Shown: piece by piece, positions 1 through 64,000 of the stretch
Layout: each line of letters begins with the position of its first letter
Numbering within the stretch: position 1 is the stretch's first letter
NCBI GenBank assembly: GCA_008273105.1
Contig: GCA_008273105.1_4080.1
Reading direction: 5' to 3' (one strand)
Length of the DNA: 64,000 nucleotides
Origin: a phage
The notes under the pieces: generated by a model
What the model was told of the DNA's origin: nothing
Database searches by the model: none
Seen by the model: the letters and a program-made list of their open reading frames with translations, nothing else
Made by a program: the position numbers and the translations under genes

Positions 1-251
1 ATTAATCTTCAAATCAGACCCAGGGCAATATGAAATGTATTCTGCTTTGTAATGAAAGTCATTATCATCAAAGTACTCCGCGTAGATTTGATTACCTCTA
101 CCATTAGTAAATGCTAGTCTTCCTTTAGATGAACTGAACTCATCGTATTGAAACATACCACCAAAAGGTTTAGGACTTCTGAACTCCTTTGCAATGCGAT
201 AGATATTTTCTGCAAATTCTAAAACACCATCGTAATCATATTCTATAGTAA
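1..251 (-). CDS. hypothetical protein, 3' end beyond window
   Basis: Minus-strand frame open from ATG at 251 to window edge (MITIEYDYDGVLEF...); abuts stop of next gene. Confidence 0.4.
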
Positions 252-728
252 TCATAAACCATTTTTCTCCAGGTACTCAATAATACAATCGACATTGTTC
301 AGGTCCAAGTAGAAATGATCACTATCGGAATTTAGTTCATTTTTAAGGGCTGTTAAAATCACTGAACTGAAAACAATCCTCTCTGGATACACAGTACTGT
401 ACTGGAAGAACTCTTCTTCAGTGTTAATTACAATCGTATCAAATGCTTCATTTATAAGAAGATGATTGTAGTATTTGAAATTATCTGAACTTGGGAAATG
501 GTATGAAATAAAATCACCACTTGGTACTTCATCAAGCACTCTAATACTACAAGTTGATTCATCTGAGCTATAGAGTAACCCATCCATAAAGGAAAGATAT
601 CCATTTCGTTTAATAACTTTATTTTTATCAATTAAAAAATCTTCAGTAACATTCGCAAGGAATTTATAAACCCTGATAATGTCTTTTGCTATTTTTTGTG
701 CATTGCTAAATGATAGGTCTTTGGACAT
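252..728 (-). CDS. family-A small protein (F-Q core motif)
   Basis: ORF 158 aa; core motif TEEEFFQYSTVY then FYLD, shared with array paralogs. Confidence 0.6.
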   Translation of the reverse strand: MSKDLSFSNAQKIAKDIIRVYKFLANVTEDFLIDKNKVIKRNGYLSFMDGLLYSSDESTCSIRVLDEVPSGDFISYHFPSSDNFKYYNHLLINEAFDTIVINTEEEFFQYSTVYPERIVFSSVILTALKNELNSDSDHFYLDLNNVDCIIEYLEKNGL

Positions 729-787
729 TGTGTTATAACCCTTTACAATTAATATAAAGGGATTATATCACAAAAAATCGGTGGGTG

Positions 788-1372
788 TCAAGAGTGGTTG
801 CGAAGTTCTACCATTTCTTCCCAAACTAATTGGTAATCTTCTAAGTCCAGATAGAAGTCTTCATTCCAGTGCACATGAAAGTACTTATACATGAATAGAA
901 CTCCTAAATCGTATGCAGGAAACAATAATGATAGTTGAAAGTAGTATTCCTGATTTAAAACTATATCAATAAACTCTAATGTACGTATGCCACCTTTCGA
1001 TGAACGTATCTCAATGTGTGAGGTATCCTTCATACTGTAACACATGAAACCACCTCTAAATTCTGGATCATATTCACATTCGAACTGCTCACTGTTGTTA
1101 TAGAAATCTCTCCCACTTTCTTGATCTTTCGGTCTACGTACTGATACATGAATATTTTTATCACGGTACATTGAACGATTTAGTATTTTCAAACATTTGA
1201 ACTTATCTTCTTTAATGAACTTGATAATATCAATTATATCTTGTGCTGTACTGATAGCTGATTCGAATGTATCCAACTTAAGATGATTATATTGGGTTCC
1301 AGAGTTCATTTTTTTATCTAACATATAAACCTCATAATTCATACATTTTTGATTTGAACTGCATATGACCAC
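788..1372 (-). CDS. family-A small protein (divergent)
   Basis: ORF 194 aa; motif QEYYFQLSLLF ... FYLDLEDY; true start may be internal (about 1324). Confidence 0.5.
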   Translation of the reverse strand: MVICSSNQKCMNYEVYMLDKKMNSGTQYNHLKLDTFESAISTAQDIIDIIKFIKEDKFKCLKILNRSMYRDKNIHVSVRRPKDQESGRDFYNNSEQFECEYDPEFRGGFMCYSMKDTSHIEIRSSKGGIRTLEFIDIVLNQEYYFQLSLLFPAYDLGVLFMYKYFHVHWNEDFYLDLEDYQLVWEEMVELRNHS

Positions 1373-1667
1373 CTATTTCACATGGATAACAATTCATAAT
1401 TTTGTTCAATAGAATCTGGTATTTTTTAATAACTTCTATATCAATTTTTATATTACTATTAAAAACTAATGATTCTTGAAATAATTCCCCCTCGTCAAGT
1501 GAAGTAAAATCATTTATCTTCAAGGGTATATTGTTGCATCGCAAGGAGAATGTATTTTCATCACGAATTAAAGTATAGAAATCATTATGTTTTTTATTAT
1601 AATCAAATTTAACAAGTAGTAGTTTAATATGAGTAGCGTACATTACTTTAACTAATTCAGTCTTCAT
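1332..1667 (-). CDS. family-A small protein
   Basis: ORF 111 aa; motif DEGELFQESLVFN. Confidence 0.55.
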   Translation of the reverse strand: MKTELVKVMYATHIKLLLVKFDYNKKHNDFYTLIRDENTFSLRCNNIPLKINDFTSLDEGELFQESLVFNSNIKIDIEVIKKYQILLNKIMNCYPCEIGGHMQFKSKMYEL

Positions 1668-2019
1668 AACGGAATAAAATTCTCCTGTACTGCTCCGGTC
1701 CAGTACTCAATCTCTTCACTGGATAATTATCAAAGATTCTTTTCATTTCTTTCTGGATTAAACATAAGAAATCAAAGTTACAATCGTACTTATTATCCCA
1801 TACTAAACTTTCTTGGAATAACTCATCCTCTTGCATTAGTGTAGTGTCAATTACATCTTCACGAACATAGCTATATACTTCATAGCTCTTGAAGCCATCT
1901 TCTGATAATTCTAATTCATATGCAGCCATATCAAACATATCATCATGGTTTGTCTTCAATGATATTAAACAAGTAACTAATTTTTTAGTTGTATAGTATG
2001 TAATACTTAATGTGTTCAT
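1657..2019 (-). CDS. family-A small protein
   Basis: ORF 120 aa; motif QEDELFQESLVWD. Confidence 0.55.
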   Translation of the reverse strand: MNTLSITYYTTKKLVTCLISLKTNHDDMFDMAAYELELSEDGFKSYEVYSYVREDVIDTTLMQEDELFQESLVWDNKYDCNFDFLCLIQKEMKRIFDNYPVKRLSTGPEQYRRILFRYED

Positions 2020-2024
2020 TTGTT

Positions 2025-2627
2025 TTATACCTCAGTATAAAGCTTACAATAGCTTTCATCAAAATCACAAACACTTCTCAAGTACTGACACAGGTCATTG
2101 AAAATATTTACATTTGATATATATACATTATCAAATTCTGTTCGTTGAAAGAATGTATGCATAGAATTTGTAATATATCGCATTGCATCTTCACGTCCCA
2201 TAGTTATATCATTTGTGAACATTGCATCTTCATCAGTACTGATGTGTTCTATTTTAAATGATTTCATAAATGGAATACTCTTTCCTAGGGCATAACCATC
2301 ACCATATGATGCTTCTACTGCACCTTTAGAATAAAGGAATTGATATAAGTCCGAATCACGATTATAAAAAGTACGACATACGGAGGAACATAATTTATTA
2401 TCTATATGAAATAAAAATCTTTTAGCATTTTTGTCTAATACTATTCGCAATGCATCACTCTCTAGAAATATATCACCATCAAGCATAAATGAGAACTGTA
2501 CTAATGCTTTTTCTAAATCCGCTCGTTTGTGATAAATCATTTCCTGCATATATATAATATCATTTGCTAATTTCTTAAAAAACAAATGCACATCTGCACT
2601 ACAACATTTATTTGCATTTATTGACAT
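2025..2627 (-). CDS. hypothetical protein
   Basis: ORF 200 aa, co-oriented and abutting neighbours; no clear family motif. Confidence 0.5.
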   Translation of the reverse strand: MSINANKCCSADVHLFFKKLANDIIYMQEMIYHKRADLEKALVQFSFMLDGDIFLESDALRIVLDKNAKRFLFHIDNKLCSSVCRTFYNRDSDLYQFLYSKGAVEASYGDGYALGKSIPFMKSFKIEHISTDEDAMFTNDITMGREDAMRYITNSMHTFFQRTEFDNVYISNVNIFNDLCQYLRSVCDFDESYCKLYTEV

Positions 2628-3178
2628 AATAGTTCCTTATACATATGATGTACTTTACAAATCTCATTATAGTATTTCATATCAATGTCATTTGTATTAA
2701 AAACGGAAACAGACAATACTGCTAACTTATCAATTAAGTAATTATTATCGGCGTACTCTTTTAACTTATTGAACATATAGATGCATTTTATACTTAATTC
2801 ATCATGCAACACACTGTTCTGAAAAATATTCTCTTCAGTATTAGGAGATAAGTAATCTTCAATTATATACGATAAACTACTATCGCAATCTTTATAGATT
2901 GAAATTGATGGATGTAATGTGTCATACATTACACTAAACAGATCACCGTCATATGTGGATATTAAACTATTATTGGAAACAGTAGGATGATAATATTTCA
3001 GTACTGAAAACTTTGAACAATCAGTGCAGTAAAAATGATCCATCCCTCGACGACTTTCGTATGAGAATAGTTTACTTGTATATTCAATCCCTTTGGTGCG
3101 ACGGATTGTTTCATGCATTTCTGCACATTGCATTAAAATTACCATACGTTCAAACGCAATATCTAAATCATCGTACAT
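2618..3178 (-). CDS. family-A small protein
   Basis: ORF 186 aa; motif TEENIFQNSVLHD. Confidence 0.55.
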   Translation of the reverse strand: MYDDLDIAFERMVILMQCAEMHETIRRTKGIEYTSKLFSYESRRGMDHFYCTDCSKFSVLKYYHPTVSNNSLISTYDGDLFSVMYDTLHPSISIYKDCDSSLSYIIEDYLSPNTEENIFQNSVLHDELSIKCIYMFNKLKEYADNNYLIDKLAVLSVSVFNTNDIDMKYYNEICKVHHMYKELLCQ

Positions 3179-3359
3179 AACGGATATCCTTCTTCAGCGA
3201 ATTAATATATTCCAAAATAACTTGTTCCTGATATTGGGTTCCCAAGTACATCAGGACTTTCAACTCTTTGAATTCAGTACTATATGAGTCTGTTTGCATC
3301 ATTCTAGTAGAATATATATTGAATAGTTTAGCAATGTCATTTTGGTCTATTATTTTCAT
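3168..3359 (-). CDS. family-B small protein (LGTxxQ core)
   Basis: ORF 63 aa; motif YLGTQYQEQVI; outlying member of the 16-24 kb array family. Confidence 0.5.
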   Translation of the reverse strand: MKIIDQNDIAKLFNIYSTRMMQTDSYSTEFKELKVLMYLGTQYQEQVILEYINSLKKDIRYVR

Positions 3360-3558
3360 ATATTCTCTTCTGGATTAGTTCCTGTAAGTGCTGAATATAA
3401 CCCTTCATTGCAACATCCTGTTTGTTAGAGCCAACGAAGAACAAGAGCTTAAAGTCATGGTAATCCATTTTTGGTTTAGTAGTGAACCATATGTCCCACA
3501 CTGCACTCACAGTTCTCATGTATTCAATTCGATTAAATGTTTTTGAATACTTCATCAA
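3337..3558 (-). CDS. family-B-like small protein
   Basis: ORF 73 aa; degenerate motif FVGSNKQDVAM. Confidence 0.45.
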   Translation of the reverse strand: MMKYSKTFNRIEYMRTVSAVWDIWFTTKPKMDYHDFKLLFFVGSNKQDVAMKGYIQHLQELIQKRIYENNRPK

Positions 3559-4069
3559 TGTTAATCGCCAATAAGTTAATATACAAATTACTGTTAAATG
3601 CTATCTGCAATTCCATATAGAACTGAATGATAGCATAGTCAGGGTCAGTACACGATAGTTGAAAACACTGTTCGTCAAATGCATTGTAATTGTACTTAGG
3701 GATGTGAATTTCACGCTTCAAATCAGGTTGACCCCACTTCATCGCATACACACCAATGTTATTGTTCTTTTTCCTTTTCTTAAATGTTAATTGTTGAATA
3801 TTTCCAGCGTTGTCTAGGAAAATAGTATTATTCGACACAGGTGCACCAATAGAAAACAATGATGTATCAATTACGTGTGTCTCACGCACCTCACACTTCT
3901 GGAATGCCCCAGTACCCTGTAATACATAATGAAAATTGTACTTCTCATTAACAACAGTACTAGGATCGATTAAACCAGTACTGCATTTTTTGAGTACTGG
4001 TACAATGGTGCGAATCTTTTTTGATAAATCTTGTAATGCATCAAAGTCATTGATGTTAACTTTCATCAC
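3533..4069 (-). CDS. hypothetical protein (weak family-A signal)
   Basis: ORF 178 aa; GTGAFQKCEV weak match to F-Q core. Confidence 0.5.
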   Translation of the reverse strand: MMKVNINDFDALQDLSKKIRTIVPVLKKCSTGLIDPSTVVNEKYNFHYVLQGTGAFQKCEVRETHVIDTSLFSIGAPVSNNTIFLDNAGNIQQLTFKKRKKNNNIGVYAMKWGQPDLKREIHIPKYNYNAFDEQCFQLSCTDPDYAIIQFYMELQIAFNSNLYINLLAINIDEVFKNI

Positions 4070-4515
4070 TCGAATGTAGCCTCTTCAGTAGTAACAAAAT
4101 TGGTTAGTGTATCCAGTTCAGCAGTGTCAAGATAAAATACATCTAGTACAGATTTCTGATATATTACACTGAATGTGCATAGATTGTCAAGTGTCCCTTG
4201 TTCATAAACAGTACTACCCTGGAAGTACCCTTCTTCAGTACTCAGGGATAAAATATCTGAAATTTTAAAAGATTCTTCAGTTGCATGTCTTTCTATATTA
4301 ACTATATTGCCGTTTCGGTTCAATGAAATATAATCGTATGCTAACTCAATTAGACTATAATTATCCGCATTAGTGTCAAATAAAGCGACAATTTTTCGTC
4401 TCAATCTCTCATCGTGATCATGGTTTTCATCAGCTAAGTATTCAGGATTTTCTTTGAAGAATTTAACGACGCGTAGAATATCATTTGCTTTCTTGATTGC
4501 ACTTTCGTAACTCAT
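4066..4515 (-). CDS. family-A small protein
   Basis: ORF 149 aa; motif STEEGYFQGSTVY ... FYLD; ATGA overlap with neighbour. Confidence 0.55.
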   Translation of the reverse strand: MSYESAIKKANDILRVVKFFKENPEYLADENHDHDERLRRKIVALFDTNADNYSLIELAYDYISLNRNGNIVNIERHATEESFKISDILSLSTEEGYFQGSTVYEQGTLDNLCTFSVIYQKSVLDVFYLDTAELDTLTNFVTTEEATFE

Positions 4516-4820
4516 AATAATTCAACCACTCCATCTCTAAAGTACATATAACTACCACCATTGGATACTGTGAATTCTATTGTCCCCAATAATATATTAT
4601 ATTTTTTTATTTCACATGTAGTACTTGTAGTGTAAGGCTCACCATCTCCTAAGTACATTGACATATGACATAGAACTTTTCTACCAGCATATTTCTCTTC
4701 AAACGATTGTTCAAAACTATGCATAATTTGATTTAAAGCTGAAATGTAATTAATAAAGTCAGGTATTTCTGTCAATGAATTATAAACCGTACAAAGTGAA
4801 TCAAATTCATTTTTAGTCAT
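4512..4820 (-). CDS. hypothetical protein
   Basis: ORF 102 aa in operon context; no family motif. Confidence 0.45.
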   Translation of the reverse strand: MTKNEFDSLCTVYNSLTEIPDFINYISALNQIMHSFEQSFEEKYAGRKVLCHMSMYLGDGEPYTTSTTCEIKKYNILLGTIEFTVSNGGSYMYFRDGVVELL

Positions 4821-5134
4821 TATATTTCTATCTCAATGTAATCCTGTGTGATTAAATAATCCCAATGATACTTCACCTGCTTTTGTAATTCAATTAACGT
4901 AAAGAAGTTGATCGATTTATCCCATACGAGAGATTCCTGGAAAATAAATGATTCATGTTCATCGTAATAATCACACTCTAAAAAATCAGGTATATATTCA
5001 CTATCGTGAATGTATTCAACAAACGAACTAGCTTGGCATTTCTTTACTACTAGTAATAATGAATTATCATGATCAAACAGATACAATAAACTAATTTCAC
5101 CAGGGACGTACTGAACACTGAATAAGTTTTTCAT
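4820..5134 (-). CDS. family-A small protein
   Basis: ORF 104 aa; motif ESFIFQESLVWD. Confidence 0.55.
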   Translation of the reverse strand: MKNLFSVQYVPGEISLLYLFDHDNSLLLVVKKCQASSFVEYIHDSEYIPDFLECDYYDEHESFIFQESLVWDKSINFFTLIELQKQVKYHWDYLITQDYIEIEI

Positions 5135-5583
5135 TCTATACCTTCTGGATCTTTACGAAGTTCTTCGAAATCCAAATAAAATCGAGGACAGTTAACACTC
5201 TTTAAGTACCACATAATAACTAATGCTTCAAGTACTTCATCATCGTAAACAGTACTGTTTTGGAAGTAATACTCTTCACTATCCCACGGACCTTCCAGTA
5301 CTTCATAATTCAAAATTAATGGTTTTTTGCGATTAATAAAACGAATGCTACCATTTTCAACATAACTAATAAATTCTGCATCTCTATTGTATTCAGAAAA
5401 CGATATAGGACTATTGGAATTCAACCCAAGAATAACCCTTACACCAACGGAGTTATTATACATTTCATCCTTGTAGTAGTTGCCGTTCTCGGCTTTGTAC
5501 ACTTCTTTGAACTTTCCTGCCTTTATATCGTCAAAGTATCCATGTAGTTCTTTTGCTTTTTCAAGAGCACTTTGTAATGACAT
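5131..5583 (-). CDS. family-A1 protein (MSLQSAL... GPWDSEEYYFQ subfamily)
   Basis: ORF 150 aa; N-term MSLQSALEKAK, core GPWDSEEYYFQNSTVY, MWYLKS, FYLDF. Confidence 0.65.
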   Translation of the reverse strand: MSLQSALEKAKELHGYFDDIKAGKFKEVYKAENGNYYKDEMYNNSVGVRVILGLNSNSPISFSEYNRDAEFISYVENGSIRFINRKKPLILNYEVLEGPWDSEEYYFQNSTVYDDEVLEALVIMWYLKSVNCPRFYLDFEELRKDPEGIE

Positions 5584-6049
5584 TACCTTCTCCTACAGTA
5601 TTCTCTACATATTCATAATCAAAATAGAAACTACTGGAGTCAATACTTTTGAAATACCACATAATTACAATAACATCTAATTCTTCTTCATTGTACAACG
5701 TACTATTCTGGAAGTAATATTCTTCACTATCCCACGGTCCTTCCAGTACTGAATAAGGAATGATAGTGTCATCAGCATCACTATCTGTGTTGTAGATGGT
5801 AATATCTTCATTACGGCAATAACTAATGTACTGATTGTACATATGATATTCACAGTTATCACTGTCACCAGTATCAGTGTGCAGTACTAATGTTTCTGCA
5901 CATATCTCGGACTCGTCATAATCGTCACGGTCTTTTACAAAAAATTCAGTATCAGATGTTTTATATACACCTGGTACTGAACCTTCCTGTACCATAATCA
6001 TGTACTCATGAATCTTCTTTGCTTCTTTCAATGCACTTTGTAATGACAT
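5561..6049 (-). CDS. family-A1 protein
   Basis: ORF 162 aa; MSLQSALKEAK ... GPWDSEEYYFQNSTLY ... MWYFKS. Confidence 0.65.
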   Translation of the reverse strand: MSLQSALKEAKKIHEYMIMVQEGSVPGVYKTSDTEFFVKDRDDYDESEICAETLVLHTDTGDSDNCEYHMYNQYISYCRNEDITIYNTDSDADDTIIPYSVLEGPWDSEEYYFQNSTLYNEEELDVIVIMWYFKSIDSSSFYFDYEYVENTVGEGNVITKCS

Positions 6050-6492
6050 TACAAATCCCCTGTACTTAAATATTCACATGCTCCCCAGTCAAGAAAGAAT
6101 GGTTCAAAATTCAATTCCTTAAAGTACCACAACACAACCAAGGAATCAAGAATTTCTTGGTTAAAAATGAGACTCTGTTGGAAGTAATACTCTTCAGAAC
6201 CCCACGGGCCATCAAGTACCCCGAAGTCAACAGGTGTATTTGTTGTGTCAAAAGTAATCTTAGTACCTGGAATATATACAAAAAAATTAGTATATTGACT
6301 ACATGAAGAGTACTGTATAGTATTGTCTTTATCCTGTCCCATAAGTAAAATATCATCAGAGTATGTCTTTATACCTGATAGATAATACTCATTACCAAAT
6401 GCACTTACTTTATCACCATAGAAACCACTTTTTATGTTATCGTGGAAGTGATGTATTCTGTGTGCTAGTTCAAGTGCACTTGCTAAACTCAT
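6049..6492 (-). CDS. family-A1 protein
   Basis: ORF 147 aa; MSLASALELAH ... GPWGSEEYYFQQSLIF ... LWYFKE. Confidence 0.65.
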   Translation of the reverse strand: MSLASALELAHRIHHFHDNIKSGFYGDKVSAFGNEYYLSGIKTYSDDILLMGQDKDNTIQYSSCSQYTNFFVYIPGTKITFDTTNTPVDFGVLDGPWGSEEYYFQQSLIFNQEILDSLVVLWYFKELNFEPFFLDWGACEYLSTGDL

Positions 6493-6959
6493 ATATCCTC
6501 TTTAATAACTCGTAGTAGATCCAAGTCCAAATAGAAGCTAGGACAATCTGTATTATTAAAGTACCACAGAATGACAAGCTTGTCAAGTACATCTTCCTCG
6601 TAGATAGTATTCTGCTGGAAGTAGTACTCTTCACTTCCCCAGTCATTATCCAGTACTGAATACGGAAGATGTTTCTCTGCTGCACCAGATATAATGTCAG
6701 AATCTTGTATTAAAATATCAGCATCACGACAGAAGTACATGTAATTATCTTCCAAATTAACATCACACCCATTGAGTGTTGTTTCAGAAGAATCTAAGTT
6801 TTCTTCATACATGTGAATGTACTCACTACTGTCATCGTATCTCATTCGACAATATGATTTACCTTCCTTGAATAGATATCCATTAAGACAATTTGCTACA
6901 ATTTCTTTGCTGCATAAATCAATTAACTTCGCAATCTCTAATGCTCTTTCTAAACTCAT
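6489..6959 (-). CDS. family-A1 protein
   Basis: ORF 156 aa; MSLERALEIAK ... DWGSEEYYFQQNTIY ... LWYFNN. Confidence 0.65.
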   Translation of the reverse strand: MSLERALEIAKLIDLCSKEIVANCLNGYLFKEGKSYCRMRYDDSSEYIHMYEENLDSSETTLNGCDVNLEDNYMYFCRDADILIQDSDIISGAAEKHLPYSVLDNDWGSEEYYFQQNTIYEEDVLDKLVILWYFNNTDCPSFYLDLDLLRVIKEDI

Positions 6960-6960
6960 T

Positions 6961-7452
6961 TCAACCCCTGTTAATACCGTTATCTACAGTTTTCTTTACG
7001 TATTTGTAATCGAAATAGAAGTTCCCAGAACCAATACTTTTAAAGTACCACATAATTATAATAACATCAAGTACTTCATTATCATATACAGTACTTTGTT
7101 GGAAGTAATACTCTTCACTATCCCACGGACCTTCCAGTACTTCACTCGGAATTATAATGTCATTGGAATCGCTGTCAGTACTGTTGATGGTATCTGTATC
7201 ATTAATATAGACCATGTACTCATTATGCATATTAATGAAGCATTCATAATCATTAGGGTCGGTATCTAGTATGCACGTTTCTGTATCCAGTACGCACGTT
7301 TCTGTATCTGAGCAGTCATTATAAAGGAGGTTATCCGGTACATAATATTGAGTACTTGTGTCTTTGAAAACACCGTAAACTGAACCTTCTTTTGCCATAT
7401 TCATGTACTCATGAATCTTCTTTGCTTTTTCCAATGAACTCTGTAATGTCAT
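6961..7452 (-). CDS. family-A1 protein
   Basis: ORF 163 aa; MTLQSSLEKAK ... GPWDSEEYYFQQSTVY ... MWYFKS. Confidence 0.65.
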   Translation of the reverse strand: MTLQSSLEKAKKIHEYMNMAKEGSVYGVFKDTSTQYYVPDNLLYNDCSDTETCVLDTETCILDTDPNDYECFINMHNEYMVYINDTDTINSTDSDSNDIIIPSEVLEGPWDSEEYYFQQSTVYDNEVLDVIIIMWYFKSIGSGNFYFDYKYVKKTVDNGINRG

Positions 7453-7461
7453 TTTATAATC

Positions 7462-7821
7462 TCATATATTGAAATAATAATTATTCGTTCTTGATGGGGA
7501 TGGATTAAATACGTTTTCTTTTTCAAATCTCTTCATTTCATTTTGCAAAGAAACCATTTCTTCAAATGTACAGGAGTACTTATTCTTATCAAACACTAAT
7601 GCAGCCTGAAATAGTTCACCATCGTCCAGTACTGTATAATCTATAAGACTCTCAGATTCATAGTCATAGTCGTCATGTGATACATGAATAAATTTAAAAC
7701 AAGAATCTTTGTAATGCATATATAAACTCAACTCATGTTCCGAGTCGCCCTTAATAAGATTACAGCACAAGTCCCATCCTTTAGGTAACTTATAATAGTA
7801 CATAGAATAATCATATGTCAT
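7462..7821 (-). CDS. family-A small protein
   Basis: ORF 119 aa; motif DDGELFQAALVFD. Confidence 0.55.
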   Translation of the reverse strand: MTYDYSMYYYKLPKGWDLCCNLIKGDSEHELSLYMHYKDSCFKFIHVSHDDYDYESESLIDYTVLDDGELFQAALVFDKNKYSCTFEEMVSLQNEMKRFEKENVFNPSPSRTNNYYFNI

Positions 7822-8174
7822 TCTTGAATTCCTAAATTGAATTTGTATTCTTGATTAATACTTGCATTGGGTTTATGCAAAGCAGCATACTCTTTCATTT
7901 CATTTTGTATTGCAATAACTTCTTCAAATGTACACAAGTACTTCTTATCAAATACTAATGATTCTTGGAATAGTTCTGCGGTATCCATTAATGTATAGTC
8001 CGGCATATCTTGGTGTGGATACTGTAATGAACTGTAATCAATGAATGTAAATTTACCCTGAGTGTAATGAATATACTCATTTGCACTGTGCATTAAATCA
8101 CCTTTGTTTAAATTACAAAAGTACTGATAACTGTGCTTGAAAGTATGTACTGATATTAAAAAATCAAATTCCAT
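7818..8174 (-). CDS. family-A small protein
   Basis: ORF 118 aa; motif DTAELFQESLVFD; its N-terminal 79 bp is duplicated at 8625-8703. Confidence 0.55.
   Translation of the reverse strand: MEFDFLISVHTFKHSYQYFCNLNKGDLMHSANEYIHYTQGKFTFIDYSSLQYPHQDMPDYTLMDTAELFQESLVFDKKYLCTFEEVIAIQNEMKEYAALHKPNASINQEYKFNLGIQE
8096..8174. repeat. 79-bp direct repeat, copy 1 (5' end of gene 7818..8174)
   Basis: aatcacctttgtttaaattacaaaagtactgataactgtgctt...ccat, near-identical (2 mismatches) to 8625-8703. Confidence 0.8.
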
Positions 8175-8545
8175 CAGTACTCAACCTCTACATAAATAGA
8201 TTCAGGAAACTTAGTCATATAATCTTCTGGATAGTTCTGCATTACTTTGATCATTTCTGCCTGTGTAGCACGGACGTATTCAATTGGTGCTCCTGGTAAA
8301 TTCCAGACAGTACTTTCCTGAAAGAATTCCTCTTCTGACAGTACTGTCAGATTTACAAAATCATTACGGTAATTTTTTGAATCATCATATGTGAAGATTT
8401 TAAAAGACCCATTTTCATATAGTACAAGAACAAAATGGGAGAATTTTTGTAATGCACCACCAAGGCTTTCCACGACCGCATGATTCAGTGTACAGATGAC
8501 CTCTTTTTTCCTCATACCGAATTGAATTCTAATTTCTTTTTTCAT
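8174..8545 (-). CDS. family-A small protein
   Basis: ORF 123 aa; motif SEEEFFQESTVWN. Confidence 0.55.
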   Translation of the reverse strand: MKKEIRIQFGMRKKEVICTLNHAVVESLGGALQKFSHFVLVLYENGSFKIFTYDDSKNYRNDFVNLTVLSEEEFFQESTVWNLPGAPIEYVRATQAEMIKVMQNYPEDYMTKFPESIYVEVEY

Positions 8546-8703
8546 AAAATCTCCTTCAGATTAGTACTGAATTTGTACAGAATATTAGAACTGTATACAG
8601 CCTCTGTATCTGTATCCATAATCAAATCACCTTTGTTTAAATTACAAAAGTACTGATAACTGTGCTTAAAAGAATGTACTGATATTAAAAAATCAAATTC
8701 CAT
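8542..8703 (-). CDS. chimeric ORF / gene fragment from partial duplication
   Basis: 53-codon frame; first 27 aa duplicate N-terminus of 7818..8174 then diverge; ATGA overlaps at both ends. Confidence 0.3.
   Translation of the reverse strand: MEFDFLISVHSFKHSYQYFCNLNKGDLIMDTDTEAVYSSNILYKFSTNLKEIL
8625..8703. repeat. 79-bp direct repeat, copy 2
   Basis: Near-identical to 8096-8174. Confidence 0.8.
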
Positions 8704-9080
8704 CACTCTTCCCCTAGATTGAAATGATTACAAAAATCATCTTCACCAGTACTGCACCAGATGTCTATACATTCTCTGTGAATACATTTAATTCTACGCT
8801 GTAATTCAATCATCTCTTCTAATGTACAGATGTACTTCTTATCAAATACTAATGCCGCCTGAAACAGTGCAGCATCATCAAGTACTGTATAGTCCAACAT
8901 CTCGGTTGCTTTACCCCTAAACCCAGTACTAAAATCCATCAAATAAAAGTCAGCATTCCAGTACTTTAAAATCTTGTCCCTAGCGTAGTTTAAATCACCC
9001 TTGTATAAGTTAGAGTGCGTAACTAACTCACCAGTGTACATCCATGTCCTTGCACAAAATTCATTATATTTTATTTCCAT
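8703..9080 (-). CDS. family-A small protein
   Basis: Motif DDAALFQAALVFD; start set at MEIKYNEF (9080) because upstream 47 aa of the six-frame ORF look like translated non-coding sequence. Confidence 0.5.
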   Translation of the reverse strand: MEIKYNEFCARTWMYTGELVTHSNLYKGDLNYARDKILKYWNADFYLMDFSTGFRGKATEMLDYTVLDDAALFQAALVFDKKYICTLEEMIELQRRIKCIHRECIDIWCSTGEDDFCNHFNLGEE

Positions 9081-9276
9081 CTTAATCTCTACTATAATTA
9101 ATAAGGTAAACTCCAATATAAGGAGAACGTTCGGCGGCGGGGTATTTTTTGTTTCAAGAAACATGAACTGTACTCTGAAAAACACAATATAAAACTTTAT
9201 ATTAAACATATACCTTAGCATGTTTTTCAGCGGAAATTTTTTTGACCCCCCTGCGGCCTGTCAAAATGAAACGTCT

Positions 9277-9501
9277 CTATTTATTCAGCCTAGAAACCTT
9301 GATTTCTTCAATCCTTTTCATTGCACAAAGCCTTCGACTCGTCCTCTCGTATATATTCAATACTCGCTGTAATGCATTATCTGTATTATCTGCAACTGCA
9401 ATCTGAACCAAATATGTATCCTTCAAAATAGAATCCATCATGAATTCAAAACCTTTCACACTAAAGCAATATGCCACTTCCGGCTCTTCAAACGTAATCA
9501 T
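9277..9501 (-). CDS. hypothetical protein
   Basis: ORF 74 aa, co-oriented. Confidence 0.45.
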   Translation of the reverse strand: MITFEEPEVAYCFSVKGFEFMMDSILKDTYLVQIAVADNTDNALQRVLNIYERTSRRLCAMKRIEEIKVSRLNK

Positions 9502-9691
9502 AATTCCAATCCCCTATTCCCTCTAACCTTCTAAGATATCTTGCGTAAATTATTTCGAAATATCTGTGCAACGAAATTACGGATTGCTCATAATCATCAT
9601 TCCTGTACATTGTGCATGTCAGAAAATCATTTAACCCAAAATCTAAACTGCACTTGAACTTCTCCTTAGCAACATCTCTAAAATTATTCAT
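9488..9691 (-). CDS. hypothetical protein
   Basis: ORF 67 aa, overlaps neighbour stop. Confidence 0.45.
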   Translation of the reverse strand: MNNFRDVAKEKFKCSLDFGLNDFLTCTMYRNDDYEQSVISLHRYFEIIYARYLRRLEGIGDWNYDYV

Positions 9692-9845
9692 AATATGTCC
9701 TCTGTACAGCGTAGGTGTACTGTGAACTCAGCACCACTAATAGGTAATCTATATTGTAAGCACGATTTCCTCGTTGACTAGCACGGCTGGAATAAAGAAT
9801 ATTATCCACATATGTATTGAACTGATCTTCAAATAACTCTTTCAT
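9684..9845 (-). CDS. hypothetical small protein (53 aa, below ORF-track cutoff)
   Basis: Manual translation MKELFEDQFNTYVDN...; stop overlaps next ATG (ATGAATAA). Confidence 0.35.
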   Translation of the reverse strand: MKELFEDQFNTYVDNILYSSRASQRGNRAYNIDYLLVVLSSQYTYAVQRTYYE

Positions 9846-9873
9846 CAGCATTATACCATCACATAATCATACA

Positions 9874-10425
9874 TCATACATTAACAACTTTATCGATGTA
9901 ATCTTCTAACATATCAATATATCTGGTATTGGTTCTAACTAAAAGGTATGCAAATCCAGAGAACTCCTGTGTATAATGCTTTACAGCGTACATACAACGA
10001 AGCTTATCATTGTCATACATTGTACTGTACTGAAACAAACTCTCGTCTGATAGCTCTAATAACGCTTGGGCTTCACTTCTCGTGAACTTCATAGGGTCAT
10101 GTACTGCATCACAAAAACAAACCTGTGTCTCGCTATTGAAACCCTGTGATAGATATATACCTTCACACTCTGAACGCACCGATACTGCATTATAACTATG
10201 TGTTGCCCCCATCATATCTGAACTCAAAACTAAAATCAACCCATTTTTATTTTTAATCAACAAATCTGACTTAAGGGATTTGATCTCCGTATGGGAAATA
10301 TCACCAAATCTTCCTGGGACTTCAAACTTATCAACGTTGTATACAATCTTTTGTACTTGCTCTTTTAAACGCTTAATTGCACTTCTGTCTTTTTCTAATG
10401 TATCTAATAAACTCATTGAACTCAT
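9874..10425 (-). CDS. family-A small protein
   Basis: Motif SDESLFQYSTMYD; start set at MSSMSLL preceded by AAGGAAAG. Confidence 0.5.
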   Translation of the reverse strand: MSSMSLLDTLEKDRSAIKRLKEQVQKIVYNVDKFEVPGRFGDISHTEIKSLKSDLLIKNKNGLILVLSSDMMGATHSYNAVSVRSECEGIYLSQGFNSETQVCFCDAVHDPMKFTRSEAQALLELSDESLFQYSTMYDNDKLRCMYAVKHYTQEFSGFAYLLVRTNTRYIDMLEDYIDKVVNV

Positions 10426-10435
10426 TGTACTTTCC

Positions 10436-10780
10436 TTACATATTTGTACCGAACAAAACGGAACTTTGAATGCCATTAATCGACACTTCATGTACATATA
10501 TATTTTGTCTGAACAAAGGAACTAATTGAACTAAACTCGTTTGCATAATAATATGCATATGTACATTGTCATATGCCGTTTCGTATTGGAATCGTGCAGC
10601 TTCATCTTCTATGAAATTCGGAACTTGGACTGGATTCTCAAAATTTGTCCTTGTACTGAACTGTACATCATTGTCCTGTACCTTAATACCATATGAATTA
10701 TCATTGTTATCAACTACATCAAATTCAATTAAACTACCATCTTTACTGACGTTTACTATATAAACCGAAAATCGACTCAT
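10436..10780 (-). CDS. family-A small protein (divergent)
   Basis: ORF 114 aa; motif EDEAARFQYETAYD. Confidence 0.5.
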   Translation of the reverse strand: MSRFSVYIVNVSKDGSLIEFDVVDNNDNSYGIKVQDNDVQFSTRTNFENPVQVPNFIEDEAARFQYETAYDNVHMHIIMQTSLVQLVPLFRQNIYVHEVSINGIQSSVLFGTNM

Positions 10781-11295
10781 AAACCTATTTCCTCTAAATC
10801 TTTGACAAATGTATCATAATCCGATAATGACAAAAATATGTCTGTACTGATGTTTTGACGTAATGTATTAAACAAATTATGTACCTGTAATAAATCAGGT
10901 GCATAAATCAGGGATTGCTGGAAATACGATTCTTCTGTATCTAATATATCCCTGCACTCAATTTCACGAACTCGTTGGTATATTGAATTTAATAATACAT
11001 TTTCATCTTTGAGCATTGGAAGGTATCTGATGTACATGTGCTCCATCAACTCATCCTGGATTGAACCCCTGAACTGCAACACGTATTCAAAACACATCAC
11101 TACATCTTGTAGGTAATTGGCACTGTAATTATTGCTGTAAACAATCTTATGACTTCTGAACTCATCATCATCATTTCTGAACCAATTGTCACCCACTTTG
11201 GTGTACTTATGACTAAGCTTCCCATCCTCCAACGCTCGAATGAACTTCATAATGTTAATTGCAAAATCATATGAATGATGCTTGTGTTGATGCAT
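10777..11295 (-). CDS. family-A small protein
   Basis: ORF 172 aa; motif DTEESYFQQSLIY. Confidence 0.55.
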   Translation of the reverse strand: MHQHKHHSYDFAINIMKFIRALEDGKLSHKYTKVGDNWFRNDDDEFRSHKIVYSNNYSANYLQDVVMCFEYVLQFRGSIQDELMEHMYIRYLPMLKDENVLLNSIYQRVREIECRDILDTEESYFQQSLIYAPDLLQVHNLFNTLRQNISTDIFLSLSDYDTFVKDLEEIGL

Positions 11296-11303
11296 TTTTT
11301 ACC

Positions 11304-11498
11304 TCAATTCTGTCCGAAAAAATAACCAAAATGTTTAAAGCAAGAAAGCATTACTATGTTCATCACTCTATCATCAAATTCATCTTGTGTTTCTGCACAT
11401 AATGTTTCACAGATATTCAAATGTAATAATTCAAGCTGGAAACTGTCGGTGAACCAATCAAACTTACGGTATTTTTGTTTAACATCAACTGTAAGCAT
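11304..11498 (-). CDS. hypothetical protein
   Basis: ORF 64 aa. Confidence 0.4.
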   Translation of the reverse strand: MLTVDVKQKYRKFDWFTDSFQLELLHLNICETLCAETQDEFDDRVMNIVMLSCFKHFGYFFGQN

Positions 11499-11499
11499 A

Positions 11500-12123
11500 C
11501 TATATATCCAACCCTTTTACAACATCTACGAAATGTTCAAACACTTCTTTTGAAAAATAACCACCTTCACAAAAAAGCATACTAAACGGTGGCAGCATGT
11601 CCGATAACTCTTTAGCTAAATTGATTTCTGCTCTTAACTCTTGAACATCAATGATATCATGTACTAAAGATAATTGAAACATGAATGCATCTACATCTTC
11701 ATTCATTTCTGAATTGTAATATAACTCTTCAGGGAATTTGTCGGTTTCGTAATAATAAAAAACTTTATTGTTGAACACACCACTAATAGGAACATCATTT
11801 TCATCTTTCTTTGAAATGTTTGTTTCCCATGACTCTATATTATTAGGAACAAAAAAATCATAGGCTGATTTTGAACCCTGTACTGAATCCAACTTTATTC
11901 CATAATATTCCGTATCCATGTATTTCTGCTGTAATGTAATACCACGTGTACTGACATTCACTTGGAATATATCATCTTTATCTGGAACACTAAATGGAAT
12001 ACATAACACTGAATTCTCAGGGTATTTGGCAATGAATGCATCCAGCACTTTATTAAGCACCGGAATGGCAATTTTACTGTACTGCATCAAATCATACATT
12101 TTAATTCTGGTCATATCATTCAC
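11500..12123 (-). CDS. family-A protein
   Basis: ORF 207 aa; motif EDVDAFMFQLSLVHD. Confidence 0.55.
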   Translation of the reverse strand: MNDMTRIKMYDLMQYSKIAIPVLNKVLDAFIAKYPENSVLCIPFSVPDKDDIFQVNVSTRGITLQQKYMDTEYYGIKLDSVQGSKSAYDFFVPNNIESWETNISKKDENDVPISGVFNNKVFYYYETDKFPEELYYNSEMNEDVDAFMFQLSLVHDIIDVQELRAEINLAKELSDMLPPFSMLFCEGGYFSKEVFEHFVDVVKGLDI

Positions 12124-12655
12124 CTGTGTATGTTTTCACCCTTAGCGATTCAAAATCCCATACATCACTGATTGTACCATTGTGCCTGTAATCATAATAT
12201 TCTACTAATACATTATACAATAACTTCAACGATACAAATTCATGATTCCACGGAGCTTTATTCTCATGAACACATTTGGTGATATAAGGTATAATATATA
12301 AACTAAACAACACTAATGGTGAATGTATACATTGCATTTGAAAATATTCTTCTTCTTGCATACAATGCTCAGGAATAATCAATTCCGTATGTGACCCTAA
12401 GCTATACGAACCTGCTGTGTATTTTTTCGTATCACATGCGTACCATATTGTACTATCCGAAATAAATGGAATGATACCATTATTGTTTGCAATGTACATC
12501 ATATGGTAAGAGCGATTTGTCTTGTTAAATATCTCGATACTTTCGATATTACTACAAATCATGTATTCAAGGCAATCAATGATCTTATCTTTAAATGTAC
12601 CAATTTCATTGAATGACATTGCTTTCTGTACTTTTGATACTGTTGTACTGCTCAT
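12116..12655 (-). CDS. family-A protein (divergent)
   Basis: ORF 179 aa; motif QEEEYFQMQCIH. Confidence 0.5.
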   Translation of the reverse strand: MSSTTVSKVQKAMSFNEIGTFKDKIIDCLEYMICSNIESIEIFNKTNRSYHMMYIANNNGIIPFISDSTIWYACDTKKYTAGSYSLGSHTELIIPEHCMQEEEYFQMQCIHSPLVLFSLYIIPYITKCVHENKAPWNHEFVSLKLLYNVLVEYYDYRHNGTISDVWDFESLRVKTYTGE

Positions 12656-13326
12656 ATGTTATCCTTAAAAAAATCCAAATACTCTTCATTGAAAGCATAT
12701 GTATCATCTTTTTTGTTATGCACCACATAATCATAAAGAGCTATGAATGCAGGGATTATGATCTTACATGATTTATTATTGTATTTGTGGTACTCCAAAT
12801 CAACGGTGTTCAATTTAGCAATAAGCATAGCAACAAAGATATCTTCATGGCGATGTACTGTACTGTACTGAAAATACTCATCCTCTCCAATATCTGGATG
12901 ATATAACGGTATAACCAAATTATTACGAATTGACATCTTATATTTTTGTAATGCAGCTAAATGTATGAACCACAATCTATCTTCATTGAAATATGGAAAA
13001 ATAATTTTGTCTGTGCTAATAAAAATTTCTTCATTTCGATTATTTGTCACAAGAGGTGCATACATTTTAATTTTTGCAGATCTAATAATTAAATTAAAAA
13101 TATAATGAATCTTATGAACTGCACTTGATGCATCTTCGTATGTACTTGGGATTATGAAACTCACTATATGTTCTCCTTTAAAATGATTACACATGATAAC
13201 AGCTTTGCACTTCTTTGTCAATACCAAAACGAAAAAAGCCCATATCTTACGATACAGGCGTGCTGGGCATGTTGATTTGAATTTCATTGTACAAATCATC
13301 AATATATAGACATGAAAAAAACACAC
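12652..13326 (-). CDS. family-A protein
   Basis: ORF 224 aa; motif GEDEYFQYSTVH; start probably internal (overlap with upstream gene). Confidence 0.5.
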   Translation of the reverse strand: MCFFHVYILMICTMKFKSTCPARLYRKIWAFFVLVLTKKCKAVIMCNHFKGEHIVSFIIPSTYEDASSAVHKIHYIFNLIIRSAKIKMYAPLVTNNRNEEIFISTDKIIFPYFNEDRLWFIHLAALQKYKMSIRNNLVIPLYHPDIGEDEYFQYSTVHRHEDIFVAMLIAKLNTVDLEYHKYNNKSCKIIIPAFIALYDYVVHNKKDDTYAFNEEYLDFFKDNI

Positions 13327-13753
13327 TATCTTGTACTATATTGTTGTGATAAAGCATTTTAAATACTACATAAAAAAATAAATCAATATCATCGTGGACT
13401 AAATTCTGCTGGAACCACCACTCGTCTGTTAAATCTTGTGCATTAAAATCATCAGGAACTTCAATGAACGACATATCACAATCTTCTTTGTACTCAAACC
13501 ACATGTCGTCATTCGGATAACGTTCATGCTTCTCTGGGTAACAATTGCTGGGATTAAATGTTAAAATATTAAACCCCGTAGAGCAACGTTCTTTATTTAA
13601 AAATGTATTATTCCATACCTGATATTTTTCACCAACATCAAGCTCTTCTGTTACTGATTTTATTGCACATAATGTACTGTATATTGTTTCTATCTTGTGA
13701 ACATATTTAAATGCAGCATCTAAGCTGAACTCTAAATCATACATGTACTGCAT
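13247..13753 (-). CDS. family-A protein
   Basis: ORF 168 aa; motif TDEWWFQQNLVHD. Confidence 0.55.
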   Translation of the reverse strand: MQYMYDLEFSLDAAFKYVHKIETIYSTLCAIKSVTEELDVGEKYQVWNNTFLNKERCSTGFNILTFNPSNCYPEKHERYPNDDMWFEYKEDCDMSFIEVPDDFNAQDLTDEWWFQQNLVHDDIDLFFYVVFKMLYHNNIVQDSVFFSCLYIDDLYNEIQINMPSTPVS

Positions 13754-14073
13754 AAAATTACCTCAACTAAAGCAAGGACTGTATTGAATTCCACTATACT
13801 TGTAATTCCTTGAAGGTACATGTACTTTGCTACTACATATTTCTGTACTAAATTATAATTTTTAAATTCCTCAAAATTGTAATTTAGAACAAAATCTGTA
13901 CTCAAAAATAACTTATGCATCTCTAATGCACTTTGATAATACGCGTACAACTCACTGATATCAATACTGGTTAAATTATATTGTTCATATCTATGATACG
14001 GGATGGCTTCAATTTCAATACTATAAAACCATTCTCTTAACTTATTAATATCAAATGTATTATTCAGCTTCAT
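13732..14073 (-). CDS. hypothetical protein
   Basis: ORF 113 aa. Confidence 0.45.
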   Translation of the reverse strand: MKLNNTFDINKLREWFYSIEIEAIPYHRYEQYNLTSIDISELYAYYQSALEMHKLFLSTDFVLNYNFEEFKNYNLVQKYVVAKYMYLQGITSIVEFNTVLALVEVILCSTCMI

Positions 14074-14626
14074 AACTCAATACCTCCATTAAACACTCAT
14101 ACACACCATCAATCGCATAAGCACAAAAATTGAAATTAATTTTGTGATTCTTGTGTAATGGACTATTGTGTACTGTACTCATTATGACATTATAAAATAA
14201 CAAACGCACTGGTACAAGCATTGAACCTTGGAAAAATTCTTCCTCTGATTTATATGTATTGTACTCTATTGTTTTGTTCGTTTCTTTATCATATGTTACC
14301 ATTACTAATGGGGCATTTTTATTATACCATGCGTACTCTAAATCATTCTTTCCAATAACAGCACCAGGTGCGAAATCCAAAAGACCAATAACACTACGGG
14401 AATTTGGGGTATCAGGTGTATTGAATCGTTTATCAAAATGACTCGTGCACGCAATATATGTATTGTACTTCGATGGAATAATACCAATACATTTGTGGAA
14501 ATGACGCTTGTGATATTTCTGGGCATTATATAAGGCTGCAACAATACAAGCTAACTTTTGTCCCATAAGGATTGCATTAGCGTAGGTGTACTGAATTTCA
14601 TTGCTGGTACGGTACTTCGAGGTCAT
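14060..14626 (-). CDS. family-A protein
   Basis: ORF 188 aa; motif SEEEFFQGSMLV. Confidence 0.55.
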   Translation of the reverse strand: MTSKYRTSNEIQYTYANAILMGQKLACIVAALYNAQKYHKRHFHKCIGIIPSKYNTYIACTSHFDKRFNTPDTPNSRSVIGLLDFAPGAVIGKNDLEYAWYNKNAPLVMVTYDKETNKTIEYNTYKSEEEFFQGSMLVPVRLLFYNVIMSTVHNSPLHKNHKINFNFCAYAIDGVYECLMEVLSYEAE

Positions 14627-14909
14627 AATATTTCCTTTGCCATATCATGGGCTTAAAATCAATAACAGCTTTCTGTATCTTTTTTAATAATAAGACATCA
14701 TAACCACCCGTGTCAATCACTAATTGCTGTTGGAACAATTCTTCATCGGATAATGTATTGAAATCTACAAAATAATCTGTAACTATCGAATCATTTAAAT
14801 GTGCCATGTACCAACCTGAACTTCTTGAATAAATCAAATTCCACCCATCGTCATCATCTTCTAATTCAACATAAATCATATCTGGGGTATACATCATTTT
14901 ATACTTCAT
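14598..14909 (-). CDS. family-A small protein
   Basis: ORF 103 aa; motif SDEELFQQQLVID. Confidence 0.55.
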   Translation of the reverse strand: MKYKMMYTPDMIYVELEDDDDGWNLIYSRSSGWYMAHLNDSIVTDYFVDFNTLSDEELFQQQLVIDTGGYDVLLLKKIQKAVIDFKPMIWQRKYYDLEVPYQQ

Positions 14910-15447
14910 AACTATATCCTTGCATTAATAAATCATAAACTACATGGACTAAATTTAATTGAATATAAAATTTTAAACCTTTAATTAATGGATTCAAATG
15001 CATTGTACTGAATAACATTAGATACATCATCTCATGCGGTTTTGTGATTAATGATTGTTGGAATACGCCAGCTTCATCATAAGGGTCTATGAACTGAAAT
15101 TTGTCTTCATCATAATTTGTATTGGAATGCTGATATATAAAATAATCATCATTGGTATTGTACCACAAATACCCTTCGAATCCTGTACTAACACCTTTGG
15201 TCAATGGGGATGCTGATACTGGATTTGAACTGATTAATGCACCTACATCAACAATCCCCGTTGTATCATATTCGATTTCAACATCAATATCAATGTATTT
15301 CCTTGCGATATCTGCGTTTATGGACAAATATAAACTACCACCTGTCCTCTGACTCAGGATTCCATCTATATGCGATATAGGATGGTTGTTATTGAGGATA
15401 AGCATTATTGTACTTATCTTGTGTGCTAATAACTCTATCTCATTCAT
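14899..15447 (-). CDS. family-A protein
   Basis: ORF 182 aa; motif DEAGVFQQSLIT. Confidence 0.5.
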   Translation of the reverse strand: MNEIELLAHKISTIMLILNNNHPISHIDGILSQRTGGSLYLSINADIARKYIDIDVEIEYDTTGIVDVGALISSNPVSASPLTKGVSTGFEGYLWYNTNDDYFIYQHSNTNYDEDKFQFIDPYDEAGVFQQSLITKPHEMMYLMLFSTMHLNPLIKGLKFYIQLNLVHVVYDLLMQGYSYEV

Positions 15448-15647
15448 AATTTACCTATCGATGGATACCTAGGATTTGTAGGATGTAAAATCCTGTCCTG
15501 TACTGAAAGGTGCTCAAATGTAATTAAACTCAAATAATAATCGTAATTATCAATACCACCCTTCAAATGTATATTGTAATACATCTTAATACTATCTAAT
15601 AATGAATCCTGTAATGCATTTAATGTTATCGTATTAATCTTTTGCAT
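15444..15647 (-). CDS. hypothetical protein
   Basis: ORF 67 aa. Confidence 0.45.
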   Translation of the reverse strand: MQKINTITLNALQDSLLDSIKMYYNIHLKGGIDNYDYYLSLITFEHLSVQDRILHPTNPRYPSIGKL

Positions 15648-15810
15648 TAATGTTCTTCTCTTAAAAATCGTTTGATAGCATAATCTAAATAAAATTCATA
15701 ACACATGCTATCTCTGTTCTTTATCCATATTTTGTAATCGGATTTTATATTACGCAACAAATAATTTGTATTAATTGTGTAATAATCTAATCGCCCTAAT
15801 CTTTCCATTT
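15646..15810 (-). CDS. hypothetical small protein (54 aa, below ORF-track cutoff)
   Basis: Manual translation MERLGRLDYYTINTNYLLRN...; TAATG overlap with downstream gene start. Confidence 0.4.
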
Positions 15811-16185
15811 AATAGGATACTCCTTTCCTTGTACTATGTACGACAAAATCCATCCGTAATGAATAGGATGATTTTTGTCTGAATCAGGAATAAAATATAA
15901 AGCTGTACTTGGATTGTGACTGAATAAATCTTTATTGTCAAATGTAAAATGATCTAATTTTATTATACGCGTTGATAAAGAACGTAATACATTTTTAACA
16001 CTGAACTCTGTTCCTTTGTATTTTTCCGATAATTCAAATAATGCATCTGTAATTAAATCACTGAACTCTTGAATTACAAAATTCTGATAAAATGCATTAA
16101 TCTCTTTAAACTCTGTATACATTTCACTTCTTGTATTCAAAAGGAATATTACTTGTTTAAGATCCTGTACTATTGTTGGGTTCAT
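15796..16185 (-). CDS. hypothetical protein
   Basis: ORF 129 aa. Confidence 0.5.
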   Translation of the reverse strand: MNPTIVQDLKQVIFLLNTRSEMYTEFKEINAFYQNFVIQEFSDLITDALFELSEKYKGTEFSVKNVLRSLSTRIIKLDHFTFDNKDLFSHNPSTALYFIPDSDKNHPIHYGWILSYIVQGKEYPIKWKD

Positions 16186-16423
16186 ATTTGTTTATCTCAT
16201 TATGTACCTTAAGCATCAAAATTTGCATATGAATTTTTTGTTCAAGGTGCTTGATAAATTTCTGTGCCATTTCTTCTTGTTCCGATGTACCAAGATAAAA
16301 TAACAGATTAAATTCTGATAATCGCAAAGAAAAATCTTCATCACCACCCTTTAAACAAAAATCCCTGTACTTCGATGCGTACAAATATTGGTTTACTTTT
16401 TTATAATACCCTGTGTTTTGCAT
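16157..16423 (-). CDS. family-B small protein
   Basis: ORF 88 aa; motif YLGTSEQEEMA. Confidence 0.55.
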   Translation of the reverse strand: MQNTGYYKKVNQYLYASKYRDFCLKGGDEDFSLRLSEFNLLFYLGTSEQEEMAQKFIKHLEQKIHMQILMLKVHNEINKYEPNNSTGS

Positions 16424-16608
16424 ACGATCTCCGTTCGCAATGAACTTATATAATAATGAATGTATTGTTCCTGTGAACGTGTTCCAAGAAAAATAAACAT
16501 ATCAAACTCTGTTCTTTTTAAATTCAATTCATCTTTTGTTAAACTAGTACTGAATTCCCTGTACTTTTGGGTCTTCCATTCTTGATTAATTGTCTTGTAC
16601 ATTGACAT
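16393..16608 (-). CDS. family-B small protein
   Basis: ORF 71 aa; motif FLGTRSQEQYI. Confidence 0.55.
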   Translation of the reverse strand: MSMYKTINQEWKTQKYREFSTSLTKDELNLKRTEFDMFIFLGTRSQEQYIHYYISSLRTEIVCKTQGIIKK

Positions 16609-16912
16609 ATATGGTTCTTCCTTGTGTGCCTTGTATTAGCCTATCAAACACATCGAGCATCACTTTTTGAATATTAATTAGTACTGGCATCGTGCAAATA
16701 TCAATGTCGTATACTAAGCTGTACTGGAATAATTCATCTTCCTGCATTTGTACTAAATTAGGTAAAGGATAATTGTCTGCCTCTTCATCCTGGTACTTGA
16801 AATGCATAACACCATCCTTTTTGTACAAAAGAATGTCAATATCACCTAACTCTTCTGCATAACCAAAAATACATATACTCGATGTTTTTGCTATATTAAA
16901 TTTCATCTCCAC
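16586..16912 (-). CDS. family-A small protein
   Basis: ORF 108 aa; motif QEDELFQYSLVYD. Confidence 0.55.
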   Translation of the reverse strand: MEMKFNIAKTSSICIFGYAEELGDIDILLYKKDGVMHFKYQDEEADNYPLPNLVQMQEDELFQYSLVYDIDICTMPVLINIQKVMLDVFDRLIQGTQGRTIYVNVQDN

Positions 16913-17148
16913 CTCTCTCCGTCAGCACAAGAGTACTGGTACGTTGTCGTTAGGGTAGGGACCATGTTTGTAATGGGCATGTTGTTAACAATAACCGTAA
17001 CAGGCATAAGAATCGTCTCTTCTCTACTCTGTCCTGTCCTTGTGCAATTCATCTTCTGCATTTCATCTGAATCCATGAAATACAATACAAATGGTGCAAT
17101 CCCAAGAACAATACACAAAACGATAAGGAAATTTAAAAAATTTAACAT
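16903..17148 (-). CDS. hypothetical small membrane protein
   Basis: ORF 81 aa with hydrophobic N-terminus (LNFLNFLIVLCIVLGIAPFVLYF); sigma70-like promoter directly upstream. Confidence 0.45.
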   Translation of the reverse strand: MLNFLNFLIVLCIVLGIAPFVLYFMDSDEMQKMNCTRTGQSREETILMPVTVIVNNMPITNMVPTLTTTYQYSCADGERWR

Positions 17149-17177
17149 AATTTTTACCCTATGATTAACGTTAGTGT

Positions 17178-17206
17178 ACTATATCAGTAATGAAAAGTAC
17201 TGTCAA
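17178..17206 (-). promoter_or_regulatory. sigma70-type promoter (TTGACA-N17-TATAGT)
   Basis: Minus-strand TTGACA gtacttttcattactga TATAGT upstream of 16903..17148. Confidence 0.45.
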
Positions 17207-17207
17207 G

Positions 17208-17612
17208 CTAGTATTGCACTGTTCTAATGAAAGTACCTGAACTCATGGATTTAAGCTTATGAACCTCTTCCTGCATACCCTTGATTAACCCTAAAGGTAT
17301 AGGTACATCATGTACTAAGCTGTACTGAAAGTATTCTTCTTCAGATAAAGTACTAACATCTGGAACGCCAATTTTAGTTATATAATCTTGATGTGTTGAC
17401 CAATAAATTATATCTTCAGTAGAATTGTACTCCCCATATACTGAACAGTATTGATGAATATCTTTCCTGTACCCTTGAGCAATAAAGAACTTATCTACTG
17501 CATTACCAGCATTAATAGAATTCACTTCGATTGTCACAGTACTTGAGCTTGTATAACTCTTAGTATTATCAGTACTTTTAATACTCAACTGTGTGTTCTT
17601 CATAATCACCAT
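17208..17612 (-). CDS. family-A small protein
   Basis: ORF 134 aa; motif SEEEYFQYSLVHD. Confidence 0.55.
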   Translation of the reverse strand: MVIMKNTQLSIKSTDNTKSYTSSSTVTIEVNSINAGNAVDKFFIAQGYRKDIHQYCSVYGEYNSTEDIIYWSTHQDYITKIGVPDVSTLSEEEYFQYSLVHDVPIPLGLIKGMQEEVHKLKSMSSGTFIRTVQY

Positions 17613-17922
17613 TAGGCTCCTGTTTAGATTCTTTCATTAGTACTATCATCTTATGTACTAATGGCATAGGAAACTCTAAATCCCATACTAATGATTCCTG
17701 AAAGTATTCCTCTGGTGATAAAGTACTTAAATCTTTAATATCAACGTGCTTGTATATTTTATTTTCGTAATTAACAAATGATATATATAAATCACTAACA
17801 TAAGAATCATAGGTAATTGTGAATGGCTTACCCTTGTAATCCATTACATCTCTACATAGACTACTTTTGATATATGTATGTTCAAATGATTTATATACCT
17901 TGAGTTGTATATTAGTTTTCAT
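17578..17922 (-). CDS. family-A small protein
   Basis: ORF 114 aa; motif SPEEYFQESLVWD. Confidence 0.55.
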   Translation of the reverse strand: MKTNIQLKVYKSFEHTYIKSSLCRDVMDYKGKPFTITYDSYVSDLYISFVNYENKIYKHVDIKDLSTLSPEEYFQESLVWDLEFPMPLVHKMIVLMKESKQEPNGDYEEHTVEY

Positions 17923-18187
17923 ATTTCTCTTTATTAGCTTGTTTGGTTTTATAGTGAATTAAATCTATTAATGTAATCAAGTACAACGTCAAATAGTACT
18001 CTTGTTGATCTGTACCTAATGATACAAAGAACTTGTGCTCATAGATTAAAACCTGTTTCTCTTCAAATGGACATTTAATCCTCTGTATAGGCTTAAGTAA
18101 ATGATAGTACTTATTAAATCTATGATACATTTCTAGTTCTGTCAGTACTTTCATATTAAACACATACTCCATTAGCTGTAGCATCAC
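17912..18187 (-). CDS. family-B small protein
   Basis: ORF 91 aa; motif VSLGTDQQEYY. Confidence 0.55.
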   Translation of the reverse strand: MMLQLMEYVFNMKVLTELEMYHRFNKYYHLLKPIQRIKCPFEEKQVLIYEHKFFVSLGTDQQEYYLTLYLITLIDLIHYKTKQANKEKYEN

Positions 18188-18377
18188 GTAAAGCTGTCAA
18201 ATACTTCTGTACGGCTTGCTCTTGCTTATTTGTACCTAAAAGTATATACATCCATAATTCACTGTAATGTACATCTTGTGTATAAGGGTCATTGTAACTT
18301 TTTGATAATATAGCATCAAATTCAGATGCATGAACCCTTGTGAACTTAAGAATATCTTGTTGTGTTATGATTCTCAT
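18156..18377 (-). CDS. family-B small protein
   Basis: ORF 73 aa; motif LLGTNKQEQAV. Confidence 0.55.
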   Translation of the reverse strand: MRIITQQDILKFTRVHASEFDAILSKSYNDPYTQDVHYSELWMYILLGTNKQEQAVQKYLTALRDATANGVCV

Positions 18378-18589
18378 ATCTTTTCCTGTACTATCTGTAT
18401 AAGAATCCCTATGTGTGAATTAACAGTTCTCTCTTGGTGCTGTGTTCCTAAGAGTGTCAGTACTATCATATCTGAACGCAAAAGATTTTTTTCAAGTTCA
18501 CTTATATCAGTTCTTGAATCAAGTGCCATATATTTGTGATTATTCTTCCTGAATAGTGCCAAGTACTCTTGGTTTGATATTATCTTCAT
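18374..18589 (-). CDS. family-B small protein
   Basis: ORF 71 aa; motif LLGTQHQERTV. Confidence 0.55.
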   Translation of the reverse strand: MKIISNQEYLALFRKNNHKYMALDSRTDISELEKNLLRSDMIVLTLLGTQHQERTVNSHIGILIQIVQEKI

Positions 18590-18801
18590 AGTTTACTTTT
18601 AATTTCCATTAAAAGTGCTCTAATATGCTCATTGACAAATCGCTCTTGGGAATCTGTGTCTAGGGTGAGAAGCATTCTTAAATCGGAACCTCTGATGGTA
18701 TATTCTAAATCATTCTTTGATTCTCGCATAAGTTTCTGAAAGGATGAGAAGTGTAATCCCATGAGTTCAATGTATTCTGCTGTTCCTAGTGGTTTTGGCA
18801 T
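18586..18801 (-). CDS. family-B small protein
   Basis: ORF 71 aa; motif LTLDTDSQERFV. Confidence 0.55.
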   Translation of the reverse strand: MPKPLGTAEYIELMGLHFSSFQKLMRESKNDLEYTIRGSDLRMLLTLDTDSQERFVNEHIRALLMEIKSKL

Positions 18802-19019
18802 TTTAGTTCAATAGCTCGTTTAAGTGTATTAATATAATCTTTAATGTCGTGTTCTTGATAGTTCGTTCCAAGGGTAGCTAGAACATAGACTTCATTTCTC
18901 TTAATAATTTTATCCATATCTGGTATATCTGATGTGTTAATGACGAAGAGCTTCAAAAACAGTCCATTTATGATTGTTAGGTATTCTACATCGGTAATGA
19001 TTTTCATTTGCATTTGCAT
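18786..19019 (-). CDS. family-B small protein
   Basis: ORF 77 aa; motif ATLGTNYQEHDI. Confidence 0.55.
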   Translation of the reverse strand: MQMQMKIITDVEYLTIINGLFLKLFVINTSDIPDMDKIIKRNEVYVLATLGTNYQEHDIKDYINTLKRAIELKCQNH

Positions 19020-19225
19020 TTTCTCAGTACTGATTCTTTAAGTTCATTGATGTAGCACTCTACATATTCTTCTTGTAGGTTTGTTCCGATATGTAACAGT
19101 ACTCTTAAATCTGCTCTCAGTACTTCTTTGTCATCTTCATCTATATCAGACAGTGTTATGTTTAAGAATTTACTTGAACTCTCTATAAGTAATATTACTG
19201 AATCACCTTTGCTTAAAATTTTCAT
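19004..19225 (-). CDS. family-B small protein
   Basis: ORF 73 aa; motif HIGTNLQEEYV. Confidence 0.55.
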   Translation of the reverse strand: MKILSKGDSVILLIESSSKFLNITLSDIDEDDKEVLRADLRVLLHIGTNLQEEYVECYINELKESVLRKCKCK

Positions 19226-19433
19226 AATCTCTTTTTGCTTTCCTCGCCAAAAGGTACATATACGATTCTTCGTATTGTGCTTGGTAGTTTGTGTTTAAGA
19301 GTCGAAACAACTTCTGTTCTGCTAGAACGAGTTGCTTATCTTCATAACAACGATAGCGTATCAACTTTTTGTATTCGATGTTGATTACATCCATTACTAT
19401 AAGCCCATGTTCATCATCTGTCAAGTGTTTCAT
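19203..19433 (-). CDS. family-B small protein
   Basis: ORF 76 aa; motif LLNTNYQAQYE. Confidence 0.55.
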   Translation of the reverse strand: MKHLTDDEHGLIVMDVINIEYKKLIRYRCYEDKQLVLAEQKLFRLLNTNYQAQYEESYMYLLARKAKRDYENFKQR

Positions 19434-19672
19434 GCATTTTTTCTTTTTCTTATATGTTTAGTTAAAAGGTATATTAGTTTTCTATTGTATTCTTCCTGAT
19501 AGTTTGTTCCTAATAGTGCAAGAAGTTTTGCTTCAACTAAAGCTAATTGACGTTCTTCAAATGTGTGTTCCAGTATGTACTTTGGGTTTGATTTTTTAGC
19601 GTAATCACTATTAGTTTTCATTACAATCTTATGATATTCATTAACTGTTAGGATTTTTAAATACTTGATCAT
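19430..19672 (-). CDS. family-B small protein
   Basis: ORF 80 aa; motif LLGTNYQEEYN. Confidence 0.55.
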   Translation of the reverse strand: MIKYLKILTVNEYHKIVMKTNSDYAKKSNPKYILEHTFEERQLALVEAKLLALLGTNYQEEYNRKLIYLLTKHIRKRKNA

Positions 19673-19892
19673 GTATCTTTTCCTTTATAGAGAATTTAAG
19701 ATATCGAAGCATACTTTCAATGTAATACTCTTGTCTGTCAGTGCCAAGAAAGTACATGAGTTGAATGTATAAAACTTCTGCACTCCTTTCCGCTGGAGAC
19801 TTGTTTGTGTCGTTTGGAAGTTGATTTGTATGTTTTCTTGATTTAATTAGTCGTTCTTTTAACTCATCGTCTGTTAAGTATTTCATTTGCAT
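19641..19892 (-). CDS. family-B small protein
   Basis: ORF 83 aa; motif FLGTDRQEYYI. Confidence 0.55.
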   Translation of the reverse strand: MQMKYLTDDELKERLIKSRKHTNQLPNDTNKSPAERSAEVLYIQLMYFLGTDRQEYYIESMLRYLKFSIKEKIHDQVFKNPNS

Positions 19893-20118
19893 TTACTTTT
19901 TCCTTAATAGTGATTTTAAGATATCTAATCATACGTGCAACATATTCCTCTTGTCTATCAGTTCCCAGAAGATATGGTAGTGATTGGAATAATACTTCTG
20001 CACTCCTTTCTGCTGGGGTTTGGTTTAGGTCAATTGGACGTTTATTGGTATATCTCTTGGCACGAACTAATCTCTCGACGTATTCATTATAGGTTAAGTA
20101 TATCATTTCATTTTGCAT
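19864..20118 (-). CDS. family-B small protein
   Basis: ORF 84 aa; motif LLGTDRQEEYV. Confidence 0.55.
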   Translation of the reverse strand: MQNEMIYLTYNEYVERLVRAKRYTNKRPIDLNQTPAERSAEVLFQSLPYLLGTDRQEEYVARMIRYLKITIKEKVNANEILNRR

Positions 20119-20338
20119 TAACTTTTTCCTTAATACTCATTATAAGATGTTCAATCATATTTTGAACCATAAATTCTTGTTTATCAGTTCCAAGAACGTA
20201 TGGTAGCTTCTGAAACAATACATTTGCAGATACTTCAGATATTGATTGATTTGGAACGAACTTAAGAGTAATGTTTTTGGTTTTTAACATCTTCTCTTGA
20301 AATTCTTCATTCGTTAAGTATATCATTTCATTTTGCAT
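20108..20338 (-). CDS. family-B small protein
   Basis: ORF 76 aa; motif VLGTDKQEFMV. Confidence 0.55.
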   Translation of the reverse strand: MQNEMIYLTNEEFQEKMLKTKNITLKFVPNQSISEVSANVLFQKLPYVLGTDKQEFMVQNMIEHLIMSIKEKVNAK

Positions 20339-20554
20339 TTACATTCTCTCATATATATTTTGGGTTAAAAGGTCAATCCAGATTTCCACATATCGTTGTT
20401 GGTGTTGCGTCCCTAACAGTACACCCAACTTAGCTTCACACTCTAATAACAATCTGGTTTTGTATGGTAGACTTTGGAATCCTATAGTAGCATCTAATTT
20501 GGTAATTGCATAGTTGATTCGGATGAATCTTTCTTGCAATGTGATGTTGATCAT
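20339..20554 (-). CDS. family-B small protein
   Basis: ORF 71 aa; motif LLGTQHQQRYV. Confidence 0.55.
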   Translation of the reverse strand: MINITLQERFIRINYAITKLDATIGFQSLPYKTRLLLECEAKLGVLLGTQHQQRYVEIWIDLLTQNIYERM

Positions 20555-20841
20555 TTCTTAGTACACCTCAGTGGTTGGGTCATTTGATGAAAGTACAGCT
20601 TACCTCTGATTTCCAGTAGTAACTCCGCGATTAAGCGATTTACTTCTGTATCTTGATAGTTTGTTCCTAAGAATACACCCATCTTTAACTCACGCATCAT
20701 AATCATTTTCTTACTGTGTTGAATTTCTGGGTTGTGATAGATTGTATTACGTTTGTGCGTAATTTTTGTCATACGCTCGGTATATTCATCTTTACTTAAA
20801 TTGATCATTTGCATGTTCATCAACCTCACATTTATTTTCAA
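20551..20841 (-). CDS. family-B small protein
   Basis: ORF 96 aa; motif FLGTNYQDTEV. Confidence 0.55.
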   Translation of the reverse strand: MKINVRLMNMQMINLSKDEYTERMTKITHKRNTIYHNPEIQHSKKMIMMRELKMGVFLGTNYQDTEVNRLIAELLLEIRGKLYFHQMTQPLRCTKK

Positions 20842-20843
20842 TA

Positions 20844-21110
20844 CTATTCTTTAGTTTGTAGATATAGTTTTCTTCCAATGTATCTCTTAAGTGCGATTAT
20901 GTATTCATCTACATAATACTCCTGATAGTTTGTTCCTATGAATGCACCCACCTTTAACTCAAGTTTCATAATCATCTTATTTCCGTGTTTAATGACTTCT
21001 CCGTGATGGATTTCATTAAGTCCAGGTGCAATTTTCACCAGGCGTTCTTTATATTTTGCTTGAGATAATTTAATCATTTTCATGTTAATTACCCTTACAT
21101 TTATTTTCAA
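20844..21110 (-). CDS. family-B small protein
   Basis: ORF 88 aa; motif FIGTNYQEYYV. Confidence 0.55.
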   Translation of the reverse strand: MKINVRVINMKMIKLSQAKYKERLVKIAPGLNEIHHGEVIKHGNKMIMKLELKVGAFIGTNYQEYYVDEYIIALKRYIGRKLYLQTKE

Positions 21111-21315
21111 TACTATTCATTAGTTCTCTAAGATAGTTTTTTACCTTACCTGCCTGATAGTTGGTCCCTAGAAAGTTGCATAACTCTGCTTCTATAATTT
21201 TGATTTTTCTGATATCAGGCTTCAATCTTTTGTTATTGAATATTTGAATCCTTATATCTCTGGATGCATTTAAACGTTTTTGATATTCATGGTAAGTTAA
21301 ATGAATCATTTTCAT
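21085..21315 (-). CDS. family-B small protein
   Basis: ORF 76 aa; motif FLGTNYQAGKV. Confidence 0.55.
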   Translation of the reverse strand: MKMIHLTYHEYQKRLNASRDIRIQIFNNKRLKPDIRKIKIIEAELCNFLGTNYQAGKVKNYLRELMNSIENKCKGN

Positions 21316-21530
21316 TTACGTTTAACCTCTCGCTGGAGGGCATCAATTAACATCAGTACAGCATTCTCTTGATAGTTTGTTCCTAAGACTGAAAGCATCT
21401 TTATCTCATTTACTAAAATCAACTTCTTTGAGGGTTCAATAATGTTACTATCATAAACGGCCTTACGTGCTGGATAAGTTTTCGCCAGTATAACATAAAA
21501 TTCGTCTTTACTTAAATTAATCATTTGCAT
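21312..21530 (-). CDS. family-B small protein
   Basis: ORF 72 aa; motif VLGTNYQENAV. Confidence 0.55.
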   Translation of the reverse strand: MQMINLSKDEFYVILAKTYPARKAVYDSNIIEPSKKLILVNEIKMLSVLGTNYQENAVLMLIDALQREVKRK

Positions 21531-21739
21531 TTACTTTTAACCTCTTTCTGTAGAGCGTCAATCCATAGATCTACATACATTTGTTGATAGTTTGTGCCTA
21601 AGAGTGCACCTACATAGAGTTCAGTTACTAGTGCGTGCTTAAGGTTAGCTTGGATGCTCTTATCGCTTGATATCATTCTCCTTCTGCTTCCACATGTTTT
21701 CAGGAGTCTGATGTATTCAAAGCCTTGTAAATTTCTCAT
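21521..21739 (-). CDS. family-B small protein
   Basis: ORF 72 aa; motif LLGTNYQQMYV. Confidence 0.55.
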   Translation of the reverse strand: MRNLQGFEYIRLLKTCGSRRRMISSDKSIQANLKHALVTELYVGALLGTNYQQMYVDLWIDALQKEVKSKCK

Positions 21740-21951
21740 ATTTTGGATACCACCTTGTTACGTAAGGAACTTAATAATACGTCAGTGTAGATGTTTTGAT
21801 AGTTTGTCCCTACGAATACACCCAACTTCATTTCAGCTATTATAACACATTTGTCCTCTTGTGCAATAGATTTGTTTAACACAATACTATACACTTTTGA
21901 TTTGATAGTTTGTAACCTCCAATGATACTGATACTCATTAAGAATTATCAT
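21736..21951 (-). CDS. family-B small protein
   Basis: ORF 71 aa; motif FVGTNYQNIYT. Confidence 0.55.
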   Translation of the reverse strand: MIILNEYQYHWRLQTIKSKVYSIVLNKSIAQEDKCVIIAEMKLGVFVGTNYQNIYTDVLLSSLRNKVVSKI

Positions 21952-22186
21952 TCTCTTTCCTCCAGATTTCGGTTCTCATGTGTTGGCAGTGTGCATCAAT
22001 ATATTGCTCTATCGATCTGGCGATTGCTGTTTTATCAGTGCCTGTCATCAGTACAAGCATCTCGGCCTCACAGTGAAGTAAACGCATGATATCATAGGGT
22101 AATATTTCAGATACCGTGTCATAGTGTTTCTGTGCCAGTGTCTGCAATAGTTTACAATACATTTTGTGATTTAGTCTTTGTCGCAT
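21938..22186 (-). CDS. family-B-like small protein (divergent)
   Basis: ORF 82 aa; degenerate motif LMTGTDKTAIA. Confidence 0.45.
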   Translation of the reverse strand: MRQRLNHKMYCKLLQTLAQKHYDTVSEILPYDIMRLLHCEAEMLVLMTGTDKTAIARSIEQYIDAHCQHMRTEIWRKENDNS

Positions 22187-22443
22187 TGTTTATTCCATTC
22201 TTTTTTGGCTCTCTGGGTTTTATATTGGATTTGGTTTCTTAATGCTGCCAAGTATCGTTGAATGAACAGATCTTGATAGTTTGTTCCAATGAATTTCATA
22301 AGATAAACATCACCGTTGATAACATCCACTTCAGGTGCACCATGTAATGCATTGTTTTTTCTAAGGGTGTTAATAAGAGAGAAGAGGGCAGTTTGATACT
22401 CAACTCCTGATAAAGTCTTCATGTTTTGCGAGCCAATATTCAT
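22171..22443 (-). CDS. family-B small protein
   Basis: ORF 90 aa; motif FIGTNYQDLFI. Confidence 0.55.
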   Translation of the reverse strand: MNIGSQNMKTLSGVEYQTALFSLINTLRKNNALHGAPEVDVINGDVYLMKFIGTNYQDLFIQRYLAALRNQIQYKTQRAKKEWNKQCDKD

Positions 22444-22663
22444 CTAGTTTATCCTGTATAACATTCATTAATTGATCGACAAATTCTTTGCAAAACTTAT
22501 CTTGATATTGAGTCCCCATAAAGTACAGCAACCATAGCTCATTAACTTTAGCTCGCATTTGGTTCCATGTAAGGGTGGGGTCATCGTAGATTACTCTTGC
22601 TTCTGGGGTGAGCTTTCGAATTCTAAGTGAATATTCATCTTGTGTTAAGTATTTCATTTGCAT
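22400..22663 (-). CDS. family-B small protein
   Basis: ORF 87 aa; motif FMGTQYQDKFC. Confidence 0.55.
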   Translation of the reverse strand: MQMKYLTQDEYSLRIRKLTPEARVIYDDPTLTWNQMRAKVNELWLLYFMGTQYQDKFCKEFVDQLMNVIQDKLDEYWLAKHEDFIRS

Positions 22664-22812
22664 TTGTCCATAATGTAATTCTTGAGTGCAACTATGTGTT
22701 CATGGATATAAAAATTCTGATGAGAAGTTCCAAGAAAGTACAGCATCCATCCCTCACTCTGCTCGACTTCTAGTTTAGTATCGAGTTGGTCAGATATGTT
22801 AATGAAAACCAT
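22657..22812 (-). CDS. family-B small protein (51 aa, below ORF-track cutoff)
   Basis: Manual translation MVFINISDQLDTKLEVEQSEGWMLYFLGTSHQNFYIHEH...; motif FLGTSHQNFYI. Confidence 0.5.
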
Positions 22813-23036
22813 TAGTTCTTTTCCTTTCTTTCTATTTGTTTCATAAGAACATTGATATACTCACCCGCAAACCTATTCTGATACTGCGTCCCCATGAATT
22901 CCAACATCCATACTTCAGCAACCTTTTCTTCAATTTCAGTTCATTGTAAGTACATCATAGTGAAGTAAATGGTGTTCTCTTTTTTTCTGGCACTCTTAGC
23001 ACGGGCCTCGTATTCAAAGTTATTAATGATGTTCAT
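22812..23036 (-). pseudogene. family-B member disrupted by frameshift
   Basis: ATG at 23036 gives MNIINNFEYEARAKSA... ending at in-frame TGA after 32 aa; family motif FMGTQYQNRFAGEYINVLMKQIERK continues in another frame to TAA at 22812. Confidence 0.45.
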
Positions 23037-23250
23037 TACATTTGTCCATTATGTAATTAGTGAGTGCAACTATGTGTGCAACAACATACTCTTCCTGAAA
23101 GTTCGTCCCCAGTACAGCCAACATGCGTACATCGGTGGTGTTTATCTTGTGTTCCAATCGAGTTAAACCTTTTATTTGTAAAAGGGTATCGTATTTGTTT
23201 AATGCATCAATGATAATTCTCATCTTCTCAATATTACTTAAATGTTTCAT
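23023..23250 (-). CDS. family-B small protein
   Basis: ORF 75 aa; motif VLGTNFQEEYV. Confidence 0.55.
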   Translation of the reverse strand: MKHLSNIEKMRIIIDALNKYDTLLQIKGLTRLEHKINTTDVRMLAVLGTNFQEEYVVAHIVALTNYIMDKCNEHH

Positions 23251-23459
23251 AGTTTACTCTTAATGTAGTTCTGAAGTTCAATTAAGTATTTCCCTACATA
23301 ATACTCCTGAAAGTCTGTATCCAAAAATGCACCCATAAGTAAATCCTTCTCCATTGCCCTTGATAAGTTAAGGTCTGCATTTGAAAGGTATATAAGTAAT
23401 ATTTCAGTCTGGACAGAATTGAAACGTTTCTTATATTCTTCTGGTGTTAATATAATCAT
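23247..23459 (-). CDS. family-B small protein
   Basis: ORF 70 aa; motif FLDTDFQEYYV. Confidence 0.55.
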   Translation of the reverse strand: MIILTPEEYKKRFNSVQTEILLIYLSNADLNLSRAMEKDLLMGAFLDTDFQEYYVGKYLIELQNYIKSKL

Positions 23460-23671
23460 AATTTGATCCTGATGTATTTCTCAAGAGATGACAAATACTT
23501 TTCCTCATAATACTCCTGATAGTCTGTTCCCAAGAATGCACCCAAAAGTATTTCATTTTCCAATACCTCGGCTAAGTTTAAATCAGAAGTCTCTTCGTAT
23601 ATTATGAGGATTTCAAGTTGTCTGGCAGCGATGCGTTTAGTATATTGATATGAGTTTTCTATAATAATCAT
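23456..23671 (-). CDS. family-B small protein
   Basis: ORF 71 aa; motif FLGTDYQEYYE. Confidence 0.55.
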   Translation of the reverse strand: MIIIENSYQYTKRIAARQLEILIIYEETSDLNLAEVLENEILLGAFLGTDYQEYYEEKYLSSLEKYIRIKL

Positions 23672-23877
23672 AGTTTACTCTTTATATCTTGAATTAAAAA
23701 TCGAATCCATTCTTCAACATAATCTTCCTGATGGTTTGTGTTCAGTACAGCCAACATGCGGATCTCTGCTCTTGCAACTTCAATTTCAGTTTTAGGCAGG
23801 TCTTTGCTGATATCCACCATTAAGTCCATGTATTTCAAGATAAGACCGTATGATTGGGTTCGTGTTATAGTTTTCAT
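23668..23877 (-). CDS. family-B small protein
   Basis: ORF 69 aa; motif VLNTNHQEDYV. Confidence 0.55.
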   Translation of the reverse strand: MKTITRTQSYGLILKYMDLMVDISKDLPKTEIEVARAEIRMLAVLNTNHQEDYVEEWIRFLIQDIKSKL

Positions 23878-24074
23878 TGTTTCCTCGTGGACAATATTTT
23901 ATTTTTCAATGTATCCATATATTGCCACACCCATCTACCCTGATAGTTTGTTCCCAATGTAATCAAAAGGTATAACTCCATTCGTTCTACGTGTGTGTCT
24001 GTATTATAAATCTTTGTGAAGTTTTTACGTAACAGTGATTGATATTCTTCTTTATTTAAAATACGCATTTTCAT
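23874..24074 (-). CDS. family-B small protein
   Basis: ORF 66 aa; motif TLGTNYQGRWV. Confidence 0.55.
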   Translation of the reverse strand: MKMRILNKEEYQSLLRKNFTKIYNTDTHVERMELYLLITLGTNYQGRWVWQYMDTLKNKILSTRKQ

Positions 24075-24268
24075 AGTTTACTCGTTATATCTTCAATTAA
24101 ATACCAAATCCAATCGTTGACATACCTTTCCTGAAAGTTAGTTCCAATGAATAGTGCCATAATTAATTCACGCTTATAGGCAATACCACGGTCATGTGAC
24201 TTATACATTATCATAGCCATGTTATTGATAAGTCTTTCGTGGTGTTCTGCTTGAGTTAAAATACGCAT
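24071..24268 (-). CDS. family-B small protein (first gene of array)
   Basis: Motif FIGTNFQERYV; start set at MRILTQ preceded by AAGGGAG; promoter-like TTGACT...TAAAAT upstream. Confidence 0.5.
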   Translation of the reverse strand: MRILTQAEHHERLINNMAMIMYKSHDRGIAYKRELIMALFIGTNFQERYVNDWIWYLIEDITSKL

Positions 24269-24517
24269 AGGGACTCCCTTGAAAATAATATCAATCATAT
24301 TTTATACGATTCATATAAAAAGTCAATAACATTTTATTCGTAATACCCCTTTATCGAAGTCGCTAAGGTTACCCGCCCTTTAGCCCCCTACGCATTTTGC
24401 CATAGTCCAATCCCTTTTATTTCAAAAAAGTCAAGGGATTACCTATGCATTTTTTTAACGCATAATTTTAAAAACGCCTTGACTTTTTTCTGAATCAGTA
24501 CTAGATCCCTTTACGCA

Positions 24518-24727
24518 TTAATCCTTCGTTACGCTAACGATTATCTGTGTATCCCCGTAGTCCTGCCATACTTCCACGCCATCGGTCGCCCTGGTTAGTC
24601 GTGCTGTCATCTGCTTAATGGTCTTAGGCTTTAGTGGAACCTGTTGCAGTACTGTACGCATAGCATCATTGACGTTATCATGTACGCCTGCAATAGTACC
24701 TAGAACGCTGTATACTGTATAGAACAT
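24518..24727 (-). CDS. hypothetical early protein
   Basis: ORF 69 aa; AGGAGGG SD 7 nt upstream of ATG. Confidence 0.55.
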   Translation of the reverse strand: MFYTVYSVLGTIAGVHDNVNDAMRTVLQQVPLKPKTIKQMTARLTRATDGVEVWQDYGDTQIIVSVTKD

Positions 24728-24795
24728 ATGTATGCCCTCCTGATATAGTTAAGGCCGCTACAAGGCGGCCTATGATGTTTGGTGATGTGTAACGC

Positions 24796-25197
24796 TTACA
24801 GTCCTAAGATAGTGCGTGCTTCGTTACGTTCCGTACACAGCTGCATGATGTGAGCAAGTAAGTCCTTGCTAATGTATCCGGTGTTCATAGCTTCACGAAT
24901 AGATACATCATAAGCACCGAACCCCGTGCGAACGATACGCACATCATTCAGGTTAGTATTATAGATACCGCCGAGATCAACGGCTTCGAATACTACATCA
25001 ACAGAATATTCATTGTTGCCATCGTGGAAGTTTTCCAGTGCAATAGTATTGGATACCGCCCAACGTTTGCAGTTTCCAATGATGCGGCACTGTTCCGGTT
25101 GGATAGTACCATTACTTACAGCGTACTCCAGTGCATCTTTACCGAAAGTCCGAGCCAGTACTAAAACGTCAGCGAAGGAATTGATTGAGAAGGTCAT
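24796..25197 (-). CDS. hypothetical early protein
   Basis: Start set at MTFSINSF after AAGGAG; six-frame N-terminal extension MVLPPKLRSFI is the translated 5'-UTR hairpin. Confidence 0.55.
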   Translation of the reverse strand: MTFSINSFADVLVLARTFGKDALEYAVSNGTIQPEQCRIIGNCKRWAVSNTIALENFHDGNNEYSVDVVFEAVDLGGIYNTNLNDVRIVRTGFGAYDVSIREAMNTGYISKDLLAHIMQLCTERNEARTILGL

Positions 25198-25250
25198 GAT
25201 AAAACTCCTTAATTTAGGAGGGAGAACCATTTCCCCCTCTCTATGTAAAA

Positions 25251-25278
25251 CATTATACTTGATTCTAAGTACTATGCA
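25251..25278 (-). promoter_or_regulatory. sigma70-type early promoter (TTGCAT-N16-TATAAT)
   Basis: Minus strand: aaaaagtac TTGCAT ... TATAAT gttttacat, followed by GC hairpin and SD. Confidence 0.6.
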
Positions 25279-25286
25279 AGTACTTT

Positions 25287-25619
25287 TTACATTTTAATAC
25301 CTGGATTCAGGTAGCGGTGAGATCCATATTCTGGATCGGTTTCGGTCCAGTACTGTAAATCGATAGTACCTTTCGCGTTAATCTTGTCTACCAGCTTATT
25401 CATCTTAGTGTATACTACGTCAGCATCGATGCGTTTAAAGCCAGTAGCTTTAGTGAAGTAGTAGTGATTTGCTTCACTATCATTAAGGATATACCGAGCA
25501 CCGTTTGCAGTCTGTGCGATAATGATTGAGTATTCTACTTCCCGATCCAGACCGTCGATGAATACAGATGAAACATTGGTACGGATGAAAGCTTTAACGA
25601 TAGCGATTGAAGTACTCAT
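25287..25619 (-). CDS. hypothetical early protein
   Basis: ORF 110 aa; AGGAG SD; TTGACA-N17 promoter upstream. Confidence 0.55.
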   Translation of the reverse strand: MSTSIAIVKAFIRTNVSSVFIDGLDREVEYSIIIAQTANGARYILNDSEANHYYFTKATGFKRIDADVVYTKMNKLVDKINAKGTIDLQYWTETDPEYGSHRYLNPGIKM

Positions 25620-25825
25620 TTTGAATCTCCTAACTTTGTGGGCCGTCGCACCATTGCCGCCCTACGAGATACATTATTGCAGTACTGATATACTTTGTCA
25701 ATACTTTTTTTATTAATAGTTTTCACTTCACCAGCAGATAGTTACTCACCGTTATTAACTATATATTTTGGATACACTTATGCACCCTGTGGGCTAGTTT
25801 TTGTCTATGCGTATATAATAGCAAA

Positions 25826-25858
25826 GGAACTGACCGGAGTCAATCCCTTTTTTATTCT
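25826..25858 (-). terminator. intrinsic terminator hairpin (in repeated intergenic module)
   Basis: ggaactgaccggagtcaatccc hairpin with flanking A/T runs immediately downstream of gene 25861..26118; overlaps a TTGACT -35-like hexamer. Confidence 0.45.
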
Positions 25859-25860
25859 TT

Positions 25861-26118
25861 TTATGAAATATCTTCGATGTAGTCGGCCCATTTCATTTTT
25901 TCAGTACTGTCAATGGCTACCGGATTATTTGGATCAAACCATTCACCATTCCCGCAATACATACCCACGGCAACGGTTTTATAGCCATCCTGTGCAGTAC
26001 TCCACGACATAGCACGATAGATATGGCCTTTAACTGGTTGCAGTACTGGTAATGTTTTATGGTCTTCTACGTAGGCCATAGCTTGAGGATTTACCCGATA
26101 TTGTGTGAACTGTTCCAT
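25861..26118 (-). CDS. hypothetical early protein
   Basis: ORF 85 aa; AGGGGA SD. Confidence 0.55.
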   Translation of the reverse strand: MEQFTQYRVNPQAMAYVEDHKTLPVLQPVKGHIYRAMSWSTAQDGYKTVAVGMYCGNGEWFDPNNPVAIDSTEKMKWADYIEDIS

Positions 26119-26194
26119 TATGTTTCCCCTTGTAGTTAGTAAAGTTATTACATCAGTACTATCAAGCTATGTCAATAGTACTGAAATAAAACTT

Positions 26195-26419
26195 TTAGAT
26201 TAGATTATTGATGCCGTTGATGGTAGACTCGCTTTCTTCTTTCTCCCATTGGCGGTAGTACTTCCATGCTTCATGATATGTGGCGATTAGTTCATCTTTT
26301 TGATCCTGAGTACATGCCAGTACTGAATCACGATGAGCGGTGTTATAGATAGAATCGAATGATTTCTTCTCTTCTGCCAGGTTAGCTACTTCCCGCATTA
26401 GTTCATCAAAGTTAGCCAT
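26195..26419 (-). CDS. hypothetical early protein
   Basis: ORF 74 aa (MANFDEL...); AAGGAG SD; 5'-UTR hairpin gggggaggatatctccccc. Confidence 0.6.
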   Translation of the reverse strand: MANFDELMREVANLAEEKKSFDSIYNTAHRDSVLACTQDQKDELIATYHEAWKYYRQWEKEESESTINGINNLI

Positions 26420-26466
26420 TTTATTACTCCTTTTAGTGGGGGAGGATATCTCCCCCTATGCAAAAC

Positions 26467-26494
26467 ATTATACTTTGTTTTAGTTATTATGCAA
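26467..26494 (-). promoter_or_regulatory. sigma70-type early promoter (TTGCAT-N16-TATAAT)
   Basis: Minus strand TTGCAT aataactaaaacaaag TATAAT, then UTR hairpin 26438-26456. Confidence 0.6.
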
Positions 26495-26750
26495 GTACTT
26501 TTTTCATATAAAGATTATATTCTACACCGCCGTAACCTTCTACGATGATATGTTTTGCGTTATCACGTTTGCACATAGTGAAACCGTTGTTGATGTGTTC
26601 TGCATTTTCCAGGGCGACATCACCGATAGCGGCACATACGGCACTAATAACAGTATTCCGCAAAGTACTGGTATCATTAGCGGTCATAGTAGTTTGCAGT
26701 ACTACGTTGTCGTATACGTGTGCATTGATAGTGATTTCGATAGTGTTCAT
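26487..26750 (-). CDS. hypothetical early protein
   Basis: ORF 87 aa; AGGAG SD. Confidence 0.55.
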   Translation of the reverse strand: MNTIEITINAHVYDNVVLQTTMTANDTSTLRNTVISAVCAAIGDVALENAEHINNGFTMCKRDNAKHIIVEGYGGVEYNLYMKKVLA

Positions 26751-26836
26751 GGTGTATCTCCTGGACTGGCGGGAGAACTATTCCCCCGCTCTATGTAAAA
26801 CATTATACGTTAATCTAACTACAATGCAAGTACTTT

Positions 26837-27028
26837 TTAAATTTTATTTCCGATATAGTCCGGTCTATTCTTTTCGGTCATACGCTTTGCTAATGTTTGC
26901 ATATGGCTTATTGCGTTTAATGTGTCTTCCTCCAGGGATGAATCAACATAATCAGGATCATTCTTCACCTTGCAATGATTATGATAGCGTAGTACTGCCA
27001 GTACTTTTTTAACTTCTTCTACTGTCAT
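26837..27028 (-). CDS. hypothetical early protein
   Basis: ORF 63 aa; ATGA overlap with upstream gene (coupled). Confidence 0.5.
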   Translation of the reverse strand: MTVEEVKKVLAVLRYHNHCKVKNDPDYVDSSLEEDTLNAISHMQTLAKRMTEKNRPDYIGNKI

Positions 27029-27297
27029 AATAAGTACCCCACTTCGTTAGCTTTCAGGTTAGTATCAATCATCAGTGGATTTTTGTAGTTCACAAAACGA
27101 TTAGTTTTCTCGATAGCGAATCCCATATAATCCAGCTTACTAACAGTACATTCATTCTTAAAAACTTCTTTCGCTGCATCGATGGCTGATTGCATGGATA
27201 ACCGACCATCTAAATTAATGTTTCCAAATGATCCACCAGCAGAAGTAGGATTACCGTTCATATCTTTAATGATCATAGTAGCGGAGTAGCTGGACAT
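27025..27297 (-). CDS. hypothetical early protein
   Basis: ORF 90 aa; AGGAA SD; hairpin ggggagaactattctcccc in 5' UTR. Confidence 0.55.
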   Translation of the reverse strand: MSSYSATMIIKDMNGNPTSAGGSFGNINLDGRLSMQSAIDAAKEVFKNECTVSKLDYMGFAIEKTNRFVNYKNPLMIDTNLKANEVGYLL

Positions 27298-27381
27298 AAT
27301 TTTGTTTCCTTTTAGTATCGGGGAGAACTATTCTCCCCTTGATGTAAACTATTATACAGTACTGATATACTTTGTCAATAC

Positions 27382-27603
27382 TTAATTACGTTTAAAATGA
27401 TATGTGCCTTTATCATCCTGTACGCCCCATACTGATTTACCATCAACACCAGTGAAACCGGATTGTAATTCAATATGGAAACCATTATTATCAACTACAA
27501 AAACTTTTTTATTTTCATCCCGATAACATTGATATTCTGAATCAACATTAAAGGCCGCATCATTCAGAAGATTGGAAGCGTAAATGCAAGTCATTGTAGT
27601 CAT
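27382..27603 (-). CDS. hypothetical early protein
   Basis: Start set at MTTMTCIY after AAGGAA; upstream extension is translated UTR hairpin. Confidence 0.5.
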   Translation of the reverse strand: MTTMTCIYASNLLNDAAFNVDSEYQCYRDENKKVFVVDNNGFHIELQSGFTGVDGKSVWGVQDDKGTYHFKRN

Positions 27604-27657
27604 GATTTTATTCCTTATTCTTTGAGGGAGAACCATTTCCCCCTCTCGATATAAAAC

Positions 27658-27685
27658 ATTATACTTGATTCTAAGTACAATGCAA
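27658..27685 (-). promoter_or_regulatory. sigma70-type early promoter (TTGCAT-N16-TATAAT)
   Basis: Minus strand TTGCAT tgtacttagaatcaag TATAAT. Confidence 0.6.
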
Positions 27686-27779
27686 GTACTTTTTAAAAAA
27701 TAGTTTTCAGTACTGAATACTTATATAATAGATACATTTATGCACCCTGTGGGTCAGTGAGCTATCTCTCAATGAATAT

Positions 27780-27828
27780 ATAATAGCAAAGGGACTGACC
27801 GAAGTCAATCCCTTTTTTAATCTTTTTT
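27780..27828 (-). terminator. terminator hairpin overlapping a promoter-like TTGACT-N17-TATTAT element
   Basis: gggactgaccgaagtcaatccc hairpin with A/T flanks just downstream of kinase-like gene; same module at 25.8, 30.7 and 34.4 kb. Confidence 0.45.
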
Positions 27829-28411
27829 ATCGTGTTATAGTTACGGCTTTTACATCCCGCTTTTTATAGTACTGATTCCAGATATTGCGGGTTAAACCGT
27901 AATCAAGTACTTTAATAAGGCCGTTGCGATCCTGGCCGATATTCTGTTTTCTGATATCTCTTATCGTTAGTGTTGACAGTGTATCATCAACGTGTTGTAG
28001 TGCATCAGCAAAGCGGTGCTGGCGTTCAATTGCATTACGTTTAATATTGTACTTTAATTCGTTGCACGCGTTAACGTGCTTTACACTGCCTTTGCTTGCA
28101 GTACTCAACCGATCCATAACGATAAACATATTATCAGGATCGCTTAAATGCATATGCACTTTAGCAAAGTACTGTTTCAATTGAGGGCGGTCATAGTCTA
28201 AAAAATTCCATACCTTACATTCAGTTTCATTTTGTTCTACACCCGCATCACAATTGGCGACCTTAATCACTAACCGATCATTTAAAGCGAAAACTATACG
28301 GGAAGAACCTGCACCGATGATCTCCAAGCCAGCTAACCGACAAGCTGAAAGGATCTCTTTGTTGGTTTCCATTTCTGACAGTGTACGGATGAATTTAGTA
28401 TAATTACGCAT
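27827..28411 (-). CDS. protein kinase-like protein (truncated ePK-like fold)
   Basis: Gly-rich loop IGAGSSRIVF, VIK lysine, catalytic-loop-like IRDIRKQNIG, DYG (DFG-like) with typical spacing; start set at MRNYTKF after AAGGAGA. Confidence 0.6.
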   Translation of the reverse strand: MRNYTKFIRTLSEMETNKEILSACRLAGLEIIGAGSSRIVFALNDRLVIKVANCDAGVEQNETECKVWNFLDYDRPQLKQYFAKVHMHLSDPDNMFIVMDRLSTASKGSVKHVNACNELKYNIKRNAIERQHRFADALQHVDDTLSTLTIRDIRKQNIGQDRNGLIKVLDYGLTRNIWNQYYKKRDVKAVTITR

Positions 28412-28442
28412 TGCATGTTCTCCTTGAGTTAATGAAACTATA

Positions 28443-28685
28443 TTACAGTACTTTACTATCAATGGCAACTACTTTTTTAACATTAACGGCGTGGATCACT
28501 TCCTTCGTGTTTTTAGTACTGAATACTTTTGCCGTACCTTGTTCGACCGCAATACGATAGCGACCGTTAACGTCCACCATGTTGATAAAGTCCGGGGTAC
28601 TGAATGGAGTTACCCGGCATTTAAGAACGGTTAACAGTTCCACCAGCGTTGTAGTCTCTTTGATACGTTTTTCTAAAGTAATCAT
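28443..28685 (-). CDS. hypothetical early protein (paralog of 28743..28961)
   Basis: Start set at MITLEKRIK downstream of TTGACA-N17-TACTAT; six-frame extension MTVLKCFS is translated promoter. Confidence 0.5.
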   Translation of the reverse strand: MITLEKRIKETTTLVELLTVLKCRVTPFSTPDFINMVDVNGRYRIAVEQGTAKVFSTKNTKEVIHAVNVKKVVAIDSKVL

Positions 28686-28742
28686 TTTGTTTTCCCCGTG
28701 TTGGTATGCGTACATAGTACTAAAACATTTGAGTACTGTCAA

Positions 28743-28961
28743 TTAGATAATAGAATATTTCTTTAGTGATAATGCGTCTTCTGTCGGTTGATATTCTACA
28801 CCGTTCCCGTTATCTACCTTAGTGAGTAAACCTTTATCAATGAGTTTTTTGATGGTACGGTTTCCCTGTTGAAAACTGGTGAAGTGTGAATCATTACGAA
28901 AGGTATAACCGTGCTTCACTGCTTCATCAATAGTTTTCTTTTCGATTTTAGATAATTTCAT
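28743..28961 (-). CDS. hypothetical early protein, possible HTH DNA-binding
   Basis: Start set at MKLSKIEKK downstream of TTGACA-N17-TATTAT; HTH assignment is a guess from sequence appearance. Confidence 0.45.
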   Translation of the reverse strand: MKLSKIEKKTIDEAVKHGYTFRNDSHFTSFQQGNRTIKKLIDKGLLTKVDNGNGVEYQPTEDALSLKKYSII

Positions 28962-29017
28962 TTTGTTTCTCTCTCTGTGTTGGTATAGATACATAATACT
29001 AAAACATTTGAGTACTG

Positions 29018-29272
29018 TCAACGTGATATTAGTTTTATTTTTTTATTGTATTGTTGGTGTTCATATAGATTAATTTTTCCAGTACTCTCGATCACTATTC
29101 TATTGTTAGTGTCTACGTCGATTACACGTAGTTTCCCGTTGCTTAACTTCCTAGGCAATAGACTACCATTAATAAACTCATTAGCAAGCTGTACGGCCTT
29201 TGAGATGATTCTCTGTGGGGCTTTATAGTGTACCCGTAATACATTATCGTTTGATAGTTGAACCTTAATCAT
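29018..29272 (-). CDS. hypothetical early protein
   Basis: ORF 84 aa. Confidence 0.5.
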   Translation of the reverse strand: MIKVQLSNDNVLRVHYKAPQRIISKAVQLANEFINGSLLPRKLSNGKLRVIDVDTNNRIVIESTGKINLYEHQQYNKKIKLISR

Positions 29273-29285
29273 TTTGTTTATCCTA

Positions 29286-29311
29286 TAAAAAAGGCGGGAA
29301 CAGTTCCCGCC
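29286..29311 (-). terminator. intrinsic terminator
   Basis: Hairpin ggcgggaacagttcccgcc followed on minus strand by TTTTTTAT, just downstream of 29335..29730. Confidence 0.6.
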
Positions 29312-29334
29312 GTGTTGTTAGTACTGCAATGTTA

Positions 29335-29730
29335 TTAGATAACCTGGCGGCGTTTACTGTATACTGTTACACGGTTTCCTTTACGGTCATGACGGATCTC
29401 TTTCTGGTTACGAATCAGTTCACTTGGACGCTTAAGGTTTGCCAGGTGATCCGCGTGAGTCCATGCATTTGCGTTAACTGTAACTTCAATATCAGAACCT
29501 TCCAAGAAGTCATCTTGAGCGTTCAGTACTTCAGCCAGTTCTTGAGCTTTCTTCAGTTCTGCTTCAGTAAGTACAGGCTCAGGTGAATTCACAATATCAG
29601 AGATCTCTTTGAACTGTACCGCCCAGCGTTGTCCTTTCGGTGCATCTTTGCCCATGTCTTTAAATGTTTCACCTTCTTCACGAGCAACGATGCGAGCTTG
29701 TTCACGGGTAGCGAAGAATTTAGTAATCAT
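29335..29730 (-). CDS. hypothetical early protein (paralog of 41617..41880)
   Basis: Shares KFFATREQARI, TFKDMG, RWAV, DRKGNRVTVY with 41617 gene. Confidence 0.55.
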   Translation of the reverse strand: MITKFFATREQARIVAREEGETFKDMGKDAPKGQRWAVQFKEISDIVNSPEPVLTEAELKKAQELAEVLNAQDDFLEGSDIEVTVNANAWTHADHLANLKRPSELIRNQKEIRHDRKGNRVTVYSKRRQVI

Positions 29731-29829
29731 GGTGTACATCCTATTAGTTAAGTTAATTAGTACTACAAGTTAGAGTCTATTATAAAGTACTATCTGGGCA
29801 ATGTCAAATAGTACTTTAAATGGATTCTA

Positions 29830-30153
29830 TTACATGTCTTTCTTACGTTTTACATCGTAGTAACGAACTGTAATTTCTTTGTTGATCTCTTCCTCGATGC
29901 GGTGAATAACTTTTTCTTTCGGGTTGAAACCTATTACAGTTTCTTTAATGATCTCCAAGCCCGTGTATTCGCCTTGTGTACCGTAACCGTAAGTAAAGGT
30001 TTCATGTCCCAGGTCTTCCCAGCGGTCACCAATCAATGCAGACACGTAGCATGAGTGGTAAGTATTGCCGTGGCTATCAGTCCACCGATTAACTTTAATG
30101 TCAAAGGAAGTTACAATTTTCATTTCTACTTTCTGGGTAAGGATCATAGCCAT
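29830..30153 (-). CDS. hypothetical early protein (paralog of 35992..36315)
   Basis: Shares RWTDSxGNTYHSC, FTYGY and C-terminal VKRKKD. Confidence 0.55.
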   Translation of the reverse strand: MAMILTQKVEMKIVTSFDIKVNRWTDSHGNTYHSCYVSALIGDRWEDLGHETFTYGYGTQGEYTGLEIIKETVIGFNPKEKVIHRIEEEINKEITVRYYDVKRKKDM

Positions 30154-30242
30154 TTTAATTTCTCTCTTTGTTAGGTGGGGAACTATTCCCCACTTGATGT
30201 AAAATATTATACAGTACTAAAAACTATTGTCAAACTATTTTA

Positions 30243-30443
30243 TCAAATTGTTTCCCATTTCATGTTACCCGCTTTACGCTGTGAAACAGGAATAAACATG
30301 TTATTAATGTTACTAATATAACCGACCTGTAAGTCACGCTGTGAACCATACGCCCGACTTGCTGCATTTTTAGCACCGCGTTCTGATTTATAAACGCCGC
30401 TGGATACTGTAAAGCCTACTACACCGAAAGTAAAATGTTTCAT
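30243..30443 (-). CDS. hypothetical early protein
   Basis: ORF 66 aa; TTGACA-N16-TATAAT and AGAGGAA SD upstream; long duplicated leader further upstream. Confidence 0.55.
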   Translation of the reverse strand: MKHFTFGVVGFTVSSGVYKSERGAKNAASRAYGSQRDLQVGYISNINNMFIPVSQRKAGNMKWETI

Positions 30444-30493
30444 TTTGTATTCCTCTTTGTGGTTGATGTAAGTATTATACTCGTTTAATTTCT

Positions 30494-30600
30494 ATTGTCA
30501 AACTATTTTATCAGGGGAGGTTTTCGTATGTCTTACTCCTGGACTACTTAACGGGGAGTTACTTGTTTCGTTCCCCGTCCTGATGTAAAACATTATACGC
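30494..30600 (-). repeat. about 107-bp structured leader repeat (copy 1)
   Basis: Near-identical to 40926-41035; contains hairpin acggggag...ctccccgt and the early promoter -10 region. Confidence 0.7.
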
Positions 30601-30766
30601 TTATCGTGATACTTTGCAAGTACTTTTTAAAAATAGTTTTCAGTACTATCAAATACTAGCCGCCAGCATATAATAGATACATTTATGCACCCTGTGGGCT
30701 GATTTGTTTCTATGCGTATATAATAGCAAAGGGACTGACCGGAGTCAATCCCTTTTTTAATTCTTT

Positions 30767-30916
30767 TTAAACTTGTTTTGGGTTGCGATATGTGATAGCG
30801 TTCGGGTACATTTGTTTAATGTTATTCCATGCCTGGTTAACATTGTAACCACTTGAGCGAATCAGTTGGTTACTACCGACACCTTGAAACACTACTTCGA
30901 ATAAGAATTCTTTCAT
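30767..30916 (-). CDS. hypothetical small protein (49 aa, below ORF-track cutoff)
   Basis: Manual translation MKEFLFEVVFQGVGSNQLIR...; AGGTGA SD; ATGA overlap with upstream gene. Confidence 0.4.
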   Translation of the reverse strand: MKEFLFEVVFQGVGSNQLIRSSGYNVNQAWNNIKQMYPNAITYRNPKQV

Positions 30917-31086
30917 GCTTTCACCTCGCGATCTGCTTTACCTTTACGCCACGACATTACTAATTGTTCGCGTTGCCATAAGTCGAGTGATACAAAAAGT
31001 TTTGCGGTATCACTTTTAGGATACTCGCCATTAGTACCTAACCGATAAAACAGATCTTTCAGTACTGATAATTCTACTTGAATCAT
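30913..31086 (-). CDS. hypothetical small protein (57 aa, below ORF-track cutoff)
   Basis: Manual translation MIQVELSVLKDLFYRLGTNGEYPK...; AGGAG SD; ATGA overlaps both ends. Confidence 0.45.
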   Translation of the reverse strand: MIQVELSVLKDLFYRLGTNGEYPKSDTAKLFVSLDLWQREQLVMSWRKGKADREVKA

Positions 31087-31175
31087 TTTATTACTCCTGA
31101 TTGCGTTAATACTTCTACTATTGCATGAATGATCATAAGTACAGCTAAAACAATAATCATCGGATTCATTTGCAT
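31083..31175 (-). CDS. hypothetical small hydrophobic peptide (30 aa)
   Basis: MQMNPMIIVLAVLMIIHAIVEVLTQSGVIK; AAGGAG SD 8 nt upstream; first gene of a 3-gene mini-operon. Confidence 0.35.
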   Translation of the reverse strand: MQMNPMIIVLAVLMIIHAIVEVLTQSGVIK

Positions 31176-31192
31176 AAGCTGTACTCCTTATA

Positions 31193-31405
31193 TTAATCTT
31201 TCAGCCAATGATCTTGAATGAATTTTTCACAGAATCCCTGTTTCATGGATTCTAACAGGCGTTCGCGGTGAGCGGCGGCATATTGCTCAGTACTATGCGT
31301 TACGCCAGGCTGATAACGTGATACCCCATCCGGTCCGATGTATTGTACATCCCACGGTTTTTCGTTAGTATCAGACCATTTACGAACGATTAGTTGACCT
31401 TGCAT
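31193..31405 (-). CDS. hypothetical early protein
   Basis: ORF 70 aa; AGGAAA SD; UTR hairpin. Confidence 0.55.
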   Translation of the reverse strand: MQGQLIVRKWSDTNEKPWDVQYIGPDGVSRYQPGVTHSTEQYAAAHRERLLESMKQGFCEKFIQDHWLKD

Positions 31406-31489
31406 TTTTCTTTCCTCTTAGTGGGGAGAATCATTTCTCCCCTTCATGTAACTTATTATACAGTACTATAATCTATTGTCAAATACTTT

Positions 31490-31678
31490 TTAAAGTTTAT
31501 GAATCAATTCTTTATCTAAGCGATAGCGTACATTATTAATGGTAACAGCATTATTTTTAATGCTACGCTGTACAGGTCCACCAGCAATAACAAACGTTGC
31601 TTTATTACCCCGAACAATGATAGCACTTCCAGGATTACCGAAATCATCTTGTACTAAAATACTTGATAAGTTTTCCAT
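31490..31678 (-). CDS. hypothetical early protein
   Basis: ORF 62 aa; AGGAAA SD; UTR hairpin aggggaagatgtttcccct. Confidence 0.55.
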   Translation of the reverse strand: MENLSSILVQDDFGNPGSAIIVRGNKATFVIAGGPVQRSIKNNAVTINNVRYRLDKELIHKL

Positions 31679-31756
31679 TTTTATTTCCTCTTAGTAGGGG
31701 AAGATGTTTCCCCTTGATGTAAGTACTATAACAGTACTTAAAACTAAATGCAAGTA

Positions 31757-32113
31757 CTATGATAAAATCATGATAGGATATTCACTATCGATCAGTACCT
31801 CGAATCCGAACCCTTCGTACCATTCTTTAAGATTAAAGGCGTTATCTTCTCCCGTATCGCATTCTAAGATGATACAATCTGAATCATCGGCGGCATCGAT
31901 AAAGGCATTCATTAATTCGTTACCTTCACCATTGCCCCGACTATCAGGATCAACATAAAGAGAATCAATAAACGCTACACGGTCATAATCAAGATCCGGT
32001 GCAATGATTCCACGTTTAACAAACCAGTACTGCAACTGTGCTACTTTGCCCTGTACTTGATAGCCAGTGATCTCGCCATTGTCAGTAGTACGCGTGATAT
32101 GTTGTATTCCCAT
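31757..32113 (-). CDS. GNAT-like acetyltransferase (tentative)
   Basis: VAFIDSLYVDPDSRGNGEGNELMNAF resembles GNAT motif A (R-x-x-G-x-G); short for a GNAT. Confidence 0.35.
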   Translation of the reverse strand: MGIQHITRTTDNGEITGYQVQGKVAQLQYWFVKRGIIAPDLDYDRVAFIDSLYVDPDSRGNGEGNELMNAFIDAADDSDCIILECDTGEDNAFNLKEWYEGFGFEVLIDSEYPIMILS

Positions 32114-32142
32114 GATTTCAATCCTCAGTTAAGATATAAAAT

Positions 32143-32170
32143 ATTATACACTATCTTTCAGTACTGTCAA
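32143..32170 (-). promoter_or_regulatory. sigma70-type promoter (TTGACA-N16-TATAAT)
   Basis: Minus strand TTGACA gtactgaaagatagtg TATAAT upstream of 31757 gene. Confidence 0.6.
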
Positions 32171-32176
32171 TACTTT

Positions 32177-32434
32177 TTATCTCATAGATCTATGCCAACA
32201 ATTACGCGGATCTCTTTTAAAAGTACTATCATGATCCTCCTGGCAAGTAATACAATACATGCACCCTATAACGGCCTGGCGTCGATTCTCAGGGATTTTA
32301 TCGCCGCAGTCGAGGCAATGTACTAGTGATTCTCTTTGTGCGTTAATTTGCTTTCTAGCGTGGTTAACGGCGGCCTGAATCACTGCGTTAATCTCGTCTT
32401 GTTCGGCCCCGTCTTTCGCGAATCCTACAGCCAT
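32177..32434 (-). CDS. traR: TraR/DksA-family C4 zinc-finger protein
   Basis: CLDCGDKIPENRRQAVIGCMYCITCQ matches the TraR/DksA zinc-finger pattern C-x2-C-G-x2-I-P-x2-R ... C-x2-C-Q. Confidence 0.65.
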   Translation of the reverse strand: MAVGFAKDGAEQDEINAVIQAAVNHARKQINAQRESLVHCLDCGDKIPENRRQAVIGCMYCITCQEDHDSTFKRDPRNCWHRSMR

Positions 32435-32763
32435 TATTTTAACCTCATTATAAAAATACTATAGTACTGTAATGCTACAATAATACTACTAGTGCTAATC
32501 TTATTCAAACCACATGATACTACATATCCACCAGCATTACCACGGATAGTAACGCCTTTGTACTGTCTATATAAATTCAACTGCGTATATTGCCTTTGAT
32601 CAAGAATTGATCAGAATTATACGCCTTATGCTAAATTGATCCAGTACTTTTTTGATCATTTATTGATCGATATTATATAGTTACATTTGTGCACCCTATG
32701 GGTTAGTGACGTTCTCGTCTTGATGTAAGTATTATGCCAGTACTGGAGGATATTGTCAATAGA

Positions 32764-32961
32764 TTATTTTAATTTTTTTCTGTCATTGATTAATGCTTTC
32801 AGTACTATACTAATGATTTGCAATGATTCATCAATGACTATAAAATTATTCTCTTTCATTAGATGATAGTTACCATTGATTGTATATTCTAAGGAGTACT
32901 GTTTACGTTTAATTTTTGATAATGTTTCTATTTGTTTTTGTACTGATTTCATGCTAATCAT
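32764..32961 (-). CDS. hypothetical early protein
   Basis: ORF 65 aa. Confidence 0.5.
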   Translation of the reverse strand: MISMKSVQKQIETLSKIKRKQYSLEYTINGNYHLMKENNFIVIDESLQIISIVLKALINDRKKLK

Positions 32962-33066
32962 TGTTAAACGTCCTGTAACGCATTCTAACGAGATAAACGG
33001 TTTAGTACTGACATTGTATAGGGTAATGAATTAAAGCCCACCAGCGTTAACTAGTGGGCTATAATC

Positions 33067-33210
33067 TTACATCTTGCGGATAATCTTAACAGTATCTTTC
33101 ACCGATTTACCGTCTTGCTGGCATTGCTCGATCATTGCGTATTGTTCTGCGGTCAGATCCTCGCCAGTTTTTGCCAGTACTGCGTCGATGAATGAATCCA
33201 GTGCGATCAT
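33067..33210 (-). CDS. hypothetical small protein (47 aa, below ORF-track cutoff)
   Basis: Manual translation MIALDSFIDAVLAKTGEDLTAEQYAMIEQCQQDGK...; hairpin downstream. Confidence 0.4.
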   Translation of the reverse strand: MIALDSFIDAVLAKTGEDLTAEQYAMIEQCQQDGKSVKDTVKIIRKM

Positions 33211-33309
33211 TTTGTTTCTCTCTTAGGTTAAGTTAACTACTGTTGATAAAACTTATTATACAGTACTATCAAACTATGTCAATAACTTTAATAGTACTGG
33301 TAATATATT

Positions 33310-33489
33310 TTAGCGGTAGTCGTCGTATGCTTTATTCACCTGGCGAATGTAACTTTCAAAGGCTTCGTCTACCGTTTCATACTCCCGAACATAATCACCA
33401 TAGGAAACCACATACATACCTTTTTGATCTTCAAACGACATGATGATAGAATCCAGGCCGATGATTTCAGTTTTTGCGATGATAGCCAT
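33310..33489 (-). CDS. hypothetical small protein (59 aa, below ORF-track cutoff)
   Basis: MAIIAKTEIIGLDSIIMSFEDQKG...; preceded by TTGACA-N17-CATAAT and AAGGA SD. Confidence 0.5.
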   Translation of the reverse strand: MAIIAKTEIIGLDSIIMSFEDQKGMYVVSYGDYVREYETVDEAFESYIRQVNKAYDDYR

Positions 33490-33523
33490 TTTTAATTCCT
33501 TAGTAGTGTAGTTGATAAAAGTT

Positions 33524-33552
33524 ATTATGTCAGTACTATCAAACTATGTCAA
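33524..33552 (-). promoter_or_regulatory. sigma70-type promoter (TTGACA-N17-CATAAT)
   Basis: Minus strand TTGACA tagtttgatagtactga CATAAT; AGTACTG sits just upstream of the -10, as in several other promoters. Confidence 0.55.
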
Positions 33553-33571
33553 TAGTACTGTGATAATATTT

Positions 33572-33784
33572 TTAGTTAATGATAGTCAGTGTAAAATTGT
33601 AATCCCCTGCCTGGTATAGTACTTTGTCGCCGAACGTTCCAACACGTTTCATATTGCAATAGATACCCATAACACTTTTTACATCTTTGATATTCCGAAC
33701 GCCAGTAATATCCTTGTTGAAAGTATCATGATCAGAAAATAAAACTTGTTTTGCATTTTTCAGTACAGTGCGGATATTAGCCAT
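33572..33784 (-). CDS. hypothetical early protein
   Basis: ORF 70 aa; UTR hairpin ggggagaactattctcccc upstream. Confidence 0.55.
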   Translation of the reverse strand: MANIRTVLKNAKQVLFSDHDTFNKDITGVRNIKDVKSVMGIYCNMKRVGTFGDKVLYQAGDYNFTLTIIN

Positions 33785-33876
33785 TTTGTTTTTTCTCTGT
33801 TAGTGGGGAGAACTATTCTCCCCTTGATGTAAACTATTATACAGTACTATAATCTATTGTCAAACTATTTTTTATA

Positions 33877-34218
33877 TTATTCGAAATCTTCCGGTACTGA
33901 CTGATAATCATCTTCACCATAAGCACTTTCTAACCGCTCACCAGTGTAATCATCAGTTAGTGAGTCATCCTCATAGTTCACGTCTACGCCAGTGATGTAA
34001 AACTGGCTATCGTCTGGATCATTGAAATTAATTTTTTGGATGTTTACAATAACTGTATTGATGCCCAGGACACCGCCATCAGCCGTTACAAAGTACTGAT
34101 AGTTTTCACAACCGCCTGAATTGAAACCGTAATTAATTTCGGCCCGACCATCATTTAAACGCAGTACCTGGGCGATGATTTCATTTTCAAAGTTAGATTG
34201 AGCAATTGAGATAGTCAT
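33877..34218 (-). CDS. hypothetical early protein, acidic C-terminus
   Basis: ORF 113 aa. Confidence 0.55.
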   Translation of the reverse strand: MTISIAQSNFENEIIAQVLRLNDGRAEINYGFNSGGCENYQYFVTADGGVLGINTVIVNIQKINFNDPDDSQFYITGVDVNYEDDSLTDDYTGERLESAYGEDDYQSVPEDFE

Positions 34219-34428
34219 GATTCGTTTCCTTATTACCAGGGGAAACCGTTTCCCCTTGCGATGTAAAACATTATACGCTTATTGAGATAGTTTGCAAGTA
34301 CTTTTTAAAAATAGTTTTCAGTACTCAAACATTATACAATAGATACACTCCTGCACCCTGTGGGCTAGTGAGCTATCTCTCAATGAATATATAATAGCAA
34401 AATGGCTGACCGAAGTCAACCACTTTTT

Positions 34429-34566
34429 TCATTTATTTTTAGCTTTTAGAATCGCCGCCTTTCGCGTCATGCCTTGCTTGATGTACTCCTTTACTTTCGC
34501 TTTTTTAGCGTTTACCTTGTCTGCTTTCGTTTTAGGAGTACTGTAAATTATACTGTTAGGATTCAT
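34429..34566 (-). CDS. hypothetical small basic protein (45 aa)
   Basis: MNPNSIIYSTPKTKADKVNAKKAKVKEYIKQGMTRKAAILKAKNK; Lys-rich; GGTGA SD; abuts upstream gene stop. Confidence 0.4.
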   Translation of the reverse strand: MNPNSIIYSTPKTKADKVNAKKAKVKEYIKQGMTRKAAILKAKNK

Positions 34567-34656
34567 TTAAATCACCATAAAGAATAGATAGGTTACTAAC
34601 AACGCCGCGATCAATGCACCGACCAGGGCCGAACTGTAATAAGCTAATGATTTCAT
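34567..34656 (-). CDS. hypothetical small hydrophobic peptide (29 aa)
   Basis: MKSLAYYSSALVGALIAALLVTYLFFMVI; ATGA overlap with upstream gene. Confidence 0.3.
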   Translation of the reverse strand: MKSLAYYSSALVGALIAALLVTYLFFMVI

Positions 34657-34805
34657 TTTTTAGCCTGAAAATAATGTTTAATTTGAGCGGCGGTCAGTGC
34701 ACAATTACGCAGGAAGTTTTCTGTATAACTGCGTCGAGTACTGAAAGAAAATTGACCTTTGCCGTTACCGATAGTAACATCAAACCGAGCATTATATTGT
34801 TTCAT
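34656..34805 (-). CDS. hypothetical small protein (49 aa)
   Basis: MKQYNARFDVTIGNGKGQFSF...; AGGAG SD; UTR hairpin ggggagaaccatttccccc. Confidence 0.5.
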
Positions 34806-34886
34806 TTTGATTCTCCTTGTATCAGGGGAGAACCATTTCCCCCTCTATGTAAACAATTATACAGTACTAAAAACTAATTGCAAGTA

Positions 34887-35033
34887 TTATTTTTTAGATT
34901 TACGCAAACTTTCTACCATCTCAGGAGTAAGGCCCGGTGGGTAGGAAACCACTTCATCAACGAAACGTAAAGGGAATACCCCAGCGAAAGGTGAACATGC
35001 TTTCTTAGTATTACTCTTTTTTGATGCTTTCAT
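34887..35033 (-). CDS. hypothetical small protein (48 aa)
   Basis: MKASKKSNTKKACSPFAGVFPLRFVDEVV...; AAGGAA SD; UTR hairpin. Confidence 0.45.
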   Translation of the reverse strand: MKASKKSNTKKACSPFAGVFPLRFVDEVVSYPPGLTPEMVESLRKSKK

Positions 35034-35102
35034 TTCATATTCCTTAATTAGTGGGGAGAATCATTTCTCCCCTTCATGTAAAACATTATACAGTACTGAA
35101 AA

Positions 35103-35312
35103 CTAATTGCAAGTACTATTTGAAAGTAAATGCTCATACGCTGCATTAACTACATTTTCAATAACCGACTGTACAGAAAGATCCCCCACGTCCTGGCTAT
35201 AGTAGAAATTGCTTACAGTGGTGTCATCGTATGCAAATACTTTACCAGGTACTGCATCAATCACATACATATTAACCTTTAAGATGTCGATCTTATCCTG
35301 TACAGTAAGCAT
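35103..35312 (-). CDS. hypothetical early protein
   Basis: ORF 69 aa. Confidence 0.5.
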   Translation of the reverse strand: MLTVQDKIDILKVNMYVIDAVPGKVFAYDDTTVSNFYYSQDVGDLSVQSVIENVVNAAYEHLLSNSTCN

Positions 35313-35317
35313 ATTAA

Positions 35318-35590
35318 TTAACCTTTTAAGTACTGGCTTAAGTAGTCTTTTTGATCTTCGGTGATTGCAGTCATCTTCCCTAGTACTGGATTAATGATAT
35401 AATCCCCTGTAACGTCCTGTAACGCATTCTCAGGCGGTGAAACGGCTGGGGTAGCCATAGCCATTGCCTGGACTTGTTCGACGCTGTAACGCTCATAAAG
35501 GCGGCATTCTTCCGGTGTTAACATAGCATCAGTACGCTTCATCGGTTTAATGATGCTTTCGATCTCATTCAGTACTTGATTAACGTTCAT
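35318..35590 (-). CDS. hypothetical early protein
   Basis: ORF 90 aa. Confidence 0.5.
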   Translation of the reverse strand: MNVNQVLNEIESIIKPMKRTDAMLTPEECRLYERYSVEQVQAMAMATPAVSPPENALQDVTGDYIINPVLGKMTAITEDQKDYLSQYLKG

Positions 35591-35641
35591 GGTATAATCC
35601 CCAATATAAGCGGCCTAAATCGACCGCTAACGATGTTTTGA

Positions 35642-35911
35642 TTAATAGGTGTAAGGTTGACGCTCAAACAATGATTGTACGCTGTACGCCCCGCTAATGG
35701 GCTTCGCTGGCAAATCAATTTTATATTGTTCACGCTTAAAGATAATAAAACGGCAATTGTTTTTAACATCAAAATTGATTGAACGTTCCAGGAGTTTTCC
35801 ATCGTGCACAAATACAAGATAACCGCTTGGTACTTGTTTTGTAGAACTGGTTGCAACCATAGACCGACGAACATGTGTACCTGCATCGATTAAAGTACTG
35901 ATATTTTTCAT
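35642..35911 (-). CDS. hypothetical early protein
   Basis: ORF 89 aa with AGAGGA SD; preferred over overlapping low-complexity frame 35587..35886. Confidence 0.5.
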   Translation of the reverse strand: MKNISTLIDAGTHVRRSMVATSSTKQVPSGYLVFVHDGKLLERSINFDVKNNCRFIIFKREQYKIDLPAKPISGAYSVQSLFERQPYTY

Positions 35912-35991
35912 TTTACTATCCTCTTAAGTTGATTTAATTTCTTTCCCCTATGCAGACACTGTATCAAAGTATCTGCATAAAGTAAAGCTAA

Positions 35992-36315
35992 TTAAAGATC
36001 TTTTTTACGTTTTACATCCTGTACAGTACAATGCAACGGGATAGACAAATCATTACACAAACGAGTAAGGGAGGTTTCAACAGTATCAAGCCCGTCTACT
36101 GATTCCTTTAAGAGATCAAACGCCGTTTGTTGATATGCATCTTCATAGCCATAAGTAAATGATTCAACCGCCAGATCATTCAAACCGTTATCCAGTTCAA
36201 CGCTTACATGACAAGAATGATAAGTATTGCCATATGAATCAGTCCAACGTTTACCGTCAACATTGATTGCATGGATTGCAGCCAGGGAAACGGTGTTGAT
36301 GATAGTTTTAGCCAT
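35992..36315 (-). CDS. hypothetical early protein (paralog of 29830..30153)
   Basis: Shares RWTDSYGNTYHSC, FTYGY, VKRKKD; AAGGAA SD. Confidence 0.55.
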   Translation of the reverse strand: MAKTIINTVSLAAIHAINVDGKRWTDSYGNTYHSCHVSVELDNGLNDLAVESFTYGYEDAYQQTAFDLLKESVDGLDTVETSLTRLCNDLSIPLHCTVQDVKRKKDL

Positions 36316-36406
36316 TTTAGTATTCCTTAAATTAATATGTGTCGTCTTGATAAAATCTATTATGCCAGTACTATCAAACTATGTCAATAGTACTGTGATA
36401 ATATTT

Positions 36407-36619
36407 TTACTTACTTTCTTTCGCTGCTTTATATGTTGCCACTGCCATAACCACATCAGCACGAACAAAGTTTTTAACCGTGTCACTGTAATAATTGATC
36501 GCATCATCTATATCTGCGAACGTCCGATACATACCGCACCAAGATACTTTATAACCTTCTTTCACTTCTGCCAGTTTAACGATAGTCTTGTTAACTTTGA
36601 TTTTAGTAATGATAGCCAT
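36407..36619 (-). CDS. hypothetical early protein
   Basis: ORF 70 aa; AGGAAA SD; UTR hairpin. Confidence 0.55.
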   Translation of the reverse strand: MAIITKIKVNKTIVKLAEVKEGYKVSWCGMYRTFADIDDAINYYSDTVKNFVRADVVMAVATYKAAKESK

Positions 36620-36705
36620 TTTAGTTTCCTTGTAGTGGGGAGAATCATTTCTCCCCTTGATGTAATGTATTATACTTTATTCGATTTACTTTGCAAGTAC
36701 TTTTT

Positions 36706-36933
36706 TTAATTTAATTCATCCAGGCAAAGGATACGCTCAACGCCCAAATCAGTTAAACTAATCGACGGCACTTGATAGGTTTCAATGTATGCTACACTTG
36801 CCCACTGACCGAACTCATTAACGGCCCAGGTATTCATTGCATTTTGCAATTCCGCACCTGCCTTGTTAGTAATGACTGCAACTACTTGTTCGTTGCCAGT
36901 AGTACCAGATACGCGAGTAATGATAATAGCCAT
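36706..36933 (-). CDS. hypothetical early protein
   Basis: Start set at MAIIITRV after AAGGAA; six-frame extension MFYIERG is the translated -10 region. Confidence 0.5.
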   Translation of the reverse strand: MAIIITRVSGTTGNEQVVAVITNKAGAELQNAMNTWAVNEFGQWASVAYIETYQVPSISLTDLGVERILCLDELN

Positions 36934-37170
36934 TGTTTTGATTCCTTTGATTTGGAAGGAGAACCGTTTCCCCCTCTCGATGTAAAACATTATACGCTAA
37001 TCTCTTAATCGTGCAAGTACTTTTTATTACTTTTTGCAAAATACTTTAAACGCTCTCAATCGCATTCTAACGACCTTAACGCCACCAGCTAGGGCGATGT
37101 ATCAGATAATCAGTTTAATGCGTTAGAATCGATTCTAGGCGGTGCTGGTGGACTGGAATACTACAGACAC

Positions 37171-37197
37171 AAAAAAGCCCACTGTTTAAGGTGGGCT
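37171..37197 (-). terminator. intrinsic terminator
   Basis: Hairpin agcccacc ttaaacag tgggct followed on minus strand by TTTTTT; identical copy at 37906-37932. Confidence 0.65.
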
Positions 37198-37218
37198 AGT
37201 GATTCAGTACTTTAATTG

Positions 37219-37701
37219 TTATGCTTCAACTTTGCGATGAGCTTCGATCCATTCCTCGCGAGTCATACCGCTTTCTTTGATAGCGTCCAGTACTACCGCA
37301 ATGCAGTTACCGCGTACAGGAATCATATGTTCTTCCCCGTTATCAAGTACTACAGTAACACGTTCTTGAATCCATTTTTTAGGTTTAGATTCTGGCTTAT
37401 CTTCACCATACTTAACCGCCAGGGCTTTATGTGCCATTTCTACAACTACTTCCAGATCCAATCCAGCCACCGCCGCCTGGATACTTTCGATTGTTGCTTG
37501 CAGTTCGGCTTCACGGGCTTTTTTCTGTTCTTCCAGTTCTGCTACCTTTTTGGCTTGCAGTTCTTTAGCTTCACTGTACGCAATGTTAAAATTGTTGCGT
37601 ACTGCTTTCATGGTATCGTTATCCAGGTCAGCCAACAATTCAGCAGCAATAACAGTATCGTTTGAAATCAGTGCTTTCAGGAATGATTTTACATTAGCCA
37701 T
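37219..37701 (-). CDS. H-NS-like nucleoid-associated protein (tentative)
   Basis: Helical charged N-terminal region (AKELQAKKVAELEEQKKAREAELQ); C-terminus VVLDNGEEH...PVRGNC...AIKESGMTREEWI loosely resembles, from memory, the H-NS C-terminal DNA-binding region; start at MANVKSF after GAGGA. Confidence 0.35.
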   Translation of the reverse strand: MANVKSFLKALISNDTVIAAELLADLDNDTMKAVRNNFNIAYSEAKELQAKKVAELEEQKKAREAELQATIESIQAAVAGLDLEVVVEMAHKALAVKYGEDKPESKPKKWIQERVTVVLDNGEEHMIPVRGNCIAVVLDAIKESGMTREEWIEAHRKVEA

Positions 37702-37905
37702 TTTATAAATCCTCAATTAAAGTTTAGTTTACGTTTATTAGTGTATCAAAGTTTTATCGACGTGTCCAGTTTTTCGTTCGACTTACTGGCGGTCTACTTA
37801 GTGCTCCCCGTCTTGATGTAATACATTCTACGCCTTTTTGTGGTAATGTCAACTACTATTTTAAAACTATTTTTAAAGTATGCAGTACTACGATAATACA
37901 AAAAC

Positions 37906-37932
37906 AAAAAAGCCCACTGTTTAAGGTGGGCT
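37906..37932 (-). terminator. intrinsic terminator (second copy)
   Basis: Same hairpin agcccacc...tgggct + T-run downstream of 37950..38249. Confidence 0.65.
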
Positions 37933-37949
37933 AGTGATTCAGTACTATA

Positions 37950-38249
37950 TTATAAACAGTTAATTACTCCGGTGTGCGTTACTTTCTCAGTATCCATAAC
38001 CGTGACCGATCCACGCTTAGTACTTACATCGTAATAAATTGTCGTGCTACCTTTTTCGTCTTCTTCATGGAACGGGCCGCTTTTAAATGCTTCTGGCTGG
38101 ATCTCTAAATCCTTTAAAACAATCTCGCCAGTACTTTCATCTGTCATCGCAACAGTGCACTGAATGAATTTTTCACTACTTACATCTAACGACGCATTAA
38201 CAGCGAAAGAGGAAACAGATAAAGCCAGGGCGATGATTGCAATTTTCAT
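37950..38249 (-). CDS. secreted/periplasmic protein with N-terminal signal peptide
   Basis: MKIAIIALALSVSSFAVNA-SLD: n-region, hydrophobic core and AxA-like cleavage site; AAGGA SD. Confidence 0.55.
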   Translation of the reverse strand: MKIAIIALALSVSSFAVNASLDVSSEKFIQCTVAMTDESTGEIVLKDLEIQPEAFKSGPFHEEDEKGSTTIYYDVSTKRGSVTVMDTEKVTHTGVINCL

Positions 38250-38333
38250 TTGATTATCCTTAGTTACCAGGGGGAACCGCTCCCCCGTGCGATGTAAAAT
38301 ATTGTACAGTACTAAAAACTAATTGCAAGTACT

Positions 38334-38570
38334 TTATGATTTTTTATAAAACATTTCGGCAGTAATATTTTTACCCGTTGGTTGTACTTTATCCAGAATT
38401 TTTTGATGCCCTGGCCGTCCAAATGAATATGATCCGTAAACCGTAAACCAGTAGTTACCCTCAGTGTTTACATGTACAGCACAATAGGGAACGCCCCGCG
38501 ATTCATCACCAATAAAGTGTGATACCGTTCCCGTTACATTAGCAGACGTTGATTTGATTTGTTCAAGCAT
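38334..38570 (-). CDS. hypothetical early protein
   Basis: ORF 78 aa; AAGGAA SD; UTR hairpin gggggaaccgctccccc. Confidence 0.55.
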   Translation of the reverse strand: MLEQIKSTSANVTGTVSHFIGDESRGVPYCAVHVNTEGNYWFTVYGSYSFGRPGHQKILDKVQPTGKNITAEMFYKKS

Positions 38571-38679
38571 TTTCTTATTCCTTAGTTACCAGGGGGAACC
38601 GCTCCCCCTATGCAAAACATTATACGCGTTTAAAAACTAATAGCAAGTATTTTAATAAAAAGTATTTGAAAAATAATTG

Positions 38680-38708
38680 TTGACAACTGCATCCAGTACT
38701 GGCATAAT
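38680..38708 (+). promoter_or_regulatory. plus-strand sigma70-type promoter (TTGACA-N17-CATAAT), antisense to early genes
   Basis: TTGACA actgcatccagtactgg CATAAT, followed about 28 nt later by CCCACAGGGTGCA at 38737-38749. Confidence 0.45.
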
Positions 38709-38788
38709 TACTACATAAAGACGATACAGTCACTAACCCACAGGGTGCATAGATCCGTCTATTAAATGATTCAGTACTTAACAATAAA

Positions 38789-38806
38789 GGGGATCAATCG
38801 ATCCCC
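38789..38806 (-). terminator. hairpin terminator downstream of 38813..39034
   Basis: ggggatcaatcgatcccc followed on minus strand by TTTATTGTT. Confidence 0.45.
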
Positions 38807-38812
38807 TATGTA

Positions 38813-39034
38813 TTACTTAGTAAGGTATAAACAGAAGTCACCTTTATTTGCTACGCCGCCAGTGTAACGCGATGAATAGTTAGAAACGTCCTGGACTTCT
38901 GCTATTACCAGTGTATCATCATTCAATTCGTCGCAGAAGCAAACGGCTGGATCTTTTACGCCGATCTTGTCGGCATGTTCCCGCATAGATTTAACCAGTG
39001 CTTCCAGTTGAGAAAGAGTAGTGATATTAGCCAT
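38813..39034 (-). CDS. hypothetical early protein
   Basis: Start set at MANITTL after GAGGA; upstream extension is translated hairpin. Confidence 0.5.
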   Translation of the reverse strand: MANITTLSQLEALVKSMREHADKIGVKDPAVCFCDELNDDTLVIAEVQDVSNYSSRYTGGVANKGDFCLYLTK

Positions 39035-39118
39035 TGTATTTTCCTCATTACCAGGGAGAACCATTTCTCCCCTCTATGTAAACTATTATACAGTACTGAA
39101 AACTAATTGCAAGTACTT

Positions 39119-39307
39119 TTAATTAAATTCCATAAAATCATTCTCAACGTGCACAACAATTTGATTGTTTTTAAAGTCCGCAGCGAACTCGATGCAATCA
39201 TAAACCGCTTTTTGTGTTACAATGCTATGAGTACCAATCGGATTAATAGGGGATTGAATTGTTTCAATCTCGTTCCCTTGCTCATTAACAATTAAAATAT
39301 TAAACAT
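39119..39307 (-). CDS. hypothetical early protein
   Basis: ORF 62 aa; AGGAG SD. Confidence 0.5.
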   Translation of the reverse strand: MFNILIVNEQGNEIETIQSPINPIGTHSIVTQKAVYDCIEFAADFKNNQIVVHVENDFMEFN

Positions 39308-39363
39308 CGCTGTTACTCCTGGGTAGTGTTAACTCGATATAAAGTATTATACGCCTTTATTGC

Positions 39364-39567
39364 TTAGTGTCCAGTACTTTTTAAAACATATTCATAAACA
39401 CTACGCACATCATTGATCATCGCCTGGCGGTTAGCAGGTAACGCACCAGGATCGCCACTATCCCAGGCATTGATAAAACTCCCCAAATCATGAAAGATTT
39501 TATTCTGTAAGCCGATTAACTGCAATTCTTTTTCTTCAAGCTCTTTGATACGGTCAATTAAAAGACT
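39364..39567 (-). CDS. hypothetical early protein
   Basis: Start set at MSLLIDRIK after GAGGA. Confidence 0.45.
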   Translation of the reverse strand, partial: SLLIDRIKELEEKELQLIGLQNKIFHDLGSFINAWDSGDPGALPANRQAMINDVRSVYEYVLKSTGH

Positions 39568-39587
39568 CATTAGATAATCCTCAGTAC

Positions 39588-39875
39588 TTAATTGTAAGAT
39601 CCGCAACGGTTACAATAGTGCCCGTCTTCCTCGTCATCGTCAACGAATTGACCGACGAAATTATCTACTTTCTCTTTGAGATTCTGATAATTGTTTTCAA
39701 CTTCCTTTAGACGTTCCTGGTAGTATTCCAGGGCTTGCACATACGCCGCCTCAGCCGTTTTCGCTCTTAAGGCTAAATTCATGCCACGCGTTTCATCGTA
39801 CATCCAAAAGCCATCGGTGCACTCACTGATTGACAATGATTTGGTTAACACTTTATAGTCAATTACTTTGCTCAT
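39588..39875 (-). CDS. hypothetical early protein with C-terminal Cys pair
   Basis: Start set at MSKVIDYKVL after GAGGA; C-terminus HYCNRCGSYN. Confidence 0.45.
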   Translation of the reverse strand: MSKVIDYKVLTKSLSISECTDGFWMYDETRGMNLALRAKTAEAAYVQALEYYQERLKEVENNYQNLKEKVDNFVGQFVDDDEEDGHYCNRCGSYN

Positions 39876-39931
39876 TAGATAATCCTCAGTAAAGGCGGGA
39901 ACCACACCCGCCATTGATTCAGTACTGAATG

Positions 39932-40171
39932 TTACATTCCAACCATTGCAGCACGGATCGCCGTAGTGCTATACTTGAATCCGTCCGGTGTTGTAGTAGT
40001 ACCGTTGGCTTTTAATCTGCGGTACATACATTGGGCCGCAATATCTTTAGTTTTACATTGTGCGATGCAACTTTGAGCAAGCCGATATAATGACTCACCG
40101 TTATTAATCCACAATGAAACATTCCAATGAGTTTTGTTTTTGTGTCCGTTGTAAGTTTTAGTACTAGCCAT
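39932..40171 (-). CDS. hypothetical early protein (paralog of 41972..42211)
   Basis: Shares GHKNKTHWNVSLWINN.ESLYRLAQ and TPDGFKYSTTAIRAAMVGM. Confidence 0.55.
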   Translation of the reverse strand: MASTKTYNGHKNKTHWNVSLWINNGESLYRLAQSCIAQCKTKDIAAQCMYRRLKANGTTTTPDGFKYSTTAIRAAMVGM

Positions 40172-40261
40172 TTTTAAATCCTCGTTTGAGCGGGGAACCA
40201 TTCCCCGCCTCGATATAAAGTATTATACGCTTTTAAACTTAGTTTGCAAGTACTTTTTAAA

Positions 40262-40873
40262 TTAATATGCGATTGATTCTACTACGTCATCAATAACATT
40301 GAATTGATATTCGTTACCCTCAATCAGTGCCGTAATGTTTTCAGTAGTGAATTGATCCTCATATGCATTCTCTAAATCACGGTACAACTTGCGGGATAAT
40401 TCACGAATAGTTTCAGTGAGTAGTTCCTCAAGCTCATTAACTAACGTTTCTTGTTTTGCGGTTAAATCAGTGTAAGCCGATTCAATGTACCCGCTTACAG
40501 TATTCTCATGTGAGTACAAAGAATGAGAACGCTTTACACTCATCGCCAAATCATCTTCATTCAGCAGGTGACGGATTGAGCGATACTTAGTTAATGCTCT
40601 TACCTTGCGTAAAAACTTCACTGCGTCAACGTGGTCAGTACTGATTGATGCACCGTCACCCTGGGACCAAAAACCACTGAATTGTATTTCAGCGTCATTA
40701 ATGCCATATTCCGGTAGTACTGTTTCTTTATAGTATTCAATTTCACTTTCAGAAAAATAATTGTCGTTTGAGTTTTTTTCACGTTCCCGAACCAGTTCGA
40801 TAGCCGCCGCTTGTTGTTCTGCGTTCAGTTCAGAAAAAGCCATAACGAAAGTAGTAGTAGTGATAGTTTTCAT
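40262..40873 (-). CDS. acidic hypothetical protein
   Basis: ORF 203 aa, many D/E residues, motif FSGFWSQGDGASI; GAGGG SD. Confidence 0.55.
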   Translation of the reverse strand: MKTITTTTFVMAFSELNAEQQAAAIELVREREKNSNDNYFSESEIEYYKETVLPEYGINDAEIQFSGFWSQGDGASISTDHVDAVKFLRKVRALTKYRSIRHLLNEDDLAMSVKRSHSLYSHENTVSGYIESAYTDLTAKQETLVNELEELLTETIRELSRKLYRDLENAYEDQFTTENITALIEGNEYQFNVIDDVVESIAY

Positions 40874-40925
40874 TTTGTAACCCTCATTCAGTAGTTTATG
40901 TAAGTATTATACGCTTTTAAAAACA

Positions 40926-41035
40926 TTTGTCAAACTATTTTATCAGGGGAGTTTTTCGTGTGCCTTACTCCTGGGCTACTTAACGGGGAGTTACTTATTT
41001 CGTTCCCCGTCCTGATGTAAAACATTATACGCCTT
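40926..41035 (-). repeat. about 107-bp structured leader repeat (copy 2)
   Basis: Near-identical to 30494-30600. Confidence 0.7.
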
Positions 41036-41095
41036 TAAACATAGTTTGCAAGTACTTTTTAAAAATAGTTTTCAGTACTGAATATTAAAAAAGTA

Positions 41096-41124
41096 TTGAC
41101 AGCATTATCAAGTACTGGCATAAT
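41096..41124 (+). promoter_or_regulatory. plus-strand sigma70-type promoter (TTGACA-N17-CATAAT)
   Basis: Followed by CCCACCGGGTGCA at 41146-41158; convergent with an inverted copy at 41203-41216. Confidence 0.45.
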
Positions 41125-41298
41125 ATACCCCATGACAACAGCTAACCCACCGGGTGCACAATTGTAACTATACTAAACTAATTTTTCTATAGATACACTC
41201 CCGCACCCTATGGGCTACGGCTTATCTGCCAATGAATACATTATGCCAGTACTGACAAAATAAGTCAATACCGGCAATTGTAAAGATTTGTAAACTGC

Positions 41299-41529
41299 TT
41301 ATACTGCAATCGCGTCCAGGCTATAATAATAATAAGTGCCGTATTGGTGTACTTTATTACCTTTTATTTCAGTACTGAATGAATCCGAACGGTTTGCATA
41401 TGATGTTAATTTAAAGTACTTTGATTTGCTGATACGTTGCCATACACCGCAGATCCGCTGTAAGTAAGTAGTTTTATTAGTGGTAGTATCTTTTACGGTT
41501 TTAACTTCAGTCATATACATATTAGTCAT
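41299..41529 (-). CDS. hypothetical early protein
   Basis: ORF 76 aa. Confidence 0.5.
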   Translation of the reverse strand: MTNMYMTEVKTVKDTTTNKTTYLQRICGVWQRISKSKYFKLTSYANRSDSFSTEIKGNKVHQYGTYYYYSLDAIAV

Positions 41530-41616
41530 TTTTATTACTCCAGGTTATAGGCGGGAAGTGTTCCCGCTCTCGATGTAAAACATTATACGCCATTAAACAT
41601 AGTTTGCAAGTACTTT

Positions 41617-41880
41617 TTATTCAAGTACTGCAATCTTTTTAGTACGGTACACGGTCACGCGGTTGCCCTTTCGGTCGAGCTTTATTTCTACCACTCGACG
41701 CGATACACTATCGGGACTTTTTAAGGCCGCTAACCAGTACTGTAATGATCTGGCGGTACTACGCTTTACAATGGCCCAACGTTTACCACGTTCCGATTGT
41801 ACGCCCATATCTTTAAACGTTGCCCCGGCGTGGCGTGCGGCGATCCGAGCTTGTTCACGCGTCGCAAAATACTTAATATT
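41617..41880 (-). CDS. hypothetical early protein (paralog of 29335..29730)
   Basis: Start set at MNIKYFATREQ; shared motifs with 29335 gene. Confidence 0.5.
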   Translation of the reverse strand, partial: NIKYFATREQARIAARHAGATFKDMGVQSERGKRWAIVKRSTARSLQYWLAALKSPDSVSRRVVEIKLDRKGNRVTVYRTKKIAVLE

Positions 41881-41971
41881 CATGCTGTTGCCCTTATCGT
41901 TGGTGTATGAATAAAACACTATTATAAAGTACTATCCCCGTGCAATAGTACTTTAAATAAATTCTATTCTA

Positions 41972-42211
41972 TTACATTCCAACCATTGCCGCACGGATCG
42001 CAGTAGTGCTATATTTGAATCCGTCCGGTGTTTTATCTTGTCCAGTCTGTTCTAAAAATAACATCATATGACGGGCCGCATCATTGCGATTAGTGCTATC
42101 GTTAATAAAGTCCTGGGCCAACCGGTATAATGATTCATCGTTATTAATCCAAAGGCTTACATTCCAATGAGTTTTGTTTTTGTGACCTAAGAACATTTTT
42201 GATTTAGCCAT
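41972..42211 (-). CDS. hypothetical early protein (paralog of 39932..40171)
   Basis: ORF 79 aa; GAGGA SD. Confidence 0.55.
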   Translation of the reverse strand: MAKSKMFLGHKNKTHWNVSLWINNDESLYRLAQDFINDSTNRNDAARHMMLFLEQTGQDKTPDGFKYSTTAIRAAMVGM

Positions 42212-42306
42212 TTTTTTTTAATCCTCTTATATAGTGGGGAACTATTCCCCACCTGATGTAAAACATTATACGCCATTAAACATAGTTTGCAAGTACTTTA
42301 TTAAAC

Positions 42307-42669
42307 TTATTTGTAAATTTTACCACTGTCAGCCCATACCAGGAAACGAGGCATATTATCCCATGCATCTTGTTTTAAGTTTAAGCCGTGCAATTCCTCA
42401 GTTGTTGCCATCCCTGGTACTGGCTTACTACACACCGCGAAATTTTCGCCCATATACTGATAAACCATCGTCAAATCATTTGAGATCATTATATGGATCA
42501 TTGAATCCAGCATCAAAGTAGCGGCGTATTGTTCACGCTTAAGCGGCAACATTGCAATAAGTTCCCGATAAGCTGCAATGTGAATTTTTACAGTTTCAGC
42601 CGGAAGACCTTTCATCTCATCGCGGAAGTTTACCAGGTTAAGCATGATTTTATTGATTTGAGTCGCCAT
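42307..42669 (-). CDS. hypothetical early protein
   Basis: Start set at MATQINKIM; six-frame extension MFYIESG is the translated -10 region. Confidence 0.5.
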   Translation of the reverse strand: MATQINKIMLNLVNFRDEMKGLPAETVKIHIAAYRELIAMLPLKREQYAATLMLDSMIHIMISNDLTMVYQYMGENFAVCSKPVPGMATTEELHGLNLKQDAWDNMPRFLVWADSGKIYK

Positions 42670-42724
42670 CGTTTTAATCTCTCTTAATGTGTAGCGGGAA
42701 GTGTTCCCGCTCTCGATGTAAAAC

Positions 42725-42752
42725 ATTATACGCTTTTATCAGTACGGTGCAA
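42725..42752 (-). promoter_or_regulatory. sigma70-type early promoter (TTGCAC-N16-TATAAT)
   Basis: Minus strand TTGCAC ... TATAAT gttttacatcgag, then hairpin gcgggaagtgttcccgc. Confidence 0.55.
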
Positions 42753-42784
42753 GTACTTTCTACAAATACTTTTAAAATAGTTTT

Positions 42785-42876
42785 CTTTCTATATAGGAGT
42801 ACTATTATTCAGTACTGAATCAATCCAGGGGAACTATCTTTCTATATAGGAGTACTATTATTCAGTACTGAATCAA
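42785..42876. repeat. 39-bp direct repeat x2 (14-bp spacer)
   Basis: ctttctatataggagtactattattcagtactgaatcaa at 42785-42823 and 42838-42876; contains palindrome ttcagtactgaa. Confidence 0.8.
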
Positions 42877-43028
42877 CCAAATCACTACTACACCCCATAA
42901 AACGGCCTCAGACGCATTCTAACGCATTAATACACATAAGCTATACATTTGCACCATTCCAATCATTCCAGGGCTTTACAGGCCGTTTAAACGCGTTAAA
43001 TTATTTTCAATTATTTTGTTTTTAGGTA

Positions 43029-43056
43029 TTGACTTGATCCTGAAAAAGCGTATAAT
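43029..43056 (+). promoter_or_regulatory. plus-strand sigma70-type promoter (TTGACT-N16-TATAAT)
   Basis: Initial transcribed sequence tactacatagacg matches the 38.7 kb copy; CCCAGAGGGTGCG at 43084-43097. Confidence 0.45.
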
Positions 43057-43495
43057 TACTACATAGACGCGAGAAAGCGGAAACCCCAGAGGGTGCGGAA
43101 TTACGCCCAAAATTCAAGATATAAAAAAAGGATACACTCCCGCACCCTAGCAGGTAAACGCACTTTCTCAGTACTGAAATATAGTACCATAGTCCGGCCC
43201 AGGATAGCAAGCAAATTAATTAAAACTTTTTTGCTTCCAGGGTATTGCTTTATTTTTTCAGTACTGTATAATAGTTCCATCAAGTCGAGAAAGACTCAAG
43301 CCCACCGGGTGCATAGTTACGCCCAAAATTCAGTACTGAAAAAAATTTTAAAAATATCCGTCCAGGCCGTTGACATTGCCCCCAGTTTATAAGATAATGA
43401 TTCCAGATTCAGAAAAATCTAACGTTCGATACTGCTGGGGAATTTACCCCGACGCGGTAGGGGAACTATTGGAAAAAACAAAATAAAATTTTGAT

Positions 43496-43600
43496 TTAGC
43501 CGTCTATACTTCCAGACGTGTAACCATCTAGCCGTTTAGCCGTCCAGAAATCTAGCCGTTTAGCCGTCTAGATGGATAGCCATCTTTACTTCCAGACTTC
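43496..43600. repeat. iteron-like cluster (AGCCGT x6, CTTCCAGAC x2, CCATCTAG/CTAGATGG inverted pair)
   Basis: tagccgtttagccgtc repeated; visible by eye in the non-coding hub. Confidence 0.7.
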
Positions 43601-44657
43601 TGGAGGGCTAGACATATCTACGCCCAAAATCCATCCAGGGTAACTACACCCAAAATCCGTCAGTACTATACCATAGATCTATCTTTTGAAAGGGAGTATT
43701 CAGTACTGCCATCATAGCCCTCACTATGTTACCCTAGGAGGATGAAGACCATCATGTAGTACTGAATACTGTTAGAGGGAATCCACCAGCTTGTGCTGGT
43801 GGCATAATGCTTTAGATTAAAATCAGTACTAATACCATTCTGTTAATATCAGTACTGTTATTACGATTTTCATATGAGGTTCAAAAAGATGTACCACCAC
43901 AGGAGGAACTATCTTTTCTGTACTGTACTGTCTCACGACAGGAGGTAGAGTAAATGAATTGTTCGCAGCAACTCATCTCTCTATGTAGAACATTATACAG
44001 TACTGAATCATAATGTCAATAACTTTCTTTCATCTTTCAGTACTGATATTCTTGAGAACTACCCGACTACAATCATCATTATATCCCACAAATCATAAAC
44101 GTCCCAACGTAAATTTCAACTTTCGAAGATCCAACTTTTATTTCATAGGTACTCCAAAATTTTTAGGATCGAGATTTAGGATGGAGTACTAACCAACTTT
44201 TTGCTGGAGCCTCAAGGGGTAATTGAATTTTACCCCGAAGGGTAAAAGGGTAATTGTAATTAAGGTGAAAGTAATAATTCAGTACTAATCATTGCGTGAT
44301 TACTTTTGATTACATTTGATGTAATTTGCAAAATGGAAAAGGAGCTTGGAAACTAAAAAGTACGGCAGACTTCCTCTGCCTACTTAGTGGCATATCAGTA
44401 CTGAATCATTCACACACATTTCCGTGCATTCTTGAGCAATCTTGTCTATACTAATCAGTACTGAATCATATATAATCATTCTGTGATTCTACGGTGCTCA
44501 TATAAATGTTTATATATGATTACTTATGACTACCTATGATTACGGGGTTTAGCCTGGGGAGAATCCTAGTGATCGCATTTGTCCAGGCTGAATTTTAACA
44601 ATTCGCCTGTACATAAAGGTTGTTCACTAGGAGCTTCCCCTGTCTCTATGTGTTTAA

Positions 44658-44849
44658 TTACTTTCTATATATAAGCATTAAGATATAGTAGTACTGATTA
44701 TACTGTACATTCTCTTTAATATTATAAGGGTCTATAGCAATCTCGGTACATCTGTTAAATGCATATCTATTAAATGCCAGTGGAATTATAGATCTAATCC
44801 ATACTTGTTCATTTTCTTTTAGTTTACTTATATAGAAGTTTTTATACAT
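44658..44849 (-). CDS. family-C small protein
   Basis: ORF 63 aa; MYKNFYISKL ... YYILMLIYRK. Confidence 0.55.
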   Translation of the reverse strand: MYKNFYISKLKENEQVWIRSIIPLAFNRYAFNRCTEIAIDPYNIKENVQYNQYYYILMLIYRK

Positions 44850-44864
44850 AGTATTCTCTATTAA

Positions 44865-45047
44865 TTAATATGATAGTACTAGTGTTAGTACTGAGCACAA
44901 TTGTTCTTTATAGTTCTTATGGTATATAGAATCTTTTATGCACTCATTGAAGTGCCATAGGTATAATCTTGGGTCGCATTCTTTATATATTCTTACGGGG
45001 ACGAATGTTAGTTTTCGTATATAGAATTCTTTATGTTCTTTATTCAT
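44865..45047 (-). CDS. family-C small protein
   Basis: ORF 60 aa; MNKEHKEFYIRKL ... LTLVLSY. Confidence 0.55.
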   Translation of the reverse strand: MNKEHKEFYIRKLTFVPVRIYKECDPRLYLWHFNECIKDSIYHKNYKEQLCSVLTLVLSY

Positions 45048-45048
45048 A

Positions 45049-45237
45049 TTAGTACCTGAATATAAGTAGGATTATGTTATAGTACTGGTTAGTACTGCAA
45101 TGATTCTCTATACATCGATTAACAGTTATGGAATAGCTATATCTGGCGTAAGCATTATCCAGGGGGATTTTACATTGAGCACTTAGAGAAAGTACAGTAG
45201 GTAGTGTATTCAAATAGAAGTCTTTGTAATTATTCAT
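45049..45237 (-). CDS. family-C small protein
   Basis: ORF 62 aa; MNNYKDFYLNTL ... ILLIFRY; 1-nt gap to next gene. Confidence 0.55.
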   Translation of the reverse strand: MNNYKDFYLNTLPTVLSLSAQCKIPLDNAYARYSYSITVNRCIENHCSTNQYYNIILLIFRY

Positions 45238-45439
45238 ACAGGAATAGTATACCTATGATACCTGAGTACAGGTTAGTACTGTTACCATCTTCGTTTGCGT
45301 TTAAAGTCATTTGAATACAATTATTGTAGCATACTCTGCCGAAAAATGTATTAGTACTTAAAGGTGGAGTAGTCCTTAGAAACATTTGTTCTGAGGGGCT
45401 TATGTATTTGGAGTAGAATTCTTTATGTTCTTTATTCAT
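45230..45439 (-). CDS. family-C small protein
   Basis: ORF 69 aa; MNKEHKEFYSKY ... IGILFLYE. Confidence 0.55.
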   Translation of the reverse strand: MNKEHKEFYSKYISPSEQMFLRTTPPLSTNTFFGRVCYNNCIQMTLNANEDGNSTNLYSGIIGILFLYE

Positions 45440-45444
45440 ATTAG

Positions 45445-45630
45445 TTAGTGTCTGTATATAAGTAATAGTAAGAATACGTACTGCACATCTTCATCTTTAG
45501 TATTGAGTACTGTACGTATTGCGTCATTAAACAAGAATATAGTACTTGGGTCATGAGAATTTAAAGGGGTTCTGGGTACGGCACATTTGTAGTTCCCTTT
45601 AACAAATTGTGTGTAGTATTCTCTATGCAT
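45445..45630 (-). CDS. family-C small protein
   Basis: ORF 61 aa; MHREYYTQF ... LLLLIYRH. Confidence 0.55.
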   Translation of the reverse strand: MHREYYTQFVKGNYKCAVPRTPLNSHDPSTIFLFNDAIRTVLNTKDEDVQYVFLLLLIYRH

Positions 45631-45631
45631 A

Positions 45632-45817
45632 TTAGTACCTATATATTAGGGCGATAATGTAGTACAATTCATATGGAATGTAATTTGGGGTGATCGCACA
45701 CTGTGTATGGTAAATGAATTGTTCGGTATTTTTCTTATCCTTGATATCTATTGGGATTAGTGGTATAAGCATTTGGGAGTTTAGATCGAGATGGCTTAAG
45801 TAGAATTCTTTATGCAT
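45632..45817 (-). CDS. family-C small protein
   Basis: ORF 61 aa; MHKEFYLSHL ... IIALIYRY. Confidence 0.55.
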   Translation of the reverse strand: MHKEFYLSHLDLNSQMLIPLIPIDIKDKKNTEQFIYHTQCAITPNYIPYELYYIIALIYRY

Positions 45818-45826
45818 ATTGTTCTT

Positions 45827-46015
45827 TTAGAATACGAAAGCTAGGTACAGGGTATGATACAGTACTCGATGATAGCTGTCAAAATCTAGTATACATGCTT
45901 TAGTGCACATAGTAAAGTACACTTTATCGTTTTGTGCATTGATACCGCGAGGTTTATCTAATAGATTAGTACTGAGGTACATTGGGAAATATTTTGTGTA
46001 GTATTCTTTATGCAT
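45827..46015 (-). CDS. family-C small protein
   Basis: Start set at MHKEYYTKY (family N-terminus); ... HTLYLAFVF. Confidence 0.5.
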   Translation of the reverse strand: MHKEYYTKYFPMYLSTNLLDKPRGINAQNDKVYFTMCTKACILDFDSYHRVLYHTLYLAFVF

Positions 46016-46016
46016 A

Positions 46017-46199
46017 TTAGTACCTGAATATAAGTAGGATAGTGTTATATAGCTGGTCATAACTACTACTATTTTCTATACTTCGTTCTATGCAGTTATT
46101 GAATCCCAGTACTACCAAATCGTTATCCATAGGGACTTTGTATCTGGCGTAGTGTTCAAAAATGCTGGGGAGAAATTGTGTGTAGTATTCTTTGTGCAT
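46017..46199 (-). CDS. family-C small protein
   Basis: ORF 60 aa; MHKEYYTQF ... TILLIFRY. Confidence 0.55.
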   Translation of the reverse strand: MHKEYYTQFLPSIFEHYARYKVPMDNDLVVLGFNNCIERSIENSSSYDQLYNTILLIFRY

Positions 46200-46200
46200 A

Positions 46201-46392
46201 TTAGTACCTATATATTAGTAAAAGGATGTGATACAGTACTCGATTATAGTCTTCAATATATATCGAGGATTTAGTGCACTGAATGAAGTAGTCTTTTTCG
46301 TAGTTTTTTTCTATACCCAATGCAACGTTTGGTACAAGGTGTTGGAGATACATTGGGAGTTTCTCTATGTAGTATTCTTTGTGGTTATTCAT
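46201..46392 (-). CDS. family-C small protein
   Basis: ORF 63 aa; MNNHKEYYIEKL ... ILLLIYRY. Confidence 0.55.
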   Translation of the reverse strand: MNNHKEYYIEKLPMYLQHLVPNVALGIEKNYEKDYFIQCTKSSIYIEDYNRVLYHILLLIYRY

Positions 46393-46393
46393 A

Positions 46394-46576
46394 TTAGTAC
46401 CTGAATGTTAGCATTACTACGTAGTACAGCATATATGGATTATCATCGTATATGAGCGTGTACTTAGTACATTATTGGAACATTATCTTTGCGTGATCTT
46501 TTATGCCTATTGGTTCTGTTGGTATATGGTGCTGGAGATGCATAGGGATTTTATCCCTGTAGTATTCTTTGTGCAT
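46394..46576 (-). pseudogene. family-C member with in-frame TAA nonsense codon
   Basis: MHKEYYRDKIPMHLQHHIPTEPIGIKDHAKIMFQ-stop, same frame continues CTKYTLIYDDNPYMLYYVVMLTFRY-stop giving the family C-terminus. Confidence 0.5.
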
Positions 46577-46586
46577 GTTGTTCTCT

Positions 46587-46769
46587 TTAGTACTTATATA
46601 TTAGGAGTAAAATGTTATAGTACTGGTTCATTGTATCATCATTTTCTATAGCACGTTTTACGCTATTCATGTAGTTAGATCGAGCGGCACGAGTTATGAG
46701 AAGAACTTTGTATGCAGCAAAGTATTTTTGCTGCACGGGTAGTTTAGAGATATAGTATTCTTTATACAT
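46587..46769 (-). CDS. family-C small protein
   Basis: Start set at MYKEYYISKL; ... ILLLIYKY. Confidence 0.5.
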   Translation of the reverse strand: MYKEYYISKLPVQQKYFAAYKVLLITRAARSNYMNSVKRAIENDDTMNQYYNILLLIYKY

Positions 46770-47433
46770 AGTTTGTAATATACGTAATGAGGTGATGCAT
46801 TTTCTTATTAGTACTGATAATTTCCTGTACATGTTTTGTCAGATTGTACGCGTTTTTATAGAGTACTGGATTATCGATTACAGTACTGTACATGAATAGT
46901 TCTTCTTCCTGTAGTTCTTTGTGTTCTAGTTCTTTGAGGAATTGCAGTACTGTATCAGTTTCTTCTGTACGTTGTGCTTGCCAGAAGTGCATATTCTCGT
47001 GTACTTTTTCTGCATCAGTAGAGTATATGCCACCCATTTGGAATTGTGCTGTATTGACATCGTGGGAGGTGTTACAATTCCCGAAGAAGTATGTATTCCC
47101 GAAGTATAGCATTAAAGTGCACGGGGTATTATCCAACTGCATATTGATGATGAAGGATGCGTTCTTTAGTACCTTTGTGCTCGTATTAGTACTCAATACT
47201 TTTAAATCAGTATTATAGATATTCATATAATGAACAGCTATATTATTTTTCTTCATGTACAATTCAAGGTTCTTTGATACGTTAACTCCATTTGTACTGG
47301 ATTTTTCCTTTTTATTTCGTTTCTTTAGTACATTCGGGTGATACGTATATGCAGATGTAACTGATTCTGCCTGAATACTATTGAGGTACTTAAAGTGCTT
47401 AAGGTATTGTTTGCTGTGTGCATTAAGTTTCAT
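46762..47433 (-). CDS. hypothetical protein with family-A-like core, embedded in family-C array
   Basis: ORF 223 aa; contains QEEELFMYSTVIDN resembling the family-A F-Q core. Confidence 0.5.
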   Translation of the reverse strand: MKLNAHSKQYLKHFKYLNSIQAESVTSAYTYHPNVLKKRNKKEKSSTNGVNVSKNLELYMKKNNIAVHYMNIYNTDLKVLSTNTSTKVLKNASFIINMQLDNTPCTLMLYFGNTYFFGNCNTSHDVNTAQFQMGGIYSTDAEKVHENMHFWQAQRTEETDTVLQFLKELEHKELQEEELFMYSTVIDNPVLYKNAYNLTKHVQEIISTNKKMHHLITYITNYV

Positions 47434-47443
47434 TTGGTTTCCT

Positions 47444-47623
47444 TTATATAGATGCCAGGGCGAGGATTTCCCTGTAGGGATTATCTTGTGTTAGTACAGC
47501 ATAAATGCAGCTATTGAGATTAATATTTTTAGTACTTTTTGTTCCTAGTTTGTAGTAATCAACGAATGTGTCGTACATGAAACGGTCTTTAATGCTTATG
47601 TGTTCTCTATAGAATTGTTGCAT
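47444..47623 (-). CDS. family-C small protein (59 aa, below ORF-track cutoff)
   Basis: Manual translation MQQFYREHISIKDRFMYDTF ... YREILALASI. Confidence 0.45.
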   Translation of the reverse strand: MQQFYREHISIKDRFMYDTFVDYYKLGTKSTKNINLNSCIYAVLTQDNPYREILALASI

Positions 47624-47631
47624 AGTATTCC

Positions 47632-47820
47632 TTACATAGAGATGAGTTTCAGTACATCAATATACATATAACGTTCAGATGACTGTACACGGGTAGTGAT
47701 AATCTCAATCGATATGTTTTTAATTAGAGGTGAAGATGATTGATGGTTCTGAATAAATGTGTGGTGCATACTTTGTTCTATGTGGTTTAGTTTATTGAAG
47801 TAGTACTCAAAAGTGTTCAT
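47632..47820 (-). CDS. family-C small protein (subtype 2)
   Basis: ORF 62 aa; MNTFEYYFNKL ... YIDVLKLISM. Confidence 0.55.
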   Translation of the reverse strand: MNTFEYYFNKLNHIEQSMHHTFIQNHQSSSPLIKNISIEIITTRVQSSERYMYIDVLKLISM

Positions 47821-47827
47821 GTCTACC

Positions 47828-48007
47828 TTAGATTGAGATTAGTTTAAGTACTTCTCTGTACGTGTACTTTTCGTTTTGTGCTTCTACTGTACACGAGAGT
47901 AGATAACGTTTTTTATCTCTTTTGTTCCCGACTGTGTAGTACCTTTGGAATTTATTATAGTTGTATCTATCTTTGTGCTGGAGGTTATAGATATAGAATT
48001 CTTGCAT
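47828..48007 (-). CDS. family-C small protein (59 aa, below ORF-track cutoff)
   Basis: Manual translation MQEFYIYNLQHKDRYNYNKFQRYY ... YREVLKLISI. Confidence 0.5.
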   Translation of the reverse strand: MQEFYIYNLQHKDRYNYNKFQRYYTVGNKRDKKRYLLSCTVEAQNEKYTYREVLKLISI

Positions 48008-48015
48008 AGAGTACC

Positions 48016-48201
48016 TTATATTGCTATCAGTTTGAGTACTTCAATATATGTGCGGTACTCTGCTTTAATTAAATTTGTACACACTGTAAGGGAATTTCTT
48101 TGTATAAGTTTATTGCCGCTTTTATACGCATTTCTCCACACATAGAGATGAGATCTTTCAGGCATAGATAGTTTATTGGTATAGTACTCAAATGTATTCA
48201 T
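48016..48201 (-). CDS. family-C small protein (subtype 2)
   Basis: ORF 61 aa; MNTFEYYTNKL ... YIEVLKLIAI. Confidence 0.55.
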   Translation of the reverse strand: MNTFEYYTNKLSMPERSHLYVWRNAYKSGNKLIQRNSLTVCTNLIKAEYRTYIEVLKLIAI

Positions 48202-48209
48202 ATATTACC

Positions 48210-48392
48210 TCAAATAGAGATTAGTTTAAGTACTTCTCTGTATGTGTACTTTTCGTTTTGTGCATCTCTTGTGCTTGTATATAGGTATCCTCGACGATAT
48301 TTGTTGCTCCCGTTCTTGTAGTGGAATTCGAACTTATTGTAGATGAATCTATCGCCAGGCTGTAATTTACTTAAGTACAATTCAATGCTCAT
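48210..48392 (-). CDS. family-C small protein (subtype 2)
   Basis: Start set at MSIELYLSKL; ... YREVLKLISI. Confidence 0.5.
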   Translation of the reverse strand: MSIELYLSKLQPGDRFIYNKFEFHYKNGSNKYRRGYLYTSTRDAQNEKYTYREVLKLISI

Positions 48393-48402
48393 AGTATTCT
48401 CT

Positions 48403-48588
48403 TTACATATCAATAAGTTTCAGTACTGCTCGGTACGTGTACTTAGTTGTCAGTGCTTCTTTAATAGAAATACAGAAGTAATGTTGTTTGTCTCTTATAC
48501 TGCCGCGTTTGTAGTACCACACATGGGAGTTGTGACTGTACTTGTCTCTGTCGGATAGTTGTTGGTAGTAGTAGCTTATATGATTCAT
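48403..48588 (-). CDS. family-C small protein (subtype 2)
   Basis: ORF 61 aa; MNHISYYYQQL ... YRAVLKLIDM. Confidence 0.55.
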   Translation of the reverse strand: MNHISYYYQQLSDRDKYSHNSHVWYYKRGSIRDKQHYFCISIKEALTTKYTYRAVLKLIDM

Positions 48589-48640
48589 TATAATGTAATT
48601 AGCCTTACTATATTAAAGTACTCGGTCCCTGGTGTACCTT

Positions 48641-48835
48641 TTAGAACTTAAAGATGAGGTTCAGGATAGAGCGGTACTTAGTTTCAGGGAACTGATGTTC
48701 TATTGCATAACGTGTCACCATCCTGAAATCGTAATTATAATACAGATTATCCTTTCTCATAGGTGGTGCTAAAGAGAATGATAGCTGTTCTTGTTTGGGT
48801 AGTTTACTACAATAGAAATCTTTATGATTATTCAT
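48641..48835 (-). CDS. family-C small protein
   Basis: ORF 64 aa; MNNHKDFYCSKL ... ILNLIFKF. Confidence 0.55.
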   Translation of the reverse strand: MNNHKDFYCSKLPKQEQLSFSLAPPMRKDNLYYNYDFRMVTRYAIEHQFPETKYRSILNLIFKF

Positions 48836-49037
48836 AGAAATATATTAGTCCTATTAAACCTGAGTACATAATATTTTTGTTATTGCATTCGATTGCTTCT
48901 AGAGTACTACGTATACAATTATTAAAGCAATCTCTACCGAATTGAGTATTGGTACTTACAGGTGATACACTCCTTAGAAACAATTGTTCTTCGTTGCTAA
49001 GGTATTTGGTGTAGAATTCTTTATGTTCAGTATTCAT
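48828..49037 (-). CDS. family-C small protein
   Basis: ORF 69 aa; MNTEHKEFYTKYL ... IGLIYFYE; near-duplicate architecture of 45230..45439. Confidence 0.55.
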   Translation of the reverse strand: MNTEHKEFYTKYLSNEEQLFLRSVSPVSTNTQFGRDCFNNCIRSTLEAIECNNKNIMYSGLIGLIYFYE

Positions 49038-49038
49038 A

Positions 49039-49242
49039 TTAGTACTCGATTAATAGGGTAAGGATGTAATAGTATTGCATACATTCTACCCCTTGTAAAG
49101 CATTTCTTATGTTATTATTCCTGTACGAGTTCAGGAGTTTAGGGCTACGTTTGAGGTGTTTGAAATTAGTTTGTGTATGCAGTAGGCTTTCACGTAGACC
49201 TTTTGTTGGTAGTGCATCGATGTAGTACTGTTCGATATTCAT
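49039..49242 (-). CDS. family-C small protein
   Basis: ORF 67 aa; MNIEQYYIDAL ... ILTLLIEY. Confidence 0.55.
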   Translation of the reverse strand: MNIEQYYIDALPTKGLRESLLHTQTNFKHLKRSPKLLNSYRNNNIRNALQGVECMQYYYILTLLIEY

Positions 49243-49466
49243 ATAGATAGCAGTACTAAGATTTTTGATAATTGTTTATTGCTATCCCCGCAGATGTTGC
49301 TGTGTAAAATACTCACAATGAGGGTATCAATTGCATTGTTCATCATAAGGGTGCATCCTGGACTATTATAATTTTTTAGCTCAATTAGCCACGAACTATC
49401 CGCGAGAAATTCCCCGTACTCTAGTTCATTTAGAGTATTGAGGTAGTACTTAAGAGTATTTGTCAT
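49239..49466 (-). CDS. family-C small protein (first gene of operon)
   Basis: ORF 75 aa; MTNTLKYYLNTL; AAGGAGA SD and sigma70-type promoter upstream. Confidence 0.55.
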   Translation of the reverse strand: MTNTLKYYLNTLNELEYGEFLADSSWLIELKNYNSPGCTLMMNNAIDTLIVSILHSNICGDSNKQLSKILVLLSI

Positions 49467-49491
49467 GTGTAGTTCTCCTTATATTCCTTCT

Positions 49492-49520
49492 ATAGTACAC
49501 CAGTACTGAAAGGATGTCAA
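49492..49520 (-). promoter_or_regulatory. sigma70-type promoter for family-C operon (TTGACA-N17-TACTAT)
   Basis: Minus strand TTGACA tcctttcagtactggtg TACTAT, then AAGGAGA SD and ATG at 49466. Confidence 0.55.
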
Positions 49521-49539
49521 GGGTTTTCTTTATGGGGTA

Positions 49540-49568
49540 AATATGATATAATGAATAAGGAGGGATTT
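49540..49568 (+). promoter_or_regulatory. promoter -10 (TATAAT) and SD of first leader-tagged cassette
   Basis: aaatatgatataatgaataaggaggg then ATG at 49569; no good -35. Confidence 0.5.
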
Positions 49569-50678
49569 ATGTTACCTTTTGGAAGAATGTTAAAGTATGG
49601 GAATGTAGCACCTGTACCCAAAAAAATAAAGAAAGTTATTGCAGGATATGATAATTTATATGTACTATATGGTGATGGATCGCTATATGGTTGTGGAATC
49701 AATAACTATCAACAGTTAAATATTACTGGAACTACTACACAAAATAAATGGGTACTGATTACAAATGGCGTTAATAATGCATGGGCTGGTGGATATAATA
49801 TTTTATATTTTAAAGAAGATAAATTTATAATGCACGGAACTAATGTCTCATTAGGTTTAGGAAATAATACAATTCCACTAGGTGGAGTAGATGTAACTTC
49901 TTCATTTCCAGATATATCTGATATTAAAATGATATCCATTGGTTTTGATTCAATGCACTATGTTAGTGCTGATGGTAAAATTGTATATGGAAGAGGTATG
50001 AACACAAATGGTTCTGTTGGTTCAGGTAGTACTTACTCACAGAGTACTTTTACTTCAGTACTGAATAATGGCACTAATCAGGTTATTGATATATTTGGTA
50101 ACGTTAATAATACAGTGCTTCTAACGTCAAATGGCGAGCTTCGTGCGTGTGGTACAAGTGCTTATGGTTCCATAGGAAATGAAACTGGTAAGTGGACATC
50201 GTTTGGTTTAAAATTATCTGGCACTAAAATAATGGGTGGTAATGCGTATAGTACGCTTGCATATACAAATGCGGGAATGTACCACACAGGGTGGCAGTTA
50301 AATGGGGAACTGGGAAATGGTTTAGATACTAACGTACAGGTATATCCATTTCAATTTAACTCTAAAACAATAGATAGCAAGATAGATAAAATTGCTAAAT
50401 CATCATCTGGGTCATATGTTAATATGTACTCAACAACAGAAGGAAAGATATATACTACAGGTGCATATGGTAAAAACGGCTCAACTACTGCATTGAATTT
50501 GTTCACCAATACACTAACACTTGAAAATTACAATCCAGATGCCGCAGCGTTGTATACGTGCACAAACTTCAGTGTTGTATATGATGGTAATGAAACTATT
50601 GCTGTAAGTGGTAGTCCTACATATGTACCAGGTGACGTTGCCGCAAATAGATGGACCACAATTCCATTACCCAAGTAA
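49569..50678 (+). CDS. MLPF-leader RCC1-like beta-propeller repeat protein 1
   Basis: Start MLPFGRMLKYGN after AAGGAGG; body has repeated G-x-L/V-Y-G-C/R-G-x-N-x-x-G-x-L/V/I-G-x-G units (YGCGINNYQQL, YGRGMNTNGSVGSG, ACGTSAYGSIGN). Confidence 0.75.
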   Translation: MLPFGRMLKYGNVAPVPKKIKKVIAGYDNLYVLYGDGSLYGCGINNYQQLNITGTTTQNKWVLITNGVNNAWAGGYNILYFKEDKFIMHGTNVSLGLGNNTIPLGGVDVTSSFPDISDIKMISIGFDSMHYVSADGKIVYGRGMNTNGSVGSGSTYSQSTFTSVLNNGTNQVIDIFGNVNNTVLLTSNGELRACGTSAYGSIGNETGKWTSFGLKLSGTKIMGGNAYSTLAYTNAGMYHTGWQLNGELGNGLDTNVQVYPFQFNSKTIDSKIDKIAKSSSGSYVNMYSTTEGKIYTTGAYGKNGSTTALNLFTNTLTLENYNPDAAALYTCTNFSVVYDGNETIAVSGSPTYVPGDVAANRWTTIPLPK

Positions 50679-50684
50679 TACGAT

Positions 50685-50714
50685 GCCAGTACTTGATACT
50701 GGCTTTCTTATTTG
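50685..50714 (+). terminator. intrinsic terminator (cassette boundary)
   Basis: gccagta cttga tactggc hairpin + tttcttatttg T-run. Confidence 0.65.
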
Positions 50715-50747
50715 TATTAAATATAGTATAATGATAAAGGAGGAACT
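50715..50747 (+). promoter_or_regulatory. cassette promoter -10 (TATAAT) and SD
   Basis: gtattaaatatagTATAATgataAAGGAGG; weak or absent -35. Confidence 0.5.
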
Positions 50748-51926
50748 ATGTTACCTTTTGGAAGAATGTTGAATTATGGAAATGAAGCACCGGGCGTACC
50801 AACACCAAAAGATTTCTTTTTGGATGTATCATCCGGCAAACCTACTATGTTGATGCTTTTGGATAACGGCGAAGTATGGGGTTGTAGTAATGATGGACAA
50901 CTATTAGGTTTAAACACTACCGCGTCAGCATACGGTAAGCCATACTTTGTTATGGAAAATGTTAAGTTAATGTTCGCGTCAGTGTGGGGGACATTACTTA
51001 TCACTAACGATAATAAAGTGAAGTACACTGGTAGACAAACCATGTTTAATGGTTCATCTAATTATTGGAGTACTTTTCAAGATTTTACAACGAAGTACAC
51101 GACTGTTGGTATTGACATAAGTACTATAGAAAAAGTTGGATTCAATACTGGTACATTATTCCTACGCACAACTAATGGTGATTTATGGGGTCATGGAAAT
51201 AACGCTAATGGTTATTTCGGAAAAGGAAATACCGTGGCGAATTACACACCAACCAAGATCAAGACTAATACATTAGATTTTTGGTTAACTAATGGGAATG
51301 CAATTGTACAAACTGGCCCTAAAGAATTCTATGCTACTGGTGATAATTATTATTATCAAATGGGTGTTACGACTACTGGTAATATAACAACATGGACACA
51401 GATTTTTAAGGACGCTACTGATGATCCTGAGTTTGAATATAATGCAATGCGAACAAGTCAAGCAACATTAATACTTTACGGTAAAGGAACTACATTCTAC
51501 GCAAGTGGGAGAAACTATATGAGTTCATGGGGTGTATCTGGAGCACCAGTGGATGTTAATACTACACTATATAAAGGTACGTTACCATTTGTACCCGGGG
51601 ATTTAACATATTTTTATGCTGGTCGAGAACAAGCATATTGGACTAACTTAATCATTGATACTAATGGAGTTCTGTACATATCTGGAACAAAAGATGGGGG
51701 TGGTGGTTCAAATGCACCTATATTTGAAGTATTACCAACCCCAAGTAGTGCAGTTGGATTCAAATGTGGTACAGCAACACGTTCTTATGCTATAATGGAT
51801 TGTACTGGCAATCAATTTATGTACGCACGTGGTACAGCTTTGTCAGACCCTGCTGGCTTTACACCAATGAGTACACCATTAAATCATACATGGACACACA
51901 TAACAGATTTTAAATTTAACCGATAA
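50748..51926 (+). CDS. MLPF-leader RCC1-like beta-propeller repeat protein 2
   Basis: MLPFGRMLNYGN leader; repeats of WGCSNDGQLLG / WGHGNNANGYFGKG type. Confidence 0.75.
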   Translation: MLPFGRMLNYGNEAPGVPTPKDFFLDVSSGKPTMLMLLDNGEVWGCSNDGQLLGLNTTASAYGKPYFVMENVKLMFASVWGTLLITNDNKVKYTGRQTMFNGSSNYWSTFQDFTTKYTTVGIDISTIEKVGFNTGTLFLRTTNGDLWGHGNNANGYFGKGNTVANYTPTKIKTNTLDFWLTNGNAIVQTGPKEFYATGDNYYYQMGVTTTGNITTWTQIFKDATDDPEFEYNAMRTSQATLILYGKGTTFYASGRNYMSSWGVSGAPVDVNTTLYKGTLPFVPGDLTYFYAGREQAYWTNLIIDTNGVLYISGTKDGGGGSNAPIFEVLPTPSSAVGFKCGTATRSYAIMDCTGNQFMYARGTALSDPAGFTPMSTPLNHTWTHITDFKFNR

Positions 51927-51932
51927 TATTAT

Positions 51933-51966
51933 GCCAGTACTTGATACTGGCATTTCTTTTTGTATT
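51933..51966 (+). terminator. intrinsic terminator (cassette boundary)
   Basis: gccagtacttgatactggc + atttctttttgtatt. Confidence 0.65.
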
Positions 51967-51997
51967 AAATATAATATAATGAATAAAGGAGGGAAAT
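51967..51997 (+). promoter_or_regulatory. cassette promoter -10 and SD
   Basis: aaatataatataatgaataAAGGAGGG. Confidence 0.5.
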
Positions 51998-53191
51998 ATG
52001 TTACCTTTTGCAAGAATGGTTAAATACGGGAATAAACAGCCTATTCCTGAACCAGTTGAGTTCACTGATGTTTTACAGCAACATTATACTAATGCTATGT
52101 ATCTACATAAGCCCACGAATACACTATACGGTTATGGTGGTAATAACTTGAGCCAATTAGGTCTAGGGAATCAATCGACAGTTTCTACTTTTACAGTACT
52201 GGCAACGCACTGTGCAGCCTTTTGGTTAGGCGTTCATGGATCATTGATGATTGACTTGGATAATAGAATATATTTCACAGGGAATACAGTAGCATTCCCC
52301 GATTATGGAGATGCAACTCCAGTTAATGGTTATTTTAGAACATGGACTGATGTTACTGCCGCATTTAACAAAATAAATATACACGCTAATTTAATCAAGA
52401 GTGTACATATAGGTGAAAGTACTAGAATATTACTACACGATGGAAGAGTCGTTGTTTGTGGTAAAAATGCAAATGCCGAATGTGGAACAGGTAACCAAAA
52501 TCCCATTCCAGTACTAACAGTTGTTACTGGTATGGGTGAAGTTTCTCAATTGGCGTGTTCATTACAGGGTACGCACTATCTCAAAACAAATAAAGAAGCA
52601 TGGTTTTGTGGTAAGGATAACTTTGGTGAAAGTGGTGGTGGGACTAGCTCATACGTTTTTACTAATAAATTAATACGAACCAACGTCGATTATATAAGTG
52701 CTACTTATGATGTTACCTGGTGGTTCACTGCCGGTAGGGTGTACTGGAGTGGTAGAAACAATTCTGGACAAGCTGGGAATGGTACTACTTCAACTACAAA
52801 CCAATTAACTACAGTTCAGAATTCACAGGTTATAGTGAATATTAGTGATGGTTTCCTGTGTCCTAGTAATATGGGTAACTCAACAATTGGTGCACCTATG
52901 GCTCAATACCCATCATATGTCAGGAGTGCAGGCATCAATACATATGGTCAAGAAGGGACGGGAAATACAACAGTAATTACTTCGTGGGGGGCGTTTTCTT
53001 TAAGTGCGATACAGGGTGGATATGACAATGTTCTTATGGCATCCAAAGACTGGTCCAGAACAATAATTATAACTAAAGATTATAAATTATATGCATGTGG
53101 GGGCTTTAACGGTTCAGGTGGTAACTTACCGGATGGTACTTCCTTAATTAAAACATTAACATTAATGCCAACGCAGTTATGGCAACAATAG
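51998..53191 (+). CDS. MLPF-leader RCC1-like beta-propeller repeat protein 3
   Basis: MLPFARMVKYGN leader; repeats YGYGGNNLSQLGLG, VCGKNANAECGTG, WSGRNNSGQAGNG. Confidence 0.75.
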   Translation: MLPFARMVKYGNKQPIPEPVEFTDVLQQHYTNAMYLHKPTNTLYGYGGNNLSQLGLGNQSTVSTFTVLATHCAAFWLGVHGSLMIDLDNRIYFTGNTVAFPDYGDATPVNGYFRTWTDVTAAFNKINIHANLIKSVHIGESTRILLHDGRVVVCGKNANAECGTGNQNPIPVLTVVTGMGEVSQLACSLQGTHYLKTNKEAWFCGKDNFGESGGGTSSYVFTNKLIRTNVDYISATYDVTWWFTAGRVYWSGRNNSGQAGNGTTSTTNQLTTVQNSQVIVNISDGFLCPSNMGNSTIGAPMAQYPSYVRSAGINTYGQEGTGNTTVITSWGAFSLSAIQGGYDNVLMASKDWSRTIIITKDYKLYACGGFNGSGGNLPDGTSLIKTLTLMPTQLWQQ

Positions 53192-53199
53192 GAGGGAAT

Positions 53200-54309
53200 A
53201 TGTTACCTTTTGGAAGAATGATTAGGTATGGAAATATTGTCCCTGGTCCTAAAAAAATAATTAAAGTTGGTGCTTCTACCCAAGGCCAATTCTTATTGAC
53301 TGATTCACATGATTTATATTACATAGGTAGAAATCAAGGTGGTGAATCTGGAAATGGTAATACCAACACGGTATCTTCATGGATATTAGTAAGTGCAGAT
53401 GTTTCTAATTTTTTCGTGGGTGATCGTACACTTGTTATTATTAAAAATGATAATACTATATGGACATCAGGTCAAACGTACTGGTTCTCATCTTCTACAA
53501 CTACTTCTTACAGTACTGTATTAGTTGAAAGGACTAGTTGGTTTACCAATGCTATACCAGTCAGTGAAATTGCTAATATTGTATGCACAAATGGTTTAAT
53601 ATTTGTACTTAGCACTAATTCAGTACTCTATGGTGCAGGAGATAATGGATATCGTGGTTCTTTGGGTATTGGTTCCTCATCAATTTACACATTAACTCAA
53701 TGTGCTACGAACGTTCGTAAAGTAATGACCAATGCGAATGATAGTATATATCTTACATTAGATAATAAGCTATATAGTTCTGGATGGAATAGTAGTGGGC
53801 AGCATGGTACGGGGAACCAAACACAAATTAACACTTGGGGATTGCGTAGTTCTGGTGTAATCGATGCAGCCATTGGTGGTAATGCATTAAATTACTATAA
53901 TGGTACATCATATTTCGTATGTGGTCAAACTCCAAACTTTCTTAGTTCAGGTACGACTACATTCCGTGCAGTTCCTTTAAGTACTTTGCCTAATAGTTCT
54001 CCGTTGTTTATGACGAATTCACCTGCCTTAAATACTGCTACACAAATGGTAATTACTAGTACATATCAGAAGGGTGTTGGGGCGAACCGTGGTTTGGGAT
54101 TAAACAATTCTCAAACTGGTGCTATATATAGTGCTACCAATTTACAATTACCCGTTGAAGTTAGTGAGATTAGGGATGTTCTTTTTAGTGATGGTTTGAC
54201 ATCGATATTAACCAAAAATGGAGATGTGTATAGTACTGGATCGTATTACGCCATTCCAGGTGCAATCGAGGATGTTGCAGTCTTTACTAAAATTGATTTA
54301 CCAAAATAA
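53200..54309 (+). CDS. MLPF-leader RCC1-like beta-propeller repeat protein 4
   Basis: Start MLPFGRMIRYGN 8 nt after stop of gene 3 (TAG overlaps AGGAGGG SD); no terminator/promoter cassette, so likely co-transcribed. Confidence 0.75.
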   Translation: MLPFGRMIRYGNIVPGPKKIIKVGASTQGQFLLTDSHDLYYIGRNQGGESGNGNTNTVSSWILVSADVSNFFVGDRTLVIIKNDNTIWTSGQTYWFSSSTTTSYSTVLVERTSWFTNAIPVSEIANIVCTNGLIFVLSTNSVLYGAGDNGYRGSLGIGSSSIYTLTQCATNVRKVMTNANDSIYLTLDNKLYSSGWNSSGQHGTGNQTQINTWGLRSSGVIDAAIGGNALNYYNGTSYFVCGQTPNFLSSGTTTFRAVPLSTLPNSSPLFMTNSPALNTATQMVITSTYQKGVGANRGLGLNNSQTGAIYSATNLQLPVEVSEIRDVLFSDGLTSILTKNGDVYSTGSYYAIPGAIEDVAVFTKIDLPK

Positions 54310-54315
54310 CATAAT

Positions 54316-54346
54316 GCCAGTACACTGTACTGGCTTTCTTATTTGT
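54316..54346 (+). terminator. intrinsic terminator (cassette boundary)
   Basis: gccagtac act gtactggc + tttcttatttg; loop differs from other copies, stem conserved. Confidence 0.65.
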
Positions 54347-54379
54347 ATTAAATATAGTATAACAAATAAAGGAGGGAAT
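54347..54379 (+). promoter_or_regulatory. cassette promoter -10 (TATAAC variant) and SD
   Basis: gtattaaatatagTATAACaaataAAGGAGGG. Confidence 0.45.
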
Positions 54380-55519
54380 ATGTTACCTTTTGCAAGAATG
54401 GTTAAGTACGGGAATATCGCACCTGAACTGATTCTACCTAAAAACAGGTTACAATGTTCTGCTGATGCCAAATTTTATTTACACACAAATGGCAATCTAT
54501 ATTGGTTTGGTTCTTCAGCATATGGACAAAGTGGTAATAGTTCATTGGACTCTTCAACTGAATGGACTCTTGTCAACTCAAATGTTACACGATATTGGGG
54601 TGGGGTACAAGGAACAATTGCTATAAAGAAAGATGGTACTATTTGGTACACTGGTAGACGTACTGTTATTCCAATACTATCTTCAAACACTAACGGCGTT
54701 TGGGTTGATATAACACAGAACTTTACTGATTTCGGTGTCAGTGCAGATGATATTGATAGTGTTGTGATATCTTCGTGTATGCGTGTATTTTTAAAAAATG
54801 GAAAGTGGTTCTACTGTGGTGCTGGTACTGGTGGTGTTTTTGGGAATGGATCAACTTCAAGCGTTTCACGATTCACCTATAGTACAATAGAAAATGTTAT
54901 CAGTGCTGGTTGTGCAATATATAGTACTGGATTAGTACTAAATGATGGTTCATATTGGTATGCAGGTAGAACGTTTGTATCAGGAACGACGACACAAAAC
55001 TTGCTCACATTTACACAAGATACTTCGATTAGTAATGCAATTAAAGCAGTCAATACAAATGAAACTTCTTATATATTTCTTAATGATGGTAATGTTAAAG
55101 TTGCATCTATTAACGACTATGGACAAGCAGGTACAGGAAATAGGTCAGTAGCCCCAATGAGTACATTAATTCCAAATTTATCATTCCAAGGAGAAGTGGA
55201 GTTGGTGGGTGAGCTTGGGACAAACCTTACCGGACCATCCTGTATAATTAATAATAATAATAAGTTATTTTCATGTGGCCTTAATTCAAATGGTCAATGT
55301 GGTATTGGTACAACTGATATGTATATAACATCATTCGCTGAAATGGATCTTACTGCATTAGAAGGTAGTAATCTTAGTAGTTTTTGTAAGAGCTATTCTT
55401 ATACGATGTTAGTTGACGAATATAATAATTTATACACATGTGGTGTACCCAATCTTACTGGAATGTCTTCAACTACTGTACCAACAAGGGTTCCTGATTC
55501 ACTTCTACCGTGGAAATAA
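54380..55519 (+). CDS. MLPF-leader RCC1-like beta-propeller repeat protein 5
   Basis: MLPFARMVKYGN leader; repeats WFGSSAYGQSGN, YCGAGTGGVFGNG, SCGLNSNGQCGIG. Confidence 0.75.
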   Translation: MLPFARMVKYGNIAPELILPKNRLQCSADAKFYLHTNGNLYWFGSSAYGQSGNSSLDSSTEWTLVNSNVTRYWGGVQGTIAIKKDGTIWYTGRRTVIPILSSNTNGVWVDITQNFTDFGVSADDIDSVVISSCMRVFLKNGKWFYCGAGTGGVFGNGSTSSVSRFTYSTIENVISAGCAIYSTGLVLNDGSYWYAGRTFVSGTTTQNLLTFTQDTSISNAIKAVNTNETSYIFLNDGNVKVASINDYGQAGTGNRSVAPMSTLIPNLSFQGEVELVGELGTNLTGPSCIINNNNKLFSCGLNSNGQCGIGTTDMYITSFAEMDLTALEGSNLSSFCKSYSYTMLVDEYNNLYTCGVPNLTGMSSTTVPTRVPDSLLPWK

Positions 55520-55525
55520 TATAAT

Positions 55526-55556
55526 GCCAGTACACTGTACTGGCTTTCTTATTTGT
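55526..55556 (+). terminator. intrinsic terminator (cassette boundary)
   Basis: gccagtacactgtactggc + T-run. Confidence 0.65.
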
Positions 55557-55590
55557 ATTAAATATAGTATAATGAATAAAGGAGGGAAAT
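55557..55590 (+). promoter_or_regulatory. cassette promoter -10 and SD
   Basis: attaaatatagTATAATgaataAAGGAGGG. Confidence 0.5.
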
Positions 55591-56739
55591 ATGTTACCTT
55601 TTGTAAGAATGATGAATTATGGGAATATTGCCCCTGGTAAGGATAGGCGTTTTAAAATATATTCAAGTGATTCTATGTATCTTCATGATACTTATACTAA
55701 TAAGTTGTATGCATCTTCTGCGACGAATTGGGGTACTGGAACAGGTGTAGCATCGAGTAAATTTATTCTTTGTGCAGAGAATGTTAAACGAGTTCTATTG
55801 GAAGATAACAGTAGTAGTTGTCAATTGTATGAAGAGAAAGGTACTGGAAAAGTTTTTATCACTGGTAACACGAAGGCATTCACTGGTGTAACTGATACAA
55901 AAACTTTGTGGACGGACTGTACTACGTGGATAACATCAGGTGGTATTAATGTTTCTGATATAAAATACATGAGTAGTTTTAATGATATGAAGGTGAATTT
56001 GATAACAAACGATGGTACGTTGTATTGTTGTGGAGTTAACAATAACTCGAACCTATCATCATTTGGTGATGGTACAAACATTAATTCTTTTAACACATTC
56101 AAAAGGGTAGATACTATAACTTCGGTTAAAAAGGCAGTTGGTAACATATACCTAAAAGAAGATAATACTTTATGGGGTTGTGGTTTTAACTATTACTATC
56201 AGTTAGGTACAGGTAATCAAACTTCTATTACTGGGGTGACGATGATTTCTTCGGATGTTATAGATTTTGATGTAAGTTATCAGAGTACATTTTTTATTAA
56301 ATCGGATAATAATTTGTACGCTTGTGGTAAACAGTTCGGTGCACAATACGGGAACGAATTTGGCACAGGTGGTACTTCTTCATCTACCGATATACAATAC
56401 AAAACTCCGACATTATTGAGTTCGGGAGTTTATACTCTATATACGTGTGTTAGTAACATGGCATCACATATAGCTAAAGGTGATGAAGTTCTATACGCAT
56501 CTGGGTCGAATGGATTTGGTCAATTAGGTGTTGGTAATAATATTAATCAGTACTCATATACTCCTTCGTATACTTCGTTTAATAGTTCGTGTAATTTGGT
56601 ACGCACTCCATCTGGTTCACTTATACTTACGGACACTGAGCAATTATATTATTGTGGGTATGCTATGGTAGTAATGGGGGGAATTGCTGGACAAAACATT
56701 CTTAGTTATACAGAAGTTGATATGTCATTTATACAATGA
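55591..56739 (+). CDS. MLPF-leader RCC1-like beta-propeller repeat protein 6
   Basis: MLPFVRMMNYGN leader; repeats YCCGVNNNSNLSSFGDG, WGCGFNYYYQLGTG, YASGSNGFGQLGVG. Confidence 0.75.
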   Translation: MLPFVRMMNYGNIAPGKDRRFKIYSSDSMYLHDTYTNKLYASSATNWGTGTGVASSKFILCAENVKRVLLEDNSSSCQLYEEKGTGKVFITGNTKAFTGVTDTKTLWTDCTTWITSGGINVSDIKYMSSFNDMKVNLITNDGTLYCCGVNNNSNLSSFGDGTNINSFNTFKRVDTITSVKKAVGNIYLKEDNTLWGCGFNYYYQLGTGNQTSITGVTMISSDVIDFDVSYQSTFFIKSDNNLYACGKQFGAQYGNEFGTGGTSSSTDIQYKTPTLLSSGVYTLYTCVSNMASHIAKGDEVLYASGSNGFGQLGVGNNINQYSYTPSYTSFNSSCNLVRTPSGSLILTDTEQLYYCGYAMVVMGGIAGQNILSYTEVDMSFIQ

Positions 56740-56745
56740 TTTAAT

Positions 56746-56776
56746 GCCAGTACAGAGTACTGGCTTTCTTATTTGT
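56746..56776 (+). terminator. intrinsic terminator (cassette boundary)
   Basis: gccagtac aga gtactggc + T-run. Confidence 0.65.
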
Positions 56777-56810
56777 ATTAAATATAGTATAATGAATAAA
56801 GGAGGAATTT
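56777..56810 (+). promoter_or_regulatory. cassette promoter -10 and SD
   Basis: attaaatatagTATAATgaataAAGGAGG. Confidence 0.5.
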
Positions 56811-58001
56811 ATGTTACCTTTTGTAAGAATGATGAATTATGGGAATATTGTCCCAGTACCACTTCAAATTAAGAAAATAATCCCAACTGATTTAGATGTT
56901 GTTGTTCTGTATACGGATGGTCAACTATATGCACGTGGGAATAATAGTTTTGGGAAATTTGGTAGGGGAAACAACACTGCATTAAAATCATGGACATTAA
57001 TTAGAGAAAACGTTAACGATTGCTGGGTTACACAAGGAACTTTATTAGTAAAAGATAATGACTCAAATTATTTTTATTGTGGATATGGTGATCATGTTGG
57101 TTTACCAACTAGTACTACTACGTTTTTAAGTTATAACCAATATATTGAAAATTTGTACACGCAAAGTTCAAGTACTTCAATTAAACAGATGTATGGAGGT
57201 ACTACGTGGTTTACGGTATTAATGGATAATAATACAATATGGAGTACTGGTTGGAGTGGGGCTAGACAATTCGCTGATGGTACTGGTAGTACTCAACAAA
57301 TAACAGATGGATCATTTGTAAAAGCTGTCACGCCTAATGTTGATATTGCACAAATACTGTCAACAAATAACTGTGTAATGTTTTTTGATACACAAAATAA
57401 TTTATATATTGGTGGTGGTACGTCAGGTATAAGTACCAGTACCACATGGACACCATTTAATGAATATACTTTATATAAACCAAGTACAACATACACAAAA
57501 ACGTTACAATACACTGGATGCTCAAGTGGTGCAGTCAGTGCTTTGGTTGAGAATCCAAGTACTGGTGCACGTCAGTTTCTAGTTGGTGGTTTAGCGAGTA
57601 ATGGTGCATGGGGTAACAATACCACAACCAGTTCGGCAATTGCTGTATTAGGGAGCAATAGTACGACATTACCAACTGGAACTTTGTATTCAATTCATAC
57701 AGGATACCCAACACAATCTAGTATACTAGTTACGAGTACTGGTGTATATGCAACTGGTTTAAATGCGAGTAGTTATGCTGGTTCGTTGGGTGTTGGTTCT
57801 AATGTTACTATTGGTAGATTTACTATATGTCCAATGCCAGCAGAAATATCATATTCTATGTATGATAAAATAAAAATATATCGCGGTTCGTATCGTACTT
57901 TTCTAACTGCTGATATGAAAAATATATATTCAACCGGAACGTATGATGATGGTGGTCCTAGTACAAATAGATATGTTCTGGATACACCTAGACAATTGTA
58001 A
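56811..58001 (+). CDS. MLPF-leader repeat protein 7 (RCC1-like, more divergent)
   Basis: MLPFVRMMNYGN leader; YARGNNSFGKFGRG and Gly/Thr-rich repeats. Confidence 0.7.
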   Translation: MLPFVRMMNYGNIVPVPLQIKKIIPTDLDVVVLYTDGQLYARGNNSFGKFGRGNNTALKSWTLIRENVNDCWVTQGTLLVKDNDSNYFYCGYGDHVGLPTSTTTFLSYNQYIENLYTQSSSTSIKQMYGGTTWFTVLMDNNTIWSTGWSGARQFADGTGSTQQITDGSFVKAVTPNVDIAQILSTNNCVMFFDTQNNLYIGGGTSGISTSTTWTPFNEYTLYKPSTTYTKTLQYTGCSSGAVSALVENPSTGARQFLVGGLASNGAWGNNTTTSSAIAVLGSNSTTLPTGTLYSIHTGYPTQSSILVTSTGVYATGLNASSYAGSLGVGSNVTIGRFTICPMPAEISYSMYDKIKIYRGSYRTFLTADMKNIYSTGTYDDGGPSTNRYVLDTPRQL

Positions 58002-58008
58002 TAATTTA

Positions 58009-58039
58009 GCCAGTACAAAGTACTGGCTTTCTTATTTGT
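58009..58039 (+). terminator. intrinsic terminator (cassette boundary)
   Basis: gccagtac aaa gtactggc + tttcttatttg. Confidence 0.65.
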
Positions 58040-58072
58040 ATTAAATATAGTATAATGAATAAAGGAGGAAGT
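58040..58072 (+). promoter_or_regulatory. cassette promoter -10 and SD
   Basis: attaaatatagTATAATgaataAAGGAGG. Confidence 0.5.
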
Positions 58073-59206
58073 ATGTTACCTTTTGGAAGAATGGTTAAGT
58101 ACGGAAATAAAAGACCATCTAATAATATCAAAAAGATTTCATGCACAACCAATAACAGTGTTTTGGTGCTCACCGAAAGTGGAGATTTGTATGGTTTTGG
58201 ATTCAATTCAGGTGGTGAACTTGGCACTGGTGCAACAACTAGTGTTACTTCAGTTATTCAAATTGACACTGGAGTTGATGATGTATGGGGTGGCAGTCTA
58301 TGTGCAATGTACAGAAAAGGCGATGAATTCTTTGGTAGCGGGAACGGTTCTTATTATGGTTCAAGTACTGTTAACTCAACCACATTTGTAAATGTAACAC
58401 ACATATTCCAAGATATAGATATTCTTAATATTAAGAAAATTAAAATGACAACAGGTTTGTTTATATTAATGCAAAACGGCAACTTATATGGATGTGGGGT
58501 AAACACCAATTGTCAATTTGGTACTGGTGAGGCAGGGAATTTTCGTTATCCTATAGCTACATTAACACAAACGGATGTTGTTGATTTTGATATTTTAGGA
58601 AACGCTAGTATAATATTAAAGACCGATGGGTACATGTACAGTGCGGGTGATAATGGTCGTGGACAACTTGGTAGTGCTGCCGCAACCACAGTTCTGGTAT
58701 ATACACAAATTAGTAAATTTCCAAATGTAACCAATTTGAATCTGTTCGGATGCACACAATCCTGTTCATTATTCAAAGATAGTGATGGTAAAACGTGGTT
58801 GAGTGGTAATAGTTATGGTATTGATTACCCAGTAGTAGCTACAACATTATTCAGTAAAGAAGCACCAGTACCTGAAGGTACATTTAGATTTATCCACACG
58901 AGATCAGGGGCAAATTCACCAGTAATATGTACACCCACTGGGTATTATGTTGCTGGTACTAACCCTTATGGTGCATATGGTATAGGTACAAATGTAACTC
59001 TGACTGCATACACTAGAATGGATTCAATGGATAATTACATATCAAATTATAATGATGTTCCTGTGTTTGATGGTTGTTTCTATGGGACATATTTTGCAGT
59101 CGGAGAACGTCTGTTTGGTGCAGGTAATGGAAATTTAGGTAATGTTCCAGGATATACTGGAACACAACGTAACTATGTAGAAATTAATTATAAAAATAAA
59201 CCTTAA
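58073..59206 (+). CDS. MLPF-leader RCC1-like beta-propeller repeat protein 8
   Basis: MLPFGRMVKYGN leader; repeats YGFGFNSGGELGTG, YGCGVNTNCQFGTG, YSAGDNGRGQLG. Confidence 0.75.
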   Translation: MLPFGRMVKYGNKRPSNNIKKISCTTNNSVLVLTESGDLYGFGFNSGGELGTGATTSVTSVIQIDTGVDDVWGGSLCAMYRKGDEFFGSGNGSYYGSSTVNSTTFVNVTHIFQDIDILNIKKIKMTTGLFILMQNGNLYGCGVNTNCQFGTGEAGNFRYPIATLTQTDVVDFDILGNASIILKTDGYMYSAGDNGRGQLGSAAATTVLVYTQISKFPNVTNLNLFGCTQSCSLFKDSDGKTWLSGNSYGIDYPVVATTLFSKEAPVPEGTFRFIHTRSGANSPVICTPTGYYVAGTNPYGAYGIGTNVTLTAYTRMDSMDNYISNYNDVPVFDGCFYGTYFAVGERLFGAGNGNLGNVPGYTGTQRNYVEINYKNKP

Positions 59207-59212
59207 TACAAT

Positions 59213-59243
59213 GCCAGTACTTGATACTGGCTTTTCTTTTTGG
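59213..59243 (+). terminator. intrinsic terminator (cassette boundary)
   Basis: gccagtacttgatactggc + ttttctttttg. Confidence 0.65.
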
Positions 59244-59276
59244 TTAAATATAGTATAATGAATAAAGGAGGGAATT
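59244..59276 (+). promoter_or_regulatory. cassette promoter -10 and SD
   Basis: gttaaatatagTATAATgaataAAGGAGGG. Confidence 0.5.
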
Positions 59277-60014
59277 ATGTTACCTTTTGCAAGAATGGTT
59301 AAGTTCGGGAATAAAATTGAATATAAGCCACATGGTGAACAATTAATCACGACAATAGGAACAACACAATTTACAGTTCCTGCTGGCGTTACCGAAATAT
59401 CAGTATGTGTTATTTCGCCGGGTGGTCAACGTGGTGCTGGTGGCGGCTTATCGTGGCGTAATAATATTCCGGTTTCTGGTGGTGAGTACTTAAGTGTTTC
59501 TCTTACACATCCCAACACTACTACAGCAGTTGAAAACGGTTTATATCGTGGAACTGAAAAACTATGTGTTAGCTTCACTGGTGAATATAGGGTTGGTGGA
59601 CTAGGTGGGAAAGCTGCTAACGCTATTAATGATGGTGGTGGTAATGGGGGCAACGCTGGTGTAAGTGGTGGTGCAGTCATTGGTGGTGGTGCTGGTGGCT
59701 ACACTGGTAAAGGTGGTAACGGAGATGCAATCACTGGTGAAAATGGTGCTGGCGGCGGCGGTGGTGGTGGTGCATTCTATAATACCTCGTTCATTGGTAC
59801 GGGTGGTGGTACTGGTATCATTGTTCAAGGTGCTAATGGTATTGGCGGTAGATACGATGGTTCATATAATGGTGGTGCTGGTAGTGGTGGTGCTGGTAAG
59901 ATGTATGGTGGTGGTGGTAGTATATGGGATAATTTTTCTTATACGGCTGCTGGTGGTGGTGCTGTGCGAATAATATGGGGACGTGGGAGATATTATCCTA
60001 ACAATTCAGTCTAA
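59277..60014 (+). CDS. MLPF-leader glycine-rich protein (non-RCC1 cargo)
   Basis: Same leader MLPFARMVKFGN fused to a Gly-rich body (GGGNGGNAGVSGG, GAGGGGGGGAF, GGAGSGGAG) unrelated to the propeller paralogs. Confidence 0.7.
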   Translation: MLPFARMVKFGNKIEYKPHGEQLITTIGTTQFTVPAGVTEISVCVISPGGQRGAGGGLSWRNNIPVSGGEYLSVSLTHPNTTTAVENGLYRGTEKLCVSFTGEYRVGGLGGKAANAINDGGGNGGNAGVSGGAVIGGGAGGYTGKGGNGDAITGENGAGGGGGGGAFYNTSFIGTGGGTGIIVQGANGIGGRYDGSYNGGAGSGGAGKMYGGGGSIWDNFSYTAAGGGAVRIIWGRGRYYPNNSV

Positions 60015-60021
60015 AATATAG

Positions 60022-60052
60022 GCCAGTACTTGATACTGGCTTTCTTATTTGT
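60022..60052 (+). terminator. intrinsic terminator (cassette boundary)
   Basis: gccagtacttgatactggc + tttcttatttg. Confidence 0.65.
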
Positions 60053-60085
60053 ATTAAATATAGTATAATGAATAAGGAGGGAATT
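60053..60085 (+). promoter_or_regulatory. cassette promoter -10 and SD
   Basis: attaaatatagTATAATgaatAAGGAGGG. Confidence 0.5.
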
Positions 60086-61228
60086 ATGTTACCTTTTGGA
60101 AGAATGGTTAAGTACGGGAATATTGCACCAGTTCCGGTAGTTCCTACAATAAAAGATTTTAAGATTGGCTTTTCGCATGAAGTGTTATTGGACAGTGCAG
60201 GTGATGCATGGGGTATTGGATACAATACAGATGGGCAGTTAGGCTTTTTGGATGCAAATACCAATTCACTAGGTGCGTGGTCTAAGATATATACTGATGT
60301 TCGATTAATTGGAGTTACTGCTAGATATACAGTGGTAGTTACTAATAATAATAGAATCCTTTACGCAGGAAATAACTTAATTTCTAGTACTACTACTCTT
60401 GGGTGGACCGATATAACTGCCAGTATGGGTCCGGTTGCGGTGGATAGCATCGATGCATTATATTGCACAGATGGTATGATGCATATTAAAACTTCAGATG
60501 GTTCTTTATATGCATATGGTCGTAACATGAACGCAAACAGTGGTGTTACTGGTGGTGTTATTAGTGTTGCAACTAAGGTTAATTTGCCTTCTGCTGTAAA
60601 TGACATGCGATATACGTTTAGTTATGGTTCAGTACTATGTCGATTGGATACGACTTCTATATACGCATGGGGACGAAACACAAATGGTGAATTAGGCCAG
60701 GGTAATACAACAGCTATCGTTACACCAAAACTATTGTCTGGTGCTTCTATTGCAATGGGTACTTCGTATAATGCTACTGCAATTGTTTCTGGTTCTGCAT
60801 CGTTAGTTACGTGTGGTGGTCAGAACAGTGGTCAGTTGGGTAATGGTATTACTACTGATGGTAATGTTTACGTATATGCTGCTAGAACATACCCTGGCGA
60901 TCTTAATACTATAAGAAGTCCAGTGGATTGTAGTACAACGTACACCTCTGCATTTATGAGTCCAGATGGTATATATTACACTGGTGCTAACCGAAGCATG
61001 TTTGGTGGTATTAGTGGTGCTGCTACCGTTGGTGTATATACTAAATGTAGTGATTTACCAATAACATATTCTAATATAATTCAGTGGGGTAGTGGTACTA
61101 TTGGTGGTGCTATATGTAGTAGTACAGAGTTATACCAATGTGGCATCGGTCGATACATTGCTGGAGATGGTGCGAGCACAACCAGGTATGGATTTAGGAA
61201 GACCCCATTACCTTGGGATGTTTATTGA
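60086..61228 (+). CDS. MLPF-leader RCC1-like beta-propeller repeat protein 10
   Basis: MLPFGRMVKYGN leader; repeats WGIGYNTDGQLG, YAYGRNMNANSG, WGRNTNGELGQG, CGGQNSGQLGNG. Confidence 0.75.
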   Translation: MLPFGRMVKYGNIAPVPVVPTIKDFKIGFSHEVLLDSAGDAWGIGYNTDGQLGFLDANTNSLGAWSKIYTDVRLIGVTARYTVVVTNNNRILYAGNNLISSTTTLGWTDITASMGPVAVDSIDALYCTDGMMHIKTSDGSLYAYGRNMNANSGVTGGVISVATKVNLPSAVNDMRYTFSYGSVLCRLDTTSIYAWGRNTNGELGQGNTTAIVTPKLLSGASIAMGTSYNATAIVSGSASLVTCGGQNSGQLGNGITTDGNVYVYAARTYPGDLNTIRSPVDCSTTYTSAFMSPDGIYYTGANRSMFGGISGAATVGVYTKCSDLPITYSNIIQWGSGTIGGAICSSTELYQCGIGRYIAGDGASTTRYGFRKTPLPWDVY

Positions 61229-61234
61229 AATAAT

Positions 61235-61268
61235 GCCAGTACTCAAGTACTGGCATTTCTTTTTGATT
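61235..61268 (+). terminator. intrinsic terminator (cassette boundary)
   Basis: gccagtac tcaa gtactggc + atttctttttg. Confidence 0.65.
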
Positions 61269-61299
61269 AAATATAGTATAATGAATAAAGGAGGGAAGT
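61269..61299 (+). promoter_or_regulatory. cassette promoter -10 and SD
   Basis: attaaatatagTATAATgaataAAGGAGGG. Confidence 0.5.
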
Positions 61300-62475
61300 A
61301 TGTTACCTTTTGCAAGAATGGTTAAGTATGGGAATATTAAACCTGCACCTTCGGGTGTATTAAAGATTAGTACATCTGTAACACATATGGGTATGTTATT
61401 TGATAGTGGTAACTTATATCTACGTGGGCGTGGTGCATATTATATGCTAGGAAATAATAGTACTGAGTATGTACAAAATGGGTGGGTACTTTGTCCATAT
61501 AAAGTTTCTAATGTTTGGTGTTTATTCGCAGGGACAATTATACTTACGACTGACGGAGAATTTTACTTAGCAGGGCAAATGAACTATCTCGGTGTATCTG
61601 CATCACCTGTTCCTGGATGGACTAATATTACATCTATATTGTCTACAATTCCAAGCCTTACTACAGTTCAAGATATAGCTTCTACCGAAACTACCGCATT
61701 TAATGGTTCTTTATTAATTCTGTTAAGTGATGGTAACTTATATGGGATAGGCCGTAATGCTGGGGGTGAATTGGGTGTTACTGGAATACAATCAACACCT
61801 ATTTTGATTAACACGGGTGTTACTTTAATCGCAGGAACACAGTCGGGTGGTGCTTTCCATTTTGTAAAAAATGGACAATATTACAGATGTGGTAATAATG
61901 CAAGTTATAACCTAGGTACAAGTTCATCTAAACTATCCACATTTACAGTAAGTACTGATATATCAGGAACAGTTATTGGTATTTCATGTACTACTGAAAC
62001 GACTTCAGTACTTACATCGAATAATGGTAATATTACAGTATATACGGCTGGAAAAAACACTGATTATTGTTTAGGAATAGGGTATGGAGACACTACGATT
62101 ATCATGAGTCCATTTAGTGCTACTCCCGCAATTAGTGGGATTATACCAGATGCTGCTTCGATGAATAACCACAGTTTGAATTATTTTATAATGGCAATGA
62201 CACAGAATGGTAAACTTTATACATGTGGTAGTGGTGTTCCTCTGGGTTGGCCTCCTTCTAGTGCATCAGAAAGATCTTCTTACCACCAAGTACAATATGA
62301 GGATATGGATATTGCTCCAGATGTTAATGCATTTGCAGTACAAGGTGGTTCTGGTGTGTTATACGCGTTAGTGGGGACTAATGAGGTGTACTGGTGTGGT
62401 AATGGGTCTATGTTTCAGGAACAGAGTCCGGGTACACAACAAGTTAAAATGAAGAAAATGATTTTACCAGAATAG
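61300..62475 (+). CDS. MLPF-leader RCC1-like beta-propeller repeat protein 11
   Basis: MLPFARMVKYGN leader; repeats YGIGRNAGGELG, RCGNNASYNLG. Confidence 0.75.
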   Translation: MLPFARMVKYGNIKPAPSGVLKISTSVTHMGMLFDSGNLYLRGRGAYYMLGNNSTEYVQNGWVLCPYKVSNVWCLFAGTIILTTDGEFYLAGQMNYLGVSASPVPGWTNITSILSTIPSLTTVQDIASTETTAFNGSLLILLSDGNLYGIGRNAGGELGVTGIQSTPILINTGVTLIAGTQSGGAFHFVKNGQYYRCGNNASYNLGTSSSKLSTFTVSTDISGTVIGISCTTETTSVLTSNNGNITVYTAGKNTDYCLGIGYGDTTIIMSPFSATPAISGIIPDAASMNNHSLNYFIMAMTQNGKLYTCGSGVPLGWPPSSASERSSYHQVQYEDMDIAPDVNAFAVQGGSGVLYALVGTNEVYWCGNGSMFQEQSPGTQQVKMKKMILPE

Positions 62476-62483
62476 GAGTGAAT

Positions 62484-63626
62484 ATGTTACCTTTTGCAAG
62501 AATGGTTAAGTACGGGAATATTATAATCCCCCTTGATATAAAAAAAGTTGATTTAACAATAAATGGTTGTATAATACTTACAAGTGATGGTAAATTATAT
62601 GCAAGTGGGACTCAATCAGCAGGTCAATTTGGATTAGGAAATAGAACAACACTTACAGTACGTACATTAATAGCCGAAAATGTGGTTAATTTTTGGTTTA
62701 GTCAGTCTGGATTAACTATTTTAAAAAATGATAGTTCATATTGGTTTAGTGGAGCAGCATATGCATATGGAGATAGTGGTAATGTTTTTATTAACATTGA
62801 TAGTTTAATCAAAGACAAATTTGACAATGCGAGCGAAATATATGTTGCACGTGATCATGCAACTGTTATTGTAAACGCCGATGGTTCAGTTTGGGTTTTA
62901 GGTTCTAATTTATATGGTATGATTGGGTTAGCAAGTACTACAACATACGCCCCTACATGGACACAAAATACAAACCTTACTGGTGTTTCTAAAATGCAAT
63001 TTGGTCATCTGAACGCATGTGGAATAAGATCGAATGGCGACGTTGTTGCGTGGGGTGAGAACAGATTCAACTGCTTCACAACTGTGGGCGGTACTGGTTA
63101 CCTGACACCAAGAGTAGTTAAGTCAAATGTGATTGATTTTTATTTAACTGCAACATCTTGTTTTATGTGGAGTGATGCTACTTCAGTTTATTTTAGTGGC
63201 TATACTGGGGACACTGGATTATTAAATTCTGCGGCTGGTAGTACCTTTCAGTCATACAATATATACAGTGTAGCTCAACCGGAAACATATGTAAGTTCAG
63301 AGTTTCGTTTTATAAAGCATACAAACTACAACTATGGTAATGCTGTTAACTTACCAGTATACGTTAAATTTAGAATTAATGGTGAAGTTTATAGTAGTGG
63401 ATATAACTTAAGTAGTAGTTTGGGGGTAAATTCCGTTTCCACCAGCGTAAAAAATACAACTTTAGTTCCAGGTGCATCAAAAATGACATCGTGGGTGGCT
63501 GGTGATACTAATGTTAAATTAGCTACTATTGATGGTAGTTTATATGGTGCAGGTAACGTACAATATATTTTAGATAAACCAAGTCAAGAAATATATCCCA
63601 CATATCAAAAATTAAATATAATATAA
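62484..63626 (+). CDS. MLPF-leader RCC1-like beta-propeller repeat protein 12
   Basis: Start MLPFARMVKYGN 8 nt after stop of gene 11 (TAGGAG overlap); no cassette, likely co-transcribed. Confidence 0.75.
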   Translation: MLPFARMVKYGNIIIPLDIKKVDLTINGCIILTSDGKLYASGTQSAGQFGLGNRTTLTVRTLIAENVVNFWFSQSGLTILKNDSSYWFSGAAYAYGDSGNVFINIDSLIKDKFDNASEIYVARDHATVIVNADGSVWVLGSNLYGMIGLASTTTYAPTWTQNTNLTGVSKMQFGHLNACGIRSNGDVVAWGENRFNCFTTVGGTGYLTPRVVKSNVIDFYLTATSCFMWSDATSVYFSGYTGDTGLLNSAAGSTFQSYNIYSVAQPETYVSSEFRFIKHTNYNYGNAVNLPVYVKFRINGEVYSSGYNLSSSLGVNSVSTSVKNTTLVPGASKMTSWVAGDTNVKLATIDGSLYGAGNVQYILDKPSQEIYPTYQKLNII

Positions 63627-63636
63627 AGGAGGGAAT

Positions 63637-64000
63637 ATGTTACCTTTTGGAAGAATGTTAAAGTACGGAAATATTAAACCAACTCTTCCTGAAATAAAGA
63701 AATTGGATGGTAGTCAATTACATGTCGGATTACTTTATAGTACAGGGAATATGTACATGCGTGGTTCTGGTTCGAACTATAAATTAGGTACAGGGGATGC
63801 TAGTGATGTATTCGGTGGTTGGGTACATGTACCCTATGAAGTTGATGATTTTTGGGCGTGTGTATCCGGTACATTAATAAAGACTGTTGATAATAAATTA
63901 TATTGTGCAGGTCTATACATGGGTGGATATTTTGGGGCTAGTGGTTCATATGTTAACTGGACTGAAGTAACTTCATTATTTGTAGGTATTGACGTGTCGC
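63637..64000 (+). CDS. MLPF-leader RCC1-like repeat protein 13 (3' end beyond window)
   Basis: Start MLPFGRMLKYGN 10 nt after stop of gene 12 with AAGGAGGG SD; frame open to window end. Confidence 0.7.
   Translation, partial: MLPFGRMLKYGNIKPTLPEIKKLDGSQLHVGLLYSTGNMYMRGSGSNYKLGTGDASDVFGGWVHVPYEVDDFWACVSGTLIKTVDNKLYCAGLYMGGYFGASGSYVNWTEVTSLFVGIDVS

Follow-up and report, generated by a model that had tools for sequence, protein, structure and literature searches.

A predicted structured leader RNA between tandem early promoters of a jumbo coliphage is shared with the A1-A2 spacer of phage T7

In phage T7, the early control region carries the E. coli promoters A1, A2 and A3 (at 498, 626 and 750), and the T7 leader includes a boxA antiterminator (PMC3709561) and is cut off by RNase III at R0.3. 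In phage HK022, the two sequence-related put RNAs (putL and putR), which are about 70 nt each, contain multiple helices and lie just downstream of early host-RNAP promoters, bind the RNAP beta' zinc-binding domain and suppress pausing and termination without a dedicated phage protein (PMC9378689). In T4-type phages, PeSL cassettes (promoter-early stem-loop) combine repeated sigma-70-like early promoters with an adjacent G/C-rich stem-loop (GGGG...CCCC); they are concentrated among small orphan genes and mark sites where genes are swapped between phages (PMC2839356, PMC4122927). Lastly, the E. coli rrn operon leader has tandem P1-P2 promoters and a boxB-boxA-boxC arrangement. Here, we examine a duplicated leader in a 64,000-nt stretch of phage DNA (contig GCA_008273105.1_4080.1; hereafter the window), which is 93-98% identical to Asteriusvirus phages and derives from an Asteriusvirus-type jumbo coliphage.

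An earlier note, made from the sequence alone, claimed that 30494-30600 and 40926-41035 are near-identical leaders of about 107 bp, each with an early promoter -10, a hairpin and a second complementary segment, followed by a second promoter and then by different genes. We find that this observation is correct. Over the two intervals 101 positions are identical (92% of the longer), over the 75-nt folded core 70 of 75 (93%), and over the whole shared block of about 210 nt, from the AT-rich upstream region to the ATG, identity is 86%, whereas the flanking 240-250 nt are only 53-60% identical. A 25-nt core pattern occurs exactly twice in the 64 kb, with 0 expected from shuffles. All features lie on the minus strand, and in both copies the order is an upstream promoter (P1; TTGCAA-N16-TATAAT), the hairpin ACGGGGA...UCCCCGU, the second complementary segment, a proximal promoter (P2; TTGACA-N16-TATAAT), and the RBS and ATG of the downstream gene. 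The note did not report a third, diverged copy, nor at least 20 simpler promoter-plus-hairpin units in the same region, nor that all five differences between the two copies fall in unpaired positions that also vary across the wider family described below.

In copy A, P1 lies at 30592-30619 (-35 TTGCAA at 30614-30619, a 16-nt spacer and -10 TATAAT at 30592-30597) and has a predicted start at the A at 30584, which is inferred from the geometry of T7 A1 (-10, 7 nt, then A). This is the same promoter type as at least 20 gene-proximal units in 25-44 kb, and it is from this likeness that we infer that P1 fires. The 75-nt leader element (30510-30584) is predicted to consist of a closing helix AUCAGG (30579-30584)/CCUGAU (30510-30515), a hairpin H2 of ACGGGGA-14 nt-UCCCCGU (30551-30578), a linker UAAGUAG (30544-30550) and a hairpin H3 of GGAG-UAAGACAUACGAAAAC-CUCC (30516-30539). 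This structure is found in the minimum free energy and centroid folds and in an RNAalifold consensus of 9 relatives. The proximal promoter P2 (30474-30501) matches the consensus at 12/12 positions, with a predicted start near 30467, and precedes a 66-aa basic protein (30243-30443; pI 10.2; phrog_7744, of unknown function); in G17 and other relatives a different 91-aa gene sits at this position. Copy B is arranged in the same way, with P1 at 41024-41051 (predicted start at the A at 41016), the 75-nt element at 40942-41016 (closing helix 41011-41016/40942-40947, H2 at 40983-41010, linker UAAGUAG at 40976-40982 and H3 at 40948-40971; z -2.5 for the 89-nt stretch), P2 at 40906-40933 and a 203-aa acidic protein (40262-40873; pI 4.5; phrog_5162, of unknown function). 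The diverged copy C (37756-37817) lacks H2; its 5' strand AUC(AA)GACG (37809-37817) pairs with CGUCGAU (37756-37762), its linker UAAGUAG is at 37794-37800 and its H3 is CCAG-UAAGUCGAACGAAAAA-CUGG (37766-37789). It follows a TTGACA-N16-TAGAAT promoter (37825-37852; predicted start at the A at 37817) and is itself followed only by a degenerate TTGATA-N17-TAAACT. Copy C drives a 160-aa protein (37219-37701; phrog_27871, of unknown function), and the cassette is bracketed by identical terminator hairpins at 37911-37932 and 37176-37197.

To determine whether the element is private to this phage, we searched for homologs in other phages. Copy A is 87-98% identical in A73, W70 and A7_1 (Vequintavirinae) and in muut, outra and EmilieFrey (Justusliebigvirus). 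In addition, a BLAST search linked the core of copy C to the A1-A2 spacer of T7-like phages, and the T7-type spacer is present in 488 phage records. In T7 the homologous stretch is +39 to +96 of the annotated A1 transcript. To test this relationship independently of the window's sequences, we built a covariance model (R1) from T7-like A1-A2 spacers only. This model finds exactly A, B and C in the 64 kb, all on the minus strand, at 25.6 bits (A; E about 1e-4), 25.2 bits (B) and 31.7 bits (C; E about 2e-6), while the next best hit scores 11.1 bits. We found no Rfam match and, in the searchable literature, no publication that describes the T7 spacer as a structured RNA. The motif is absent from 185,579 representative bacterial genomes except at chance level.

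Comparative analysis supports a conserved structure that is very probably formed by RNA. The single-stranded linker UAAGUAG is invariant in 19 T7-like sequences and in 15 myovirus-type sequences, including A, B and C. It is followed by H3, whose loop keeps UAAG-N4-ACGAAAA and whose stem of 4-5 bp covaries: GGAG/CUCC in A and B, CCAG/CUGG in C, CCUG/CAGG in T7, and CUUG/CAAG in two further sequences of the family (L016 and LTH01; sequences with an L prefix are our labels for family members). Across 35 family members, H3 pair counts are CG/GC 25/10, CG/GC/UA 23/10/2 and UA/AU 20/14. Across 19 distinct T7-like spacers, 93% of cells pair and 10 of 15 pairs show double changes, including 5 of 6 pseudoknot pairs; none of 500 shuffles reaches this, and slid controls give 13-35% paired. 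These sequences are phylogenetically clustered, such that the shuffle counts are not probabilities, and one alignment (A4) was fitted to the model, such that its pair counts lean towards the structure. The third part of the family core is a long-range helix that ties the 3' tail back to the 5' part. This helix has a different sequence in 11 types, and own-tail pairing beats shuffled tails (Fisher p about 2e-6). Further compensatory variants appear in metagenomes, with GCUAA/UUAGC in L140 and a change of AUC..GAU to AUG..CAU in L085. However, within the A/B type the closing helix AUCAGG/CCUGAU never varies, and its support comes only from other types and from folding energy (z -1.7 to -2.5). 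G:U pairs (8 of 19 at one H3 pair) fit only the transcribed strand, as they would be C:A mismatches on the other.

These data also bear on the possibility that the block is solely a DNA-level element, either an UP-like or protein-binding activating sequence for P2 or a recombination scar or homology patch for cassette shuffling, with incidental hairpins. In favor of this reading, A-tracts lie upstream of the P2 -35, in T7 the 3' strand of the pseudoknot is the A2 -35 hexamer itself, and the block marks gene-replacement junctions as PeSL cassettes do in T4-likes (PMC2839356). However, the distance from ACGAAAA to the next -35 varies from 7 to about 47 nt, and in L027 no promoter follows. The stems covary while keeping pairing, which protein operators do not do, the G:U pairs are strand-specific, and the pseudoknot is kept with other sequences where the -35 is further away (L013, L019, L040 and L140). 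We therefore consider a purely DNA-level role very unlikely.

The earlier note further proposed that the leader is a shared regulatory switch, either an attenuator or a riboregulator. This interpretation is only partly supported: a tandem-promoter leader with a conserved, selected secondary structure is supported, but the switch is not. In its favor, the element is in a 5' leader and has two hairpins plus a possible alternative pairing, in which CCAGGAG pairs with CUCC-CC-UG instead of the closing helix. However, this alternative is not conserved in copy C or in T7-likes, a linker-to-RBS pairing seen in B is not conserved in A, G17, muut or A73, and we found no conserved mutually exclusive pairing. 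Inside the element no hairpin is followed by a U-run on either strand, and no terminator-like site lies in 30510-30584 or 40942-41016. No Rfam riboswitch or leader family matches, and P2 lies downstream of the element and bypasses any gate. In addition, the element is not tied to any gene family. It drives six unrelated protein families in different phages, and homologs of the 203-aa gene elsewhere have plain promoters without it. G17 and muut share the leader plus the same 91-aa gene, whereas the window and 121Q carry a 66-aa gene there, with a breakpoint at the P2 cassette. The element therefore looks like a generic expression module rather than a gene-specific switch, and an attenuator or riboswitch is highly unlikely.

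Based on these data, we propose, with somewhat better than even confidence, that A, B and C are copies of a mobile early-expression cassette whose upstream host-type (sigma-70) promoter would transcribe, from its first nucleotide, a compact structured leader RNA. This RNA belongs to an apparently undescribed family found in T7 and its relatives, Rak2-like jumbo phages, some Vequintavirinae and some Justusliebigvirus phages. Our analysis establishes homology to the T7-like spacers, structure at the RNA level, independence from the downstream gene and exchange of the cassette between phage families. The mechanism, including any binding to RNA polymerase and any antitermination or anti-pausing activity, is inferred. 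Our tentative suggestion, which we hold as less likely than not, is that the nascent RNA acts in cis on the host RNA polymerase that made it, keeping it processive or pause-resistant through the next promoter and downstream hairpins and terminators, in the manner of put RNA, by binding a host component conserved across Enterobacterales. In this view, P2 would then supply leader-less transcripts of the same gene. Consistent with an effect on polymerase, the element sits 0-55 nt from a strong promoter start, and in L027 it lies 14 nt upstream of a consensus boxA. However, the invariant loops could serve tertiary folding alone, the window has no boxA with 1 mismatch or fewer on its minus strand, and A and B each precede one small gene that is followed at once by another promoter, such that the need for antitermination is not obvious. 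A more far-reaching possibility, also tentative, is that the UAAGUAG/UAAG-N4-ACGAAAA fold is a new class of nascent leader RNA that binds host RNA polymerase, or another factor conserved across Enterobacterales, reprograms the first polymerases that transcribe an incoming phage genome, and has been exchanged among T7-like podoviruses, Rak2-like jumbo phages, rV5-like phages and phi92-like phages. If so, it would give a function to the long-known but unexplained untranslated A1 leader of T7.

Two other RNA-level roles are possible but less likely. In the first, the fold is a cis-acting stabilizer that hides the 5' triphosphate end and blocks 5'-end-dependent RNase E access or scanning, such that transcripts from P1 would live longer than those from P2 and the conserved loops would serve tertiary packing only. 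In all myovirus-type copies the closing helix starts at the predicted +1 (AUCAGG, AUCAAGACG, AUCGAAG), all early units in the region carry a 5' hairpin, and 5' stem-loops are an established mRNA stabilizer in E. coli. However, in T7-likes the motif starts about 39 nt into the transcript, behind a separate 5' hairpin, and removal of the T7 leader from the coding RNA by RNase III makes a purely cis mRNA-stabilizing role hard to sustain in T7. Simple stabilizer hairpins also do not need invariant loop sequences conserved across four phage lineages. We regard this role as unlikely. In the second, which we consider more doubtful still, the closed domain is cut off in the A/U-rich stretch that follows it and accumulates early in infection as an abundant small RNA acting in trans, as a decoy or sponge for a host protein or RNA, for example a nuclease, a chaperone or a defense sensor. 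Pairing of 5' and 3' ends is typical of stable RNAs, A/U-rich single-stranded sequence follows the fold in every type, the driving promoters are very strong, invariant unpaired nucleotides suggest a partner, and in T7 leader RNAs are released by RNase III. However, we found no terminator or defined 3' end, and given the absence of the motif above chance from the representative bacterial genomes, no host counterpart points to a partner.

Compared with described systems, the element shares features with each but differs in specific ways. The rrn leader also has tandem strong promoters about 120 nt apart with a structured, then A-rich, spacer; T7-likes add a consensus boxA downstream, and in L027 the motif sits where boxB would. 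However, model R1 gives no significant match in the rrnB leader (best 5.3 bits, E 0.5). Put is the functional model we favor, but R1 finds nothing in the HK022 genome at E up to 10, and put is two stacked stem-loops rather than a junction or pseudoknot with these loops. As with PeSL cassettes, the window has repeated sigma-70-like early promoters with adjacent GC-rich stem-loops among orphan genes, replacement in relatives of the gene downstream of A, and sharing of the cassette across phage families. In PeSLs, however, the stem-loop is a terminator for upstream transcription, whereas here the hairpins lie between the -10 and the RBS, inside the 5' leader, without a U-run, and the A/B/C element is a larger, sequence-conserved RNA fold rather than a simple stem-loop. 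The boxA (GCUCUUUAACAA) expected near the hairpin of a nut-type or rrn-type antitermination site is present in the T7 and L027 leaders but not in the window. In the T7 early control region, strong sigma-70 promoters are likewise about 120 nt apart (117-118 nt here), the A1-A2 spacer carries the same motif, and the first 10 transcribed nt of A1 (AUCGAGAGGG) recur in the window's generic early promoters. In T7, the 3' tail pairs with the loop of a short CCGG hairpin to form an H-type pseudoknot. In A and B, the tail CCUGAU instead pairs with the transcript's first six nucleotides, 5' of an inserted longer hairpin (7 bp, 14-nt loop), to close a three-way junction, and in C it pairs with the transcript's 5' end without H2; a long-range helix is kept but the topology differs, making these copies a structural variant of the T7-group motif. 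Finally, T7 has three promoters, a boxA and one downstream operon, whereas A and B here have two promoters, no boxA and single small genes.

We first compared the two leaders and their surroundings. The window is 93-98% identical to Asteriusvirus-type jumbo coliphages such as PBECO4, 121Q, G17 and phAPEC6. Between about 25 and 44 kb (25000-44100) the genes lie on the minus strand, and at least 20 of them carry the same upstream unit, which consists of TTGCAA or TTGACA, a 16-nt spacer and TATAAT, a predicted start in ACAUC, a G/C-rich 5' hairpin (GGGGAGAA...UUCUCCCC), an RBS and an ATG. Several of these units start with AUCGAGAGGG, the same first 10 nt as the T7 A1 transcript (for example near 27650 and 36980), and the same hairpin type follows the second promoter in phages A73, LTH01 and EmilieFrey. 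The two stretches singled out in the earlier note (copies A and B) stand out from this background. Reading the minus strand, each consists of a first promoter P1 (30619-30592 in A; 41051-41024 in B), a leader of about 75 nt, a second promoter P2 (30501-30474; 40933-40906), an RBS and an ATG. The near-identity claimed in the note was tested directly: the copies are identical at 70/75 positions of the 75-nt core, at 101 positions over the note's own intervals (30494-30600 and 40926-41035) and at 86% over the whole shared block of about 210 nt, while the flanks are only 53-60% identical. A 25-nt core occurs exactly twice in the window, with 0 expected. The observation made in the note is therefore confirmed. 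As the note also stated, the downstream genes, encoding a 66-aa basic protein and a 203-aa acidic protein, are unrelated. For the 203-aa protein, we found no Pfam match above cutoff, no named PHROG function and no PDB relative.

In folding predictions, both copies form a closed three-way junction, and RNAalifold on nine relatives gives the same structure. AUCAGG, starting at the predicted +1, pairs with CCUGAU, and inside this closing helix lie hairpin H2 (ACGGGGA, a 14-nt loop, UCCCCGU), the unpaired linker UAAGUAG and hairpin H3 (GGAG, loop UAAGNNNNACGAAAAN, CUCC). The five differences between A and B all lie in unpaired positions. We considered whether CCAGGAGUAAG is a dead RBS left from a vestigial gene start, but rejected this because the C-type and T7-type copies described below lose the GGAG and keep the pairing. 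Similarly, UAAGUAGNCC in the linker pairs with the downstream RBS in copy B (7 bp), but this pairing is not conserved in relatives.

A promoter scan showed a diverged relative, copy C, at 37852-37756 on the minus strand. It has the same start (ACAUCAAGACGGGG), the same UAAGUAG and the same loop, but its H3 stem is CCAG/CUGG instead of GGAG/CUCC and it has no H2. Identical terminator hairpins at 37911-37932 and 37176-37197 (AGCCCACCTTAAACAGTGGGCT plus a T-run, minus strand) bracket the promoter, leader and gene of copy C, as if the cassette had been inserted or duplicated with its terminator. Using BLAST with copy A, we found the element at 87-98% identity in about 38 Asteriusvirus genomes, with two places each, or four where the long terminal repeat is included. 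It was also found in unrelated phages of about 140 kb, namely the Vequintavirinae A73, W70, A7_1 and A5-4 and the Justusliebigvirus phages muut, outra and EmilieFrey. In every case it lies between a first and a second sigma-70-type promoter and upstream of different small genes.

BLAST with copy C reached Yersinia and E. coli T7-like phages. In T7 itself, the match lies between the annotated E. coli promoters A1 (498) and A2 (626) and reads CCGG-GGUCAA-CCGG-A-UAAGUAG-AC-A-GCCUG-AUAAGUCGCACGAAAAA-CAGGU-A-UUGAC, in which the final UUGAC is the A2 -35 hexamer. A BLAST count shows the T7-type spacer in 488 records of T7-like phages of Escherichia, Klebsiella, Salmonella, Yersinia, Enterobacter, Citrobacter, Serratia, Erwinia and others, with one copy each. 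To examine its structure we scanned IMG/VR; a strict fixed-spacing pattern found only phage 121Q itself, whereas a gapped pattern gave 19 distinct T7-like spacers. On this alignment we counted pairs for a short hairpin S1, the hairpin H3, and a pseudoknot between the S1 loop and the tail after H3; in T7 these lie at 536-539/546-549 (S1), 561-565/583-587 (H3) and 541-545/589-593 (pseudoknot). We find that 93% of cells pair and that 10 of 15 pairs show changes on both sides, including 5 of 6 pseudoknot pairs (GUCAA/UUGAC, GUCGGU/ACCGAC, GUCAUC/GAUGAC, AUUAG/CUAAU). No shuffle of 500 reaches these values, and sliding the partners by 1-3 columns drops pairing to 13-35%. G:U pairs, which occur in 8 of 19 sequences at one H3 position, are compatible only with the transcribed strand. 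That the element acts at the DNA level only is, in our estimate, quite unlikely.

A covariance model built only from these T7-like sequences finds exactly three sites in the 64-kb window with filters off, all on the minus strand: C at 31.7 bits, A at 25.6 and B at 25.2, with the next hit at 11.1 bits. The same model also finds the motif in Erwinia phage Hallingskeid, Salmonella phage 7t3, Klebsiella phage fENko-Kae01, phage LTH01 and several metagenomic contigs; of 79 pattern hits in a metagenome scan, only 21 were real by the model. Across 35 family members the H3 pairs read CG/GC 25/10, CG/GC/UA 23/10/2 and UA/AU 20/14, although this alignment was fitted to the model and the counts therefore lean towards the structure. 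In the myovirus types the tail pairs with the very 5' end of the transcript (AUCAGG/CCUGAU, AUC-GACG/CGUC-GAU, GACGG/CCGUC, AUCGAAG/UUUCGGU and GCGGC/GUCGC). A cross-type matrix of duplex energies was only weakly discriminating, because G-rich 5' parts pair with many C-rich tails, and we replaced it with a shuffled-tail test, in which own-tail pairing beats shuffled tails across 11 sequence types with a combined p of about 2e-6. Metagenomic variants add compensatory changes (AUC..GAU to AUG..CAU, and GCUAA/UUAGC). The long-range helix is thus conserved as a structure, but its topology differs: it is a pseudoknot in T7-likes and a closed junction in A, B and C.

The interpretation offered in the earlier note is only partly supported, in that a structured leader between tandem promoters holds up while the attenuator reading is not supported. 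By its anatomy the element is not an attenuator: no hairpin in it is followed by a U-run and a terminator scan finds nothing inside it, and we regard an attenuator or riboswitch as the least likely of the readings considered. Rfam searches of the whole window, of copy A at E up to 10 and of the T7 left end found nothing meaningful. The element is also not gene-specific, as it precedes six unrelated protein families, and homologues of the 203-aa gene in rV5-like and other jumbo phages have ordinary promoters. The Asteriusvirus G17 (607-882 of the sequence compared) and the Justusliebigvirus muut (2651-2926) share the leader together with the same 91-aa, very acidic downstream gene, a whole promoter-leader-gene cassette moved between phage families, while this window and 121Q carry a 66-aa gene at that site and the homology breakpoint lies at the P2 cassette. 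The genes behind the motif (the 91-aa gene, the 203-aa pI 4.5 protein and T7 ocr) are often acidic, which is a lead for anti-restriction DNA mimics. A scan of 185,579 representative bacterial genomes gave 20 scattered hits outside Enterobacterales, consistent with chance for 596 Gb; there is no host copy. The family model was negative for the HK022 genome, which carries the put RNAs, and for the rrnB leader. Lastly, a search of the window for boxA was negative, whereas T7 has one downstream (PMC3709561) and contig L027 has one 14 nt after the full motif (4113-4175). In T7 the hairpin just before boxA (783-824; GGUC-UAACGAAACC-UGACC, then UAAGA) has an ACGAAAC loop like H3, suggesting a possible boxB-like role for ACGAAA-loop hairpins.

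Other repeated elements are present in the window. A 12-bp hairpin with an embedded TTGACT (AAAGGGATTGACTCCGGTCAGTCCCTTT) followed by GCTATTATAT occurs twice on the minus strand (30728-30755 and 34399-34426) and looks like a promoter whose -35 sits inside a hairpin. A second conserved intergenic motif, AGCCCA-N-AGGGTGC-N6-GTATCTAT, occurs on the minus strand at about 30655-30690, 41170-41205 and 43129-43148, lies upstream of the P1 promoters of A and B, and is also found in two of the sequences compared, L065 (about 3300-3340) and L151 (about 1360-1390). Upstream of B it can pair with GCACCCGGUGGGU about 45 nt further on, and it may be another promoter class or another RNA. On the plus strand, 49500-63700 holds twelve tandem paralogous genes of about 1.2 kb, each starting MLPFGRM(V/L)KYGN and each with its own TATAAT and an upstream hairpin GCCAGTAC-N-GTACTGGC; relatives annotate such genes as RCC1-like ("regulator of chromosome condensation"). 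Further repeat families lie at 5160-7150, 18000-24200 and 45000-49100 (five copies of 145 nt at about 450-nt spacing; an 11-copy 50-nt family inside minus-strand genes; eight copies of a 66-nt intergenic unit).

Taken as demonstrated by this analysis is a structured RNA-level element, homologous across four phage lineages, that sits immediately downstream of strong early host-RNAP promoters, is usually followed within 0-50 nt by a second promoter and is exchanged as a cassette; what the element does is an inference. The invariant unpaired nucleotides across phages that share only their hosts point to a host partner or to demanding tertiary folding. In T7 the leader is cut from the coding RNA by RNase III at R0.3, and host RNAP must transcribe processively to draw the genome in. 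This argues against a purely cis mRNA-stabilizing role in T7, and favors action on the elongating polymerase, as established for put RNA (PMC9378689), or a role for the released leader. We tentatively favor an action on host RNA polymerase, though at less than even likelihood; a 5' stabilizer is less likely, and a trans-acting leader RNA is more doubtful still.

T7 A1 is one of the most used promoters in transcription biochemistry, yet the conserved, covarying pseudoknot that begins about 39 nt into its transcript is not in Rfam and we could not find it described, although older subscription literature on T7 lay outside our searches and prior mention cannot be excluded. Literature searches for the motif sequence returned only template listings, papers on Rak2-like phages mention RpoD-like promoters but no leader, and no T7 5'/3'-end mapping data were found. 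Given that the same motif turns up in a jumbo phage, in rV5-like phages and in phi92-like phages, it appears to be a transferable piece of early-gene control that, by inference, works through host machinery. It may also mark genes that phages need expressed first and hardest, which makes them candidate anti-defense genes.

Structured leader elements and promoter cassettes of phage early regions are already known, and the main interest of the present element is that it exposes an unexplained conserved RNA in the T7 A1 leader and makes it testable. Its architecture is that of the T7 A1-A2 tandem promoters and, loosely, that of rrn P1-P2. Its evolutionary behavior is that of PeSL cassettes (PMC2839356, PMC4122927), although there the stem-loop is an upstream terminator. 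Its logic may be that of put.

Follow-up and report, generated by a model that had tools for sequence, protein, structure and literature searches.

A conserved TraR/DksA-family C4 zinc-finger gene in the probable early region of an Asteriusvirus jumbo coliphage

Introduction

It is established that mobile elements use TraR-type factors to redirect host RNA polymerase (RNAP) without triggering the stringent response. To our knowledge, all TraR homologues tested to date come from temperate phages or plasmids. Our search of the literature for functional work with TraR/DksA-like proteins of virulent phages returned nothing beyond PMC9239242.

The F-plasmid TraR is built of three parts. Its N-terminal helix (residues 2-27) descends the secondary channel of RNAP to within 4.3 Å of the active-site Mg2+, its globular domain (28-57) is placed on the β′ rim helices and contacts β′ Si3 via E46, R49 and K50, and its C-terminal helix (58-73) binds Si1 of the β-lobe (PMC6970531). 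Among the individual residues, R48 acts at the rim helices and R49 and E46 at β′ Si3, and P45 is a further residue of the globular domain (PMC9239242, PMC6970531). Gopalkrishnan et al. [quoted passage not shown] The same study describes lambda Orf73 as a protein that binds RNAP and inhibits rRNA promoters, Rnk as a channel binder that acts by competition only, and some C4-finger TraR/DksA-like proteins that do not act on RNAP (PMC9239242). A further relative, E. coli YbiI, has been reported as 'data not shown' to rescue dksA auxotrophy upon overexpression, while Blankschien et al. (2009) regarded iron metabolism as its more likely role (PMC2613031). The TraR of phage VP882 has a partner, QisA, which is encoded directly upstream and enhances growth arrest, although TraR still needs its RNAP-binding motif. 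Group 2 jumbo phages, Asteriusviruses included, have genes for sigma factors but none for an RNA polymerase (PMC7824862; PMC11895373), and the related phage PA5oct is blocked by rifampicin (PMC7318152).

Here we describe a small zinc-finger gene of this superfamily in an Asteriusvirus, and compare its product with the systems above.

Results and discussion

The zinc-finger gene and its relatives

The stretch of DNA analysed, 64,000 nucleotides long and referred to here as the window, belongs to an Asteriusvirus of the 121Q/PBECO4/UB-like jumbo coliphages (about 350 kb), with 92-96% nucleotide identity in megablast. The gene and its translation signal are located as follows.

32177..32434, minus strand: TraR/DksA-family C4 zinc-finger gene, orthologue of 121Q gp294 (ORF; Pfam, PHROG and PDB matches)
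32442..32446, minus strand: Shine-Dalgarno sequence GAGGT, 7 nt 5′ of the zinc-finger ATG (read from the sequence)

The ORF has an ATG start and encodes 85 amino acids followed by a stop codon (MAVGFAKDGAEQDEINAVIQAAVNHARKQINAQRESLVHCLDCGDKIPENRRQAVIGCMYCITCQEDHDSTFKRDPRNCWHRSMR), and it is a real, conserved gene. An identical protein (100%) is encoded in phage UB, and copies of 91-94% identity are found in 121Q (gp294), SHEFM2K, JP4, vB_Ec-M-J and others, where the Asteriusvirus annotations read 'DksA-like zinc-finger protein', 'C-4 type zinc finger protein' or 'TraR/DksA C4-type zinc finger protein'. More distant copies, 60-73% identical, are present in T-even-like phages (Dhakavirus JS98 orf95, Citrobacter phage Moon, and Yersinia and Klebsiella phages); there the gene is one of the small accessory genes that make up the tk-nrdC block. 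In a representative library clustered at 50% identity, the whole phage clade collapses into a single representative. The proteins that match next are of the YbiI-like and TraR-like kinds, and 578 representatives reach E<=1e-3.

The dN/dS of the gene against the 121Q and SHEFM2K copies is 0.10-0.20, which indicates purifying selection, and the GAGGT sequence is unchanged in both phages. A spurious or decaying ORF with a chance resemblance to the motif might be suspected from the shortness of the frame, its A/T-rich surroundings with many small ORFs nearby, the phage UB record, which leaves the identical ORF unannotated, and the truncated derivatives known in Mosigviruses. Against this stand profile E-values of 1e-9 to 1e-22, a full-length frame retained in 43 clade members at identities down to 60%, the dN/dS and the conserved Shine-Dalgarno sequence, which leave such an origin with a negligible probability; on the homologue conservation and the dN/dS it was ruled out.

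Side by side, the jumbo-phage protein and its counterparts in JS98 (orf95) and Citrobacter phage Moon, which are T-even-like phages of about 170 kb, are 65-73% identical, with a near-identical N-terminus and tail, which suggests that this small gene may have been exchanged horizontally between Asteriusviruses and Straboviridae in recent times.

Genomic context

The gene resides inside a long array of tiny, same-strand and mostly anonymous genes, with the following elements in its immediate vicinity.

32731..32759, minus strand: promoter-like site TTGACA-17-CATAAT with extended TG (11/12), the nearest strong site upstream (promoter scan)
32480..32508, minus strand: weak internal promoter-like site TTGAAT-17-TATTAT (9/12), about 40 nt 5′ of the ATG (consensus match only)
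32434..32580, minus strand: 48-codon ORF, equivalent of 121Q gp293, of uncertain coding status, adjoining the zinc-finger gene upstream
32143..32170, minus strand: perfect sigma-70 promoter TTGACA-16-TATAAT, just past the zinc-finger stop codon, driving the downstream GNAT gene
31757..32113, minus strand: GNAT N-acetyltransferase of 118 amino acids, the downstream neighbour (Pfam PF00583, 37.2 bits)

Between 29 and 36 kb there are seven perfect 12/12 TTGACA-16/17-TATAAT sigma-70 promoters on the strand of the gene, and the promoter scan of this region returned 43 promoter-like sites, compared to 25.0 +/- 4.8 in shuffled sequence. The site at 32731..32759 is likely the promoter of a transcription unit composed of the 48-codon ORF and the zinc-finger gene. 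It is invariant in 121Q and has two spacer changes in SHEFM2K, and its hexamers, the TG and a leader of ~50 nt are the same in the window, 121Q and SHEFM2K.

In phage vB_Ec-M-J the zinc-finger orthologue is found at 12349-12606, within an annotated direct terminal repeat of 21,525 bp, which places the gene near the genome end and in two copies per genome. The first-pass annotation had assigned the gene to an early module, and the perfect sigma-70 promoters, the one-strand array of tiny genes and the terminal repeat of vB_Ec-M-J all agree with that label, which is well supported by inference. A search of the literature for a transcriptome of the genus Asteriusvirus found none. The vB_Ec-M-J repeat (record positions 1-21525) also holds the whole small-gene block homologous to about 31-35 kb of the window, and the early genes would thus be diploid in the virion genome.

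The stop codon of the 48-codon ORF overlaps the zinc-finger ATG (TAATG), so the two may be translationally coupled. In 121Q and SHEFM2K the frame of the upstream ORF is intact and its changes are conservative, at a dN/dS of about 0.13 against 121Q. Its product was also considered as a conserved partner akin to the VP882 QisA; however, the gene at the same position in JS98, MobD.3, is unrelated in sequence and a Pfam search of the 48-residue product gave no match, and the partner idea is therefore unsupported. On the downstream side, the pairing of the zinc-finger gene with the GNAT gene is conserved in 121Q, SHEFM2K and vB_Ec-M-J. Phage GNATs are said by Iyer et al. to be among the candidate host-hijacking enzymes.

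Several further features of the region are of note in their own right. Near-identical strong promoters recur across window positions 27378-44019, 14 of them on the minus strand and two (38680 and 41096) on the plus strand, and they share a layout of A/T-rich upstream sequence, TTGACA, a spacer of 16-17 nt ending in AGTACTG(G), and TATAAT or CATAAT, followed by A/T-rich discriminators and a conserved A/T-rich start region, for example AGTTTACATCAAG; the CATAAT subclass has an additional common downstream box, CATCAAGACGA. From the promoter at 32759 through the initial ~110 nt of its transcript (window 32640-32760, minus strand), the window, 121Q and SHEFM2K show almost 100% identity, and this stretch is more tightly conserved than the flanking coding sequence. 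Between this promoter and the 48-codon ORF, six of the 33 GATCAA sites of the 64-kb window are gathered within 73 bp (32596-32668), the TTGATCAA palindrome among them. The full set is present in 121Q and about half of it in SHEFM2K, and the cluster may represent arrayed Dam/SeqA sites or binding sites for a regulator. A search of the conserved leader and the GATC cluster as an RNA element gave no Rfam match, and the predicted fold of the leader is no better than that of shuffled sequence (z=-1.27). Finally, two near-identical hairpins with 12-bp stems, AAAG.G.TTGACT-loop-GTCAG.C..TTT, are found at 30728-30755 and 34399-34426 on the minus strand, each followed by GCTATTATAT. As the stem holds the TTGACT -35-like hexamer of a promoter-like site, the pair appears to represent a repeated composite of hairpin and promoter.

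Family assignment and predicted fold

The first-pass annotation had read the product as a TraR/DksA-type C4 zinc-finger protein, and both the motif string it quoted, which is found exactly in the ORF translation, and the profile searches bear this out. Pfam PF01258 (zf-dskA_traR) matches residues 39-68 with 36.8 bits, above its gathering score of 24.9 (E=3.9e-9), and PHROG 54, "DksA-like zinc-finger protein", matches over profile positions 9-73 of 75 (69.2 bits, E=5.7e-19). Among the NCBIfam models the best is the YbiI-type NF008243 (79.9 bits, E=1.4e-22, residues 1-73), with a score below the equivalog cut-off of 96. Scores are likewise below the cut-offs for TIGR02419, the TraR-family model of phage and conjugal-plasmid C4 zinc fingers (49.2 bits, cut-off 59.7), and for NF010268, the F-plasmid TraR model (31.4 bits, cut-off 108), and the DksA model NF033459 gives only a weak match (E=0.038). 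A sequence search of the PDB ranks E. coli YbiI first (2KGO, E=6.4e-12, residues 1-69) and then the TraR chains of the RNAP complexes 5W1S and 6N57 (E about 7e-6).

An AlphaFold2 model built with 54 homologues has a mean pLDDT of 72.9. In the model, a single long N-terminal helix (residues 6-28) precedes the finger, after which come a short helix at 62-68 and a tail of low confidence that includes a four-residue helix; the first 10 residues are also of low confidence, with a pLDDT of about 51. The best Foldseek matches of the model in the PDB are again YbiI (2KGO) and TraR (6N57_M/5W1S_M), the latter aligned over about 63 residues with a TM of 0.46-0.53, while the matches to DksA have E>0.5. 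Because of the profile, PDB and fold matches, the protein is to be considered a genuine member of the DksA/TraR superfamily. Within it, the protein is nearest to the YbiI-like branch, but it is not a YbiI equivalog. Since relatives already carry the TraR/DksA annotation, the first-pass reading is correct, though not new: the family, the phage context and the orthologue annotation (RefSeq and Pharokka; 121Q gp294, PHROG 54) are already known.

The zinc finger and the RNAP-contact residues

The finger was located by a regular-expression scan.

32243..32317, minus strand: C4 zinc finger C40-x2-C43-N17-C61-x2-C64

The sequence CLDCGDKIPENRRQAVIGCMYCITCQ thus forms a CxxC-N17-CxxC finger. The segment I47-P48-E49-x-R51-R52 inside it aligns with I44-P45-E46-x-R48-R49 of TraR, and G57 is the counterpart of TraR G54. 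The four cysteines, I47, P48, R51, R52 and G57 do not vary among 54 homologues, at least 90% of which also keep E49. As judged from the alignment, the counterparts of the RNAP-contacting residues in the globular domain of TraR (P45, E46, R48 and R49) are kept in the phage protein. A six-frame translation of the 64-kb window revealed no second TraR-type finger. Two other CxxC...CxxC strings in the window, at 25498 and 51387, were rejected as not TraR-like.

The best solved match to the protein by sequence and by fold is E. coli YbiI, and the two agree in the spacing of the finger, in the IP[EQ]xRR segment and in overall length; both also have a basic C-terminus with R as the last residue and an N-terminus of the form MAxG[FW]A.DGA.Q. 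Besides the score below the equivalog cut-off, the two differ in residue 11 and in the tail, as described below, and YbiI is a chromosomal protein grouped with iron-metabolism genes, whereas the phage protein is the product of a presumed early gene. With the F-plasmid TraR (5W1S, 6N57) the protein has in common the Pfam family, the residues listed above, a similar length (about 73 versus 85 residues) and, in the predicted model, one N-terminal helix with no coiled coil, although identity is about 25-30%. DksA (1TJL, 5VSW) has the same C4 finger domain and presumably the same general strategy of binding the secondary channel; however, it is a protein of 151 residues with a coiled coil that requires ppGpp, whereas the phage protein has a single N-terminal helix like TraR.

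The N-terminal motif and the C-terminal tail

Both termini of the protein are peculiar to its clade, and the features at each are placed as follows.

32396..32413, minus strand: acidic motif D8-G-A-E11-Q-D13 of the N-terminal helix, a candidate counterpart of the TraR DxxDxA (clade conservation; Orf73 register)
32180..32221, minus strand: phage-clade-specific C-terminal tail FKRDPRNCWHRSMR (clade conservation; PHROG 25948 match)

The canonical DxxDxA at residues 3-8 is absent from the protein and from its clade. Instead, the clade begins with MAVGFAKDGAEQ, from which only one or two of 43 members depart. A K[DE]G[AG]EQ string is present in all 43 proteins with the phage-type tail, in which [DE] is residue 8 and E is residue 11, and position 11 in the bacterial YbiI-like proteins is V. 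The result is an acidic pair spaced i/i+3 near the tip of the helix and preceded by an extra N-terminal MAVGF, which 42 of the 43 phage-clade proteins share unchanged. In comparison with DxxDxA, the candidate motif is five residues further from the N-terminus, has E for the second D and lacks a conserved A. A count of acidic pairs at fixed offset among 203 homologues is confounded by one-residue indels in the linker between helix and finger, and the N-terminal strings were therefore used instead.

A correspondence is seen with lambda Orf73, to which residues 28-74 align without gaps in BLASTP (Orf73 residues 23-69, a stretch that takes in the finger and the beginning of the C-terminal region) with 45% identity over 47 residues and a pairwise E of 2e-12. 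When this ungapped register is extended, D8, E11 and D13 fall on D3, D6 and A8 of lambda, and the distances of the acidic pair from the first finger cysteine, 32 and 29 residues, are the same in lambda Orf73 and P2 Orf82. In the MAFFT alignment and in the TraR register (offset 3), on the other hand, the acidic residues do not coincide with DxxDxA. The D-G-A-E-Q-x string is thus a candidate equivalent of DxxDxA, the equivalence of which depends on the alignment register chosen. Orf73 also resembles the phage protein in an extra cysteine beside the second CxxC (G-C-x-x-C), and in an early expression from a region of small accessory ORFs, which for the phage gene is deduced from context. Unlike the phage protein, it starts with MADIIDSA, a canonical DxxDxA at residues 3-8, so that the phage protein is five residues longer at the N-terminus and carries E and D where Orf73 has D and A; the tails differ as well, and lambda is temperate whereas the Asteriusvirus is a virulent jumbo phage.

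At the C-terminus, the clade follows the pattern FKRxPRNCWHRSMR, of which RNCWHRSMR is invariant in 42 of 43 phage-clade proteins. The tail of bacterial YbiI is NRRGSKDSQLR and Orf73 ends in RGSK. The sequence past the finger is unlike that of TraR, and where TraR has its Si1-contacting C-terminal helix, the predicted model has a shorter helix and the clade tail.

A related ORF is found in Mosigviruses (vB_EcoM-RPN187 gp103, and also PhAPEC2), where a frame of 54 amino acids at the equivalent position retains only the second CxxC and the tail (..VIYCVGCQSMHDEIFKREPRNCWHRSMR, PHROG 25948) behind an unrelated N-terminus. It may have been left behind by recombination of the zinc-finger gene, or it may be a sign that the tail works alone.

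A proposed role in host takeover

By homology, the protein is probably an early, TraR-type and ppGpp-independent binder of the RNAP secondary channel; the reprogramming of host RNAP that the first-pass annotation had proposed is plausible from the sequence comparisons. According to this model, a small TraR-type factor would be made early by a jumbo phage that encodes no RNA polymerase and relies on the host enzyme. The N-terminal helix (residues ~6-28) would enter the secondary channel and bring the acidic pair D8/E11 toward the region of the active site, and host promoters with short-lived open complexes, those of rRNA and ribosomal-protein genes, would be inhibited. RNAP might thereby be released for the near-consensus sigma-70 promoters of the phage, which have A/T-rich discriminators. 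Consensus promoters with A/T-rich discriminators are expected to escape inhibition, given the promoter selectivity of DksA and TraR. The binding to RNAP, the promoter-selective effect and the benefit to the phage are all inferred here from sequence relationships.

The evidence that favours the model comes from several sides. The PF01258, PHROG 54 and PDB matches and the TraR/YbiI-like predicted fold are joined by the invariant or nearly invariant counterparts of TraR I44, P45, E46, R48, R49 and G54, and by the identity to the RNAP-binding Orf73, in whose register D8 and E11 fall on acidic residues. All five phage homologues tested bound RNAP, the two with an incomplete DxxDxA among them (PMC9239242), and YbiI, the closest solved relative, has the reported dksA rescue (PMC2613031). 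Also in agreement are the dependence of Group 2 jumbo phages on the host enzyme (PMC7824862; PMC11895373; PMC7318152), the perfect promoters with A/T-rich discriminators around the gene, the terminal repeat of vB_Ec-M-J and the low dN/dS. On the opposite side, the candidate motif is shifted and non-canonical, the scores are below the cut-offs of NF008243, TIGR02419 and NF010268, the predicted C-terminal region has a short helix and a low-confidence tail in place of a long TraR-like helix, RNAP is not the target of every C4-finger TraR/DksA-like protein (PMC9239242), and the YbiI rescue is a 'data not shown' statement (PMC2613031).

Those same deviations from TraR allow for other functions. The conserved globular contacts in combination with the non-canonical N-terminus would fit a protein that occupies the channel without TraR-like allostery and excludes DksA/ppGpp and GreA/GreB, thereby blunting the stringent and stress responses of the host, or one in which the five-residue MAVGF extension ahead of the acidic pair extends to the active site and inhibits catalysis directly. 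Rnk provides a precedent for action by competition alone, but P2 Orf82 and X. bovienii Gp34 still regulated promoters with their imperfect motifs, if less efficiently, and the extension itself lies in the low-confidence first 10 residues of the model; we regard this as an unlikely account. A YbiI-like protein directed at something other than RNAP, be it a host protein, a nucleic acid, a metal or iron process, or the GNAT or 48-residue ORF product as a partner, appears rather unlikely. The iron-metabolism role favoured for YbiI, the closest characterised relative (PMC2613031), the sub-threshold scores with the TraR-specific models, the RNCWHRSMR tail with no counterpart in TraR, the zinc-finger/GNAT pairing kept in Asteriusviruses and the upstream-encoded partner of the VP882 TraR would be in line with such a target. 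Yet the residues conserved family-wide are exactly the RNAP contacts of TraR, the T-even-like phages that carry the clade protein have neither a GNAT neighbour nor a homologous upstream ORF, and the VP882 TraR still requires its RNAP-binding motif in spite of the partner.

Both termini could also point to a phage clade that is not a plain TraR mimic, in which the extended N-terminus might pass the position of TraR S2 into the active site and serve as a catalytic plug or a Gre-like modulator (D-x-x-E), or the tail might recruit another target. We consider this quite improbable; if it were true, no TraR-family effector of strictly virulent phages would have been characterised before this one, and its mode of action would be distinct.

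Significance

As an annotation, the finding is of limited practical value, since it confirms that of the existing orthologues and holds nothing surprising to specialists. It is mildly interesting for the virulent-phage origin of the protein, its variant N-terminal motif and the invariant tail of its clade. The variant motif could reveal which parts of DxxDxA are really needed, and a virulent, host-RNAP-dependent jumbo phage with a two-copy early TraR-like gene appears to be a reasonable system for studying host takeover.

Follow-up and report, generated by a model that had tools for sequence, protein, structure and literature searches.

Escherichia phage PBECO4 gp267, a candidate divergent member of the H-NS superfamily

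We propose that gp267 of Escherichia phage PBECO4, annotated in the databases as 'hypothetical protein', is best described as a cryptic variant within the H-NS superfamily, in which an H-NS-like site 2 turn and domain skeleton are combined with a reading loop that is a hybrid of H-NS and MvaT. That the protein has the H-NS-superfamily fold, or is a homologue of its members, we consider probable. The wider reading, in which gp267 is a highly divergent, phage-specific variant of this superfamily that binds DNA and counters or replaces host H-NS on the AT-rich genome of the phage, is one towards which we lean as a whole; here we infer both the DNA binding and the role.

The window, the whole 64,000-nt stretch of DNA analysed, is 100% identical to PBECO4, an Asteriusvirus jumbo phage with a genome of 348 kb. 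The minus-strand open reading frame at 37219-37701 is identical to gp267 (YP_009150581) and encodes 160 amino acids followed by a stop codon; homologues of the protein begin MAN(V)KS. The Shine-Dalgarno sequence GAGGA (37714-37710, minus strand) is followed 8 nt further by the ATG at 37701, in agreement with the reading frame given in a preliminary description of this DNA. The neighbours of gp267 are all small minus-strand ORFs without assigned function.

Sequence comparison with H-NS

Standard searches give little indication of function. Scans of gp267 against Pfam, PHROGs and NCBIfam returned sub-threshold noise (DUF3846, Tox-PL-2, RNase_H, head scaffolding), with no match at all in NCBIfam, and the PHROG of the protein, 27871, has no function assigned. 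None of the curated models considered (Pfam PF00816, PF22470 and PF22055; NCBIfam) reaches its threshold: PF00816 (Histone_HNS) matches none of the 19 family members scanned, PF22055 (MvaT_DBD) gives no match, and PF22470 (Histone_HNS_N) is listed for two family members, with P0027 at 21.5 bits (E = 2e-4) against a cut-off of 24.5. Searches of the PDB by sequence, with single-sequence and family profiles, retrieved neither H-NS nor MvaT; the best matches there, Csx15 (E = 0.66) and Ec2ApeA (E = 0.014), are not convincing and were set aside. Among the papers searched, none describes an H-NS-like protein for Asteriusvirus or for phages of the Rak2 type.

One of the weak PHROG matches, to the head scaffolding protein phrog_206 (E = 0.005), would make gp267 a structural or scaffolding protein of the virion. 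This match spans generic helical sequence, the specific PHROG of the protein is the functionally unassigned 27871, and gp267 is set inside the terminal repeat, amid small early genes whose promoters are of the sigma-70 type, all of which make a virion role extremely improbable.

The gp267 family is small, comprising 22 clusters in an index of 5.8 billion proteins. An exhaustive profile search of 1.84 billion representatives yielded 20 proteins, about 18 of which look like true relatives, and none of the 20 provides a bridge to annotated H-NS; a second indexed search with a wider alignment added one further member. By tblastn, homologues of gp267 are present in 51 phage records, from jumbo phages of Escherichia, Klebsiella (RaK2, K64-1) and Salmonella (7t3, Munch), and the K64-1 homologue is labelled 'DNA-binding protein' in RefSeq. 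With E. coli H-NS as the query, the same method matches 4,485 plasmid records; in a collection of 50,697 phage records it matches a single one, and the title of that record names a Salmonella enterica strain instead of a phage. Recognisable H-NS homologues are thus common on plasmids and essentially absent from phage records at the sensitivity of tblastn.

We compared a family alignment of 19 sequences (A2), with identities down to 21%, with an alignment (A5) of E. coli H-NS plus nine homologues from plasmids, sharing 35-68% identity and taken from annotated records. With hhalign the two align over 80 columns with a probability of 92.1%, an E-value of 6.3e-7 and a score of 46.8, pairing gp267 residues 72-158 with H-NS residues 59-137, which span the site 2 turn, the linker and the DNA-binding domain. 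For comparison with the score of 46.8, 400 column shuffles (200 per alignment) gave means of 10-11.5 with a standard deviation of 2 and a maximum of 20.1, and reversed alignments, which preserve composition and helicity, scored 24-25. Profile similarity to H-NS-like domains had been named beforehand as a test of the proposal; it is present, at 92% probability and well over these controls.

When the comparison is broken down by region, the signal resolves into site 2 and the C-terminal domain, which are collinear. Residues 72-160 alone give an hhalign probability of 76% and the C-terminal domain alone 8-19% (E = 1e-3), while residues 1-97 alone give 34% and place G80-L-D-L-E on H-NS G69-I-D-P-N-E; residues 1-71 display no profile similarity to H-NS, including its site 1. 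Within the C-terminal domain the anchor residues have the same spacing in the two proteins, G122-9-G131-14-G145-6-W151-I152 in gp267 and G104-9-G113-14-G127-6-F133-L134 in E. coli H-NS, a pattern found once among the 268 stop-free stretches of the window, and both share an NGE motif (gp267 N121-G122-E123, H-NS N103-G104-E105). Pairwise BLASTP of gp267 against E. coli H-NS gives the same register as hhalign, in which NGEE...VRGN...AIKESGMTREEWI of gp267 lies opposite NGET...GQGR...AMDEQGKSLDDFLI of H-NS. The resemblance of the C-terminal part to the H-NS DNA-binding region, which the preliminary description had put forward as a loose one, thus stands on a register-matched alignment and on the fold searches below, with no curated model at threshold.

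A comparison of family alignment A3 with an MvaT alignment (A4) was null, at a probability of 0.07%. The MvaT alignment is shallow, its members being at least 68% identical, and hhalign is equally null for MvaT against H-NS, a pair whose relationship is accepted; the result is therefore weak evidence against a relationship of gp267 to MvaT.

Predicted structure and the putative reading loop

The AlphaFold model of full-length gp267 (pLDDT 74.5) consists of four helices, a linker and a beta-beta-alpha-alpha unit. The N-terminal helical domain, a putative oligomerisation domain (residues 1-97; 37411-37701, minus strand), is modelled with pLDDT values of 66-84 as two short helices (2-12 and 16-24), a 52-residue helix (28-79) and a fourth helix (83-97), and holds 28 charged residues, in keeping with the earlier account of this half as helical and charged. 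The third and fourth helices are joined by the turn G80-L-D-L-E84 (37450-37464), which hhalign aligns with the G69-I-D-P-N-E74 'site 2' dimerisation turn of H-NS. A flexible linker follows (residues 98-113, YGEDKPESKPKKWIQE; 37363-37410), with low confidence and the lowest block of pLDDT in the model (51). The C-terminal part (residues 114-160; 37222-37362) has strands at 114-118 and 124-128, a loop at 129-134 (VRGNCI) and helices at 135-144 and 148-154; we regard it as an H-NS/MvaT-like putative DNA-binding domain.

When residues 98-160 are modelled alone (pLDDT 77), an additional beta bridge appears after the last helix, giving the order beta1-beta2-alpha1-alpha2-(beta3). [quoted passage not shown] The predicted topology of gp267 matches this, as well as the beta-beta-alpha-alpha fold of H-NS.

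Searches with the C-terminal model retrieve the same group of proteins. A Foldseek search of 350,542 chains returned nothing significant; H-NS (1hnr) was at rank 3 with the top probability and TM-score of the list, while Foldseek with the full-length model was uninformative. Across two independent fold searches with the C-terminal model, covering 48,000-350,000 chains, the DNA-binding domains of MvaT, Ler and H-NS are at the top, which relates the predicted structure to H-NS. All of the structural scores fall under the usual significance thresholds, and each is weak, as is to be expected of a domain of 45 residues; what gives these model-based results weight is that three H-NS-family domains come up in agreement in two independent searches.

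These sub-threshold scores could also come from a convergent look-alike, an unrelated coiled-coil early protein, for example a protein-protein adaptor, whose beta-beta-alpha-alpha unit resembles H-NS by chance. Coiled-coil composition can inflate profile scores, with reversed controls of up to 24, the C-terminal domain alone has the low hhalign probability given above, and there are other weak matches, to the Pfam model DUF3846 (E = 0.008) and to Ec2ApeA. We consider such convergence improbable, given that the two sub-signals are collinear in the domain order of H-NS and together reach about twice the score of composition-preserving controls, that four anchor residues fall at identical spacing, and that the searches named three different domains of the H-NS family. 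Homology to H-NS is the reading that we prefer, and the computed layout, a helical N-terminal domain ending in a site 2-like helix-turn-helix, a linker and a predicted domain of H-NS/MvaT/Ler fold, follows that of H-NS.

Conservation within the family draws attention to the loop after the second strand. In the 19 sequences of A2, G131 and N132 are the sole invariant residues besides Met1, and R114, G80, G122, G145 and I152 are each kept in at least 90% of sequences; G69 of H-NS, the counterpart of G80, is likewise invariant in A5. The codons of R130-G131-N132 occupy 37306-37314 (minus strand), and the alignments place this loop on Q112-G113-R114, the AT-hook-like motif of H-NS. The position before G131 is variable across the family, so that the consensus is x-G-N. 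In gp267 the segment MIPVRGNCI stands in place of the TWTGQGRTP core of H-NS, and the glycine alone is retained (G131 = G113); W109, T110, R114 and P116 of H-NS are not. The preliminary description of an H-NS-like nucleoid protein therefore needs amendment: the likeness to H-NS is upheld by profile and fold, and the Q/RGR motif is absent, R-G-N standing in its place, with the curated models under threshold.

The departures from the H-NS motif recall MvaT, in which Gly99 and Asn100 enter the minor groove, with Asn100 replacing the last arginine of Q/RGR and being equivalent to R114 of H-NS, and in which Arg80, from before the hairpin, provides the second arm of an 'AT-pincer' (PMC4466236). The gp267 loop combines the length seen in H-NS, two residues longer than that of MvaT, with an MvaT-like final asparagine. 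The conserved R114 of gp267 lies at the start of beta1 and MvaT R80 three residues before it; R114 may be the counterpart of R80 in an AT-pincer.

The charge of gp267 also differs from that of its proposed relatives. The linker has a net charge of 0, compared with +4 for the H-NS linker, and the linker and C-terminal domain together have a net charge of -3 and a pI of 5.3. The lysines K106, K108 and K109 precede the C-terminal domain, which itself has K143 and K157 only, and a lysine network of the MvaT type is not reproduced. Since the linker and C-terminal domain are together acidic, in contrast to the +4 linker of H-NS and the lysine network of MvaT, strong DNA binding by gp267 is not assured, and we do not file the protein as a strict member of either the H-NS or the MvaT group, because the curated models and the Q/RGR motif were tested and gp267 matches neither.

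The altered loop and the acidic charge lead us to treat DNA binding as putative, and to take seriously the main rival to a counter-silencing role, a decoy or dominant-negative action on H-NS. Under this alternative gp267 would retain the fold of H-NS and a site 2-like interface, would bind DNA poorly through its acidic C-terminal domain and would co-oligomerise with host H-NS or StpA, capping or poisoning the filaments and thus relieving silencing without coating DNA; truncated H-NST and gp5.5 of phage T7 act against H-NS in this manner. By analogy with these proteins such an action is conceivable for gp267, whose site 2 turn is the best-scoring sub-region outside the C-terminal domain, whose Q/RGR motif is altered, whose linker and C-terminal domain combine the net charge of -3 with the absence of the lysine network, and whose probable immediate-early position is typical of anti-host functions. 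Were the DNA-reading loop unused, the conservation of G131-N132 and R114, the strongest in the family, would be difficult to account for; H-NS is itself acidic overall (pI 5.4), and some distant relatives of gp267 have basic C-terminal domains with pI values of 8-9.4. We therefore judge the decoy unlikely, though the strongest of the alternatives, and continue with a DNA-binding variant of H-NS as the favoured reading.

Gene position, expression and proposed action

The gp267 transcription unit has its own predicted signals, all on the minus strand. Promoter P1, TTGACA-N16-TAGAAT (37852-37825), preceded by an A/T-rich UP-like stretch, lies where the preliminary description placed it and matches 11 of 12 scanned positions. 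Promoter-like matches in the region are no commoner than in shuffled sequence (14 and 13.7, respectively), so our assignment of P1 is based on the recurrence of the same layout in paralogous cassettes and at homologous loci. A second, degenerate promoter, P2 (TTGATA-N17-TAAACT; 37749-37721), matches 9 of 12 positions, and the other cassettes have TTGACA-N17-TATAAT in its place (alignment A6). The leader is about 115 nt long from P1; as P2 lies within it, part of the mRNA may have a short leader. The terminator described after the gene is present 22 nt past the stop codon (37197-37166), with a 7-bp stem holding five G-C pairs and an 8-nt loop (AGCCCACCTTAAACAGTGGGCT, 37197-37176) followed by a T-run. 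It is contained in the downstream copy (37158-37214) of a 57-nt direct repeat, D6, whose upstream copy (37893-37949; 93% identity, spacing 735 nt) forms the terminator of the preceding gene, so that the two copies bracket the promoter-leader-gp267 unit.

The leader contains a conserved element of about 37 nt (TAAGTAGACCGCCAGTAAGTCGAACGAAAAACTGGAC; 37800-37764) with a CCAG (37789-37786)/CTGG (37769-37766) stem and a conserved loop, following the pattern TAAGTAGNCC-NNN-AGTAAGNC-NNN-CGAAAANCT. Three copies are present in the window (37764-37800, 30514-30550 and 40946-40982), compared with none in shuffled sequences. Complete copies follow a first hairpin and are flanked by a tandem pair of sigma-70-type promoters; in the gp267 copy this hairpin is truncated and P2 is degenerate (A6). 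The order P1-element-P2 recurs upstream of gp267 homologues of about 31-47% identity in L002, L003 and Salmonella phage 7t3, with a related version in K64-1, and in L002 and L003 the element upstream of the homologue is the sole copy in 11-12 kb. A 106-nt stretch with the element is also 87-98% identical in the unrelated coliphages A73 (Vequintavirinae) and muut (Justusliebigvirus), again between small ORFs, and the region as a whole is rich in repeated promoter/stem-loop cassettes.

The preliminary description had called the leader long and structured; it is long and it is conserved, and a stable RNA structure is to be rejected. The 129-nt leader folds at -14.9 kcal/mol against a shuffle mean of -17.6 (z = +0.96), and the element has no match in Rfam and an RNAalifold consensus energy of just -5.2 kcal/mol. 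The consensus fold is a stem of 4 bp; two of its adjacent pairs are C-G in place of G-C in two of seven sequences, and neither is ever broken. That the element is a cis-regulatory RNA or DNA site, possibly autoregulatory, is only a guess.

The position of the gene suggests when it is expressed. In Asteriusvirus vB_Ec-M-J, whose ends have been determined, the gp267 homologue is the 13th ORF, 6.9 kb inside an annotated direct terminal repeat of 21.5 kb, and is transcribed inward; several other phage records have two copies of the gene, some 6-7 kb from an end. For phage CBB, a relative, a cluster of RpoD-like promoters with UP elements has been reported among short ORFs that are read as early host-takeover genes (PMC5259590). 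Location in the terminal repeat together with a sigma-70-type promoter indicates that gp267 is probably expressed very early, most likely as an immediate-early gene that the RNA polymerase of the host transcribes.

The window has a GC content of 31-39%, far below that of E. coli, which is roughly 51%, and is thus AT-rich DNA of the kind that H-NS targets. With gp267, this AT-rich virus probably has a version of its own of the protein that the host would turn against it. In the action we envisage, gp267 would be made immediately after infection, would self-associate through its N-terminal helices, and would read DNA with its putative R-G-N loop, the counterpart of Q-G-R in H-NS and of G-N in MvaT. 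Its target may be the H-NS-type nucleoprotein that would form in the host on phage DNA of 31-39% GC. The likeliest outcome would be counter-silencing, in which gp267 occupies the phage DNA or joins host H-NS filaments and so leaves phage transcription unsilenced; less likely, the same mechanism would serve to silence host genes or one temporal class among the genes of the phage.

A bolder extension, which we offer as speculative and consider doubtful, would make gp267 an H-NS-derived immediate-early 'viral chromatin' protein of the terminal repeat, with a hybrid R-G-N loop, that coats the AT-rich genome, displaces or remodels host H-NS filaments and perhaps shields the DNA from nucleases, its synthesis being controlled through a leader element that travelled with the gene across genera. 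Virulent jumbo phages of the Rak2/121Q type are not known to have a chimallin nucleus.

Incoming AT-rich DNA is subject to silencing by host H-NS, which phages are known to oppose by means of small inhibitors. If our favoured reading of gp267 as a DNA-binding H-NS variant is true, a phage that supplies its own silencer-like protein would follow a strategy unlike that of these inhibitors, and the H-NS superfamily would gain a form intermediate between the Q/RGR read-out loop of H-NS and the GN loop of MvaT. The hypothesis is directly testable, since these phages grow on E. coli K-12, for which hns genetics are at hand.

Comparison with known systems

The closest parallels are with H-NS, StpA and Sfh of the Enterobacterales (PF22470 and PF00816). 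Shared with these are a helical domain with a long third helix, the site 2 turn in the form G-x-D/S-x-(x)-E leading into helix 4, a linker and the beta-beta-alpha-alpha unit, as well as NGE, the motif G-x-[ST]-x-[DE]-[DE]-[FW]-[LI] and the Gly/Gly/Gly/aromatic spacing. In contrast to them, gp267 has R-G-N (x-G-N in the family) for Q-G-R, a non-basic linker and an N-terminal 70 residues unrelated by sequence, and is encoded by a virulent jumbo phage.

With MvaT and MvaU of Pseudomonas (PF22055; PDB 2MXE/2MXF), gp267 has in common the predicted topology, Gly-Asn at the tip of the (in gp267, putative) DNA-reading loop and a conserved arginine N-terminal of the hairpin (gp267 R114, MvaT R80). It differs from them in the absence of profile similarity, in a loop two residues longer, in the position of R114 within beta1 and in lacking the MvaT lysine network (K81, 83, 97, 102, 105 and 108); the N-terminal layout of MvaT is also simpler than the four helices of gp267. 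Ler (PDB 2LEV), the LEE-encoded H-NS paralogue and counter-silencer, differs from gp267 in keeping the arginine-containing loop VGRQP, in a sequence that searches with H-NS recognise (E = 0.004-0.02), and in being chromosomal and island-encoded.

The setting of the gene resembles the PeSL cassettes of T4-type phages, which are described as repeated promoter/stem-loop/terminator cassettes between small early ORFs (PMC2839356, PMC4122927); the gp267 unit is similarly bracketed by 57-nt repeats, and its cassette also occurs in unrelated coliphages. The PeSL sequence motifs are other than those around gp267.

Phage genomes that carry a homologue of a host silencer of AT-rich DNA have been described, namely the H-NS of phage EPV1 and the Lsr2/CgpS proteins of actinophages and prophages (PMC7074111, PMC3097231). 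Those proteins are readily recognised and belong mostly to temperate phages or prophages, whereas gp267 is a cryptic candidate carried by virulent jumbo phages of Enterobacteria, in their terminal repeat.

Sequence relationships of the gp267 product

The best PDB sequence match of the wider family profile of gp267, the 160-aa ORF proposed to encode a divergent H-NS-like early protein, is Ec2ApeA (9hxd), an antiviral defence protein; the match is weak, with an E-value of 0.014 and a domain E-value of 0.28. It pairs residues 88-160 of gp267 (window 37222-37440, minus strand), which comprise the turn, linker and C-terminal domain, with residues 256-337 of Ec2ApeA, and may be due to chance. When E. 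coli H-NS was used as a tblastn query (E below 1e-3), 4,485 records in the plasmid collection were matched, against only one of the 50,697 records in the phage collection, the title of which names a Salmonella enterica strain.

Genomic setting of gp267

The gp267 gene (window 37219-37701) corresponds to positions 6853-7335 of L014, the record of the related Asteriusvirus vB_Ec-M-J, where it lies within the annotated 21.5-kb direct terminal repeat. Several phage records carry two copies of the gene, each around 6-7 kb from an end, and the part of the window that holds gp267 is probably terminal-repeat sequence in virion DNA. The promoter, leader and gene form a unit that sits between two 57-nt direct repeats (window 37158-37214 and 37893-37949; 93% identical, with a spacing of 735 nt), both of which carry the same terminator hairpin. 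This flanking arrangement suggests that recombination could add or remove the whole unit.

Immediately upstream, a 99-aa protein (window 37950-38249, minus strand) has no Pfam match; it is predicted from its sequence to be probably exported, as its N-terminus (MKIAIIALALSVSSFAVNAS) resembles a signal peptide. Two paralogous 107-aa ORFs (window 35992-36315 and 29830-30153, both minus strand) share the motif RWTDS(Y/H)GNTYHSC(H/Y)VS, carry KRKKD(L/M) at the C-terminus, and are a small duplicated gene family of the early region. The GC skew of the window is negative over positions 1-44,000 and turns positive beyond, a change of sign at around 44 kb that is consistent with a switch in predominant coding strand.

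Promoter cassettes of the early region

An intergenic cassette of around 100 nt, made up in order of promoter P1, a hairpin, a TAAGTAG...AGTAAG...CGAAAA element and promoter P2, occurs on the minus strand at window 30503-30588, 40933-41020 and 37751-37820, and in two other phage sequences (L017:1501-1604 and L018:1501-1606). No Rfam family matched this cassette, which has 105 occurrences across 45 phage records and is 87-98% identical between Asteriusvirus and the unrelated coliphages A73 (Vequintavirinae), muut and EmilieFrey (Justusliebigvirus-type).

Most of the small ORFs are preceded by a repeated early-promoter cassette, in which TTGCAA-N16-TATAAT is followed by TTACAT and a G/C-rich stem-loop in the 5' UTR, for example GGGGGAACCGCTCCCCC; copies lie at window 36632-36704, 36952-37024, 38264-38336, 38579-38654, 39048-39120 and 39337-39381. 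Phage A73 has a near-identical 5' UTR and ribosome-binding site (...CAAAGGAATCAAAACAATGGCTA). These repeated early-promoter and stem-loop cassettes resemble the PeSL (promoter-early stem-loop) cassettes of T4-type phages.
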